Below the pieces are notes generated by a model that searched no databases, had not been told where the DNA came from, and worked only from the letters and a program-made list of their open reading frames with translations. The position numbers and the translations under genes were made by a program. Positions 1-32,000 of a DNA stretch of 32,000 nucleotides are shown here, piece after piece; the stretch's first letter is position 1, and each line of letters opens with the position of its first letter. Origin of the DNA: Acaryochloris marina MBIC11017 (GTDB taxonomy: Bacteria; Cyanobacteriota; Cyanobacteriia; Thermosynechococcales; Thermosynechococcaceae); NCBI RefSeq assembly GCF_000018105.1, contig NC_009927.1, positions 324,088 through 356,087 on the forward strand. Reading direction: 5' to 3'.

Positions 1-1000
1 TTCTTAAGTGCACTGAGTAATATTCAGGCGCATGATCAATTAGACTGAATTTAATATCATTAAAATTTTTTGAAATGATACTTGCTGTTGACTCAAAAAT
101 ATTCTGGGAAGAATTAATCAAAATATCATTATAATCTACTTTTTTACTCGGGTAAGTAGAAATATTGGTATTCTTATCAATATGTTTTAATTCTCCTACA
201 TGTTGATATAACTCTGGAAGTTGAAAAGAAGATAAAGGGGAATTAAACCGAGGGAAAGGAATATTCGGAAATGGTGTTTCGACAAGTTCTACTGATATAA
301 TTAAATCAGATAGAGGAAACTTTGTAATTGCATCATTATTATTAACAAATCTGAATATCTTTCCTTCTAGTTTTTTGTCAATACTATCAACAAATTCTGA
401 GTTTCCTACTTTTGGGCAACCATAAGTGTAGATTCCTTGTGCTTTACCGAATCTGCTAGCGGCAAGAATAGCAAGAGCACCTCCTAGACTATGTCCAGTG
501 AACCATAAGTACATTTCTTGGTTTGTATCAATGAGCTCTTGGAGATATCCTTTTAAGTTTGGACCTTTCTCCCAAATCTCATCCAGAGCAGCTTTAAAAC
601 CCTCATGAGTTTTACCTATTATGGAAGAATCAACCAGCTTTAATCGAGCATCGATGAGGACATCTTGGACAAAATTTGATCTCTTTATCTCAGTACCACG
701 AAAAGAGATAATAGAGAACTTGTCATTACTAGCTACATAGCATTGAGTGCTACTACCTGAGAAGAGTTTAGCCTTATTAAGACCAATCTTTTTGAAATGT
801 TGCTCACACACAGGTTCATTTTCTATATATGCTAAAAAAGCGCTATCTGCTAAACGCCAAGCATTAACTAATTGATATTCATTGCTATCATACTTAAAAT
901 GGTGAGTATCACCTTCTTCAAAATAATTGTATTCATGATTAGGTGGAATTAATCTATTGAGATTTTGAATAGAACCTGAAGGTGGTTGTACTATTTCCAT
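1..1000 (-). CDS. Class-3 lipase / alpha-beta hydrolase (GHSLGG); the C-terminus runs off the left window edge
   Basis: Absent from the supplied ORF track because it is open at the window edge. My translation from the ATG (reverse complement of 998-1000) reads MEIVQPPSGSIQNL...KFSIISFRGTE...EMYLWFTGHSLGGALAILAASRFG...FRFVNNNDAITKFP...HAPEYYSVHLR, with no stop before nt 1. The nucleophile elbow GHSLGG is encoded at 479-496. The FRGT and NNNDxI blocks fit the Lipase_3 pattern. The gene is very AT-rich compared with its neighbours. Confidence 0.8.
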   Translation of the reverse strand, partial: MEIVQPPSGSIQNLNRLIPPNHEYNYFEEGDTHHFKYDSNEYQLVNAWRLADSAFLAYIENEPVCEQHFKKIGLNKAKLFSGSSTQCYVASNDKFSIISFRGTEIKRSNFVQDVLIDARLKLVDSSIIGKTHEGFKAALDEIWEKGPNLKGYLQELIDTNQEMYLWFTGHSLGGALAILAASRFGKAQGIYTYGCPKVGNSEFVDSIDKKLEGKIFRFVNNNDAITKFPLSDLIISVELVETPFPNIPFPRFNSPLSSFQLPELYQHVGELKHIDKNTNISTYPSKKVDYNDILINSSQNIFESTASIISKNFNDIKFSLIDHAPEYYSVHLR

Positions 1001-1502
1001 AGCTGAATATTGAAGTTTAAAGCTTATTAATAAATTGAATTAATGCTTTTTTTTGAAAAGATGATTTAACTTTAACATCTCTGTAAGTAATAAAAGGATT
1101 TTGGAAGTACTTTTTACATCTGTTCATAACAATCATATTACCAGTTAGAAAAGCTGATTAATTAAAACAAAGACTTATTCGTAAATTTATGGAAAGAAAT
1201 GAATAAAATATTAGCTATGTTGATGCTATTTAATTATCTTGACTATTTTTCAGCTTTATACTTTCCTTTTAGAAGTTTTTGATATCTAGTTTAATCTGAC
1301 ATTTAAGTGTAAATATTAAAATTTTTATATGTTTGCGTAAAATCTTTTAAGTTACCAGATAACTTACAGGCTATGTGAGACTTTTTTTGAGGGATTCAAT
1401 AAACCTTACAAATCAGATAAAAGCTATTGGGTGTTGAACATTCAGATGTTGCTCAAAGTCTTTGTAACCTGGCAAAATACTGCATAAGTTAAGGTCAGTA
1501 TG

Positions 1503-1704
1503 TGGCCCAATTAAAAGGTAGCTGATACCAGGTGCAATCAAGCACTTTTAGGGGCCTGAAACGACGTAAAAACGTTCAGATTAGAAATCACTCAATTACT
1601 GAAAGTTAAAGGATGTCGAGAAATATAAAGTCTTGAAATCCTTGATCTATATAGCTTTCAGTCTTTATTGCACCTGGAGTCATCGACCCCTCAATTGGGC
1701 CAAG
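1503..1704. repeat. ~200-bp element bounded by 36-nt imperfect inverted repeats (MITE-like, or a long hairpin) just downstream of the DyP gene
   Basis: The left arm (1503-1538, tggcccaattaaaaggtagctgataccaggtgcaat) matches the reverse complement of the right arm (1669-1704, tggcccaattgaggggtcgatgactccaggtgcaat) at 29 of 36 positions by hand count. The first 10 and last 11 nt are perfect. An inner actgaaag/ctttcagt inverted pair is also present. I saw no clear target-site duplication. Confidence 0.4.
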
Positions 1705-1734
1705 ACGTGGTTCTTTCTTATTCCTCTAAGGAAA

Positions 1735-3420
1735 CTATTTTGCCAGTATGTCATTCAATGCTGAAATCGCAGGCGCAAACAAATACTCTCCACCAGTCGG
1801 CACAACAAAATCTTGTTGGGTTTTAATTTCAGTCGTCTGGTGTTCACCGGGGAACTCGATATGCCGTTCTCTATTCCCTGTCGATCCGTTCTGGCCTATG
1901 ACCATGTCGTGCCCACCTTGATTTGGCTGAATTGCTGAGTTCGCCCAACGTCGTTGTAAAAACTCAAACTGATCTTCAATACTTGAGTTATAACAAACAA
2001 ACATTAAACCTCTGTCTAGCAGTAAGTCCTCATCGCTTAAATCTGGATTGCCAGCGATCGCTGGTCCATAAGGTATGCCGCGGCGCAAGATCATTCTAGC
2101 TAAGTTATCTTCTGGCTTTCCTAAATCGGTAACACTTTCTCTCGGATTGACTTTTCTAATGTGCGCGAAATGAGGGCAAACTTTGGCGAGAAAATCAGCT
2201 TTCGCCTGTGGAAACGAGTCTCCTGGATAATGGCTATCACTGAACTCAATTTCGCTTGTGTTGTCGTCAAATAGAAAATGATTGTTTGCAAACGCGTTTT
2301 TACCAAGCTCAGGCAATTCACTGTTAGGGCTTCGCATCAATGGAGCACCACTAGGCCAGCGACCAACCAAACGAGAGGCAAACTCTATTACGTCAATGTT
2401 TAATGATTCCGCAGTGCTACTAACAAACCCCCAAAACGCGGACACATCTTGATGTAAGCGTCTTACTACCACGTAAGAGCCAAGCTTTGCCCAGCCGGGA
2501 ATATTTGTCTGGATTCGCCCTTTAAGATATAAGTGTTCAGTGCTTTGACGTGGCTCTCCTAAAAGAAACTGACCTGGCCAAACCAATAACTGCCCTGGCT
2601 TGGCAAAATAATCTTTGCGTTCGTCGGTACCAGCCACATAACGTGGGGTGATAAAATCGCCAGGGCGTTCAGACAGTTTTCCCCGTATTCCCGGCTGCGA
2701 AATGCCATCTTTAAAGCCAAAATGTTCGTGGCCTCTAAACTTGCCTGGTAACCGCTCCCCTGGTTGTTCATATTGCAACTCGATGCCCTGATCTTGCGCA
2801 TGTTGTTTTATCAATGCCACAAATTCTTGCAACTGATCTTTGGAGTTCGCAGCGGTCGTGATCATCATGTCGATCTCATTATTGGTACCACCAAAACGCC
2901 AATTCGATTGATGGCCAGGACTAGATTCATCGCTAGGATCACCTAAGAAAGTTGACCTTTTGGCCATTCCCAAACGAAAACTGTCATCACCAAATTTATT
3001 GGCTTCTTCATCCGAGGTTAGTTTTGCTATGCCCGTGTATGAAAATGACAAATTCAACCAAGCTGACGACAAATAAGTTTCCCTTTGACCCAGTTGAGCT
3101 CGGCGTTGCCGATGTATTTTTCGAAACTTTAAAACTTCATAAGCGCTGGATATAGATACATAGGGGGAAATTAAACGCAAGAATTGTTTAGGAGAGCTGC
3201 CAACTCCAAAACTTAAAAACAAAAAGTGCTCATAATTGGTATTAAACCCGAGCAGTAAGTTTCCTTGTATATCTGACAGTGTGGCTTCGTTGTAAATAGG
3301 TTCGTCAGCCGATTGATCGTATGGACTGGGCTCAGGTTTATGCTCTAGCGGTGTATCGTCAATATTTGCTTCAATAGTTGAAAATAAGTCTTTTAGTTCC
3401 GTGAAATTAGCGTTGTCCAT
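1735..3420 (-). CDS. Dye-decolorizing (DyP-type) heme peroxidase, long form (561 aa)
   Basis: The DyP signature GxxDG lies in HFGFKDGISQPGIRG. The proximal-His block is FAHIRKVNPRE and the distal-Arg block is ILRRGIPYG. No Tat or signal peptide and no obvious encapsulin-targeting tail. A GGAGAA Shine-Dalgarno (SD) lies ~9 nt upstream of the ATG. Confidence 0.9.
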   Translation of the reverse strand: MDNANFTELKDLFSTIEANIDDTPLEHKPEPSPYDQSADEPIYNEATLSDIQGNLLLGFNTNYEHFLFLSFGVGSSPKQFLRLISPYVSISSAYEVLKFRKIHRQRRAQLGQRETYLSSAWLNLSFSYTGIAKLTSDEEANKFGDDSFRLGMAKRSTFLGDPSDESSPGHQSNWRFGGTNNEIDMMITTAANSKDQLQEFVALIKQHAQDQGIELQYEQPGERLPGKFRGHEHFGFKDGISQPGIRGKLSERPGDFITPRYVAGTDERKDYFAKPGQLLVWPGQFLLGEPRQSTEHLYLKGRIQTNIPGWAKLGSYVVVRRLHQDVSAFWGFVSSTAESLNIDVIEFASRLVGRWPSGAPLMRSPNSELPELGKNAFANNHFLFDDNTSEIEFSDSHYPGDSFPQAKADFLAKVCPHFAHIRKVNPRESVTDLGKPEDNLARMILRRGIPYGPAIAGNPDLSDEDLLLDRGLMFVCYNSSIEDQFEFLQRRWANSAIQPNQGGHDMVIGQNGSTGNRERHIEFPGEHQTTEIKTQQDFVVPTGGEYLFAPAISALNDILAK

Positions 3421-3424
3421 CTTT

Positions 3425-4411
3425 TTAATTCTCCTGCCCTTTTTGGGTACCTGCTGAGCCCACTATGCCGACCGTAATGTGCTCGGCTAGCTGTGCGCCA
3501 TACTGAATTTCATGGCCGCCAATGGTCAAGTCACTTACTTGAAAACCTAAAGCTTTAGGAACGGAATACTCCAAACGCATAACCTTGCCATTGGAACCTC
3601 TCTTGGGTTGCCACCACTCAATAGGGGCAGGTGAGCCGTCCGGCTGAGCGATTCCACTGTTGTCCCAACCAAAAATATAAATGCCAATAGGTTCTTGAAG
3701 GCTGACGTATAATTTTTTGCGCAATAGCATGTGGACGTCGTAATCGACTCTTGGATCGACCGATGTCGTATATGTTGCAAAAGCTGGGTTAGCCTGATAG
3801 TTGTTGGCAGCATCAAGCGGGAACATGCTCATTTCTTCTGCCAGGCCAATAGCAGCGCCGAGAGTATTAATGTCTTGAGTGAAATGCATTATGCCGTCAG
3901 TTGTGTTCCAGCGATTTAGAATATCATAGTCGCCATTTCCATTCATTAGGTCATCTTTTTTAACTGGTTTATCTAGGGTGTCTTTATAAATTTCAACGAC
4001 TTTATCAGGATCGAATTTCCACATCTCTTCATAGTAGTTGTGCAGCTCAGTGGTAAAAGTAATCCTTGTAATGGCGTCATCGTCTTTATGGACATACCAT
4101 TCAAAATATTCGTCTTGCTCATGCCCTCTATCTTTTCGGTTCGCATTGTCTGCAGTTCTATATGCTTCCCATTTGTTGTCTCGTAAGTTTGGCAATAAGA
4201 CCCTTCTTGGAAATCCCATCCAGCTAATGGTTTTTTCTCCAATGATATCGACATCCACCTCAGCTGGATTATAAAAATGCCCCCCATTGGGGCCTGGAGT
4301 CTCTTCTGCGATAAGGCCTTTTACAAATTCATGCCATTTTTCATAGAAATCACTATCGTCATCAAAATCTTTAATAGACGCAGGTGTGTCAAATTGAGTA
4401 ATCAGAGACAT
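3425..4411 (-). CDS. Hypothetical acidic 328-aa protein, translationally coupled to the downstream DyP peroxidase
   Basis: A long ORF whose stop lies 4 nt before the DyP start codon, and the DyP SD sits inside its last codons. I recognise no family motif (it contains EQDEYFEWYV and TRITFTTELHNYY blocks). No signal peptide. Confidence 0.7.
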   Translation of the reverse strand: MSLITQFDTPASIKDFDDDSDFYEKWHEFVKGLIAEETPGPNGGHFYNPAEVDVDIIGEKTISWMGFPRRVLLPNLRDNKWEAYRTADNANRKDRGHEQDEYFEWYVHKDDDAITRITFTTELHNYYEEMWKFDPDKVVEIYKDTLDKPVKKDDLMNGNGDYDILNRWNTTDGIMHFTQDINTLGAAIGLAEEMSMFPLDAANNYQANPAFATYTTSVDPRVDYDVHMLLRKKLYVSLQEPIGIYIFGWDNSGIAQPDGSPAPIEWWQPKRGSNGKVMRLEYSVPKALGFQVSDLTIGGHEIQYGAQLAEHITVGIVGSAGTQKGQEN

Positions 4412-5017
4412 TTCACTCTCCTTAGCTGATGGAAATGAAGAATGGTATTATTTGGACGCCACTAAACATATTATCCAAAGTAAATACACATACATTGTCA
4501 AGATAGACAATCAATAAATGTTTGTGAAATATATGTTATTAAGCGAAAACATTCCCTTTATAAATTTGACTGGTTTGTAGCTCTGATACTTTCAAATCTA
4601 AATCGTTAACCAAGCTTGGAATAGAATTAAGAGCTCCATGGCATCTGTCTAGACACGAGTGATCCGTAGCGGCCTATTCTCATCTACAGGTCCTACTTTA
4701 ATCAATCTTTCTTGCCCCGTAGTTACAAAAGGATGATCCTGATCAAAAAATAAACGTGGTCCTCGATCAGAATTTGGAAAATCTTGCAATATGTTGCTTA
4801 AAGGCCTTAGCCAAAGCTCTTTCTAGCTATGGAATAAAACCCAAGTGAGTTGTGAATTAGGTGGATAATTTTCAATCGGCATTATGCTCCCGCAAGCACC
4901 CCCCAGATCAGCAGGTTCCTAGGAGTTGAGCAATGCTTCACCTAGAGATTCGAGCTGATCCCTTTACTCGATAATAGCTATCTCTATCTTCACCCAGCTG
5001 AAATCACCTGCTAAGAC

Positions 5018-8000
5018 TTAGTTTTCAACTGCCCCCAATGCCAATAGTGTGTGTTTTTGAGCTGGGGATAAACCTTTCATCTGAGTAATGTTCATGCCTG
5101 CATAGGGCTTAGTGGGTCTTAGTGTTCTTATACACTCACCAGTTTGAACATGCCAAAGTTTTATAGTTCCGTCAAAACTGCTACTAATAAGACGCTGACC
5201 ATCAGAACTAAAGGCTACTGAGGTGACACCATTTGTATGCCCCTCTAAGATTGCCAAATGCTTATGTGTTTCAACATCCCAACATCTAATCGTATGGTCT
5301 AAACTTGCAGTGGCAAGTAGTTGACCATTTGGACTAAAGGCAACATCCCAAATTTGACCTGAATGTCCTTCAAAAATACATATACAATCGTTAGTCTTAA
5401 AGTCCCAAAGTCTAGCTGTTTGATCAACACTCCCACTAGCGATAAAGTGCTCATTTGGGCTAAATGAGACGGAACTCACCCCCGATGAATGCCCTTTCAG
5501 AGTGTTTAAACACCTACCTTCTTGGATATCCCAAAGCTTAACAGTGCGATCAAAACTTCCACTCGCTAGTATTTCAGCATTCGGACTAAATGAGACAGAC
5601 CAGACCCAATGGCCATGTCCCTGAAATGTCTCCAAACATTCGCCGCTATGGATATCCCAAAGTTTGGCAGATTGATCTAACCCACTACTAGCAAGGAATT
5701 TTCCTTTCGGGTGAAATGCCAGTGACCAAATTCCATTAGAATGCCCTTTTAAGATCTTGATGCACTGCCCATTAGAAATATTCCAAAGTCTTATGGTTCG
5801 ATCACCTGTTCCACCCCCACTAGCAATGATTTGGTCATGAGGGCAATAAGCGACGGATCTGATAGCATCTGTATGCCCTGGAAAGTCTAAGCAATTGTGG
5901 TCTGAAAGTGACCAGACCCTTAGGACTTGGGCATCACCACCACTAACAAGAATCTGTTCATGTTGCTTCTCTGTTTCGGAATAGTTAAATGAACCGAAGG
6001 GAGTAGTTGCAAAAATGGCTTCAAATATGGTGAAAGTACATCCCGATAATGTTCTCAAGCATCTGCCTTTATTGTAATCCCATAGCCTAATGGAACCATC
6101 TTGGCTACTACTAGCCATAATTTTTTGAGTAGGATTTATGGCCACAGACCAAACCCAATTTGTATGCCCCAATAAAGTTTTTAAACATTTTCCAGTTCTA
6201 ATGTCCCAAATTTTTATCAGTTGATCTGCGCTACCACTAGCAAGGTAATGACCAGAGGAACATAATGCAATCGAGCGTATAGAATTTGAGTGTCCAAACA
6301 ACTTCTGTATACATTCACCACTCTGTAGATTCCATACCCTGATAATTGGATCATCGCAGGCACTCACGAGCATTTGTCCATCAGGACTGTACGCGATTGA
6401 CCAGACCCATCCAGCATGACCAGCCAATACTTTCAGGCATTGGCCGCTCTTAACCTCCCAAATCCGAATGGTTTGGTCAGCATATCCACACGCTAGTTCA
6501 TGATTATCAGGACTAAAGGCAATTGATCGGGCTGCTGCCCGGTATCTGAAGCTCTTCAAAAATTGCCCTGTTTGACTATTCCACAGCCTAACAGTGAAGT
6601 CATCACTACAACTTGCAAGGAGTGTACCGTCGGGACTGAATGCTACTTCCCAGATGAAATTAGTATGTCCCGATAAAAGTTTTAAACATTCTCCAGTACG
6701 TACGTTCCAAAGCCTAACAGTCTGGTCTGGGCCAGCACTGGCCAGCAGATGATTGGTCGGACTGAAGGCCAAAGATTTGACCCAGTTTGTATGTCCGCTA
6801 CAAGTTAAGAGGGGTTGCCCATCAGGAACTCGAAGAAGACGAATCTCGCCTTTAAAATCTCCAGCGGCAATGAGCTTGCCATCTGGGGAGAAAGCAATCG
6901 ATAGGATACCTCCAAAATCCTTGGAAAAGACTGACTGAGATAGATCTGAGTGAGTGAACTTAACCCCATGCAAGTTGAGTCCTCGTAGATCAGCTTGCCG
7001 AATTGTGAGGTGAGAAAAGTCGTAACCACAGAAATCTACAGGTAACTGTCGGAGCAAATTCAGAACATTTCCTGCGACATAACCTGCTTCTTCCGACGAT
7101 TTTCCCCGCACCACTGAAAGGAGTTGAACCAAGCAGGCTTCAAGGTGTGCTCTACTGCCTAGGACCTTTACCAGGCTAACAATTAAGGGTTGCAAGATCA
7201 GGCGAATCTGAGTGTCTTTGATATAGTCTTTCGCCTGTGCCTTTATGAGTGCATGAGTACGGAACAGATGCAATTGATTTTCCTGTCTTTCCTCATACTG
7301 TTGTTGCTCCTGAATCTCGGTACAAATTTGCTGAATGAATTTGTGGGCTGTGAACTCCATCACCACAGGTTGTTGGGTGAATCCAGTCTCAGTTTGGTCA
7401 ACCAAAGATCGACGTTGCAGCGAGGTTATCGACTGCAACAGGTCACCTGGGAGAACTTGAACCATCAAATCGAGGGCCAATTGCTCTAACTGGGCAGGCT
7501 CGCGATTAATGGTGAGCCAATACATTACAGCCTGTTCTATCTCTGATAGCCTTTCAAACTGCTTGTTGAGGAGGTCGTAGATATCCTCAAGAACGAATGG
7601 CTCCATCTGTGAGAAGCTGAGGAAACGAGAAAGACTTCCTTCAAAGCATTCTTTAATGGTTGATGACACAATTTTTAGAGCTAAGGGATTACCCGCATAG
7701 TGCTTGTTTATAGCGGACCACTCTTTTTCCGTTCCTGTGAATATGCCCTTAGTTTTAACCAAGGTCTGACAAGCATTAGTTGATAACCCTTTCAACTGCA
7801 AGCATCGAACTGGCAGGGAGTCTCCCTCCATCGCTGCAATTCCTTGTGGTTTTTCCCGAGCGGTCACCAAAACACAACTGCTGTGGGTAGCTTCTCCAAA
7901 CATTTCAAAGAGCTTGGCATAGTCTTCACAACCGGATCTATAGCGACCTGTGCGATCACCACTTTGCAATAAGGACTCTGCGTTATCTAAAATCACTAGA

Positions 8001-8824
8001 CAACGTGAGGTGCGCAGATAACTCAGAAGTAGCGAAATTTGAGATTCTATTCCCTTGGGTAAATAGTTTTCTTGTTGATTCGAGAGAAACTGGATGAGGT
8101 CAGACAAGATTTCTGTAATAGGTGGGGCACTCGCAAGACTGCGCCAAATTACAAAATCGAAGTCGTATTGGACTTTTTGAGCAAGTTGTATGGTTAGCGC
8201 TGTTTTACCCATACCTCCCATTCCGAGTACCACTATGAAACGGCAGTGTTCATCGACCAACCACTGGCTCAAAAGGGTCAGCTCAGTTTTGCGTCCATAG
8301 AACCAGGAGACATCAATAGCACTCCCCCAGTCTCGATTTCTTGTATCTAATTGGAGATCTGGATTAGCTAGGAACGAATTGACTGGTAACGCACTCGATT
8401 TCTGGTCTGTGGCCTGTTTAGACTTGAATGGCCGACGTTGCTCCCATTCCTCATCAAATTGTTTTAAATTGGCAACTTTATTGTGTCGCTTATACCAAAA
8501 GTTGAGCGTAAAATGCCATTTATTAGAGCCTTTAGGTTGAGAACGATTGTCTGTGAGAATATCTACAAACTGTTCTAGGAGTTTGAGTGATATCTTGATT
8601 TGGTCTTTACTTAGCTCTCTATTAGATGGATATTTTTTACTTAGCTCAGCTAAATCTTTAATAGTAGTTTCTACGACTAACTGTTGGTCTGTTTGCCAAT
8701 TTACCAGTATTTGAGAACGGAGTCGATCTTGTATTTCGAATTCATCATTGGCATAGGCCAGTATAACCTCTAGAAGAAATTTGGTCCTTTTTCTTGGGGT
8801 AGGGCCATAGCTTACTCTTGCCAT
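5018..8824 (-). CDS. STAND NTPase (NB-ARC/NACHT-like P-loop) with an unassigned N-terminal domain, a pentapeptide-like linker and 14 WD40 repeats
   Basis: Walker A GMGGMGKT is at aa 201-208 (nt 8201-8224). Walker B is CLVILDNAE. A helical arm follows. The stretch FSHLTIRQADLRGLNLHGVKFTHSDLSQSVF is pentapeptide-like. I counted 14 GH...WD/WN units by hand, enough for two 7-bladed propellers. Confidence 0.9.
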   Translation of the reverse strand: MARVSYGPTPRKRTKFLLEVILAYANDEFEIQDRLRSQILVNWQTDQQLVVETTIKDLAELSKKYPSNRELSKDQIKISLKLLEQFVDILTDNRSQPKGSNKWHFTLNFWYKRHNKVANLKQFDEEWEQRRPFKSKQATDQKSSALPVNSFLANPDLQLDTRNRDWGSAIDVSWFYGRKTELTLLSQWLVDEHCRFIVVLGMGGMGKTALTIQLAQKVQYDFDFVIWRSLASAPPITEILSDLIQFLSNQQENYLPKGIESQISLLLSYLRTSRCLVILDNAESLLQSGDRTGRYRSGCEDYAKLFEMFGEATHSSCVLVTAREKPQGIAAMEGDSLPVRCLQLKGLSTNACQTLVKTKGIFTGTEKEWSAINKHYAGNPLALKIVSSTIKECFEGSLSRFLSFSQMEPFVLEDIYDLLNKQFERLSEIEQAVMYWLTINREPAQLEQLALDLMVQVLPGDLLQSITSLQRRSLVDQTETGFTQQPVVMEFTAHKFIQQICTEIQEQQQYEERQENQLHLFRTHALIKAQAKDYIKDTQIRLILQPLIVSLVKVLGSRAHLEACLVQLLSVVRGKSSEEAGYVAGNVLNLLRQLPVDFCGYDFSHLTIRQADLRGLNLHGVKFTHSDLSQSVFSKDFGGILSIAFSPDGKLIAAGDFKGEIRLLRVPDGQPLLTCSGHTNWVKSLAFSPTNHLLASAGPDQTVRLWNVRTGECLKLLSGHTNFIWEVAFSPDGTLLASCSDDFTVRLWNSQTGQFLKSFRYRAAARSIAFSPDNHELACGYADQTIRIWEVKSGQCLKVLAGHAGWVWSIAYSPDGQMLVSACDDPIIRVWNLQSGECIQKLFGHSNSIRSIALCSSGHYLASGSADQLIKIWDIRTGKCLKTLLGHTNWVWSVAINPTQKIMASSSQDGSIRLWDYNKGRCLRTLSGCTFTIFEAIFATTPFGSFNYSETEKQHEQILVSGGDAQVLRVWSLSDHNCLDFPGHTDAIRSVAYCPHDQIIASGGGTGDRTIRLWNISNGQCIKILKGHSNGIWSLAFHPKGKFLASSGLDQSAKLWDIHSGECLETFQGHGHWVWSVSFSPNAEILASGSFDRTVKLWDIQEGRCLNTLKGHSSGVSSVSFSPNEHFIASGSVDQTARLWDFKTNDCICIFEGHSGQIWDVAFSPNGQLLATASLDHTIRCWDVETHKHLAILEGHTNGVTSVAFSSDGQRLISSSFDGTIKLWHVQTGECIRTLRPTKPYAGMNITQMKGLSPAQKHTLLALGAVEN
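5135..6919 (-). repeat. Array of 14 WD40 repeat units (~126-nt period) inside the STAND NTPase gene
   Basis: Recurrent GH(T/S)N.(V/I).S(V/L)AFSPDG..LAS.S.D.T(I/V)(R/K)LW(D/N) units in the translation. Coordinates are converted from aa ~636-1230. Confidence 0.85.
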
Positions 8825-8917
8825 AATTGGACCTCAAGCAAATCTATGTATTTTTTTTCTTACCTCAAGTATTTATCAGTGATTTGCACGGTATTTACGC
8901 AAGGAGTTCTAGCATCC

Positions 8918-9150
8918 TAAATAAAAAAATAGTTAGGGTATCCCTTAACTTTGATACCTACCCTTAACTTTCAAAGGCTTGATTTATAAAGGATTTAAGG
9001 TAGAAAGTTTACTTCTTGCTTGGTGTCAGTTTTCTCGCCTAGTTTGAAAGCATGAAACCTCAAAGAACTAACTGCATATCAATCAGTAGGAAGTTAAAGA
9101 TATTCTAATATATCTGAACAGCAAAGTATAAAATGCGAACTCATTAAATT
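8918..9150 (+). repeat. Copy A of a ~220-bp conserved non-coding module, upstream of ORF133 and divergent from the STAND NTPase gene
   Basis: It hand-aligns with 11043-11280 at roughly three quarters identity. Shared blocks include gttag, acctaccc(t/c)taactttcaa, taaggta, acttcttgc, ttgaaag.atgaa, aaaga.ctaact.catat, tatatctgaa and aatgc.aactc. The small ORF inside it is not conserved (18 codons in A, 3 codons in B), so the conservation is not coding. Confidence 0.65.
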
Positions 9151-9272
9151 GATAACCCATGAGCATTTTATGAGTAAAATGCTCAAAAGCTATTTCAATT
9201 CTTTTAAGTATTTTATTCTGAAATATATGCAAATACTAGCTTCAATGAGAAAAGAAAAAATGGAGAAATATA

Positions 9273-9674
9273 ATGCCGATACTTAGTGATTTCACGACTA
9301 TCGTTGGCAATCAAAGAATACTTATTGGTGATAATTCCAATAGTAGTGGTTTCACATCAAACTTTAGGACTGCAGAGAGAAGAAGCGATCGAAATGCATT
9401 CATCTCTTTCATGGTAAGAGGTATGACTCAAACAGACGAAAATGCTGAAGTCTTTGTTAATGATATACGAATTGGAAGTCTAGAGAATAACAATGGAGGT
9501 AATATAAATCTATGGCATACACAGTCAATAACACTCTCTGGGGATCGCTTAAATGACGGAGAAAATACCTTAAGAGTAGACACTGTACCAATAGCTCCTG
9601 GCACCCAAGGAGTTGGAAATTTTGATGATTTTTTTATAACGAATGTGATTTGTCATTTTCATCAAGATTCCTAG
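9273..9674 (+). CDS. Hypothetical 133-aa protein, probably an all-beta fold
   Basis: ORF with a GGAGA SD 6 nt upstream of the ATG. Preceded by repeat module A. Contains EVFVNDIRIGSL...WHTQSITLSGDRLNDGENTLRV, which is reminiscent of jelly-roll/lectin-like strands but is not assignable by eye. Confidence 0.6.
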   Translation: MPILSDFTTIVGNQRILIGDNSNSSGFTSNFRTAERRSDRNAFISFMVRGMTQTDENAEVFVNDIRIGSLENNNGGNINLWHTQSITLSGDRLNDGENTLRVDTVPIAPGTQGVGNFDDFFITNVICHFHQDS

Positions 9675-10166
9675 AAATAAGCTTGTTAGTTCGGATTTTG
9701 TGAGAAGTTTGCTAAACTCTTTTCTTCATAAATATTCTGAAACAGGTAGAGTCTATGATGCTCCCACTCTTGATCATCATTGAACTTCCTAGTTAAGGAT
9801 GTAAAGCTATTTACCTTCTTGTAACTAATGAGGTAAATCATTAGAAACTAATCGCCAAAGGAATTATATTCCGAGATTATCTGGACAGACTTATAGCTTA
9901 ATACTCTAGAACTCTTTTCTTCTTGATTTACTAATTGTTATGAATTTTATGTATTTTAAGAGGATTGATGGCACAACTTTTTGCGCAATATTAGCAGCTA
10001 ATTCTAGCACAATATTAGCAACCAACTAGAGCGCAGAGTGAGATACACTTTGCTTTTCTAATGTTCTACAGGGTAGGAATAATAGACTAAGTTGAGAAAA
10101 CTATGTATTCTTGGCACTTTGGCTGTCATTATGCGCAGACAAATAATTAACTATTAGGAGACAATC

Positions 10167-10523
10167 ATGACTAAGACTAAATCTATTTCGGATGCACATC
10201 AGCGCGTTTTTAAACTTGATGTGGAAGAAGTAATGAAGATCGTAAAACGTGGTAAACCCTTGACAGCCGATGAACTCGAAAAGTACGGACCTGATGAATT
10301 CTATTTAGCCGATCAGGTACCTGAAGAGCCTGCTTTGCATAGGAATATTCCGTTACCCGCTGAAGTAGGTGACCGTATTTTCCCAAATGTGGTCTTAGTA
10401 AGTCCATTCTTCTGCTGGTGTTCAAGCTATACATGGTGTCTCGAAATTGATGAATTTGGGCGATTACGTTATGTGTTGAAGTGCAATTACTGGTGCATTC
10501 CGCAGTTCCAAGTTTCGGCATAG
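10167..10523 (+). CDS. Hypothetical 118-aa protein with a hydrophilic N-terminal part and a Cys/Trp-rich C-terminal 40 aa
   Basis: AGGAG SD 6 nt upstream of the ATG. C-terminal tail is VSPFFCWCSSYTWCLEIDEFGRLRYVLKCNYWCIPQFQVSA, with Cys at aa 83, 85, 91, 106 and 110 and Trp at aa 84, 90 and 109. Confidence 0.6.
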   Translation: MTKTKSISDAHQRVFKLDVEEVMKIVKRGKPLTADELEKYGPDEFYLADQVPEEPALHRNIPLPAEVGDRIFPNVVLVSPFFCWCSSYTWCLEIDEFGRLRYVLKCNYWCIPQFQVSA

Positions 10524-10777
10524 AATTTTGGGGCTACATGATTAAGCGGAAATATTATTATTCCTTTATGATTTTGATGTAGTCCTGAAAATCATTTCCT
10601 AAACTTTAGACCCTGAAAAAATCGATTGATAGCTATGGATTATTTGCCTTCCTGTTGCTCTATTAGATACTGGTCTCTTAAGAGGATCTAGATTACCGTA
10701 ACCCTTGCGCAATAAACATTTGAATCTTCTCTCGTTATTTACTTTTAATCCCACATAACTAAATGATTTTGACCGCT

Positions 10778-10990
10778 CTAGATCCTGGTAATAGACCAGT
10801 GCCTAATGGGTAACTCTTTCTGCTGACACCCCAGATACAGAAACTTCAAAATGTAGTTGAATATCTTGAACAGAAAGAGCTTAAGCTGAGGCCCTCTAGT
10901 TCCGATGTGTAGATGTGGCAAGGCAAATGTTTCAAACTGCTCTAGGGTCAAGCAGGTTGGAATCCATTGATTGGAATGGGTTTGGGTATC
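10778..10990 (-). pseudogene. Relic of an IS5-family (DUF4096-type N-terminus) transposase, N-terminal ~70 codons only
   Basis: My minus-strand translation reads RADTQTHSNQWIPTCLTLEQFETFALPHLHIGTRGPQLKLFLFKIFNYILKFLYLGCQQKELPIRHWSITRI*. This matches the remembered consensus LT.EQF..FVLPHL..G.RGP...L.KIFNYILK.LYTGCQWK.LPI. There is no Met, the frame is bounded by stops, and the conserved W is replaced (QWK becomes QQK). Confidence 0.55.
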
Positions 10991-11042
10991 TGCCCTCTAA
11001 ACGAACGTCAAACTAAAAGACTGAACTCATTTTAGTTAATAT

Positions 11043-11280
11043 CTCAAATTAAAAAAGTTAGAGGAACCTCTATCTTTGAAACCTACCCCTAACTTTCAAC
11101 ATCTTAATTTAAAAGGGTTCTAAGGTAAGGAAACTACTTCTTGCGTAGTGATAGTTTCCTTAACTACCTTGAAAGTATGAAGTCTTAAAGAGCTAACTTC
11201 ATATAAACCCAGTAACAGCATAAATTTATTCAGATATATCTGAATAAAATAGCAGTGGCAATGCAAACTCTATCCAATTT
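11043..11280 (+). repeat. Copy B of the ~220-bp conserved non-coding module, upstream of the PatA/PatG-family protease
   Basis: See copy A. It also contains an 11-bp hairpin stem (11126-11136 pairing with 11152-11162) and a perfect 24-bp palindrome at 11225-11248. Confidence 0.65.
11225..11248. promoter_or_regulatory. Perfect 24-bp palindrome TTTATTCAGATATATCTGAATAAA, a candidate dimeric-regulator operator ~85 nt upstream of the protease ATG
   Basis: The reverse complement of the first 12 nt equals the last 12 nt exactly. The equivalent position in copy A (about 9098-9117, tattctaatatatctgaaca) keeps the right half-site TATCTGAA, but the left half is degenerate. Confidence 0.4.
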
Positions 11281-11332
11281 CAGCCTTGTTTGAGAGTGTA
11301 ATGTTTCGATTACAGCTTTGAGGTTATCTGTT

Positions 11333-13294
11333 ATGACCAGTGCCATTAACACTAAACCTATTTTAATAGCAGGTCTATCTGATCTTTGGGTAGAAACTAT
11401 TGGAGATCCTCAGATTAGTATTGCTATTTTAGATGGTTTCGTAGATCAATCTCACCCTAGTCTTGCTGAAGCTAAACTTACAAATTTAGAAACTATTGCC
11501 TTAAAGGCTTCCCAGCAAGGTTCAGCAGCTCAACATGGTACCCAAATTGCAAGTATTATCTTTGGTCAGCATCAAAGTTTACTCAAGGGTATTGCTCCCC
11601 AATGTCGAGGTTTGGTGATTCCTATCTTTGCTGACGGGAATCAGCAGGCAATAGATAACAATAAGTTCTCAGAGACCATTGCCCCTTGCTCCCAACTAGA
11701 TCTTGCCAGAGCTATTCTTTTAGCGGCAAATCAAGGTGCCCATATTATTAACATCAGTGGTGGACAGCTCACGCCTAGTGGAGCGGCAGATCCGATTCTC
11801 ACTAATGCTGTTCGCTATTGTATGGAGAACAACATCCTGATTGTGGCAGCAGCAGGAAATGAAGGATGCAACTGTCTGCATGTACCTGGCGCTCTACCAT
11901 CTGTTCTGGTAGTAGGTGCAATGAGTGCTACAGGAACCCCCTTAAATTTTAGCAATTGGGGTGAAGCTTACCGGACTCAAGGAGTCTTGGCATTGGGTGA
12001 AAATATCCCCGGAGCTGTTCTTGGTGGAGGAATTACATCCAGTAGTGGAACTAGCTATGCCACAGCGATCGTTTCTGGCATAGCAGCATTACTGCTGAGC
12101 CTGCAAGTCAAACGAGGGCAGACTCCCAATCCTCAAGCAATTCGAACCGCTATTTTGCAGAGCGCACTTCCCTGCGATGATCGGCCTGCTCTAGAATGTC
12201 GCCGTTTTTTAGCAGGCCGCCTCAATGTAAAAGAAGCGCTGTCCATCATTTTACAAAAAGGAGAAACTATGAGTGAAAATATAGACGTAGAAACGGTACA
12301 ACCTGACTCTAATGGAGCTGTGCAGGCAGCGCTGTCATCAAATCAATCCCAGATTCCGGCTGTTCAGGCAGCGACGTATAATCCTCCCCCTACTGAGGTA
12401 ATGCCTCATCCCGCACAAGCGCAAATAAGTTTATTAACTCAGGTAAGTCCAAGTGCCATTTCTCCATCTGCATGTAGTTGTGGAGAGGGAGGTAAAACAT
12501 CATCACAAGCACCTAGTCAAGCACAGCTAGTTTATGCTCTGGGACAGCTAGGGTATGACTTTGGTACGGAAGCACGCCAAGATTCGATTCAGGAACACAT
12601 GGGCGAAGGAGCTAATCCTCACGATCCTCGACAATTTTTACCATACCTAGATGAAAATCCTTGGGATGCAGCTATGGTCGTCTGGACGCTTAGTTTAGAT
12701 GCCACACCAATCTACGCAATTCAACCTTTTGGAGCTTATGCCGAACAAGGATATGAGCGATTGCGACAGTTTCTTAAGGAGCAATTAGAAGAGGGTGTTG
12801 AACGTATTTCGGCTCCTGGTGTCATCGTAGGACAAGTAACGTTGATGTCTGGTCAAACTGTGCCTGTGATTCTGCCAACACTTCGCTGCATGTATAGCTG
12901 GACGACATCAGCATTGATTAAAACAGTTTGTGGTGAGTCTCCTGATGAGTCTGCCGTTCAAGGGGTAACCAACTTCTTGGAAAGAGTTTATTACGAGCTG
13001 AGAAATCTAGGAATAATGCCTCAAGAAAGAGCGATCAATTATGCAGCAACAAATGCTTTAAATATCGAGCGCATTTTTGAGGCAGCCATTCTAGAAGAGA
13101 TGGATCTCGATTCAATTGAAGTGGAACCGAGTCCCCTCTGTCGTCAGGACTCTGAGTGCTGGGATGTGAAACTGACGTTTTTCAATCCCAGGCGAGTGTT
13201 CGAACAAGCTAGAAAAGTTTATCGCTTCACAGTTGATGTGAGTGATATGTGTCCGGTGAGTGTGGGGAGAGTGAGATCGTGGTTTGTGAGGTAA
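11333..13294 (+). CDS. PatA/PatG-family cyanobactin-type maturation protease: an N-terminal subtilisin (S8) domain plus the C-terminal PatA/PatG DUF domain
   Basis: Catalytic triad blocks are AILDGFVDQSHP (Asp), AAQHGTQIASIIFGQH (His) and SGTSYATAIVSGIAALLLS (Ser). After a P/A/Q/S-rich linker comes LVYALGQLGYDFGTEARQDSIQEHM...WTLSLDATPIYAIQP...ERISAPGVIVGQVTLMSGQTVPVI, which closely resembles the PatA/PatG C-terminal domain as I remember it. The track ORF starts at TTG 11318, but ATG 11333 is more likely. Confidence 0.85.
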   Translation: MTSAINTKPILIAGLSDLWVETIGDPQISIAILDGFVDQSHPSLAEAKLTNLETIALKASQQGSAAQHGTQIASIIFGQHQSLLKGIAPQCRGLVIPIFADGNQQAIDNNKFSETIAPCSQLDLARAILLAANQGAHIINISGGQLTPSGAADPILTNAVRYCMENNILIVAAAGNEGCNCLHVPGALPSVLVVGAMSATGTPLNFSNWGEAYRTQGVLALGENIPGAVLGGGITSSSGTSYATAIVSGIAALLLSLQVKRGQTPNPQAIRTAILQSALPCDDRPALECRRFLAGRLNVKEALSIILQKGETMSENIDVETVQPDSNGAVQAALSSNQSQIPAVQAATYNPPPTEVMPHPAQAQISLLTQVSPSAISPSACSCGEGGKTSSQAPSQAQLVYALGQLGYDFGTEARQDSIQEHMGEGANPHDPRQFLPYLDENPWDAAMVVWTLSLDATPIYAIQPFGAYAEQGYERLRQFLKEQLEEGVERISAPGVIVGQVTLMSGQTVPVILPTLRCMYSWTTSALIKTVCGESPDESAVQGVTNFLERVYYELRNLGIMPQERAINYAATNALNIERIFEAAILEEMDLDSIEVEPSPLCRQDSECWDVKLTFFNPRRVFEQARKVYRFTVDVSDMCPVSVGRVRSWFVR

Positions 13295-13363
13295 CTAACT
13301 TCACTGCTGTAATGGTTTCTTGAATCAAGATTACTCAATTTATAGTTTTAGGAGAATAACAAG

Positions 13364-13552
13364 ATGAGAATTCCAAACCAGTCTATTGGTCAGATACGTT
13401 CTAACCCTGCAATAGAGAAAACCGCTGTCTCAGGAGGTGTACAGCCTTCTGGCCCCGGTTTGGGAAGGCTTTGTAACGAAATTTGCCGTTCTCCAGGAGG
13501 AGGAGGGGTTTGTCCTTTGTGTGAATTTCTCTCACTCGTACCTGGTTTCTAA
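13364..13552 (+). CDS. 62-aa Cys-rich small ORF, a candidate precursor or secreted peptide
   Basis: AGGAG at 13350-13354, 9 nt before the ATG. Sequence is MRIPNQSIGQIRSNPAIEKTAVSGG/VQPSGPGLGRLCNEICRSPGGGGVCPLCEFLSLVPGF, with a CxxxC...CxxC pattern. A perfect terminator hairpin follows ~20 nt after the stop. It starts 69 nt after the protease stop. Confidence 0.5.
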   Translation: MRIPNQSIGQIRSNPAIEKTAVSGGVQPSGPGLGRLCNEICRSPGGGGVCPLCEFLSLVPGF

Positions 13553-13573
13553 GGTAAAACTTGATCAACGGTG

Positions 13574-13605
13574 ATGTTTTGGGTGAGAGGATTCACCCAA
13601 AACAT
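13574..13605 (+). terminator. Strong stem-loop (13-bp perfect stem, 6-nt loop) closing the protease/small-ORF unit
   Basis: atgttttgggtga (13574-13586), gaggat loop, tcacccaaaacat (13593-13605). The downstream sequence is only weakly T-rich (ttctcgcaactgatttcggattttt), so it may act as an intrinsic terminator or as an RNA-stabilising hairpin. Confidence 0.55.
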
Positions 13606-13861
13606 TCTCGCAACTGATTTCGGATTTTTATATGGTTAACCTGAAATATTGGCTGTTAATGAAAAAACCCGAATCACAACACATCACTTTCTTCCTCTAA
13701 AACCTCAAACCGTCTTGTTTGAATTCCATTAAAAGAGGATGCACTACCTACAACTCGCTATCGACTGAACAGCCTTATAGAAAGGGATATAAACTCTTTC
13801 AGCAAGCCCATGCCATGAATATTTTGATTAGACGATATCTTATTACCGAAAGGAAAATACC

Positions 13862-14401
13862 ATGAGCAACGAACTTTTTATCAAAGGTCCTCACGTCCCG
13901 ATTGAGGAACGTGCGCTGGAACGATTAAAGCGTGCAGTGGAACTGGGTGAACTTGAAAAACTACCGAATACTCCGGGTATTCCCAACGTGCCGCGCTACC
14001 TGGTCACGTATATGAACTCACAAACTGTGAATACTCAGATGCGCTCAGCCACGGTCGTATCCGTGACCAACCAGAGTAATTTAATCAATCGAGTATTTGT
14101 TACATTCTTTAAGGGTTTCACGGACGACTCATCACCGATCGGAACTGCAGCGTTTGCTATCCCACCACAGTTCACGGTAGATTTTGCATCACGAAGCCTA
14201 CCCAGTGAATTGACGGTTACAAATGCTGTTCCAAATCCAGAATTAACTTTCGACGAGGGTCGTGCAATTGTATCGTCGATGTGGCCGGAAATTGGCGTGA
14301 GCGCACGTGTCTACTACACGGCTGGTGACAATGATGAGCGCCTACATGCCATCACCGACTCAAAAGTAGTCATTTATAGTAGAAGCAATAGCGGAGACTG
14401 A
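13862..14401 (+). CDS. Hypothetical 179-aa protein with codon usage unlike its neighbours
   Basis: ORF with a weak AAGGA SD. Many CCG/ACG/GCG/CGT/CTG codons, unlike the A/T-ending codons of the adjacent cassette genes. No recognisable motif. Confidence 0.6.
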   Translation: MSNELFIKGPHVPIEERALERLKRAVELGELEKLPNTPGIPNVPRYLVTYMNSQTVNTQMRSATVVSVTNQSNLINRVFVTFFKGFTDDSSPIGTAAFAIPPQFTVDFASRSLPSELTVTNAVPNPELTFDEGRAIVSSMWPEIGVSARVYYTAGDNDERLHAITDSKVVIYSRSNSGD

Positions 14402-14745
14402 CTACAGGGTCTAAGGATAACGAAGGCACCAAAAACGGCAAGGCAGCAATTTTGAGTTGTTCAATCTAGTAGAGGTAGATTCCCTGCTGCTTCCAGTGAA
14501 AAAATGGGATTACAATCCAAGTCTACGGTTTGGGAGCAAATCGTATTCCATACCCCGTCTGCTTGCAGCGGGGCAGTTGATTGACTTTTCCTTAGTAGAG
14601 GATATCTGCATGACCCCCAACTCGTCTCACTGAAGCCCAAACCACCAGCCGCCCCCCGCTGAAACCCTCGACGAACACCAGCACAACCATCACATACCCG
14701 GATAAGGTATCATTTCCGACCATCGCTCGAAACGATGATCTGCCA

Positions 14746-15228
14746 GTGAAGCGCAAGGTAGCTCCAGAGCCTGGAGACGATGATCGCAACCCCGAACCTA
14801 CCCTCAGATACAGCCGCAGAGAATCCACCGACACCCAGAGAACACAGCGAGGGTATTCAGCTCGGCATACAACTAGTAGAACCCGACCCCCCAGAGTCTC
14901 CAGAGCATTTGAGTCCAAGTTCAATGCCCTTGAGCGCAGACAGAAGAATTTGGTTCAGCAGACCAAGCAAAAGGGTCAGCTTGAGTATCTGACCGTTTCC
15001 AAAAGCAGCTCAGGGAATTATTGGATCACCATCGAAGGTAGTGGTAAGCCATTCATCAAAATTTCGTTTGAAACGCCCGAGTTTTGCTTCGAGTGCGCTT
15101 TGGAGCTAGAGAATACGTTCGACGTGTTGCAGGTTTTAAGACTGCGGCCAGGGGAAACTATCGAGCGGATCGAGGAAATGATCGGGGTGTGGTTGGAGCG
15201 GGAGAGGGGGAGTAGGGCTTGGGGATGA
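14746..15228 (+). CDS. Hypothetical protein; the start is uncertain (GTG), and the C-terminal ~70 aa is conserved in a downstream truncated paralog
   Basis: The C-terminal block GSGKPFIKISFETPEFCFECALELENTFDVLQVLRLRPGETIERIEEMIGVWLERERGSRAWG recurs at 15690-15908. The N-terminal R/T/P-rich part is GC-rich and open in several frames, so the true start is unclear. Confidence 0.45.
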   Translation: MKRKVAPEPGDDDRNPEPTLRYSRRESTDTQRTQRGYSARHTTSRTRPPRVSRAFESKFNALERRQKNLVQQTKQKGQLEYLTVSKSSSGNYWITIEGSGKPFIKISFETPEFCFECALELENTFDVLQVLRLRPGETIERIEEMIGVWLERERGSRAWG

Positions 15229-15689
15229 TAGGTTGTGGGCACCCAGCTTGTTTTCCTGTTTTAATAGTCGCTTGGGGAGAATAGCGGTTTTAGTGTAATT
15301 TGTGTAATCAAGATTTTGGTCACACATTCTGCAATCATATCAACTCAGATTTTGACCTTTAAAGTAGATGCATGGTTGGCATGTGTGACATTTTTATCGA
15401 ATCACGGATGTGTTCCATTACTGGGATAGAATTATTGTCAAGAGACTAACAACATCTCGCTTAGAAATTTCCGGGGGAAATGATATGTGGTCACATTTAG
15501 ATCGTTCTTTGGGATTATTTAGCTTAATCGCTGCACTGACCTTAGTTATTGTAGAGCCATTAACCAGTGGGGATTGGCAGTCTAAACCAAAGTCTAACTC
15601 TGCCTCGGATAAAATCATTCTAAGTCAAAAACCTGCTAGCTCTTTATCAGAGCATCTTCTGAGATAACGAATCAGGGAAGCCTAAATAA

Positions 15690-15908
15690 TTTACAGCTAT
15701 TGCCAGAAACATAGTAGGCAGTGGAAAGCCGCTCATCAGAATTCCGTTTGAAAGTCCTGAATTCTACTTTGAGTGTGCGTTGGAATTGGAGGATACTTTC
15801 GATGTGTTGCAGGTAATTGAGCTGCGGCCAGGGGAAACTATTGAGCGGATTGAGGAGATGATCGGGGTGTGGTTGGATCGGGAGCGGGTGAGTAGGGTTT
15901 GGGGGTGA
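15690..15908 (+). pseudogene. Truncated paralog (C-terminal 72 codons, no start codon) of the 14746-15228 gene
   Basis: My translation reads FTAIARNIVGSGKPLIRIPFESPEFYFECALELEDTFDVLQVIELRPGETIERIEEMIGVWLDRERVSRVWG*. It is bounded upstream by TAA at 15687-15689 and has no ATG/GTG/TTG. The track's minus-strand ORF 15672-15956 is its antisense shadow. Confidence 0.55.
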
Positions 15909-15918
15909 GGGTGATGCT

Positions 15919-16197
15919 TTAAGCTTTATCCTTCTGCTTGTCGAGAGGCCCTCCAAGAGACACGTTTATTCCAAGTAAGCCGAGCATTCCAATGATGATC
16001 ATAACGATGCCTACATACATTAAGGGGATTCCGCTAAGGGTCCAATTTTCTCCAATAATGATGGTGATCAAACCACCGATAATCGACCAAAAACAAGCGA
16101 AGGTGCGGCCTTTTTGACGATGCCGGACTATTTCGGCTTGATCAGGAGGAAGACCCGTTTGGGGTGAACGTCCGTCTATAGTGAGATAGTTGTGAAT
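15919..16197 (-). pseudogene. Start-less fragment of a small two-TM membrane protein abutting the IS110-family element
   Basis: My translation reads IHNYLTIDGRSPQTGLPPDQAEIVRHRQKGRTFACFWSIIGGLITIIIGENWTLSGIPLMYVGIVMIIIGMLGLLGINVSLGGPLDKQKDKA*. The frame is open from a TGA at 16198-16200, and the only Met codons are late and internal. Confidence 0.35.
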
Positions 16198-17655
16198 TCA
16201 GAATCCATGTAAGCCGTGGGTTGGAAAACCAGGACAATTTGAACAAAACATTGACCTGTCAACCGATTCCCCAACCCACAGGAGAAGTTCTATGAAAATT
16301 CTAGGCATTGACTTAGGCAAATACAACACCGCCGCTTGCTTATTTAATACTCAGACTCACGACACTCTCTTTTTCACCTTTAAATCCTTTGCGCGTGAAT
16401 TCAAAGCCTTGCTCTACCAAACTCAGCCAGAGCAGGTCGTCATTGAAGCTTGCACGATTACCGGTTGGGTTTACGACCTGTGCCGAGCAGAAGGCTTTGA
16501 TACTATTGTGGCTAACCCTACTCAAGAAGCTTGGTATTGGAAGAACGTCAAACGCAAAACAGATAAAGATGATGCACTCAAATTGACCAAGTTAGCTGCA
16601 CTTGGTCAGCTTTCCCCGGTCTACGTTCCACCTGCTGAGTCTCGTCAATATCGGCAACTTGTGAAATATCGTAAACGGTTGGTCGGCCAGACTAATAAAA
16701 CTCAAAATACAATTCGTGCATTATTTAACCAACAAGGAATCTCCATACCTACAGGGTCAAGAGCTTGGACAGTTTCTGGGATTGAGCAACTCCAGCGGTA
16801 TGCCAAAACGTTGTCTGATTGCTCGCTATTGTCTTTATGGCAGGGACAAATTGATTTAGAGCTAAATCGATTAGATGCACTATGGGAACAACTACATTTA
16901 GTCGATACCAAACTTACCGAGATTGCCAAACAAGATGCCAGGGTTCAGTTGCTCGAATCAATTCCAGGGGTAGGGCGTAAAACCGCAGAAGTAGTGGTGG
17001 CTTACATTGATGATCCTAAGCGATTCAAAAACGCAAGACAGGTAGGTGCTTATGCTGGATTGGTGCCGCGTCAACATCAGTCTGGCGATATGAATCGAAT
17101 GGGCAAGATCACTCGGCGTGGCCCTCGACTTTTACGATCTGCTTTAGTCGAGGCTTCTTGGGTGATGTTACGCTACAACTCCTGGGCTGCGGACTTGTAT
17201 CAAAGACTTTGTGGTGGTCAGAAAACTAGAAGGAAGCAAGCTATTGTTGCTGTCGCTCGTAAGTTATTAGTGCTTTGTTGGACATTGCTAAGAAAGCAAG
17301 AGCCATGGGACCTTGATAAGATAAGTCCCCTAGCAGCATAGACATTTTTCCTTTTGCATAATAGGTTTACGGATTTCTATATTCCCTTGATTGGGAAATC
17401 TACCTCAGAGCTTGGAGACCTTTCCTAGTCTGATTTGCTTCAAGATTGCAATTCCGAATAAGCCTGAGTTAATTTGCATGTCACTCGTGAGACGATACGA
17501 TTTAGCCAAAATGTATCGGAAACTCGGATAGTCGGTTAAGCCCTTATCCTATACATAAAGAAGAAAAGAGTTAACAAGAAAGGAGCCAATATAGATACTT
17601 ACCTAGCCAATAAAATGGCTGGCATTTATTAGGCTGCTAAAAAGTCAAAACAATA
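16198..17655 (+). mobile_element. IS110-family insertion sequence; boundaries are approximate
   Basis: An intact transposase gene flanked by unrelated truncated genes: a membrane-protein fragment on the left and an IS6-like fragment from ~17661 on the right. No terminal IRs, as is usual for this family. A 9-bp hairpin (gtgggttgg 16216-16224 / ccaacccac 16271-16279) sits just before the GGAGA SD. About 300 nt of non-coding sequence lies 3' of the CDS. Confidence 0.55.
16292..17341 (+). CDS. IS110-family transposase (DEDD N-terminal domain plus Transposase_20 C-terminal domain)
   Basis: MKILGIDLGKYNTAACL... is the RuvC-like DEDD start. IPGVGRKTAEVVVAYIDDPKRFKNARQVGAYAGLVPRQHQSGD...GKITRRGPRLLRSALVEA is the hallmark HhH/Ser block of IS110 transposases. 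Full length at 349 aa. Confidence 0.92.
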   Translation: MKILGIDLGKYNTAACLFNTQTHDTLFFTFKSFAREFKALLYQTQPEQVVIEACTITGWVYDLCRAEGFDTIVANPTQEAWYWKNVKRKTDKDDALKLTKLAALGQLSPVYVPPAESRQYRQLVKYRKRLVGQTNKTQNTIRALFNQQGISIPTGSRAWTVSGIEQLQRYAKTLSDCSLLSLWQGQIDLELNRLDALWEQLHLVDTKLTEIAKQDARVQLLESIPGVGRKTAEVVVAYIDDPKRFKNARQVGAYAGLVPRQHQSGDMNRMGKITRRGPRLLRSALVEASWVMLRYNSWAADLYQRLCGGQKTRRKQAIVAVARKLLVLCWTLLRKQEPWDLDKISPLAA

Positions 17656-17660
17656 CCTGT

Positions 17661-18033
17661 TGACACTCCTACGGCTTCATAGTCGAGATATGGAAGGTAC
17701 CAAAGCCTTCTTTGCTCAAGCGATTGAGCTTCACAAAATGTGCCTAACAATGTGGCGACCGATGGTTTGGCATCCTATCCTCGCGCCATTGAAGAAGAGT
17801 TGGGGGAGGACGTAGAGCATGAGGTTTGTCCCCGAATAGAGAATTCAGTCGAACAGAGTCACAGACCCGTCAAACACCGGTATCATCCAACCCTAGGATT
17901 CGGAGAATTTGAAGCAGCTCATAGATTCTGCAAAGCGGTAGATGAAGTGAGTATCTTTTTGAGACCTCGCACTCGAAAAAGAGAATTCGTGCCTCTGTTT
18001 GACAAAAGAAAGAAGTTCATTAAAGGTGCTAGT
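17661..18033 (+). pseudogene. IS6-family transposase fragment: N-terminally truncated, frameshifted, and 3'-clipped by the IS1-like element
   Basis: LTLLRLHSRDMEGTKAFFAQAIELHK is in one frame. After a +1 shift near 17738 comes PNNVATDGLASYPRAIEEELGEDVEHEV...IENSVEQSHRPVKHRYHPTLGFGEFEAAHRFCKAVDEV, which fits the IS6/IS26 pattern TDKxxxYxxAI...N.(I/V)E..H..(L/V)K. The first half of the DDE domain is missing. Confidence 0.7.
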
Positions 18034-18808
18034 GGGTAGTCCGCCAGATGTAAGGATAGGTATATCCAACATCCAAAATCCAGCATCACCCATGTCAACA
18101 TTGACCTGCCCTAGCTGTCGTTCTCAAAATGTTGTCAAAATCCTTAATGGCAAGCAAAACCACAAATGTAAAACCTGTGGCCGTCAGTTTGTGGAAGCTC
18201 CTCAGTAAAAGCGAATTGATTCATCCACTAAAGGCCTGATCGATAAGCTATTGCTTGAGAAGATACCTCTGGCAGGTATTGCTAGGGTCTGCGATGTTTC
18301 TGAAAGGTGGTTACAAGAGTACGTGAACTATAAGTATGCAGCAGTGCCTCATACTGTGAACGTATCATCAAAAAAAAGGCCGATTAACGCTTCAATGCGA
18401 TGAAATGTGGTCATTTGTGAACGATAAGAGCAATAAACAGTGAATATGGCTTGCGCTTGATATCATTACTCGTGAGATAGTCGGTGTTTATGTGGGGGCA
18501 CGCTCCCAGCAAGGCGCTCGTCAGCTATGGAATTCCTTGCCAGGAGTCTATCGTCAATGTGCGGTTGCCTACACGGATTTTTGGGATGCCTACGGCTGTG
18601 TTTTTTTTCCCAAGCAGGGACATCAACCTGTGGGCAAGGAAACAGGCCAAACCTGCTACATTGAACGATTTAATTGCACCCTGCGCCAGCGAGTGTCTCG
18701 GTTAGTTCGAAAGACACTGTCGTTCTCGAAAAAGCTTGAGAATCATATTGGGGCTATCTGGATGTTTGTCCATCACTACAATGCATCCTTACAGGACTAG
18801 GACTACCC
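18034..18808 (+). mobile_element. Decayed IS1-family element (775 bp) with 24-bp imperfect terminal inverted repeats
   Basis: The left IR (gggtagtccgccagatgtaaggat, 18034-18057) matches the reverse complement of the right IR (18785-18808, gggtagtcctagtcctgtaaggat) at 18 of 24 positions, and the outer 9 and inner 9 nt are perfect. No flanking direct repeat was seen. Confidence 0.7.
18092..18800 (+). pseudogene. IS1-family transposase, inactivated by two nonsense codons and one frameshift
   Basis: Zn-finger MSTLTCPSCRSQNVVK..HKCKTCGRQF, then an in-frame TAA at 18206-18208. HTH GIARVCDVSERWL follows, then an A8 run at 18370-18377; removing one A would fuse the frames. Next comes LQCDEMWSFVNDKSNKQ, then a TGA at 18441-18443 in place of Trp, then IWLALDIITREIVGVYVG...YTDFWDAY...ETGQTCYIERFNCTLRQRVSRLVRKTLSFSKKLENHIGAIW. 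Confidence 0.75.
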
Positions 18809-18823
18809 AAAATGTTGAGGGGC

Positions 18824-19636
18824 TTAATTGAAGTTCTCCTCCATCCACTGAACCCCAAATTGGGTTAGAGACTGAGCATCCAATAGGTACGATTTTGCCC
18901 CGCCGACCTTTCCTGTCTGAGCAGGGTGGGTAGCCAAATAATCTTTGACGATAGTCTCGAAGTAGTTGTCTGGCCAGTCCACAATCCCATTAGTCGTATC
19001 AAATTCTTCAAAGTCCATCCACACCCGTTTACCATTCTGGAGTATGGGCATTCGGTAGCGATCAATCCACTTATTAGGCACATCAGCCAAATGCTCAGCA
19101 TGGTGGAGCAGGGTGACGTCACCAATAGGTGAACCCAGCAGAAGCACAGAGCCACTCACCTCACAGAGTTTTGCTAGCGGTGAACCCGGACCATCCCGAT
19201 ATTGCCAAGGCTGTTCGGCTGTGATCCATTGAGCAAGTTCACCCACCGCGACGTATGAGAACGGATGACGGCTCCTATGCGCACCTGGCCAAGTTCGGAG
19301 ATATTCGGTGAGAATTCCCATTTCTCTCCAATCGGCACGAGACCGAGACGGATCATAGGCTGGGCATTCACACAGATAGGCTTCTTGCCTGTGTTTGGGC
19401 CATCGGGACAAATCGTAGGGATTATCTTCCCAGCTTGCCATCATCATTAAAGTGCCAGCGTCTGTTAGGAGTGACAGAATAGCTGCCAGCACAACATCTG
19501 GTCCACCCACAACCCATCCAATATTCCGAACAGAGGAATGAAGCATGATCGTCTGCTTCTTACAGACTCCTAATTTCCTGAGATCTTGAATCAACTGGCT
19601 CTTAGTAATGAGCTGTTTCTTCTTCATGTGGCTCAT
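18824..19636 (-). CDS. Aminoglycoside N(3)-acetyltransferase, AAC(3) family
   Basis: Strong resemblance along the whole length to AAC(3)-II/VI-type enzymes as I remember them: IMLHSSVRNIGWVVGGPDVV, AGTLMMMASWED, YLRTWPGAHRSRHP, SPLAKL, VTLLHHAEHLA and GKVGGAKSYLLDAQSLTQFGVQWME. Confidence 0.88.
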   Translation of the reverse strand: MSHMKKKQLITKSQLIQDLRKLGVCKKQTIMLHSSVRNIGWVVGGPDVVLAAILSLLTDAGTLMMMASWEDNPYDLSRWPKHRQEAYLCECPAYDPSRSRADWREMGILTEYLRTWPGAHRSRHPFSYVAVGELAQWITAEQPWQYRDGPGSPLAKLCEVSGSVLLLGSPIGDVTLLHHAEHLADVPNKWIDRYRMPILQNGKRVWMDFEEFDTTNGIVDWPDNYFETIVKDYLATHPAQTGKVGGAKSYLLDAQSLTQFGVQWMEENFN

Positions 19637-20102
19637 GTTGAAGGTGTTGTCTGAAGCTTAAGATAATTCAATAGGAATATCTACTGCAACTCGCTCTTGT
19701 CCTTCAGCCTTGACCAGAGACAGAGCTAGATCTTAGCTGGAATGGCGCTAACTACACCCAAGCTGATCACGATGAGATCTCACCCGTAAGCTTTTACAAC
19801 AATCCCTCTCCAATCAGTGAGCCTAGTCGATAAACTGGCTGTGTGTAGAGGACTCCCCCCCATGACTTCCCCAATCATCAGCCTCAACCCCAAGTACATC
19901 CCCTAACCCCCCCAGACCAACCTAATCCCGCCCCTTTCACACCCGAACTCTCAGACAAGACGGTATTCCCAAAGAAAGCATTAGAGGGTACTGACTACCC
20001 AAGCGAGAACCAAAGTCTGTGGAGATGGGCGAAATACGCCTGAATTTATGGCGAACTCCCTGAGTGCGCGTCGAGATTGATGTCCATTAGAAAAGCGCTG
20101 CA

Positions 20103-21221
20103 TTATTTACCAAACTCTTGCTGAAGCTGGTCTCGAAATTCCGGATCATAGATGGCATCGTTATTAGCGGCTGCTTGAATTTGCTCCATCGTCAGGTTTG
20201 CAGCAGAACGCAAATCAGCCTGCCTGAGATTCGCATCCAATAAGTTGGCCTCACTGAGATTAGCTCCGATCAGATTCGCTTCTCTGAGGTTAGCTTTGGT
20301 GAAATCGGTTCCTTTAAGATTGGCCTCCACTAGAGTGGTAGCACTCAAATTAGCCTTAGTGAGATTGGCTTCGCTGAAGTTGACTTTGAGTAAGTTTGCA
20401 GCTTCCAATTCTCCTTCAAATAGATTCGCCTGACTGAAATTAGCGCTATTACAGTCTGCTTTGTTCAACTTAATAGCACTCAGATTCGCATGGTGTGCAT
20501 TCATCTTGATGAGATTAGCACCGCTCAAATTAGCAGCATTCAAATTAGCCTCAGCAAGGTTAGCTGCTTGTAAATTAGCATTTGATAGATCGGCCTGGGC
20601 CAACTCTGCACGGCTGAGGTCAGTTTTACTCAAATCAAGCTGTCCTCCTGATAGATCATTTTGCACATTTCTGCGGCTGATCACGGTGAGTGCTGCCTGG
20701 ATATCCGTAGGCATATTAGTCATGCGTTGACTGCGAAACGCTGCCTTATCCCGAATATAGGAGGTCAACACTTCCATGACTATCCAATGATCTGAAGGGG
20801 AATCCTTAGCGACTCGTTCTAGCAAGTAGATACCACCTAGACGAACTTCTAAACGCTCATCTCCTAGCATTGCCACCGCTTTACTGAATCGCTCAGTTAC
20901 CTCCTTCCCTTCGGTAATTTGGAGGTTACGACGACTCAGATAGGCAGTCGTCAAGAAAAAGAGTCCCCCTAAGGCTTGGATGAGAGTACGTCGGTGTGCG
21001 TCTTCAATAAAAGCTCGATCCCGAACTTCCATCTGCTCGTCTATCCCATTGACCTGCCACTTAGGCAATAGCCATACAACTCCCCCTAGAATTAATAAGC
21101 TCAGTCCACTCCAAATTGTGAACGGAATATCAGCAATCCAAGTATTTCTAGCTTCAAAAAGCATGAAGTTTGCTCTGGTACTGAGAATCACTTCATGCAG
21201 AATTATAGAACAGTCATACAT
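20103..21221 (-). CDS. Membrane-anchored pentapeptide-repeat protein
   Basis: Two N-terminal hydrophobic helices (IWSGLSLLILGGVVWLL and ALGGLFFLTTAYL). About 30 consecutive A(N/D)LxX pentapeptides span aa ~190-345 (nt ~20187-20654). The start could be the internal Met at ~21164. Confidence 0.85.
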   Translation of the reverse strand: MYDCSIILHEVILSTRANFMLFEARNTWIADIPFTIWSGLSLLILGGVVWLLPKWQVNGIDEQMEVRDRAFIEDAHRRTLIQALGGLFFLTTAYLSRRNLQITEGKEVTERFSKAVAMLGDERLEVRLGGIYLLERVAKDSPSDHWIVMEVLTSYIRDKAAFRSQRMTNMPTDIQAALTVISRRNVQNDLSGGQLDLSKTDLSRAELAQADLSNANLQAANLAEANLNAANLSGANLIKMNAHHANLSAIKLNKADCNSANFSQANLFEGELEAANLLKVNFSEANLTKANLSATTLVEANLKGTDFTKANLREANLIGANLSEANLLDANLRQADLRSAANLTMEQIQAAANNDAIYDPEFRDQLQQEFGK

Positions 21222-21594
21222 TACAACTATCCCACCTTTGGGTTTTATGAGTTTGATCCTGCTTGCTGACTAGAAGTTAGTAAAACTGGGTCGAATTGTC
21301 GTCAAACCCCATCTTGGCGATCAAGCTCAGATTGATTACGAGCTAGCTGATACCGGATTTGATCCGAGAGCCAAGCGGCGACGAGATATATTTGTTCCTC
21401 TCGCGCAGGAACTGATACAGCGAATTGATCTAGGCTCGATGCGGTAGTTACGGAACTTTCAGCTGGATCTGATGTCATTGAGAGTAACAGATCAGTTGTG
21501 CATCCTAGGCTTGAGTATGTATAGACAGACTGCCTGGAGTATTCACGAAACCCTGAAGATATGCCTGGACTTGGTCGCAGAGGAGTACTGGTTT

Positions 21595-21876
21595 ATGGAC
21601 AACCTTCTTCCCTTTCAAGCAATATCGCCCCATAAGATCCGTGTGTTTCACCCCAAGTCATTTGAAGATGCTCAAGAAGCAATCAACGCGATGAAAACGG
21701 ATGATATGCTTCTAGTGAATTTGGCGGCTTTGGAAAATAAGCTGGCTCAGAGGCTAACAGACTACTTAGCTGGTAGTACTTTTGCGCTGTCAGGAGAGCG
21801 AATGGAGATTGGTAGAGGCGTTTTTCTATTTGCTCCACCATCATTCCTGATCTCAAGAATGATGGCATCTGCTTGA
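21595..21876 (+). CDS. sepF: Short SepF-like (DUF552) cell-division protein, core domain only
   Basis: IRVFHPKSFEDAQEAINAMKTDDMLLVNLAALENKLAQRLTDYLAGSTFALSGERMEIGRGVFLFAPPSF matches the SepF core pattern. AGGAG at 21581-21585 lies 9 nt before ATG 21595. The track ORF starts earlier, at 21472, without an SD. Confidence 0.7.
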   Translation: MDNLLPFQAISPHKIRVFHPKSFEDAQEAINAMKTDDMLLVNLAALENKLAQRLTDYLAGSTFALSGERMEIGRGVFLFAPPSFLISRMMASA

Positions 21877-21905
21877 GATCAGGAATAATGATACTCTGAA
21901 ACGTC

Positions 21906-22799
21906 TCAAGTCTTCTTTTGATTCTTAGATGAACCAGATTCTGTTGGCCCAACATTTCTACTCGATTCAAAGACATAGCGCATCTGCTTTTTGGGTACTT
22001 TGAGCCAACGATTCTGATCAACACCTCGATACATCAAGGTTTTCATTCTTGCTCGTTCAGCTTTATGTTGCTCTGGGGTCAATTTACCAAACAATATCAA
22101 GCTCAAATCATCAGTGTGCATGACTTTCCCAGGATTTTCCTGCATAATCTTTGAGATTGCATCAATCTTGGTCATCTTGTCATAGGGTTTGTTCATCTTC
22201 AGAACAGTGGATGAAGAACGTCTTCCTTGTCTCTTAGTTTTCTTGGCCTTGTTCTGAGAAGCTATGTTCTTAGAGGTTGAGGATTTTTTGGATGAAGCTT
22301 TTTGAGCAACTTGAGGGGAAGTAGCTTCAGCTTTAGGCTTTACCTTTTGTGTCGATTTTGGTGCAGAGGCTGATTTTTTGGATGTTGGAGATTTTCTTTT
22401 CCCGGATGAGGGTGACGCCTTTTGTGCAGCTTTCTTTGGGGTAGCTGTAGCTTCAACTTCCGGTTTTACTGTCCCCTTTGTCTTTGTAGTTGAATCCGGC
22501 TTCTTAGGAGTTGCAGACTTCTTCTTTGAAGCAGCTTTTTGAGTAGTTTTCTTAGGCTTGGATTTAGGTTCTACTGTGTTGGCAACTGTTGAGCCTGGTG
22601 CTTCTGATTCTATTGAGGCTGCTTCACCTTGAAGGATTGAAAGGATATCAGAGCCTAACAATGGATCTTCAATCAACGTATCTAGAGAGGTGATTTTAGT
22701 CTTGAGTTGAATCGTTTGAGCTTCAAGTTCAGCGAGTGTCTCCTGGTAGTGAGTCTTTAGCTCAAGGAGTACTGTGGAATATTTGTTGTCAGCAGCCAT
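21906..22799 (-). CDS. Lys/Ser/Thr/Pro/Ala-rich (histone-H1-like low complexity) protein with an N-terminal coiled coil and a small globular C-terminal domain
   Basis: N-terminus is LLELKTHYQETLAELEAQTIQLKTKITSLDTLI. About 140 aa of KKxxxKKxS/T/P repeats follow. C-terminus is MNKPYDKMTKIDAISKIMQENPGKVMHTDDLSLILFGKLTPEQHKAERARMKTLMYRGV. No family recognised. Confidence 0.7.
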   Translation of the reverse strand: MAADNKYSTVLLELKTHYQETLAELEAQTIQLKTKITSLDTLIEDPLLGSDILSILQGEAASIESEAPGSTVANTVEPKSKPKKTTQKAASKKKSATPKKPDSTTKTKGTVKPEVEATATPKKAAQKASPSSGKRKSPTSKKSASAPKSTQKVKPKAEATSPQVAQKASSKKSSTSKNIASQNKAKKTKRQGRRSSSTVLKMNKPYDKMTKIDAISKIMQENPGKVMHTDDLSLILFGKLTPEQHKAERARMKTLMYRGVDQNRWLKVPKKQMRYVFESSRNVGPTESGSSKNQKKT

Positions 22800-22939
22800 A
22801 GTTTGTCGTAGATTAGTGTAGTTTTAGCAAAGGTAAGAAAGCTAACTTATAGCATTCCCAGAATTAACTTCCTTTGTATCTAATCATTAATGGGCTAATT
22901 TGGGATTTCTGGGGCGTTTAGAAATTTTTCCCGTAGTAC

Positions 22940-24877
22940 TTAACCCTTGGGTTTGGGGAACTTGGAAGGTGGCTCAAAATACTGAACAGGTGTATCTTTT
23001 AACGCCTCACTCATAAACTCTCGCCACACAGGAGCCATCCATCCTCCACCCGTTGCCCCAGACCCAATCCGGGCGTAATTGTCATTGCCAGCCCACACGG
23101 CCACTGAAAGTTGAGGCACATAGCCCACAAACCAAACATCCCGCTCGGAGGAAGTGGTACCCGTCTTTCCAGCTGCGGGGCGACCAATCTGGGCTGCTAC
23201 CCCCGTCCCTGATTGCACGACGGTTTGCAACGTACTGTTCACGGCAGCAGCAGCCCAAGGATTGAGCACCAACTTGGGTTGCGGGGTATTGTTAATCAAC
23301 ACTTTACCCGTAGGATCTGTGACTTGCAAAATGGCTGTTGTTTTGGACTGCCAGCCATTATTGGCAAAGGTGGCATAGGCTGAAGCCATCTCTACGGGTG
23401 TTAAGTCTACTGCCCCTAAGGGAAGTGAAATCACATTGGGGATCGGGCTGGTAATCCCTAATTTGCGACTGACATCTATCACATTCTTGATGCCTACTTT
23501 TTGCCCCATGACAATGGCAGGCACATTGCGCGATTGCGCGAGCGCTTGACGAATGGACATCGAGCCCTGAAAGCTGCGGTCGTAGTTTTGAGGCTTATAT
23601 CGCTGGAGCCCACCATCATTGAAGCTCACGGGAGAGTCTTTAACCATAGAGTCTGGGGTGTACTTCCCTGTTGCAAAGGCTGTGTAATACACCAAGGGTT
23701 TAAAGGCCGAGCCAGGTTGTCGATACGCTTGAGTCGCTCGATTAAATTCACTCTTTTTATTGTCCACTCCACCGACAATAGCCTTGATGAAGTGCGTTCT
23801 TGGATCAACCGCGACTAATGCCATTTGGTCTGCGGCATAGGCATAGTGTTGATGATTCCTGCGAACGGTCTCCTCAGCGATTTTCTGCATTTTCCAGTCG
23901 AGGGTCGTTTGAACTCGGAATCCCCCTCTAACCAATGCCTCTCGACCAAATCTTTCCGTTAATTCTTGAATGACGGTATTGGTAACATCAGGAGCTTGGC
24001 TCCGTTGATAGGAGGTAATTTCTCCTAGAGTGATTTTCTCAGCCCGAGCCGCTTCAGCTTCAGCGGGTGTAATCCATTTCAGCTCCTCCAAACGTCCGAG
24101 AACGATGTTCTGTTGTTCTTTGGCCAGGTCTAAATCCACAAATGGACTATACCCTTCTGGTGCTTTGATAATCCCAGCCATCATGGCGGATTCAGCTAAG
24201 GTCAGATCTTCAGCAGACTTATTGAAATAGCTCCGGGCAGCCGTTTCTACCCCATAGGTGTTATGGCCCCAATACACCTGGTTGAGGTACAACTGTAGGA
24301 TTTCATCTTTACTGAGTAATTGTTCAATTCTCAGGGCTAGCACTGCTTCTGCGAGTTTGCGGCTAAAAGCTCTTTCTGGGGTCAGATAGAGGTTTTTAGC
24401 CAGCTGCATACTCAGGGTTGAAGCCCCTTGCACCGTTTGGCCTGCCTGGTAATTGGTGATGGCTGCCCGTAGAATACCGACCGGATTAATGCCGTCATGC
24501 TGATAAAAGTTGCTATCTTCAATGGCGAGTACAGATAGTTTTAGGTGGGGCGAGATTTTAGCTAGAGGGACGACCTGGCGATTCTCTTCCTCATGCAAGC
24601 CCGTGAGTAACTTGCCGTTGATGTCATAGATATAGGTTGTTTCGTTGGGTGAAAAGCTAGCTAATGAAGTCACATCAGGCAGATCACGATAACTAATCGC
24701 TACCCCCATCAGTCCTCCTGCTAAGCCAGCACTTCCTAGGAGGGTCAGGGTCAATATGGTGGTCAAGGTAGCATCGCCTATCCCCCTTAAAAAGAGGGTG
24801 GAGGTTGATCTAGAGGAGAAGTCCTGAGGAGAAGTGGCACTAGATGACATGGGTGTATTAATGGGCAACCTTAACAC
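22940..24877 (-). CDS. mrcA: Class A penicillin-binding protein (PBP1A: GT51 transglycosylase plus transpeptidase)
   Basis: GT51 motifs are AIEDSNFYQHDGINPVGILRA, GASTLSMQLAKN and RKLAEA. Transpeptidase motifs are SAFKP (SxxK), SRN and KTGTT. An N-terminal TM anchor is present. The start is either GTG 24877 or ATG 24850. Confidence 0.92.
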   Translation of the reverse strand: MLRLPINTPMSSSATSPQDFSSRSTSTLFLRGIGDATLTTILTLTLLGSAGLAGGLMGVAISYRDLPDVTSLASFSPNETTYIYDINGKLLTGLHEEENRQVVPLAKISPHLKLSVLAIEDSNFYQHDGINPVGILRAAITNYQAGQTVQGASTLSMQLAKNLYLTPERAFSRKLAEAVLALRIEQLLSKDEILQLYLNQVYWGHNTYGVETAARSYFNKSAEDLTLAESAMMAGIIKAPEGYSPFVDLDLAKEQQNIVLGRLEELKWITPAEAEAARAEKITLGEITSYQRSQAPDVTNTVIQELTERFGREALVRGGFRVQTTLDWKMQKIAEETVRRNHQHYAYAADQMALVAVDPRTHFIKAIVGGVDNKKSEFNRATQAYRQPGSAFKPLVYYTAFATGKYTPDSMVKDSPVSFNDGGLQRYKPQNYDRSFQGSMSIRQALAQSRNVPAIVMGQKVGIKNVIDVSRKLGITSPIPNVISLPLGAVDLTPVEMASAYATFANNGWQSKTTAILQVTDPTGKVLINNTPQPKLVLNPWAAAAVNSTLQTVVQSGTGVAAQIGRPAAGKTGTTSSERDVWFVGYVPQLSVAVWAGNDNYARIGSGATGGGWMAPVWREFMSEALKDTPVQYFEPPSKFPKPKG

Positions 24878-25070
24878 ACTAAATTTAGAGTGTGAGGTTA
24901 CTGATAAAAAATGACTGAGAAGCTTGCTATACCTAAAGTCTGCCCATATTCAACAAAAGTTTTACGCTCGTTCTTAAAGAACCATCATCTCTGCAAAGTA
25001 ACTCAACAATATGGGGATTTCATGAGTTAGTTAAACAACCCAGAGTATCGATGACTATGTTAACGACCCG

Positions 25071-27332
25071 TTAAAGAATTGCGGAAGCTAGTGATTCGTT
25101 GGCCTTGGGAACACCTCCCAAACGCCGCTCAAGCAAGGTGTATCGTTGCCTATCTTTGATCTGCCTGATGGCCATGCTGATGGCATTCTTGGGGCCTACG
25201 AGAATCGCCAGTTTCTTCGCCCGTGTCAGTCCGGTATAGAGCAAGTTACGGCTGAGCATAATGTAATGCTGCATGTACAGGGGCAGAATGACGACGGGAT
25301 ATTCCGACCCCTGGCTCTTATGGATTGTGACGGCCCAGGCTAAGCCAATTTCATTCAAGTCAGCGAGATCATAGGAAACGGAGCGTTCTGCATAGTGAAC
25401 GGTGACCTCAATCTCTTCTAAATTGATATCCTCGATCACTCCCATATCGCCGTTGAATACTTCTCGGTTGTAATCATTGACCTGCTGCAGAACACGATCT
25501 CCCACCCTGAGTATCAGACCTCCTCTCGTCAACTCAGGCTTATCGGGGCAAGGAGGATTAATCAAAGCTTGCAACACTTGATTGAGTTTACGAGTACCGA
25601 CTTCGCCCCTCGTCATGGGGCATAGGACTTGCACATCTCGTGCTGGCTGGAACCCAAGTTCAGGGAGAAGATCGTTGATCAGTTCCTGGATCGCTTGCAC
25701 ACCGTTCTCAGGTTCGGGGGCACCTAACCAGAGACAATCTGTTTTGGGCGAAGGACTTACGGATTCCAAGTTGGGAAACTGGCCTTGATTAATGCGATGG
25801 GCGTTACGGATGATGTGACTGGCTTGGGCCTGACGAAAGACCTCCGTTAGTTCAATAATGGGAATTCTCCCAGAGGTTATCAGATCTAATAGGACGTTTC
25901 CTGGTCCCACACTAGGTAACTGGTCTGTATCCCCCACGAGCAAGAGTTGAGCGTTGGTATCAATAGCCTTGATCAGGGAATTGGCTAAGAACAGATCCAG
26001 CATGGAGGCTTCATCAATCACCACTGCGTCAGCGGGGATCGGGTTATCTGAGTTCCGTTGAAACTTCATTGTCTTGGGGTCAAATTCCAAGAGGCGATGA
26101 ATCGTTTTTGCTTCATGACCCGTCACTTCACTGAGGCGTTGCGCGGCTCGACCTGTCGGGGATGCTAATACGATGTCTTTCCCCATTGCTTTCCAGAGCG
26201 CTACGATTGTGCGGGTGGTAAAAGTCTTCCCCGTTCCGGGTCCACCCGTAAGGATCACAACACGCTGACTCGCTGCCATTTCCACGGCTTGCTGCTGCTG
26301 TTTTGAGAGACTCACATCTGTTTGAGCCATGAAGCGGTCTAACCAAGCCCTTACCCGTTCATTATCGACAACTAGAGAGCTGGCCAGCAGCTGGAGGACT
26401 CGTCGAGACAAGTGAAATTCTGCTTGGAAGAAGGGAGGTGCGTAGCAAAGCAGTTTCGTCGAGCCCTCATGTGTTAACCGTTCGACGATTAGCTCAGCAT
26501 CAGAGATCATGGCATGGATCAAGTACTCCACTTGATCGGGTTTGGGCTGATAGTCAGGGAGAGCTAATCTCTTCACCGCTCGATCAATCAATTCTGGTTG
26601 AGGCAAATAACAATGCCCTTCTTCTGCGGATTCACTCAAGACATGTAGCAGACCACTTCGATAGCGGTATTCAGAATGAGGTGAGATGCCAAGACTGCGA
26701 GCAATCTCATCTGCGGTCACAAATCCAATGCCATAGACATCTGTTGCCAGTCGATAGGGGTTATGGGTGACGGTTTCAATGGACTCATCCCCATACTGCT
26801 TGAAGATCTTGACGGCATAAGTGGTGGATACGCCATGCCCTTGGAGAAAGACCATGACTTCTTTGATTGCCTTCTGACTATCCAAGGCAGTCTGAATCAG
26901 TTTGACGCGCTTTTTGGCGATACCAGGGACTTCAATCAATCGTTCAATATGGGTTTCAATAATATCGAGGGTATCTAGCCCAAAGTGAGCTACGATGCGT
27001 TTTGCCGTCACGGGACCCACGCCCTTGATTAAGCCACTGCCGAGGTATTTCTCAATGCCCGTGAGAGTCGCTGGCTTTGTTTCCTTATACTGTTTGACCT
27101 GGAATTGAGGACCGTACTTAGGATGGTCCCGCCATATCCCCTGGAGTTGAAGCGTTTGGCCTGCTTGGATATTGGCGAAGCTGCCCACGATGGTAATTAA
27201 TTCACGGGTTCGGGGTGCTTTGAGGCGAGCAACGGTATAACCTGACTCATCAGAATGGAAGGTCAATCGCTCCACAACCCCCTGTAGTTGTTCAATGGGA
27301 GGAGACCCTGGATGAGCAGAACTACTGGGCAT
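25071..27332 (-). CDS. recD2: RecD2-type SF1B ATP-dependent DNA helicase (RecD/TraA family)
   Basis: N-terminal OB/HhH region (GVGPVTAKRIV). Walker A is LTGGPGTGKTF, Walker B is VVIDEASMLD. Also LLVGDTDQLPSVGPG, TIHKSQGSE and the C-terminal LLYTGLTRAKK. Confidence 0.9.
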   Translation of the reverse strand: MPSSSAHPGSPPIEQLQGVVERLTFHSDESGYTVARLKAPRTRELITIVGSFANIQAGQTLQLQGIWRDHPKYGPQFQVKQYKETKPATLTGIEKYLGSGLIKGVGPVTAKRIVAHFGLDTLDIIETHIERLIEVPGIAKKRVKLIQTALDSQKAIKEVMVFLQGHGVSTTYAVKIFKQYGDESIETVTHNPYRLATDVYGIGFVTADEIARSLGISPHSEYRYRSGLLHVLSESAEEGHCYLPQPELIDRAVKRLALPDYQPKPDQVEYLIHAMISDAELIVERLTHEGSTKLLCYAPPFFQAEFHLSRRVLQLLASSLVVDNERVRAWLDRFMAQTDVSLSKQQQQAVEMAASQRVVILTGGPGTGKTFTTRTIVALWKAMGKDIVLASPTGRAAQRLSEVTGHEAKTIHRLLEFDPKTMKFQRNSDNPIPADAVVIDEASMLDLFLANSLIKAIDTNAQLLLVGDTDQLPSVGPGNVLLDLITSGRIPIIELTEVFRQAQASHIIRNAHRINQGQFPNLESVSPSPKTDCLWLGAPEPENGVQAIQELINDLLPELGFQPARDVQVLCPMTRGEVGTRKLNQVLQALINPPCPDKPELTRGGLILRVGDRVLQQVNDYNREVFNGDMGVIEDINLEEIEVTVHYAERSVSYDLADLNEIGLAWAVTIHKSQGSEYPVVILPLYMQHYIMLSRNLLYTGLTRAKKLAILVGPKNAISMAIRQIKDRQRYTLLERRLGGVPKANESLASAIL

Positions 27333-27399
27333 GGGTAGCTACCTTAAGACTTGATGCTAGGCTTCTTTACAGCAATATACTCCTGGAAGGTCGATGTTC

Positions 27400-28473
27400 T
27401 TAAGATGCATCAACTTCCTCTGTATCAGCCGGTTCTATCTCAACGGTCGTGATGGAATTTGCAGAAACTTTGGAGCCTAACTCCAGCTTTTGGCGTACTT
27501 GTTGTTCAACCTCTTGGGAAAACTCTGGGTTATCCAGAAAGTAATGAATGGTATTCTCCCGACCCTGGCCTATATTGCTACCGTCATAGCTATACCAAGC
27601 TCCTTTGCGGACAATGATATCTGTTTCCTCCGCCATATCGACCAGACAACCCATGGTTGAGATCCCCTGGCCAAACAGGATGTCAAACTCCGCAATCCGA
27701 AACGGAGGTGCAACCTTATTCTTGGCAACCTTGACCTTTGCGCGGATGCCATACATATCGGTGCCTTTCTTCAGGGTCTGAATTCGACGAATATCCAAGC
27801 GAACGGAGGCATAGAACTTGAGGGCGTTACCTCCCGTGGTCACCTCTGGACTGCCATAGGTGACTCCAATCTTCTGTCGCAGTTGGTTCAGGAAAATGAC
27901 GGTGCTACCTGACTTGGCAATATTGCTTGTAATCTTACGCAGCGCTTGACTCATCAACCGAGCTTGCAACCCCATATGGGAATCTCCCATATCTCCCTCA
28001 ATCTCAGCTCTGGGAGTAAGAGCAGCAACGGAATCGACCACAACGAGATCCACCGCACTTGAACGAACGAGTTGATCCACAATTTCTAAAGCCATCTCAC
28101 CTGAATCAGGCTGGCTTACAAGCAGCTCTGATATATCCACACCCAATGCTGCTGCATAAACTGGATCAAGGGCATGTTCAGCGTCAACAAAGGCAGCGAC
28201 TCCACCCGTCTTTTGGATCTGAGAAATCGCATGCAGGGCTACGGTGGTTTTCCCCGAACTCTCAGGTCCATAGATTTCAATGACGCGTCCTCTAGGAAGA
28301 CCACCTCCTAGCGCTAGGTCTAGAGTCAATGCCCCACTAGAGTTGGTCTCGATCTGCATACGAGTGGCATCACCCAATCGCATGATGGCCCCTTTGCCAA
28401 ACGTCTTTTCAACGTTTTTCATCACCAAGTCGAGGGCCTTTTGCTTCTCAGTCATTTCATTTTTGGCACTCAT
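27400..28473 (-). CDS. recA: Recombinase RecA
   Basis: Canonical [47 protein letters not shown] and [38 protein letters not shown] blocks. Confidence 0.97.
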
Positions 28474-28516
28474 GAGTGAATCTCCAAAGGTGTGAATTGG
28501 GGGACGCTAGACCAAT

Positions 28517-28545
28517 ATAGTAATCTTGTACTAAAATGGTGTCAA
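28517..28545 (-). promoter_or_regulatory. Near-consensus sigma-70-type promoter of recA (TTGACA, 17-nt spacer, TACTAT)
   Basis: On the minus strand, the -35 TTGACA is at 28540-28545, the spacer is 17 nt, and the -10 TACTAT is at 28517-28522. This sits ~45 nt upstream of the recA ATG, and a GGAGA SD lies 8 nt before the start. Confidence 0.5.
28519..28532 (-). promoter_or_regulatory. LexA-box-like motif AGTACAAGATTACT overlapping the recA -10 and spacer
   Basis: Matches the cyanobacterial LexA consensus RGTACNNNDGTWCB (as I recall it from Anabaena work) at 13 of 14 positions. The conserved G at position 10 is T here. Confidence 0.35.
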
Positions 28546-28590
28546 TAAGATACTTTTGTTCATGTTTTACCTCCACATGGTGAGGTTGTA

Positions 28591-28794
28591 ATGGCAACAG
28601 ATACACTTGCTGAACTGTTAGGATTCTCTGGTGGCTGGCTCGTCGGAGTCTCACTTGATTTAGAGTGGGGCTATCAGTGCTGGGTCATTACCCCAGAAAG
28701 ACAGGTTCACACTGATGGAGAATTCTACGTGCATAGCCGAGTGGCATTAGAAGCAGGACGCTTTCTCGTGGAGAATTCCTTGGAGGTGGAGTGA
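28591..28794 (+). CDS. Hypothetical 67-aa protein, possibly translationally coupled to the GNAT gene
   Basis: The ORF's stop TGA (28792-28794) overlaps the GTG start (28791) of the next ORF in a GTGA arrangement. No recognisable motif. Confidence 0.4.
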   Translation: MATDTLAELLGFSGGWLVGVSLDLEWGYQCWVITPERQVHTDGEFYVHSRVALEAGRFLVENSLEVE

Positions 28795-29615
28795 AGAGTG
28801 AACCCATCGTCATGTCTTGGGAAGAGTATGAACTTATGCCTTGGCGGTTGGGCTGGAAGCATGAATATTTCAATGGGATGGCTTACCTCACGCCCAGACA
28901 GCAATCTGTTCTGACCGTCATCGAGGTTGCCCCCCGAAACGATACCCCTCAGTCCTTCAAGATCCGACCTGTTGTGTCAACGGATGTACTTGAGCTCAAG
29001 CATCTATTCTTTGAGATCTTTCACGACTCCGTTGAATATTGCAATTATGAAGAGCGGGATATTCAAGAATCAGCCCAAAGCTGTATTGATAACTATCTTG
29101 GCGCGGTCAAAGGTGAACCCTCAAAAGTGTCATGCGTTGCTATTTCACCAGATAGGGAACTCATAGGCATAGCTCTAGTAATTGAGCAGCCTGAACGGCA
29201 ACCCTATCTTCGGTTGTTGGGAGTCTCCCCATCTTGGCAACGCCGTGGTGTCGCAACTGGCTTAATGACGACAATACTCAACCAACTCGTTAACACCTCT
29301 TTTACCCAGCTAGAGAGTCGATATTTCCTGGCGAATGAAGCGAGTAGAAACTGGCACCATCAATTTGGATTCCAGGATCAGCTCGACATATTCGTCGCTC
29401 ATCTGTTTTACCGGCATGCCCAGCATGAATTATGGCGACAGGAACAACTTGGTCAACTCCCGAAGAAAGACTTGGCCCTTTTGGCATCTGAGGTGGAGCA
29501 GTGGCAGGCTGAAGTGGACCGTCAAGAAGTTGCCTTTGAAGCAACTTACCCCGAGAACTGTCCTAACAGGCTGACTTCTCATCATCAACGGACAAAGCCC
29601 ACCGCTCTGCCTTAG
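28791..29615 (+). CDS. GNAT-family N-acetyltransferase
   Basis: The acetyl-CoA motif A is LLGVSPSWQRRGVATGLMTTIL (Q/RxxGxA). GGAGG lies 4 nt before GTG 28791. ATG 28812 is an alternative start. Confidence 0.8.
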   Translation: MKSEPIVMSWEEYELMPWRLGWKHEYFNGMAYLTPRQQSVLTVIEVAPRNDTPQSFKIRPVVSTDVLELKHLFFEIFHDSVEYCNYEERDIQESAQSCIDNYLGAVKGEPSKVSCVAISPDRELIGIALVIEQPERQPYLRLLGVSPSWQRRGVATGLMTTILNQLVNTSFTQLESRYFLANEASRNWHHQFGFQDQLDIFVAHLFYRHAQHELWRQEQLGQLPKKDLALLASEVEQWQAEVDRQEVAFEATYPENCPNRLTSHHQRTKPTALP

Positions 29616-29647
29616 AATGACCAAAAGTTTGTCCCCGTGAGCTTCCC

Positions 29648-31966
29648 ATGCCTACTGCCACTTCAGAAAAGCTGAACCAGCTCCGAGCGCAGCTCCAAGA
29701 ATGCACCAACCCAATTGCTGCCAAGCTACTCAAAAGTACGATTGCAAAACTTGAAGCTCAAATAAGCTCAGGCCAGCCCAAGACCACAGCATCCAAGATA
29801 GCCCAGCGGAAGGCTGCATTGAGGCACTCCCAGAAGCAGGCCAAACAGAAAGAAAGATCAACGCTGAAACCCCCTTCATCAAAGTCTGAAGGCGTACCTC
29901 AACATAAAAAGCCCATAACCTTAGATCAGGAAAAACCAATCGAACAGGCTAAGGTGACAGCGGTAGTACAAGTTGAGAAATCTAAGCCACTGATTCAAGA
30001 TGGGCCACAAGCAACGACTGAAACGACTCCCAAAAACAAGAACCGTTTCTCCCCAGATGTCATTAAAATAGCCAAGCGCCTTGTCCTCGCTGATGAACTC
30101 TGGGAACGTCCCCAAGTTCAAGGCATCACCATCGATGGACCGACTTCTCGAGACCTGGATGACGCTATCTGGATTGAAGCGACTGAGTCAGGGGTAGTCC
30201 TCTCCGTACATATTGCCGATGTCTCCGAACTCGTGGAGATGGGCTCGATATTGGATAAGGTAGCCCTCTCTCGCACAGTCACACGCTATTTCAGCAATGG
30301 GAACGCACCCATGCTGCCAAGACCCCTGTCCGAAAATAAGCTGAGCCTGCTGGAAGGTGAAGCCCGACCTACCGTTACCGTTCAGGTTACCCTCAACCCG
30401 AACGCCCAGATGGTTGACGTCAAAATCTTTGAATCCTGGCTGGTAAGTCACAAACGCTTTACCTATGCTGAAGCCTCCCAGCCTAAATCATCTACTCCTT
30501 TTCATAACACTCTGGAAATGGCTCACCAATGGGCCTCCCATCTGTACCGAAATCGGCTGACATCAGGTTCAATTGGAGCGACCCAGACGGCTCAAGGCCA
30601 GTGGCTCACAGAAGAAGGCAGCCTTATCCAAGGTAAACTTCATCCAAGCCATATCCTCATTCAAGAATTTATGATCCTGGCGAACCTCGCCGTCGCTCAA
30701 TGGTTAGCCGATCAGGATATCCCAGCGCTGTATCGGAATCACACCGCCAGAGCCATTGCCCCAGATCGGGAAACAATGTACCAAACGTTGTTGATGTTAG
30801 GGTCAAATGCAGCCATTCGTCAACGGTTGCACAGTTGGATGAACCGGGCCGTGTATAGTCCCGTCTTGATAGGGCACTTTGCCCTGAACCTTCCCGCCTA
30901 TTGCCACTTCACCAGTCCGATTCGCAGAGTCGCTGACCTGATCAATCATCGGATTGTCAAAGCCTGCCTCAAACATCAAGGCCTACCCTATAAACAGTCT
31001 GAATTGGCGGAATTGGGACAGCATATTGCCCAGGTCAAGGATGAGCATAAAGAGCAGGCCTCGGAGTTCTTCAAAGCAGCCCATCAAAAGGTCTACCAGG
31101 AGCAACTTCAAACCCCCGAAGACTTAGCAAATCTCTCTGGGAAAGAATTCACACGACTCCTGAAATATGCGGTTGAGTCTCAGGGGGTTGATGAACTTCG
31201 CAGTGAACTATTGACCCGGTTAGGCGCTGAGCAACTAGCCGTACAGGATCTCTACCTGTTGCTCTTTCAGTCCAAAGAGCTTGAGCTACAACAGCAAGTG
31301 ATTCAGTATCTGTCTGGCCATATCTATGATGCGGCGAGTGTGATCACCATTGCCTCCAATCAAGAAAGGAACTGGGAAGCATTCAACTATCTGGAAGCGG
31401 AGAATTCCCCCCCATTCCATATTTGGTTAGAGGTGATCATCTCTGGAGACTCCTTGACGACGATTCACCCTGCCACTCATTCCCGCAAACAACCCGCTCG
31501 TCATCACGCATGTTTGATATGGTTAGAAGACTATCTACAGAAAAACTTGGTCAATCCAGAAGCGAGTGTACAGCCTCCGTTACCAGAGGCTAAATTATCG
31601 TCTAAAGATTCAGCTCCCAGTGCAGCCTCCCTATCCAAAGCGATGCAGACTGCTTTGATGAAACCACTCAGTGGTGGTCAGAATTTTGTTGGGATGTTGG
31701 TGGATATTTGCCAGACATTGAGATGGGAGAATCCAGAGTACGAAATGGGCAGCTCAGATGATTGGTTTATCTGTAAATGTGAGCTGGATGTTCTGGGTGA
31801 ACGGCTGGAAGGTAGCGGGGTGGCGAAGAAGAAAAAATTGTCTAAGAGTCTAGCTGCTAAAGAGGTACTTGAGCAAGTACGAGAGCTTGCACCTCAGCAT
31901 TGGGAGGAGTGGTTTCCAGGAGTAGCATTCAGCCAGCCTAAGAATCTGACCAACCAAGAAGATTGA
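29648..31966 (+). CDS. RNB-domain (RNase II/R family) exoribonuclease with a Lys/Gln-rich N-terminal extension and a C-terminal dsRBD-like region
   Basis: RNB motifs are SRDLDDAIWIE, HIADVSELV and GHFALNLPAYCHFTSPIRRVADLINHR. The C-terminal ...FVGMLVDICQTLRWENPEYEM....FICKCELDVLGERLEGSGVAKKKKLSKSLAAKEVLEQV has the dsRBM pattern. I saw no cold-shock or S1 signature. Confidence 0.85.
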   Translation: MPTATSEKLNQLRAQLQECTNPIAAKLLKSTIAKLEAQISSGQPKTTASKIAQRKAALRHSQKQAKQKERSTLKPPSSKSEGVPQHKKPITLDQEKPIEQAKVTAVVQVEKSKPLIQDGPQATTETTPKNKNRFSPDVIKIAKRLVLADELWERPQVQGITIDGPTSRDLDDAIWIEATESGVVLSVHIADVSELVEMGSILDKVALSRTVTRYFSNGNAPMLPRPLSENKLSLLEGEARPTVTVQVTLNPNAQMVDVKIFESWLVSHKRFTYAEASQPKSSTPFHNTLEMAHQWASHLYRNRLTSGSIGATQTAQGQWLTEEGSLIQGKLHPSHILIQEFMILANLAVAQWLADQDIPALYRNHTARAIAPDRETMYQTLLMLGSNAAIRQRLHSWMNRAVYSPVLIGHFALNLPAYCHFTSPIRRVADLINHRIVKACLKHQGLPYKQSELAELGQHIAQVKDEHKEQASEFFKAAHQKVYQEQLQTPEDLANLSGKEFTRLLKYAVESQGVDELRSELLTRLGAEQLAVQDLYLLLFQSKELELQQQVIQYLSGHIYDAASVITIASNQERNWEAFNYLEAENSPPFHIWLEVIISGDSLTTIHPATHSRKQPARHHACLIWLEDYLQKNLVNPEASVQPPLPEAKLSSKDSAPSAASLSKAMQTALMKPLSGGQNFVGMLVDICQTLRWENPEYEMGSSDDWFICKCELDVLGERLEGSGVAKKKKLSKSLAAKEVLEQVRELAPQHWEEWFPGVAFSQPKNLTNQED

Positions 31967-32000
31967 GGCTCTCTGGGAATTAGCGTGTAGCAGTCCTACA

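Follow-up and report, generated by a model that had tools for sequence, protein, structure and literature searches.

The functional unit at this locus is probably a pair of two genes, a PatA-type leader protease and a 62-residue Cys-rich precursor (ORF62), and not a cassette of five. Within the window, by which we mean the whole 32,000-nucleotide stretch of DNA that was analysed, the protease is encoded at 11333-13294 and ORF62 at 13364-13552, both on the plus strand. We consider it likely that together they constitute a two-gene 'A + E only' cyanobactin-type module on the Acaryochloris marina plasmid, and the locus resembles the initial, proteolytic stage of a cyanobactin pathway standing alone. 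In the literature searched, such a pairing of a protease with a Cys-rich precursor is apparently undescribed.

The protease and its candidate precursor

The protease open reading frame is intact and full-length. ATG 11333, used in the 653-aa NCBI version, is more likely to be its start than TTG 11318 of the longest open reading frame, from which the residue numbers given here are counted. A preliminary description of this DNA had assigned the protein to the PatA/PatG family, and this was borne out by a match of 829.5 bits to TIGR03895 (cut-off 421.05) that covered the entire profile (1-606 of 606), and by an S8 domain followed by a C-terminal DUF consisting of PatG_D (PF18047, E 9e-13) and PatG_C (PF18065, E 8e-46). 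The closest structure in the PDB was PagA (4h6w, E 1e-98), followed by PatA (4h6v/3zxx). The N-terminal domain matched PagA and PatA with E values of 1e-98 to 1e-93, compared with 1e-46 for the macrocyclases PatG and PagG, and the C-terminal DUF matched 4uvq (E 4.5e-59). The catalytic triad of Asp, His and Ser (D39, H73 and S246) was invariant in an alignment of 18 sequences and aligned to the PagA and PatA structures. The helix-loop-helix 'capping' insert of the macrocyclases, which lies between the catalytic Asp and His, was missing: residues 17-45 corresponded to 17-45 of the PagG chain (4h6x) and residues 71-137 to 107-164, and PagG therefore carries 36 residues more. The Asp-His spacing of 34 residues is that of most A-type relatives. 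With an intact triad, a C-terminal DUF and no macrocyclase insert, the protease is A-type.

ORF62 starts 70 nt past the protease stop and is preceded by a Shine-Dalgarno motif, AGGAG, read from the sequence at 13350-13354 on the plus strand, 9 nt from the start codon. It is unannotated in RefSeq and not included in the gene table of the near-identical plasmid pREC1. When a leader HMM from which all A. marina sequences had been left out (leave-one-out) was run against the 719 six-frame open reading frames of the window, ORF62, just 3' of the protease, was the sole match (E 9e-7; runner-up 0.86). Residues 4-12 (13373-13399, plus strand) form a leader box, PNQSIGQIR, which in the alignment of 53-79 family peptides is a local variant of PxQxxPVxR with GQ instead of PV. 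After a gap of 12 residues follows GVQPS (residues 25-29; 13436-13450, plus strand), the predicted recognition site of the protease according to family motif enrichment and the published PatA consensus. A cut after S29 would split ORF62 into a 29-aa leader and a 33-aa core, GPGLGRLCNEICRSPGGGGVCPLCEFLSLVPGF (13451-13549, plus strand), with four Cys in the arrangement CX3C-X8-CX2C. The computed monoisotopic mass of this predicted core is 3303.60 Da in the reduced form and 3299.57 Da with two disulfides. CX3C-X8-CX3C was found at the same place in relatives beside the proteases of Mastigocladopsis and Komarekiella (loci L003 and L009).

ORF62 ends in SLVPGF and has no C-terminal macrocyclisation signal RSIII (AYDG or FAGDDAE), which canonical precursors at other loci possess, and no RSI-like element (LAELSEEAL) was found between its box and the cleavage site. 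It matched no curated family in Pfam or NCBIfam, and the E precursor models TIGR03678 and TIGR04446 gave nothing at E <= 0.1. Inspection by eye revealed no obvious N-terminal signal sequence. A 12-bp hairpin lies 22 nt past the ORF62 stop (13575-13604, plus strand; minimum free energy -26.4 kcal/mol, z = -3.6, 0 of 200 shuffles as good); it has no adjoining U-run and was not called by a terminator scan, and it may mark where a transcript of the protease-ORF62 unit ends, or stabilise that transcript.

Other components of the canonical cyanobactin machinery were not found. Pfam and NCBIfam scans of the open reading frames identified no YcaO, PatG or PatF protein in the window, in agreement with the preliminary description, and none was found within +-20 kb on pREC1. 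The protease is the single PatA/PatG-family gene of the window, and a second (G) protease was found neither within +-20 kb on pREC1 nor on the plasmids of A. marina MBIC10699. In the proposed mechanism, the protease would recognise GVQPS and cut ORF62 after Ser29 to release a linear 33-residue peptide, whose four Cys could pair in two disulfides or bind a metal at a single site. Heterocyclisation, prenylation and macrocyclisation would not follow, because there is no such enzyme at the locus, no RSI-like element and no C-terminal RSIII, unless a modifying enzyme encoded on the host chromosome acts in trans. As a guess, the product might act as a secreted antimicrobial or signalling peptide.

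Recurrence of the pair across genomes

Relatives of the protease were found in at least 538 species-representative genomes. In a survey of 82 independent loci, leader-HMM matches (E < 0.01) lay on the protease strand and no more than 3 kb downstream in at least 50, and outside that position only three matches occurred in about 1.2 Mb. A small same-strand open reading frame just downstream, corresponding to ORF62 here, was the only recurrent neighbour of the protease relatives. The preliminary description had named a lack of conserved small neighbours beside orthologous proteases as grounds for rejecting its proposal; for the ORF62 type such neighbours are present. Clustering of neighbour genes gave no other broadly conserved neighbour. 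Some observations count against the two-gene reading: about a third of the 82 loci had no peptide detectable by the leader HMM, and no conserved transporter or thiol-disulfide oxidoreductase was found near the protease homologues, to which the lack of an obvious signal sequence in ORF62 can be added; both make the formation of disulfides harder to account for.

The family peptides, of which one to four are encoded per locus, begin with the box M[KR]LPxQxxPVxR, followed by a G[VIL]x[PA][SQ] site and a hypervariable Cys-rich core with a median length of 43 residues. The site was located 9-14 residues past the box in 37 of 79 peptides (mean of shuffles 0.7, maximum 5). Mean column identity of the alignment was 13%, the leader being conserved and the core hypervariable. 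Cys made up 13% of the core versus 0.5% of the leader, and its number was even in 73 of 78 cores (p 1.5e-16). With a conserved leader and a variable core encoded beside a processing enzyme, these peptides resemble RiPP precursors in the general sense, although no enzyme for a modification beyond proteolysis was found near ORF62. ORF62 itself is not a typical member, and this also speaks against the two-gene reading, as it matches no curated family, its box deviates and its four Cys are at the low end of the family range.

When 86 proteases were placed in a tree, those that are A-only and Cys-rich-linked formed a large multi-phylum clade, and the protease of the window nested in a cyanobacterial subclade of it. 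Four methyltransferase-linked loci (L049, L062, L074 and L082) formed a separate clade. The protease-peptide pair recurred without other cyanobactin machinery in numerous bacterial phyla and, among archaea, in two metagenome bins. An example from a cultured strain is found on a plasmid of Gloeocapsa PCC 7428, where the peptide is missing from the plasmid gene table.

Relation to cyanobactin pathways and to PatB

It had been proposed that the protease may act in a pathway different from cyanobactin biosynthesis. This proposal is not supported by ORF62, whose leader box and cleavage motif are both of cyanobactin type; GVQPS and the family motif fit the published PatA-type cleavage consensus (RSII), G(L/V)E(A/P)S (PMC10885120). 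With the pat, tru and acy pathways the locus shares the protease family, its S8 + DUF architecture and A-type active-site spacing, a precursor box of the same spacing, an RSII-like site and a hypervariable core, and precursor genes are often multiple in both. Unlike these pathways, it has no PatG macrocyclase/oxidase, YcaO heterocyclase (PatD) or prenyltransferase (PatF), its leader has no RSI and its precursor no RSIII. Moreover, cyanobactin cores comprise 3-20 residues, whereas those of the present family are long and Cys-rich, and the phyletic range of the family is very broad and includes non-cyanobacteria and the two archaeal bins.

Linear cyanobactins of the aeruginosamide and viridisamide type were reportedly described by Leikoski et al. 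in 2013, and their product, like the one predicted here, is linear after the A protease cut. Their clusters reportedly keep a G-type protease without macrocyclase activity together with prenyl- and methyltransferases and yield peptides of 3-5 residues (PMC4663559), whereas the present locus has an A protease only and a 33-residue Cys-rich core. By analogy only, the pair also resembles leader-cleaved disulfide-rich bacteriocins and plant alpha-hairpinins (CX3C-Xn-CX3C), in which a short leader is cut off by a dedicated protease and Cys are paired as CX3C...CX(2,3)C; their sequences are unrelated to ORF62. Typical bacteriocin systems combine a double-glycine leader with a C39 or ABC transporter, none of which is present at the locus.

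PatB/AcyB/McaB (TIGR04220), a small conserved protein whose gene follows patA, has the same gene position as ORF62 and the same N-terminal box, MKLPKQSPPVKR. ORF62 could therefore be a divergent PatB-type accessory, for instance a regulator or chaperone, that docks on the protease via this box while the substrate is encoded elsewhere. In hhalign comparisons, the family leader was indeed closer to PatB (probability 95.7%, E 9e-9, with only the N-terminal 18 columns in common) than to canonical E precursors (79.5%, E 1.5e-5), and intermediate peptides of L049, L062 and L074 matched TIGR04220 weakly (E 5e-4). However, ORF62 gave no match to TIGR04220 (cut-off 55 bits), on which a canonical PatB from locus L072 scored 122 bits. 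The C-terminal domain of PatB (HGANYNDP) is conserved, whereas the ORF62 family has hypervariable cores with even Cys counts and up to four genes per locus. In the ORF62 family the RSII-like motif keeps a constant spacing from the box, and none was seen in the listed PatB sequences, which were inspected but not counted. A scan of 53 family peptides against NCBIfam gave recurrent matches only to TIGR03678 (nine peptides), TIGR04446 (three) and TIGR04220, all of them sub-threshold. Taken together, an accessory role of ORF62 appears unlikely, and the absence of PatB noted in the preliminary description stands as regards the PatB model but not as regards gene position and N-terminal box. For the two-gene reading, the proximity of the leader to PatB remains a point on the other side, since PatB is not known to be a substrate. 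A further one comes from in vitro work in which PatE was not bound by the PatG DUF (PMC4259220), so that the DUF cannot simply be taken as the reader of the box.

It is improbable that the protease and ORF62 are non-functional left-overs of a full cyanobactin cluster that lost D, F and G among the IS elements of the plasmid. An IS fragment and an IS110 near the locus, the lack of other pathway genes and the degenerate box of ORF62 would fit such a decay, but the protease is full-length with an invariant triad, and the region is 99.9% identical in two A. marina strains. In addition, the A + peptide-only arrangement is the rule in the large multi-phylum clade, including cyanobacterial relatives at 70-75% identity.

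Neighbouring genes and the duplicated module

The preliminary description had regarded ORF133, ORF118, the protease, ORF62 and ORF179 as one co-regulated, AT-rich cassette in which one or more of the small proteins might be processed by the protease. All five open reading frames were found on the plus strand where they had been reported, closely spaced, and the proposed Shine-Dalgarno motifs are present for ORF133 (GGAGA, 6 nt upstream) and ORF118 (AGGAGA, 5 nt upstream) as well as for ORF62. ORF118 has conserved Cys and belongs to a small and rare but real family. Nevertheless, tblastn identified no relative of ORF133, ORF118 or ORF179 beside protease homologues in 80 loci, and the leader HMM detected no box in any of the three, so that co-occurrence with the protease holds for the ORF62 type only. 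ORF133 is an orphan. ORF179 is a member of a separate, large and very conserved family, with 583 homologues that are up to 88% identical across phyla and occur in three unrelated contexts, none of which includes a PatA-type protease. It is separated from ORF62 by 310 nt containing the hairpin. Between ORF118 and the protease sits the IS fragment (about 10805-11007), an IS relic that had already been recognised; transposase genes on other Acaryochloris plasmids match it at 77% identity, and a Caballeronia IS5 transposase matches it weakly. Its short open reading frames were not recognised by Pfam.

A non-coding module, described as about 220 bp long and as preceding both ORF133 and the protease, does exist in two copies of about 200 bp. 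Copy A (8919-9118) lies upstream of ORF133 and copy B (11046-11244, plus strand) directly upstream of the protease; blastn aligned them over 203 nt with 74% identity (E 3e-28). A 26-nt core motif occurred twice versus 0 expected, and copy B contains a perfect 24-nt palindrome (11225-11248). Rfam gave no match. The suggested common regulation of the cassette was not supported: the plasmid collection contained these two copies only, confining the module to this plasmid lineage, it was not found upstream of orthologous proteases, and a promoter scan gave no more sites than shuffled sequence. Even for copy B, membership in the unit is uncertain. AT-richness applies to the 5' part (roughly 8500-11500, GC 0.33-0.39) but not to the part from the protease to ORF179, where GC is 0.43-0.47 as in the remaining window, and as a sign of horizontal acquisition of the whole cassette it fails for protease, ORF62 and ORF179. 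A five-gene unit is therefore very unlikely; in the favoured reading, ORF133, ORF118, ORF179 and the two-copy module adjoin the pair without being part of it. What stands of the proposed processing of small proteins is ORF62, a Cys-rich protein that was among the candidates named in the preliminary description and is the most likely target.

Finally, it is hardly to be expected that the protease works with the divergently adjacent STAND NTPase (EAD4-NB-ARC-WD40), as its effector or partner, in conflict or signalling, or that the peptide is a ligand of repeat-domain signalling proteins: a NACHT protein near the Symploca homologue, the presence of AAA_35 proteins or of Ser/Thr kinases with fused WD40 or TPR repeats beside the protease-peptide pair in about 14 of 82 loci (a raw count without background control) and PADLOC subtilase matches would point in this direction, but no protein at the locus has an EAD4 domain to pair with the NTPase, the PADLOC matches reflect generic S8 similarity, most loci are without such neighbours, and signalling proteins of this kind abound in cyanobacteria and planctomycetes.

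For this window, a five-gene hypothesis is replaced by a precise, testable two-gene one with a predicted product mass. More broadly, such loci are labelled as 'cyanobactin' protease in public annotation and in surveys of biosynthetic gene clusters, and their presumed substrate genes are mostly uncalled, as with the Gloeocapsa peptide and, in RefSeq, ORF62. Should the pairing prove functional, hundreds of genomes would be able to make disulfide-rich or metal-binding peptides with just a protease and a precursor, and would offer a hypervariable pool of core sequences that is easy to mine. We tentatively suggest, at somewhat less than even confidence, that PatA-type proteases paired with Cys-rich box-bearing precursors constitute a large undescribed superfamily of leader-cleaved mini-proteins in cyanobacteria, Acidobacteriota, Planctomycetota, Proteobacteria, Chloroflexota and Thermoproteota. 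Classical cyanobactin pathways would then have branched off from this superfamily as a specialised form, and PatB would belong to the same lineage of precursors, either as a fossil or put to a new use. The box common to these peptides, PatE-type precursors and PatB makes the roles of PatB and of the leader N-terminus accessible to direct experiments, and if PatB does belong to this lineage, it would offer a first handle on both.

The PatA-type protease and its relatives

The plus-strand gene at 11318–13294 encodes a full-length member of the PatA/PatG family (TIGR03895 score 829.5 bits, cut-off 421) with the Pfam domains Peptidase_S8, PatG_D and PatG_C. Translation from the TTG codon at 11318 gives 658 amino acids, and the NCBI version begins at the ATG codon at 11333. 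The enzyme is an A-type (N-terminal) protease. Its catalytic domain was matched to the structures of PagA and PatA with E values of 1e-98 to 1e-93 and to those of the macrocyclases PatG and PagG with 1e-46, and the macrocyclase insert, which comprises 36 residues between the catalytic Asp and His in PagG, was absent from it in an explicit alignment to PagG. This PDB alignment was used for the assignment in place of a regular expression on the Asp-His spacing. Residues D39, H73 and S246 were invariant in 18 diverse relatives. Compared with PagA and PatA, a 13-residue insertion (GNQQAIDNNKFSETI; window 11639–11683, residues 108–122) precedes the conserved CSQLDL, and a loop of similar length occupies this position in PagG.

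As the preliminary description had stated, YcaO, PatG and PatF are not encoded in the window, nor is any other cyanobactin enzyme. They were not found in the 20-kb flanks on both sides in pREC1 either, a 393-kb conjugative plasmid of the ascidian-derived strain A. marina MBIC10699 to which the region is 99.9% identical, and the plasmids of this strain carry no second member of the PatA/PatG family. Proteins of the window itself are exact matches to ABW32109, ABW32111 and ABW32115 of A. marina MBIC11017.

A protein search identified 3,403 relatives of the protease, and at least 538 loci were found in species-representative genomes; related loci in genome contigs were obtained with an alignment as query, and the single protease as query gave none. 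The relatives occur in cyanobacteria, Acidobacteriota, Planctomycetota, Proteobacteria, Chloroflexota, Nitrospira and two archaeal metagenome-assembled genomes (MAGs). For comparison, 82 loci (80 plus two from exact look-ups) were used, many of which are contigs of MAGs, the two archaeal loci among them. In a neighbour-joining tree, the G proteases and the A proteases of classical clusters formed clades of their own, the methyltransferase-linked 'linear' type was placed as a sister group, and the remaining large multi-phylum clade consisted of A-only proteases with Cys-rich peptides. The protease of the window lies in a cyanobacterial subclade of this A-only clade together with relatives that are 70–75% identical.

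Clustering of all neighbouring ORFs revealed no large gene broadly common to the loci, and neither a transporter nor an oxidoreductase was conserved near the protease. In subsets of loci the protease is accompanied by prenyltransferase, LamG-like or methyltransferase genes, as known from classical or linear cyanobactin clusters. The big neighbour 'families' of the first clustering were antisense ORFs within the protease gene and were discarded; likewise, a 'STAND' cluster joining the window with eight loci rested on WD40/TPR repeats resembling those of Ser/Thr kinases and not on shared NTPases.

The downstream peptide family and ORF62

The question posed in the preliminary description, whether relatives of the protease keep conserved small-ORF neighbours, could be answered positively, as a small ORF on the same strand recurs directly 3' of the protease. 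The first clue came from a 72-aa ORF located 70 nt past the Mastigocladopsis protease gene and a 107-aa ORF past the Symploca gene, both of which share the M[RK]IPNQS start of ORF62 (13364–13552, plus strand) and continue into divergent Cys-rich tails. Six-frame translations were searched with a regular expression and then with a hidden Markov model (HMM) of the leader, and at least 50 of the 82 loci had one or more matches (E < 0.01) no more than 3 kb downstream of the protease and on its strand, compared with only three matches elsewhere in about 1.2 Mb. After the leader HMM had been rebuilt without any A. marina sequence to guard against circularity, ORF62 was the sole match (E 9e-7) in the set of 719 six-frame ORFs from the window, and the runner-up had an E value of 0.86. 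The RefSeq annotation of pREC1 lacks ORF62, which is called in Logan assemblies only. On a plasmid of the cultured strain Gloeocapsa PCC 7428, a family peptide lies in the gap 3' of the protease and is absent from the gene table. A protein search for homologues of ORF62 returned only ORF62 itself, because the word index is blind to the 9-residue box and such ORFs are seldom called.

The family set comprises 79 unique members with at least three cysteines, starting with M[KR][LIF]P-x-Q-x-x-P-V-x-R; in the cyanobacterial subclade of the window the box takes the form PNQSxGQ[IM]R. The motif G[VIL]x[PA][SQ] follows 9–14 residues past the box in 37 of the 79 peptides (shuffled sequences: mean 0.7, maximum 5), and many of the others have a relaxed [VIL]xP[SQ]. 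It agrees with G(L/V)E(A/P)S, the published consensus for PatA-like enzymes, whose cut falls directly behind it (PMC10885120). The part past this motif is hypervariable, with a median core of 43 residues, and mean column identity in the peptide alignment was 13%. Cysteine accounts for 13% of core residues versus 0.5% of leader residues, and 73 of 78 cores contain an even number of cysteines (p 1.5e-16), which argues for paired cysteines, as either disulfides or metal sites. One to four family genes are found per locus. The core motif NCIPNC[LI]CV..CPCC[DE]SLF is nearly identical in Leptolyngbya, Caldora and an Acidobacteriaceae MAG (L010 10495–10734, L006 4164–4448 and L016 9993–10382), and a second one, GIACxICxxGCxALPEPARxxCxxACxxTVC, is common to Mesorhizobium, Bryobacteraceae and gammaproteobacterial loci. 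The recurrence of either motif would fit a transfer of peptide types across phyla.

ORF62 is parsed as MRI-PNQSIGQIR-SNPAIEKTAVSG-GVQPS, the predicted cut and GPGLGRLCNEICRSPGGGGVCPLCEFLSLVPGF. Cysteine spacing is kept, as CX3C-X8-CX3C, in the peptides next to the proteases of Mastigocladopsis and Komarekiella, which are close relatives.

Neighbouring genes and non-coding sequence

All five plus-strand ORFs of the proposed cassette are present, namely ORF133 (9273–9674), ORF118 (10167–10523), the protease, ORF62 and ORF179 (13862–14401), and the three small ORFs have the good Shine-Dalgarno sites ascribed to them. The cassette did not hold up as a unit: tblastn with ORF133, ORF118 and ORF179 gave no match in any of the comparison loci, and these three are tied to the protease by proximity alone, in one plasmid lineage. 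The AT-rich composition attributed to the whole cassette applies to about 8.5–11.5 kb only, and from the protease onward GC content is like that of the rest of the window. The reported IS relic is a transposase-gene fragment of about 200 bp (10805–11007) between ORF118 and the second module copy; its ORFs were missed by Pfam and recognised by DNA similarity. A strong hairpin (z -3.6) lies 22 nt past ORF62, and the gap to ORF179 measures 310 nt; both are consistent with a protease–ORF62 transcription unit.

The duplicated non-coding module is real (8919–9118, upstream of ORF133, versus 11046–11244, upstream of the protease; 203 nt, 74% identity, E 3e-28). No copies beyond these two were detected in a 7.3-Gb plasmid collection, and the module was not found 5' of orthologous proteases. 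Rfam gave no match in the module or the rest of 8700–14600. RNAalifold of the two copies yielded compensatory changes in 4 of 35 pairs, too few for an RNA claim, and no convincing conserved structure emerged; promoter and terminator scans stayed at chance level. The downstream copy contains a perfect 24-nt palindrome (11225–11248) centred on TTCAGATATATCTGAA, about 85 nt 5' of the protease ATG, which could be an operator or a hairpin; its counterpart in the upstream copy (9099–9118) is degenerate.

ORF179 (179 aa) has no Pfam domain and belongs to a family of 583 homologues, 67–88% identical, across Acidobacteriota, Actinomycetota and others, Nitriliruptorales among them. Such conservation is unusual for an uncharacterised stand-alone gene. 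The genomic contexts of homologues (P0122–P0241; loci L086–L090) are of three unrelated kinds, all without a PatA-type protease; in one of them the gene lies between two S8 peptidases and CHAT-TPR genes. The AlphaFold model (AF2; pLDDT 80.5) consists of a helix and a beta-sandwich and appears only modestly similar to TM1070 and the Anabaena sensory rhodopsin transducer (E 3.5e-5; TM-score 0.40 by query and 0.57 by target length). ORF118 belongs to a family that is rare but real and lacks the leader box, since its 12 related clusters, the only ones among 1.84 billion representatives, share the motif FP..FCFC.GY.WC...VLKC.Y.C. For ORF133, no relatives were found save a sub-threshold DUF7383 match, and its single-sequence AlphaFold model (pLDDT 42) was unusable.

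Further along, the C-terminal third of ORF160 (14746–15228) is repeated at the protein level about 1 kb downstream in a 42-aa ORF (15780–15908), and in pREC1 this second copy shows 81% identity over 64 residues. The repeat is a local duplication in the region previously called an IS scrapyard. The window also encodes an AAC(3) aminoglycoside acetyltransferase (18824–19636), a class A penicillin-binding protein (22940–24877), a RecD2-type helicase (25071–27332) and a full-length recA (27400–28473), which are chromosomal-type housekeeping genes on a plasmid.

Predicted processing and alternative readings

As judged from sequence, the locus most likely represents the first, proteolytic step of the cyanobactin pathway in stand-alone form. 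The A-type protease would cut ORF62 after GVQPS and remove a 29-residue leader, and the predicted product would be a linear 33-residue peptide with four cysteines (3303.60 Da reduced, 3299.57 Da with two disulfides). ORF62 has neither the recognition element RSI between box and cleavage site nor a C-terminal RSIII. Heterocycles, prenyl groups and a macrocycle are not expected, because the precursor lacks both elements and the locus lacks a tailoring enzyme. The idea that the C-terminal DUF of the protease reads the leader box was demoted in view of the DUF of PatG, which showed no binding of PatE in vitro by NMR (PMC4259220). All functional statements on the protease–ORF62 locus are computational, and it is in this sense that we infer cleavage, thiol or metal state and biological role of the product.

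No Pfam or NCBIfam model was matched above its cut-off by any of 53 family peptides, and the weak matches that recurred were confined to the cyanobactin precursor models TIGR03678 (9 peptides) and TIGR04446 (3) and to PatB (3). Canonical precursors of the classical clusters among the loci have the same box at the same spacing, for example MTKKNIRPQQVAPVERE...PFAGDDAE and MDKKNLMPQAAQPVNR...LAELSEEAL...SYDGDEE, and canonical PatB (122 bits on TIGR04220) also has it, with the start MKLPKQSPPVKR. In profile-profile comparisons the family leader matched E precursors (probability 79.5%, E 1.5e-5, 24 columns) and PatB (probability 95.7%, E 9e-9, 18 columns). The main rival reading takes ORF62 for a PatB-like accessory protein and not a substrate, for which its position and the stronger profile match to PatB speak; a hypervariable family with several copies per locus, a cleavage motif and even cysteine counts argues instead for a substrate. 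The shared box suggests that PatB derives from precursor peptides or competes with them, a similarity of which no mention was found in the literature searched, with most subscription journals outside it. PatB genes directly follow patA in L053, L056, L063, L065, L067, L068, L072, L078–L080 and L083. Reviews describe B and C only as conserved proteins of unknown function that are not essential (PMC4663559).

A signalling link has also been considered, either to the adjacent EAD4-NB-ARC-WD40 NTPase (5018–8824, minus strand) or generally to repeat-domain kinases and ATPases, which adjoin the protease–peptide module in about 14 loci (Pkinase-WD40/TPR in L019, L040, L060, L061, L064, L076 and L083; AAA_35 in L036, L037, L044, L072, L075, L079 and L083). 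Taken together with the NTPase of the window and a NACHT protein at L004 14694–17072, such large repeat-sensor signalling proteins adjoin the module in about one fifth of the loci, a count that has no background control and may be due to chance. The minus strand also encodes, downstream of the NTPase gene (1735–4411), a DUF8225 protein and a DyP-type peroxidase; the window showed no EAD4-bearing partner of the NTPase. An intact protease and a two-gene layout that recurs across phyla make a remnant of a decayed cluster unlikely.

The stand-alone proteolytic step differs in substrate class and in minimal architecture from all cyanobactin genotypes known to us. The full-text literature searched contained no account of PatA-only systems whose precursors are Cys-rich, which is weak evidence as most subscription journals lay outside it, and such a system may already have been described there. 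The enzyme itself is a bona fide family member.

Follow-up and report, generated by a model that had tools for sequence, protein, structure and literature searches.

What function, if any, should be assigned to a non-coding segment that occurs twice on a cyanobacterial megaplasmid, each time upstream of a plus-strand gene? The question arises from a 32,000-nucleotide stretch of Acaryochloris marina DNA (hereafter the window), which is megaplasmid sequence 99.97% identical to pREC1. The original prediction described two related modules sharing a hairpin with compensatory stem changes, and considered a structured leader RNA, a small RNA or a protein-binding cis element. The reading tentatively favoured here, from sequence comparison, is that the modules may be old paralogues of a single upstream control region, non-coding and of promoter/operator type, in which the palindromes were ancestral.

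Two copies of a non-coding module and their surroundings

The modules, designated A and B, and the genes and elements around them are listed below in window coordinates.

Start codon at 8824, minus strand: NB-ARC/WD40 gene, divergent from the 133-aa gene with A between them
8913-9150, plus strand: module copy A, in the divergent intergenic region from the NB-ARC/WD40 gene to the 133-aa gene
9273-9674, plus strand: 133-aa hypothetical gene downstream of A, no family match above threshold
10805-11037, minus strand: IS5-family element truncated to the IS end and the 5' portion of the transposase gene; sets the 5' limit of B
11040-11275, plus strand: module copy B, from the end of the truncated IS5-family element to the PatA-type protease gene
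11333-13294, plus strand: gene for a PatA-type cyanobactin maturation protease with Peptidase_S8, PatG_D and PatG_C domains, downstream of B
13364-13552, plus strand: 62-aa putative precursor peptide, after the PatA-type protease gene in the B-side operon

The two copies, about 235 bp long, lie in direct orientation and are 72-75% identical. A repeat search aligned 8926-9082 with 11051-11207 at 75% and 9084-9118 with 11210-11244 at 74%, while A and B matched each other by BLAST at 74.4% over 203 nt (E 4e-28) and by nhmmer with an E value of about 1e-22. This confirms the two same-orientation copies, of roughly three-quarters identity, that had been described at these places, and the A/B pair is a real, old duplication. 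No significant similarity was found beyond either module end, in the flanks or in the downstream proteins.

Both copies do stand upstream of a plus-strand gene, with ATG codons at 9273 (A) and 11333 (B), preceded by the Shine-Dalgarno sequences GGAG and GAGG, respectively. The spacing from the end of homology to the start codon is 122 nt for A and 57 nt for B. Downstream of A lie the 133-aa gene and a 118-aa gene. On the B side, the putative precursor is Cys-rich, and its leader MRIPNQSxGQxR also occurs in small ORFs 3' of the PatA homologues in three other loci (L023-L025). The claim that the module is non-coding was likewise upheld, as stops occur in all six frames of both copies and the mismatches lack 3-periodicity; a hidden small ORF was rejected, no ORF being common to A and B.

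The 5' homology edge of B lies within 3 nt of the IS end. Six further Acaryochloris plasmids carry IS copies about 77% identical to the IS5-family remnant, and all of these matches stop at window position 11036/11037 (query 513/514), indicating that the module lies outside the IS copies found elsewhere. Homology ends before the start codons and, on the 5' side of B, at the IS end, and these limits resemble junctions that rearrangements would leave around a block of regulatory DNA.

Three copies were found in all, namely A, B and one ortholog of A in another strain (L019, 4853-5107; 95% identical), in which the A locus is syntenic. Within the 394-kb pREC1, nhmmer --max and a covariance model returned only the two copies, and blastn searches of PLSDB with A and with B matched no plasmid except pREC1 itself. 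A 38-nt PLSDB match on a plasmid of Acaryochloris 'Moss Beach' proved to be an IS end and not the module. The pattern TAACTTTCAA-N30-40-TACTTCTTGC gave 14 matches in GTDB genomes, all in unrelated non-cyanobacterial MAGs and thus ascribed to chance, the presumably masked source not being among them; being too strict for copies as diverged as A and B, it argues only against a young multi-copy family. The similarity searches covered plasmids, and the chromosome was covered by one strict pattern scan only. In JGI metagenomes, ACCTACCCNTAACTTTCAA gave 20 matches to the pattern alone, the best of which (L031) lies within a 769-aa ORF, and a pattern scan of viral contigs gave no match.

The regions upstream of the three closest PatA homologues (L023-L025) and of three distant homologues of the 133-aa protein (L020-L022) contained neither the module, as judged by blastn, nhmmer and shuffled-control local alignment, nor a comparable structure. 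A paralogue of the NB-ARC/EAD4 gene was also sought for a third copy upstream, and the best non-self match was 51% identical, too distant for this purpose. Counting copies by similarity on plasmids therefore revealed no many-copy family, and an IS end, a MITE or a dispersed repeat was rejected on the basis of the two copies in 394 kb of pREC1, the lack of terminal inverted repeats and the plasmid similarity searches. REP/BIME elements and cyanobacterial MITEs such as Nezha are likewise non-coding, palindrome-containing and repeated; unlike them, the module is present in two copies, has no terminal inverted repeats or target-site duplications, and is found neither on other Acaryochloris plasmids nor in the pattern scans.

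Palindromes intact in B and decayed in A

Copy B contains four near-perfect inverted repeats, given here with the counterpart in A of the hairpin described earlier; no strand is assigned to them.

11054-11077: inverted repeat H0 of B, AAAGTTAGAGG / CCTCTATCTTT, 10/11 complementary
11123-11165: inverted repeat H1 of B, the hairpin of the original prediction, with 14-nt arms, 13/14 complementary
9002-9035: degenerate counterpart of H1 in A, AGAAAGTT / AGTTTTCT, 8 pairs including 2 G-T
11176-11203: inverted repeat H3 of B, TATGAAGT / ACTTCATA, 8/8 complementary, with a 12-nt loop
11225-11248: perfect 24-bp palindrome H2 of B, with halves TTTATTCAGATA and TATCTGAATAAA

The stem sequences quoted for the hairpin are present at their coordinates. 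The left arm of H0 has a second match at 11086-11096, and A reads TTAGGGTATCCCTTAA at the H0 columns, with one G-C to A-T double change. The H1 loop of B is 15 nt long and includes CTTCTTGCGTAGTG. For H3, 4 of the 8 pairs are kept in A. H2, whose full 24-bp sequence is TTTATTCAGATATATCTGAATAAA, is located 85-108 nt before the patA start codon, and at this place A retains only TTCTAATATATCTGAA, 82% complementary.

Taken together, 43 of the 45 pairs in B are Watson-Crick and none is G-U, a figure that carries ascertainment bias because the stems were defined on B. At the homologous columns A keeps 31 of the 45 pairs vs 38% expected at random (P 3e-5), indicating that the ancestral segment already had the palindromes, whether perfect or imperfect. 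B has these short palindromes intact, whereas in A they have decayed.

It is possible, though we consider it doubtful, that the module has no present function and is a neutral leftover from a segmental duplication or recombination long ago, in a part of the plasmid that has been heavily rearranged. Selection would then play no part in the perfect palindromes of B, which would go back to a short B branch or to 'quasipalindrome correction' by template switching at replication, a process established in model bacteria. Several observations are in keeping with such a history. The differences between A and B comprise 33 transitions and 26 transversions, of all kinds, and are as evenly spread along the module as in random permutations (P 0.18-0.84), affecting 31% of positions in stems vs 29% elsewhere; hence, no block of the module appears to be under extra constraint. 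Over about 230 columns the copies differ by 3 small indels, a number that by rough expectation fits neutral decay, and the doubly changed pairs number 4, as expected from independent change. Between strains, A shows 94-98% identity vs 96-98% for adjacent non-coding DNA and so evolves no more slowly than its surroundings. B is bounded by an IS remnant, and the vicinity shows other signs of rearrangement, including 15030-15228 and 15710-15908, partial duplicates of about 81% identity that represent a gene-fragment copy, and an IS110 located at a synteny break. Nevertheless, four near-perfect palindromes in B are unlikely under drift at equal rates, as an equal split of the divergence between the two branches gives P 0.003 for B keeping at least 43 of 45 pairs, and both copies keep their orientation and position relative to the downstream genes. 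If B is such a relic, the module only documents how rearranged these plasmids are.

The hairpin as an RNA structure

According to the original prediction, a hairpin occurs at the same place in both copies and its stems are preserved by compensatory changes. The H1 hairpin of B has a predicted energy of -17.5 kcal/mol, with z scores of -2.5 (plus strand) and -4.0 (minus strand). The counterpart in A reaches only -9.2 kcal/mol (z +0.44), 135 of 200 shuffles fold equally well, and its pairing register is shifted by one column relative to B; a stable hairpin is therefore confined to B. The compensatory changes did not hold up either, since only one pair has changed on both sides in either register, a result equalled by 165-177 of 500 shuffles. 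RNAalifold did not recover the hairpin on the module and returned a covariation term of +3.13, which is a penalty. By RNAalifold and shuffling alike covariation is not significant, an outcome that the original prediction had itself named as refuting it, although a comparison of only three sequences has very low power. The proposed outer pairing of ACTTTCAA with TTGAAAG is indeed present in both copies, but 7 of its 8 pairs never vary, and an invariant pairing provides no evidence for structure. An 8-bp complement is expected about once by chance in 230 AT-rich bases, by a rough estimate.

A structured cis-regulatory leader RNA or small RNA, in which H1 and its conserved loop would act at the RNA level (on mRNA stability, through attenuation or by binding a protein or RNA, for instance), is accordingly an unlikely explanation. 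In its favour, whole B folds better than shuffles as RNA (z -3.1), the H1 loop differs between A and B at 3 of 15 positions vs 11 of 28 in the stems, and 3 of the 4 doubly changed pairs still pair in A. The module also resembles leader RNAs and riboswitches in Rfam in lying upstream of genes in sense orientation and in the stable predicted fold of B. However, it departs from them in that it matches no Rfam family, its covariation is not significant, A lacks a stable fold, and none of the 43 pairs of B is G-U (P about 0.01 if 10% are expected). A scan of 8000-12000 on both strands against Rfam with permissive filters gave best E values of 0.27-8.5, with scores far below the gathering thresholds, and all of the best matches were eukaryotic snoRNA/miRNA or viral models, in agreement with the earlier remark that the module is no known riboswitch or RNA family. 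No terminator-like site was found in or after either module, and the genome and metagenome pattern scans, the homologue upstream regions and the plasmid profile searches supplied no homologues for a structure test.

Moreover, the minus strand folds at least as well as the plus strand. As single-stranded DNA, whole B has z scores of -3.4 (plus) and -4.4 (minus), and neither as RNA nor as single-stranded DNA did any of 200 shuffles fold as well. The lack of G-U pairs in B, together with a minus-strand fold that is as good or better, suggests DNA palindromes rather than a selected RNA fold. On present evidence, the module does not qualify as a new class of structured RNA. The other possibility raised at the outset, a protein-binding cis element, is still plausible and is favoured over a structured RNA.

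A possible control region and other DNA-level readings

Under the promoter/operator reading, the ancestral segment would already have carried several short inverted repeats. B, before an apparently intact operon of PatA protease and precursor peptide, would have kept or perfected them as exact Watson-Crick DNA palindromes, and A, before the 133-aa and 118-aa genes, would have let them decay. The most likely mode of action would be at the DNA level, the segment supplying transcription-initiation signals and, in B at least, candidate binding sites for a dimeric regulator, with H2 as the foremost candidate operator. Should the segment be transcribed, its palindromes would in addition form stem-loops in the 5' leader. 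As to its history, B may have reached its present place by rearrangement, with an IS5 insertion cutting off its original upstream flank and the patA cassette joining about 57 nt before its start codon. Promoter/operator function and the transcribed strand are both what we infer for the module. In keeping with this reading, an analogous layout is present in another organism, in which an unrelated segment of about 240 nt is repeated before the homologue of the 133-aa gene and before another gene.

No sigma-70-like promoter with at least 9 of 12 matches was found inside A or B when a pair of -35 and -10 hexamers spaced 16-18 nt apart was required. Weaker candidates common to both copies, TTGC.T-N18-TA..TT and TAAGGT, were picked out by eye. 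Many cyanobacterial promoters have no -35 box. No TSS map for A. marina turned up in the literature. By motif regex, no sub-motif of the module recurs upstream of other genes on the plasmid, which gives no indication of a regulon.

Duplicated or captured promoter-operator regions before horizontally acquired operons are a general phenomenon discussed for plasmid genes of A. marina MBIC11017 (PMC11633204). The module is similar in being a non-coding block directly upstream of operons, with palindromes of operator size, and in being common to a locus of ancestral context (A) and a lineage-specific, IS-flanked RiPP cassette (B). It differs in that the promoter and regulator are here putative and co-expression hypothetical. 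The HLR1/RpaB motif, discussed in the same work (PMC11633204), is absent from the module as judged by eye. If B is a captured promoter/operator, it would offer a concrete case of an acquired RiPP cassette wired into resident regulation on an Acaryochloris megaplasmid. It would also provide a way to activate an uncharacterised PatA-plus-precursor pathway, through mutation of H1/H2 or through the protein that binds there.

A site serving plasmid biology, whether a single-stranded DNA promoter or priming site of Frpo/ssi type, a recombinase target or the remains of a non-autonomous mobile element, is very improbable. The Frpo/ssi promoters of F and ColIb-P9 are homologous non-coding modules of a few hundred nucleotides that precede gene blocks in a common orientation and have extensive intrastrand pairing. 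The present modules likewise precede gene blocks of a conjugative plasmid in a single orientation, and the exact Watson-Crick hairpins clustered in B fold well as single-stranded DNA on either strand. The host replicon is a conjugative MOBF/MPF_T plasmid encoding many tyrosine recombinases, and H2, if read as 9-bp arms separated by 6 bp, has the layout of a tyrosine-recombinase core site. Nevertheless, Frpo-type elements are found beside oriT, in the leading region, and form one long imperfect hairpin in which the -35 and -10 boxes are recreated. The modules have four short local hairpins, stand before a RiPP protease gene and genes for small hypothetical proteins, and are at least 139 kb from the relaxase gene (mobF at 44-48 kb, modules at 296-299 kb of the 394-kb circle), and a Frpo/ssi promoter was rejected on these grounds. 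The module is also limited to two copies and lacks terminal inverted repeats and target duplications; in A, H2 is no palindrome, and no recombinase gene is adjacent.

Two further identities were rejected. Integron attC sites are imperfect palindromes downstream of each cassette, of the form R''(RYYYAAC)...R'(GTTRRRY), with an integron integrase nearby; here GTTAGAG/GTTAGGG precedes CCCTAAC, which is the wrong order with a misfit at the last base, and there is no integrase gene near. The template/variable repeat pair of a DGR requires a repeat at the 3' end of the target gene and differences confined to adenines of one copy, but both copies here are non-coding and differ by transitions and transversions of all kinds.

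A bolder version of the promoter/operator reading, which we regard as a long shot, is that the module may be a lineage-specific control element. It would couple a horizontally acquired operon of minimal cyanobactin type, with PatA protease and Cys-rich precursor, to the control of a resident locus beside a STAND NTPase on the plasmid. Its exact palindromes would be read by a putative plasmid-encoded regulator, or as single-stranded DNA in conjugative transfer, like a Frpo-like entry promoter with an unprecedented multi-hairpin architecture.

The two-copy duplication and its borders

The two copies of the module, A upstream of a gene for a 133-aa protein and B upstream of patA, constitute a real but ordinary, two-copy, non-coding duplication. 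A repeat search paired 8926-9082 with 11051-11207 (75%) and 9084-9118 with 11210-11244 (74%), and A was aligned with B by BLAST at 74.4% over 203 nt (E 4e-28) and by nhmmer at E about 1e-22. The alignable block covers 8913-9150 in A and 11040-11275 in B with three small indels; past its ends, shuffled controls aligned locally as well as the real flanks did (heads P 0.32, tails P 0.56). Stop codons fill all six frames, no ORF is common to A and B and the mismatches between them do not follow a codon period (phase counts 15/12/12, P 0.79), confirming the non-coding status given in the original prediction, whose quoted sequences were all found in place.

Features around the two copies (window positions; H0-H3 are inverted repeats of B)
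5018-8824, minus strand: STAND NTPase, 1268 aa, with EAD4, NB-ARC and WD40
9273-9674, plus strand: hypothetical protein, 133 aa
10167-10523, plus strand: hypothetical protein, 118 aa
10805-11037, minus strand: truncated IS5-family element with the 5' part of its transposase gene and the IS end; identity to plasmid copies about 77%
11054-11077: H0, 10/11 complementary
11123-11165: H1, 13/14 complementary
11176-11203: H3, 8/8 complementary
11225-11248: H2, perfect 24-bp palindrome
11333-13294, plus strand: PatA-type cyanobactin maturation protease with Peptidase_S8, PatG_D and PatG_C domains, followed by small ORFs
13364-13552, plus strand: 62-aa ORF directly after the protease gene, leader MRIPNQSxGQxR
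16292-17341: IS110-family transposase gene, just past the synteny break at 15902

The 5' limit of B was set by an IS insertion, since matches of the IS5-family element to copies on six other Acaryochloris plasmids all end at 11036/11037 and A/B homology begins at about 11040, just past the IS end. The sequence originally upstream of B is lost. Because IS copies elsewhere stop at this same point, the module was rejected as part of the element. At its 3' end, the A/B homology stops 57 nt short of the patA ATG and 122 nt short of the 133-aa ATG, and both genes keep their own ribosome-binding sites. A 31-nt inverted repeat (10662-10692/10777-10807, 84% complementary) adjoins the truncated element. 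Just 3' of A lies a perfect 11-bp inverted repeat at 9160-9185 (TGAGCATTTTA tgag TAAAATGCTCA), which has no counterpart before patA.

The first part of the window (1-15902) is 99.97% identical to pREC1 (NZ_AP026076.1), a conjugative megaplasmid (394 kb, MOBF, MPF_T) of Acaryochloris marina MBIC10699 from the ascidian Diplosoma similis. Using nhmmer --max with the profile and with each copy alone, no third copy was found in all 394 kb of pREC1; a sub-motif regex and a covariance model built on the hairpin core returned only A and B there, and no sub-motif recurs elsewhere on the plasmid. BLASTN of A and B against 72,556 PLSDB plasmids, including those of A. marina S15, MBIC10699 and Acaryochloris sp. 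'Moss Beach', retrieved only pREC1. The regions upstream of the three closest PatA homologues examined (72-74% protein identity) lack the module, as do those of three distant 133-aa homologues; strict pattern scans, run on GTDB species genomes, JGI metagenomes and IMG/VR, turned up only chance matches or nothing. The similarity searches covered plasmids and selected loci rather than chromosomes, and the copy count applies to these; as A and B have just one exact 11-mer in common, word-based searches may miss a copy equally diverged.

The only further sequence found was an ortholog of A, 95% identical, in another Acaryochloris strain (L019; Logan SRR12447975), in the same setting between a STAND gene and the 133-aa and 118-aa genes. 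Synteny breaks off precisely at the 118-aa stop codon (10523), past which L019 carries a peptidase_S74 gene and a beta-lactamase-family gene, without patA or B. At two of the distant 133-aa homologue loci (metagenome ERZ893895), a non-coding segment of roughly 240 nt, with no sequence relationship to A and B, displays an analogous layout: L021 has it in one orientation in front of two different genes (40-290 and 2480-2720), and L022 has one copy (1615-1905). The segment opens with a terminator-like hairpin (CCCATAAAAAG...CTTTTTATGGG followed by a T run).

A possible control region before patA

Tentatively, the module may be an upstream control region that was duplicated long ago, leaving paralogous copies. 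A remains in a conserved context, B stands before an apparently intact operon of the PatA protease and the 62-aa ORF, and the palindromes of B, above all the 24-bp H2 at 85-108 nt before the start codon, would be candidate operator sites. A transcription start upstream of these palindromes would make them stem-loops of the leader as well. A promoter consensus scan found no site with at least 9 of 12 matches inside A or B. By analogy, and short of demonstrated membership, the module would most resemble an ordinary duplicated promoter/operator block, as discussed for horizontally acquired plasmid genes in the same species (PMC11633204). Many cyanobactin clusters are regarded as inactive (PMC4558948), so the operon behind B may not be expressed at all.

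The leader of the 62-aa ORF recurs in small ORFs with variable, Cys-rich C-termini after PatA homologues in three other organisms (L023 6025-6237; L024 8380-8703; L025 6728-6952 and 6983-7225). The 62-aa ORF resembles a RiPP precursor, and the cluster a minimal one of PatA plus precursor; PatD, PatF and PatG are all missing from the window.

A less likely alternative is that the module is a relic of rearrangement without function. No part of the module is marked as specially constrained: A/B matches are distributed much as in a random permutation (longest run 11 vs mean 13.6; window-variance P 0.18-0.50), and differences affect 28/90 positions in the stems of B (31%) vs 39/136 elsewhere (29%; Fisher P 0.77). 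Across the two strains the identity of A is 94-98%, similar to neighbouring non-coding DNA (96-98%) and above the 133-aa coding sequence (84-92%).

Hairpin and palindromes

The structured RNA of the original prediction appears improbable. Its hairpin was drawn in both copies at the same place, and this stood for B, where 11123-11165 (H1) folds at -17.5 kcal/mol (z -2.5 on the plus and -4.0 on the minus strand). The counterpart in A folds at shuffle level (-9.2 kcal/mol, z +0.44; 135/200 shuffles at least as good), and the pairing drawn for A lies one aligned column off that of B, leaving 4/11 unpaired in A in the register of B and 2 to 3 of 8 in B in the register of A. With three sequences and almost no power, nothing in the covariation test supports compensatory stem changes: only one pair is altered on both sides in either register, and 165-177 of 500 column shuffles score equal covariation. 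RNAalifold on A, its ortholog and B did not recover the hairpin (covariation term +3.13, a penalty), and no Rfam family matched the module. The outer pairing, offered as structural support, is invariant in 7/8 pairs and so is evidence neither way. The covarying RNA hairpin, which had made the module look special, is not supported.

The sole feature worth experiment is the asymmetry of palindromes between the copies. Together, H0-H3 of B comprise 45 pairs, 43 of them Watson-Crick and none G-U, and B as a whole folds far more stably than its shuffles, with z -3.1 as RNA and, as ssDNA, z -3.4 (plus strand) and -4.4 (minus strand). A shows no such stability: z is -1.3 as RNA and -2.0 as ssDNA, the latter on a longer stretch (8913-9272) including the perfect inverted repeat outside the module. 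At the homologous columns A retains 31/45 standard pairs (26 Watson-Crick, 5 G-U) vs 38% expected from composition (P 3e-5), close to the 30.4 expected if a perfect ancestor took all divergence on the A branch. Double-sided changes affect four pairs, matching about four expected from independent change; 3/4 still pair, which is not significant. For B to keep at least 43/45 pairs has P 0.003 if divergence was equally shared, a value carrying ascertainment bias as the stems were defined on B. In our reading of these sequences, the palindromes would be ancestral, preserved or perfected in B and let go in A. Their exact Watson-Crick symmetry, the lack of G-U pairs and a minus strand that folds as well or better point to DNA-level palindromes, which could be protein-binding sites or template-switch correction products, and not to an RNA fold maintained through compensatory substitutions.

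A DNA site of plasmid biology, such as an Frpo/ssi-like single-strand element or a recombinase target, is very improbable; both architecture (four short hairpins, not one long) and position (139 kb or more from mobF) argue against it. An IS end or MITE is ruled out by copy number on the plasmids searched and by the module ends, and attC sites and DGR repeats were likewise rejected as the identity of the module.

Neighbouring genes and other old duplicates

The STAND NTPase carries its EAD4 effector-associated domain at the N-terminus, and its approximately 14 WD40 repeats appear as a 126-nt periodic DNA repeat; for the N-terminal 350 aa, the nearest non-self relative is only 51% identical. The 118-aa protein, whose gene also adjoins the 133-aa gene in L019, has a Cys/Trp-rich C-terminus (FFCWCSSYTWC...KCNYWCIPQF) and no family match in Pfam or NCBIfam. 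Between the 133-aa and 118-aa genes, 9675-10166 is 92-98% identical to L019, above the 133-aa coding sequence, and contains the sole terminator-like site of the area (10033-10053).

Collinearity with pREC1 stops at 15902, beside the IS110 transposase gene, and the arrangement differs beyond; the recA/recD2/PBP/sepF block that follows in the window sits at another place in pREC1, in inverted orientation. Other old partial duplicates are found nearby: 15030-15228, the C-terminal coding part of a 160-aa ORF (14746-15228), is 81% identical to 15710-15908, a 42-codon fragment copy, and a third copy of this C-terminal part lies just outside the window (L001 561-664).

Follow-up and report, generated by a model that had tools for sequence, protein, structure and literature searches.

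A 62-codon open reading frame (ORF62) on a plasmid of Acaryochloris marina probably encodes the precursor peptide of a minimal, cyanobactin-like system that makes do with a single protease. The window analyzed here is a stretch of 32,000 nucleotides in which ORF62 immediately follows the gene for a protease of the A type. Related small ORFs recur at this position beside homologous proteases in other genomes, and further genes of known cyanobactin pathways are lacking nearby.

In the proposed pathway, a 62-aa pre-peptide would be made whose cyanobactin-type leader consists of a MRIPNQSIGQIR box and then GVQPS. The adjacent A-type subtilase would recognize G-V-x-P-S and cut after Ser29, freeing a 33-aa peptide, GPGLGRLCNEICRSPGGGGVCPLCEFLSLVPGF. 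This product would be expected to stay linear, because no C-terminal recognition sequence, PatG macrocyclase, heterocyclase or prenyltransferase accompanies it. Its four cysteines (C-x3-C-x8-C-x2-C) would most likely pair into two disulfides and so staple the peptide into a helix-turn-helix hairpin; its function is presumably antimicrobial or signalling.

The protease

The protease gene occupies positions 11333-13294 of the forward strand and encodes 653 aa from the ATG start used by gene callers and NCBI; a TTG at 11318 merely lengthens the ORF (11318-13294). A sequence-only reading of this DNA had taken the product for a PatA/PatG-type protease, and domain models bear this out. A subtilase (S8) catalytic domain (11411-12166, forward strand; Pfam Peptidase_S8 PF00082, E = 6e-28) is followed by a C-terminal cyanobactin DUF (12530-13282, same strand) composed of PatG_D (12530-12814; PF18047, E = 9e-13) and PatG_C (12938-13282; PF18065, E = 8e-46), which matches the PatG-DUF structure 4uvq with 204 bits. 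With the NCBIfam model TIGR03895 (protease_PatA), the score of 829 bits is well above the cutoff of 421. The protein is the same as, or one residue off, WP_261891610.1 and WP_012167256.1, both titled 'PatA/PatG family cyanobactin maturation protease'.

Over its full extent, the S8 domain matches the crystal structures of PagA (4h6w, 338 bits) and PatA (4h6v, 320 bits), and its scores with the macrocyclase domains of PatG and PagG (162-166 bits) are about half as high. The enzyme is an A-type member of the PatA/PatG family. Its subtilase motif residues D34 (ILDG), H68 (HGT), N176 and S241 (GTSYA) are unchanged across 27 homologs, and no signal peptide is detected on the protein. Docking of the leader box by the cyanobactin DUF was also considered; it is disfavored for PatG-DUF, since published NMR data have PatE not bound by this domain.

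A gene missed by annotation

ORF62 (13364-13552, forward strand; 62 aa plus stop) is separated from the protease stop by 69 nt (13295-13363). A Shine-Dalgarno-like AGGAG, read from the sequence at 13350-13354 of the same strand, precedes its ATG by 9 nt, and both spacings agree with those given earlier. For a leader HMM, small ORFs located 3' of homologous proteases were taken from other genomes and not from the window, and the N-terminal 45 aa of 90 such ORFs were used. The model matches ORF62 at E = 1.2e-7 among 4346 ORFs and at E = 1.4e-8 in the six-frame translation of the window, where ORF62 is its sole match. An HMM derived from non-cyanobacterial loci alone still finds ORF62 (E = 4.8e-5). 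The match to the leader HMM rules out a chance ORF, and judged by its leader ORF62 is a genuine gene. Overlapping ORFs at 13401-13568 (reverse strand) and 13437-13574 (forward strand) are without support.

The RefSeq annotation does not include ORF62, and NZ_AP026076.1 has no CDS between the protease and a 179-aa ORF; ORF62 is called as a gene in Logan assemblies only. A direct homology search of 5.8 billion proteins matched ORF62 to itself alone, with a word index that is too coarse for a 12-residue box. The gene is known only in identical copies. Compared to plasmid pREC1 there are 5 SNPs over a stretch of 8 kb, and none of them falls inside ORF62.

A peptide family beside PatA-type proteases

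The sequence-only reading suggested looking for ORF62 homologs beside PatA-like proteases. A profile search of 80 related loci from other genomes, collected by a contig search built on the protease alignment, finds 139 family ORFs in 73 loci, and 133 of these ORFs follow the protease in the same orientation. Family members are defined as ORFs of 40-130 aa that carry the leader box, in the form M[KR][LIF]PxQ[SA]xP[VI]xR, and reside on the same strand just 3' of an A-type protease. The first such ORF begins a median of 84 nt past the protease stop, as against 69 nt for ORF62. They share a layout in which the box is followed, 20-30 residues in, by G[IV]x[PA]S and next by a hypervariable core that is usually rich in Cys. 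ORF62 is likewise a box-bearing ORF downstream of the protease, with GVQPS and a four-Cys, hairpin-type core.

The family profile recovers at least 94 sequence clusters from 1.84 billion proteins. Every member checked is annotated at its source as 'hypothetical protein', and members are without a Pfam or NCBIfam model. Their recurrent sub-threshold NCBIfam matches are to the PirE, PatE and PatB families only; TIGR04446 and TIGR03678 match relatives in this manner and do not match ORF62 itself. The non-cyanobacterial leader HMM also finds a bona fide PirE-family precursor (L055, E = 0.004). PatE scores weakly against the leader profile, and this profile has no match among PDB chains at E <= 10, hence no direct link to crystallized PatE. 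With these two results, the link to PatE proper rests on short motifs. An RSIII-like C-terminal motif is not seen by eye among the family members read, the PirE-family precursor excepted.

As far as sequence can tell, the protease and peptide belong as a pair to a large, uncurated family that extends over many bacterial phyla. The adjacent PatA-type protease is most likely the enzyme that cuts ORF62. The peptide had been put forward earlier as a possible substrate; as a genuine gene with this family membership and synteny, it is a likely one.

Leader box and predicted cleavage site

The N-terminal leader box MRIPNQSIGQIR (13364-13399, forward strand) was assigned from the family consensus columns. 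This consensus, M[KR][LI]PxQ[SA]xP[VI]xR, has column frequencies of 99% for P, 81% for Q and 89% for R in 140 family ORFs. Two of its conserved residues are replaced in ORF62 (P to G and V to Q), which counts against a precursor. Its variant of the box is common to relatives from Symploca and Phormidiaceae, and the nearest forms are MKIPNQSTGQIR (Symploca, L006) and MKLPRQSAGQMR (L011).

Residues 25-29 of ORF62 are GVQPS (13436-13450, forward strand), a predicted RSII-like recognition site for PatA that aligns with the second conserved motif of the family, G(I/V)x(P/A)S. In the 140 family ORFs this motif has G in 58%, I or V in 90%, P or A in 92% and S in 67%. The strict form G[LIV]x[AP]S occurs in 48 of these 140 compared to 30 of 4092 other ORFs (p = 2e-54). 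Cleavage by PatA-like enzymes falls after G(L/V)E(A/P)S (PMC10885120). GVQPS agrees with this site at G, V, P and S; its P3 residue is Q, not E, which likewise counts against a precursor. The sequence-only reading saw no site of the G(L/V)E(A/P)S type and supposed that the specificity differs from that of known cyanobactin systems; with GVQPS, an RSII-like site, present, neither statement is supported. Because of this site, the cut is predicted to fall after Ser29.

The predicted core peptide

Cleavage at this position would leave the 33-aa core (13451-13549, forward strand). Its cysteines are arranged as C37-x3-C41-x8-C50-x2-C53, which matches the CxxxC...CxxC pattern described before. In a single-sequence AlphaFold2 model, helices span residues 32-41 and 49-58 with a pLDDT of about 70-74, although overall confidence is low (mean 61), and the Cys pairs sit on the two predicted helices. 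Given this model and the Cys pattern of the family, the core is probably a disulfide-stapled helical hairpin. Its calculated mass is 3303.60 Da when reduced and 3299.57 Da with two disulfides, as opposed to 3714.81 Da for the reduced 37-aa fragment that a cut after the double glycine would release.

The pattern CxxxC-x(5-14)-Cx(2,3)C is found in 36 of 118 family cores versus 10 of 2103 background ORFs, and cysteines make up 10.5% of residues in family cores but 3.2% in the background (p = 9e-28). Cores with an even number of cysteines are more frequent than those with an odd number (70 to 23). Most family cores have 6-10 cysteines in even numbers, many of them knottin-like, and other members carry Cys-free amphipathic tails that resemble antimicrobial peptides. 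Homologs of the ORF62 core itself are absent from the 5.8 billion proteins searched. ORF62 ends in ...EFLSLVPGF, and a C-terminal recognition sequence of the AYDG or FAGDDAE type is not present.

Genomic neighborhood

Searches with Pfam and NCBIfam (ORFs of at least 90 aa plus ORF62) find no PatB, PatC, PatD (YcaO) or PatF in the window. The 32 kb also contain no YcaO protein, second S8 protease, prenyltransferase, radical SAM enzyme or exporter, including any C39 or ABC transporter. No thiol oxidase is encoded near ORF62, which, like the missing exporter and signal peptide, speaks against a disulfide-bonded product that leaves the cell. Among 95 neighbor proteins from the 16 closest loci, YcaO, second S8, prenyltransferase and radical SAM proteins are equally absent, and the sole exporter-type family listed is an FtsX permease (two proteins). 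None of the first 54 loci has a second S8 match up to 6 kb from the protease, and additional S8-like fragments occur at a single locus (L057) of the 80. Plasmid pREC1 (393 kb) has a single PatA/G-like place. For the window, pREC1 and the surroundings of the closest relatives, all of which lack PatG, PatD and PatF, the ORF62 locus is a minimal single-protease system.

Other neighbors are not shared consistently. ORF179 and ORF118 have no counterpart in the related loci, and ORF133 recurs in L011 only. Cyanobacterial relatives repeatedly have AraC regulators and GNATs, which are absent beside the protease of the window.

Transcription unit and downstream hairpin

Protease and peptide genes look like a single unit, as was proposed earlier: at 72 of the 80 loci, family ORFs come after the protease and share its strand. 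A perfect 13-bp hairpin with a 6-nt loop (13574-13605, forward strand; arms 13574-13586 and 13593-13605) begins 21 nt past the ORF62 stop and is a possible terminator or RNA-stabilizing element. Its 88-nt context has a folding energy of -26.4 kcal/mol (z = -3.6 versus shuffles), and the hairpin is a unique element within the window. An Rfam search of the window returns zero RNA families, and the hairpin therefore does not belong to a known one. Directly 3' of it is CATTCTCGC, which has no U-tract. The sequence-only reading gave ORF62 its own terminator. The 13 perfect pairs on which this was based are there; the terminator as such is plausible at most, because the run of uridines is missing and a terminator scan did not call the hairpin.

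Alternative interpretations

ORF62 might be a PatB-like accessory protein or decoy that binds or regulates the protease and gives rise to no bioactive product. At canonical-type loci, PatB/AcyB/McaB (TIGR04220, 122 bits), with the N-terminus MRLPILSPPVKRP, is encoded directly 3' of the protease. All 21 of these PatB-like ORFs are detected by leader HMMs made without PatB, and PatB is non-essential according to the literature. However, a PatB-only HMM matches ORF62 at no better than E = 3.6, TIGR04220 is silent, and the central region of PatB (VDxxxG...DLLHGANYNDP) is lacking. GVQPS and a hypervariable Cys-rich tail are traits of the precursor-like members and also count against an accessory role, which is unlikely. 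Quite improbable is an arrangement in which ORF62 supplies the E-peptide to a complete cyanobactin pathway with its other enzymes elsewhere in the genome and a product that is shorter, cyclic or modified. Classical reviews describe two proteases in all cyanobactin clusters, and searches for enzymes acting in trans took in the window and pREC1. Against such a pathway, ORF62 has no C-terminal recognition sequence, the related loci of 16 genomes from several phyla also show protease and peptides only, and pREC1 carries a single locus.

The sequence-only reading favored a double-glycine leader, which a C39 ABC transporter or similar enzyme would cut after AVSGG to yield a 37-aa peptide. AVSGG does end at residue 25, and the pair G24-G25 is like such leaders in having V at -4 and E at -8; cleavage at this pair is the part that lacks support. 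The first glycine is unconserved, as the residue at this position varies across the family alignment (S/A/N/T/G), and the second simply opens the motif G[IV]x[PA]S. The window has no C39 or ABC exporter, the closest loci list the FtsX permease alone, and the conserved partner, an S8 protease, belongs to a family that cleaves behind the Ser of the motif (PMC10885120). Since ORF62 holds GVQPS, a one-residue variant of the PatA site, a double-glycine cut is unsupported and extremely unlikely; the predicted cut after Ser29 is four residues downstream of it. A separate question is whether the freed peptide, instead of being stapled by disulfides and secreted, could bind metal in the cytoplasm (Cys4 site, CPLC motif). 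Its C-x3-C...C-x2-C pattern, the lack of an exporter, signal peptide and oxidase nearby, and weak matches of two family members to the metal-binding CopL family (E = 0.015) are in keeping with this role, and a metal-related role has been put forward for patellamides (PMC13266932). Nevertheless, most family cores have 6-10 cysteines in even numbers and often look like knottins, others have none, and a conference abstract describes cyanobactin-type products with disulfide bridges, all of which makes metal binding very unlikely. A precursor that is cut after Ser29 by the neighboring protease is the preferred interpretation.

Comparison with known systems

Under the criteria for cyanobactin pathways sensu Sivonen 2010 and Martins 2015, canonical examples (pat, tru, ten, acy, pag) comprise PatA, PatG and PatE, with or without PatD, PatF, PatB or PatC. 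The ORF62 locus shares with them an A-type subtilase with a C-terminal cyanobactin DUF, an LPxQxxP(V/I)xR-type box, G(V)x(P)S at the leader-core junction and a peptide gene in an operon-like unit with the protease. Unlike them, it has no PatG protease/macrocyclase, C-terminal recognition sequence, heterocyclase, oxidase, prenyltransferase, PatB or PatC. ORF62 has one predicted 33-aa Cys-rich core, whereas canonical precursors contain cassettes of 6-20 residues. Its 29-aa leader is without the LAELSEEAL-type helix that PatD uses in canonical pathways.

Linear cyanobactins (aeruginosamides, viridisamide and muscorides) resemble the predicted ORF62 product in having no macrocycle and in PatA-type leader removal. 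Their products, in contrast, are heavily modified and only 3-5 residues long, and the extra enzyme genes are missing at the ORF62 locus. Leikoski et al. are said to have found in 2013 that these clusters keep a G-type protease or YcaO-based C-terminal trimming, together with prenyl- and methyltransferases. Such trimming is described for MusD (PMC10885120).

ORF62 has its place directly 3' of the A protease and its N-terminal box in common with PatB/AcyB/McaB. It differs by the lack of their central conserved region and by its RSII-like site and Cys-rich tail, and TIGR04220 (61 positions, cutoff 55 bits) does not match it at E <= 1. A hydrophilic cleavable leader and a disulfide-containing, otherwise unmodified core, as predicted for ORF62, are also features of double-glycine class II bacteriocins and cyanobacterial HetP/Nif11-type GG peptides. 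These employ a C39 peptidase-ABC exporter, whereas ORF62 is accompanied by a cytoplasmic S8 subtilase and the family does not conserve its GG pair. Plant alpha-hairpinin-type CX3C-Xn-CX3C peptides form two short helices, each with a Cys pair, that are joined by two disulfides. Their likeness to the ORF62 core is a structural analogy only, without sequence kinship; the second pair in ORF62 is CX2C, and its fold is a prediction of moderate confidence. A literature search found no paper on PatA-only Cys-rich systems, and a 2019 conference abstract already sketched bacteria-wide cyanobactin pathways with disulfide bridges.

Implications for cyanobactin-like pathways

ORF62 is a missed gene in a well-studied genome, and its predicted cut site is corrected here. 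Together with the protease it forms a cheap, two-gene test system with predicted masses. The picture that emerges would be a minimal cyanobactin-type pathway for long, linear, Cys-rich peptides that needs no macrocyclase. Mining tools keyed to PatG, PatD or known E-peptide models would miss products of this kind, because the family is uncurated and annotated as 'hypothetical protein'.

A broader proposal, which as a whole we rate at slightly under an even chance, would place the pair in a very large RiPP-like class whose A-type protease alone generates linear products. Canonical macrocyclic pathways would be a specialized offshoot of this class, and PatB a degenerate relative of the precursors that keeps only the protease-docking box. 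Some products would be hairpins stapled by disulfides or would resemble knottins, others would be amphipathic and free of Cys, and the class would range over Cyanobacteria, Acidobacteriota, Planctomycetota, Alphaproteobacteria, Gammaproteobacteria, Clostridia, Bacteroidota, Nitrospirota and Chloroflexota. The N-terminal box is the single feature whose occurrence follows that of the A protease from phylum to phylum, which suggests a role for it in cyanobactin leaders and in PatB.

The protease and the small gene that follows it

The protease gene of the window encodes 653 amino acids on the forward strand (11333-13294) from an ATG at 11333; a TTG at 11318 merely extends the open reading frame (11318-13294). 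In Pfam, its subtilase S8 domain precedes the cyanobactin 'DUF' domains PatG_D and PatG_C. The NCBIfam model TIGR03895 ('PatA/PatG family cyanobactin maturation protease') scores 829 bits against a cutoff of 421, which confirms the type assigned in an earlier sequence-only reading, whose coordinates and residue positions were all correct. The PagA and PatA crystal structures match the catalytic domain over its full length (338 and 320 bits), as compared with just 162-166 bits for the PatG and PagG macrocyclase domains. All 27 homologs in an alignment keep D34, H68, N176 and S241, the residues of the subtilase motifs. By sequence similarity, the enzyme can be classed as an A-type, leader-removing protease and not a macrocyclase.

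When set against the PagA and PatA structures, the window protease (compared region 11333-12310) carries a 13-residue insertion, NQQAIDNNKFSET, at about residues 101-113, after a conserved IPIFADG segment. Stand-alone proteins consisting only of PatG_D and PatG_C are found 3' of the protease in some Acidobacteria and Myxococcus loci (L029:8393-9196; L030:8059-10131, with the DUF duplicated; L074, about 9950-10675; L-numbers denote loci with homologous proteases in other genomes). The cyanobactin DUF can thus act as a separate protein.

ORF62, the 62-aa candidate precursor peptide (13364-13552, forward strand), starts 69 nt past the protease stop and has AGGAG (13350-13354, same strand) 9 nt 5' of its ATG. 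A perfect 13-bp hairpin with a 6-nt loop (13574-13586 and 13593-13605) lies 21 nt past the ORF62 stop and is a unique element within the window. The earlier proposal that the gene has its own terminator is plausible. The 88-nt hairpin context folds at -26.4 kcal/mol (z = -3.6 versus shuffles), but the hairpin lacks a U-tract and is not called by a terminator scan. It is terminator-like, yet not a canonical intrinsic terminator.

The PLSDB gene table of the related plasmid pREC1 lists no coding sequence between the protease and the following 179-aa ORF, and the MBIC11017 accessions of these two genes are consecutive (ABW32113 and ABW32114). ORF62 is therefore an unannotated gene, called as such only in Logan assemblies. 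It matches none of the Pfam and NCBIfam models. Because a direct protein search matched nothing except ORF62 itself, genomic context was used to find its relatives.

A peptide family beside the proteases

An alignment of the closest protease homologs yielded 80 loci from one-genome-per-species contigs. Identity to the window protease is 60-73% for cyanobacterial enzymes and 42-56% for those of Acidobacteriota, Planctomycetota, Competibacter, Nitrospira, Chloroflexota, Mesorhizobium, Clostridium, Aquimarina and Myxococcus. The tBLASTn search proposed at the outset gave weak matches to the ORF62 N-terminus just downstream of several of these proteases. Small ORFs lie there 3' of the protease, one to five in number and about 50-110 aa in length, that share the N-terminal start M(K/R)(L/I)PxQ(S/A)xP(V/I)xR. 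Some 20-30 residues in they have a G(I/V)x(P/A)S motif, and then a hypervariable tail.

A leader HMM trained on residues 1-45 of 90 of these ORFs, none of them from the window, detects ORF62 with E = 1.2e-7 (30 bits), which supports the view that it is a real gene. Nothing else in the window is matched, even in six-frame translation. At E < 1e-3, the leader HMM finds 139 ORFs spread over 73 of the 80 loci. All but six (133/139) sit 3' of the protease on the same strand, in support of the earlier reading of protease and peptide as an enzyme-substrate unit, and the median distance from the protease stop to the first family ORF is 84 nt. ORF62 is still matched (E = 4.8e-5) by an HMM made from non-cyanobacterial loci only. 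ORF62 is thus a genuine member of a peptide family that is conserved and tied to the protease.

When 1.84 billion representatives were searched exhaustively with the profile, 94 clusters were recovered at a library-wide E <= 1e-3, a lower bound given so short a profile. All are 40-108 aa, and the match begins at residue 1 in nearly all. Family members that were looked up are annotated 'hypothetical protein' throughout, and none has a precomputed Pfam domain. A further plasmid-borne protease-peptide pair occurs on pGLO7428.01 of Gloeocapsa sp. PCC 7428. Its peptide (L089:5990-6238; MMKLPVQAAPVQR…GIKPS, then a 10-Cys core) lies about 130 nt after the protease and is missing from the PLSDB table, where locus tag RS24425 is skipped.

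Predicted cleavage site and core peptides

The second conserved block of the family alignment reads G (58%), I/V (90%), any residue, P/A (92%) and S (67%). Strict G[LIV]x[AP]S at residues 13-51 is found in 48/140 family ORFs versus 30/4092 other ORFs of the same DNA (odds ratio 71, p = 2e-54). PatA-like enzymes cut after G(L/V)E(A/P)S (PMC10885120), and the family block corresponds to the N-terminal recognition sequence of cyanobactin precursors. Residues G25-V-Q-P-S29 of ORF62 fall exactly in this block, contrary to the initial impression that a PatA recognition sequence was lacking; GVQPS is also present in two further members, L077 and P0155. The predicted cut after Ser29 would release GPGLGRLCNEICRSPGGGGVCPLCEFLSLVPGF, with a computed mass of 3303.60 Da in reduced form or 3299.57 Da once two disulfides have formed.

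A double-glycine site ending in AVSGG had been suggested instead. Its last G is the first residue of GVQPS, and the residue preceding this G is not conserved in the family, so the resemblance is coincidental. Some other family members (P0153, P0165, P0159 and P0160) have two RSII-like sites in tandem (GVEASSVEAS; GVAPSTTAVQPS), which suggests stepwise or alternative cleavage.

Family cores are rich in Cys (10.5% versus 3.2% in background ORFs, p = 9e-28), and cores with an even count are more frequent than those with an odd one (70 to 23), in line with disulfide pairing. CxxxC-x(5-14)-Cx(2,3)C is seen in 36/118 family cores and 10/2103 background ORFs, and the spacing in ORF62, C37-x3-C41-x8-C50-x2-C53, conforms to it. 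Single-sequence AlphaFold2 prediction of ORF62 has low overall confidence (pLDDT 61); helices at 32-41 and 49-58 (pLDDT about 70-74) bear the two Cys pairs and flank a PGGGG turn. A disulfide-stapled helical hairpin would be the most economical reading of this core, with a Cys4 metal site as the chief alternative. That cutting after GVQPS leaves a linear hairpin peptide with four Cys is a prediction well supported by comparative evidence.

Cores differ elsewhere in the family. Some tails after GVEAS are Cys-free and amphipathic and look like linear antimicrobial peptides. Cores of the form NCIPNC(I/V/L)CVSPxxCPCC(D/E)S(L/I)… lie behind proteases of cyanobacteria, an acidobacterium and an unclassified MAG (L005:4227-4451; L010:8489-8722; L018:8005-8385; L025:8570-8794), and CxxCxxxC…CxxxCxxxxC hairpin cores are found in Mesorhizobium, Bryobacteraceae and Aquimarina. 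It appears that peptide cassettes have been transferred between phyla.

Relationship to cyanobactin pathways

Across 62 family members, the only recurring sub-threshold NCBIfam matches are to cyanobactin families: PirE/anacyclamide precursor (4 members), PatE/microcyclamide precursor (3) and PatB (2). Locus L055 holds a bona fide PirE-family precursor (50 bits, above cutoff), which the independent leader HMM from non-cyanobacterial loci also picks up. Where a locus is of the canonical type, as in Microcoleus, PatB (TIGR04220) is the ORF following the protease. The MxLPxxSxPVKR box with which PatB/AcyB/McaB proteins start is shared with the precursor-like peptides (loci L044-L072, for example L044:8068-8319; comparable to window 13364-13399). 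Leader HMMs built without PatB detect 21/21 PatB-like ORFs (E from 2.6e-5 to about 0.02), and PatB may represent either a degenerate relative of the precursors or a mimic that docks to the protease. ORF62 itself is not a PatB; the PatB central region is absent from it.

Pfam and NCBIfam scans of the window found no YcaO heterocyclase, second subtilase, prenyltransferase, PatB, PatC or exporter. The neighbourhood comprises two small uncharacterised proteins, an EAD4-NB-ARC-WD40 protein, a DyP peroxidase, IS elements and housekeeping genes, and plasmid pREC1 carries just one PatA/G-like place. In the first 54 loci, a second S8 match is absent within 6 kb of the protease; L057, one of the 80, contains additional S8-like fragments. 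Pfam scans of 95 neighbour proteins taken from the 16 closest loci show just three recurrent families: AraC-type regulators (7), GNAT acetyltransferases (5) and response regulators (3). Since no other recognisable pathway gene recurs, the conserved module is the protease and its peptides.

The classical definition of a cyanobactin calls for a C-terminal recognition sequence. It also needs two proteases (PMC2854353). The ORF62 system differs from the canonical pathway in that ORF62 lacks the C-terminal sequence and the window and pREC1 hold no second protease, and it is therefore filed as a variant that would work like the N-terminal half of the pathway. No paper on protease-only, Cys-rich systems was found in the literature. 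A 2019 conference abstract describes cyanobactin pathways spread through the bacterial domain, many encoding potent antimicrobial peptides, with disulfide bridges among the modifications, so the general idea has already been aired. New relative to the literature found are the ORF62 gene, the site assignment and the family definition. Minimal, widespread and lacking annotation, the system is a variant of one already known, of interest to RiPP specialists and no categorical surprise.

Plasmid setting

The window is carried on a plasmid. The region is 99.9% identical to the conjugative plasmid pREC1 (NZ_AP026076.1, 393.6 kb) of A. marina MBIC10699, a strain isolated in Palau from Diplosoma similis, an ascidian. 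The two differ by 5 SNPs in 8 kb, and their synteny covers 1-15902, where it stops (L083, L084). GC content is 33-45% over 1-14 kb versus 47-51% over 19-32 kb.

Upstream of the protease, ORF133 (9273-9674, forward strand) encodes a 133-aa unknown protein and is the sole recurring neighbour other than the peptide. A homolog (L011:3466-3819; 43% identity, E = 1e-27) lies upstream of a related protease in a Phormidiaceae MAG, and a family search gave only a weak DUF7383/beta-sandwich match. Between ORF133 and the protease is ORF118 (10167-10523, forward strand; 118 aa), with a C-terminus rich in Cys and Trp (…FFCWCSSYTWCLEIDEFGRLRYVLKCNYWCIPQF…). Its sequence is that of ABW32111.1 of MBIC11017 without a difference. 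It has no match to any family and no leader box, and it occurs in Acaryochloris only (a cluster of 3).

The stretch directly downstream of the peptide locus is rich in mobile elements. A 199-nt direct repeat (15030-15228 and 15710-15908, 81% identity) codes for a repeated peptide segment, ...FDVLQV..LRPGETIERIEEMIGVWL.RER.SR.WG. It is followed by an IS110-family transposase (16292-17341) and IS240- and IS1-type transposase fragments (17740-18800). Divergent genes on the reverse strand lie upstream, encoding a DyP-type peroxidase (1735-3420), a DUF8225 protein (3425-4411) and a 1268-aa EAD4-NB-ARC-WD40 protein of the STAND type (5018-8824), the last of which is conflict-system-like.
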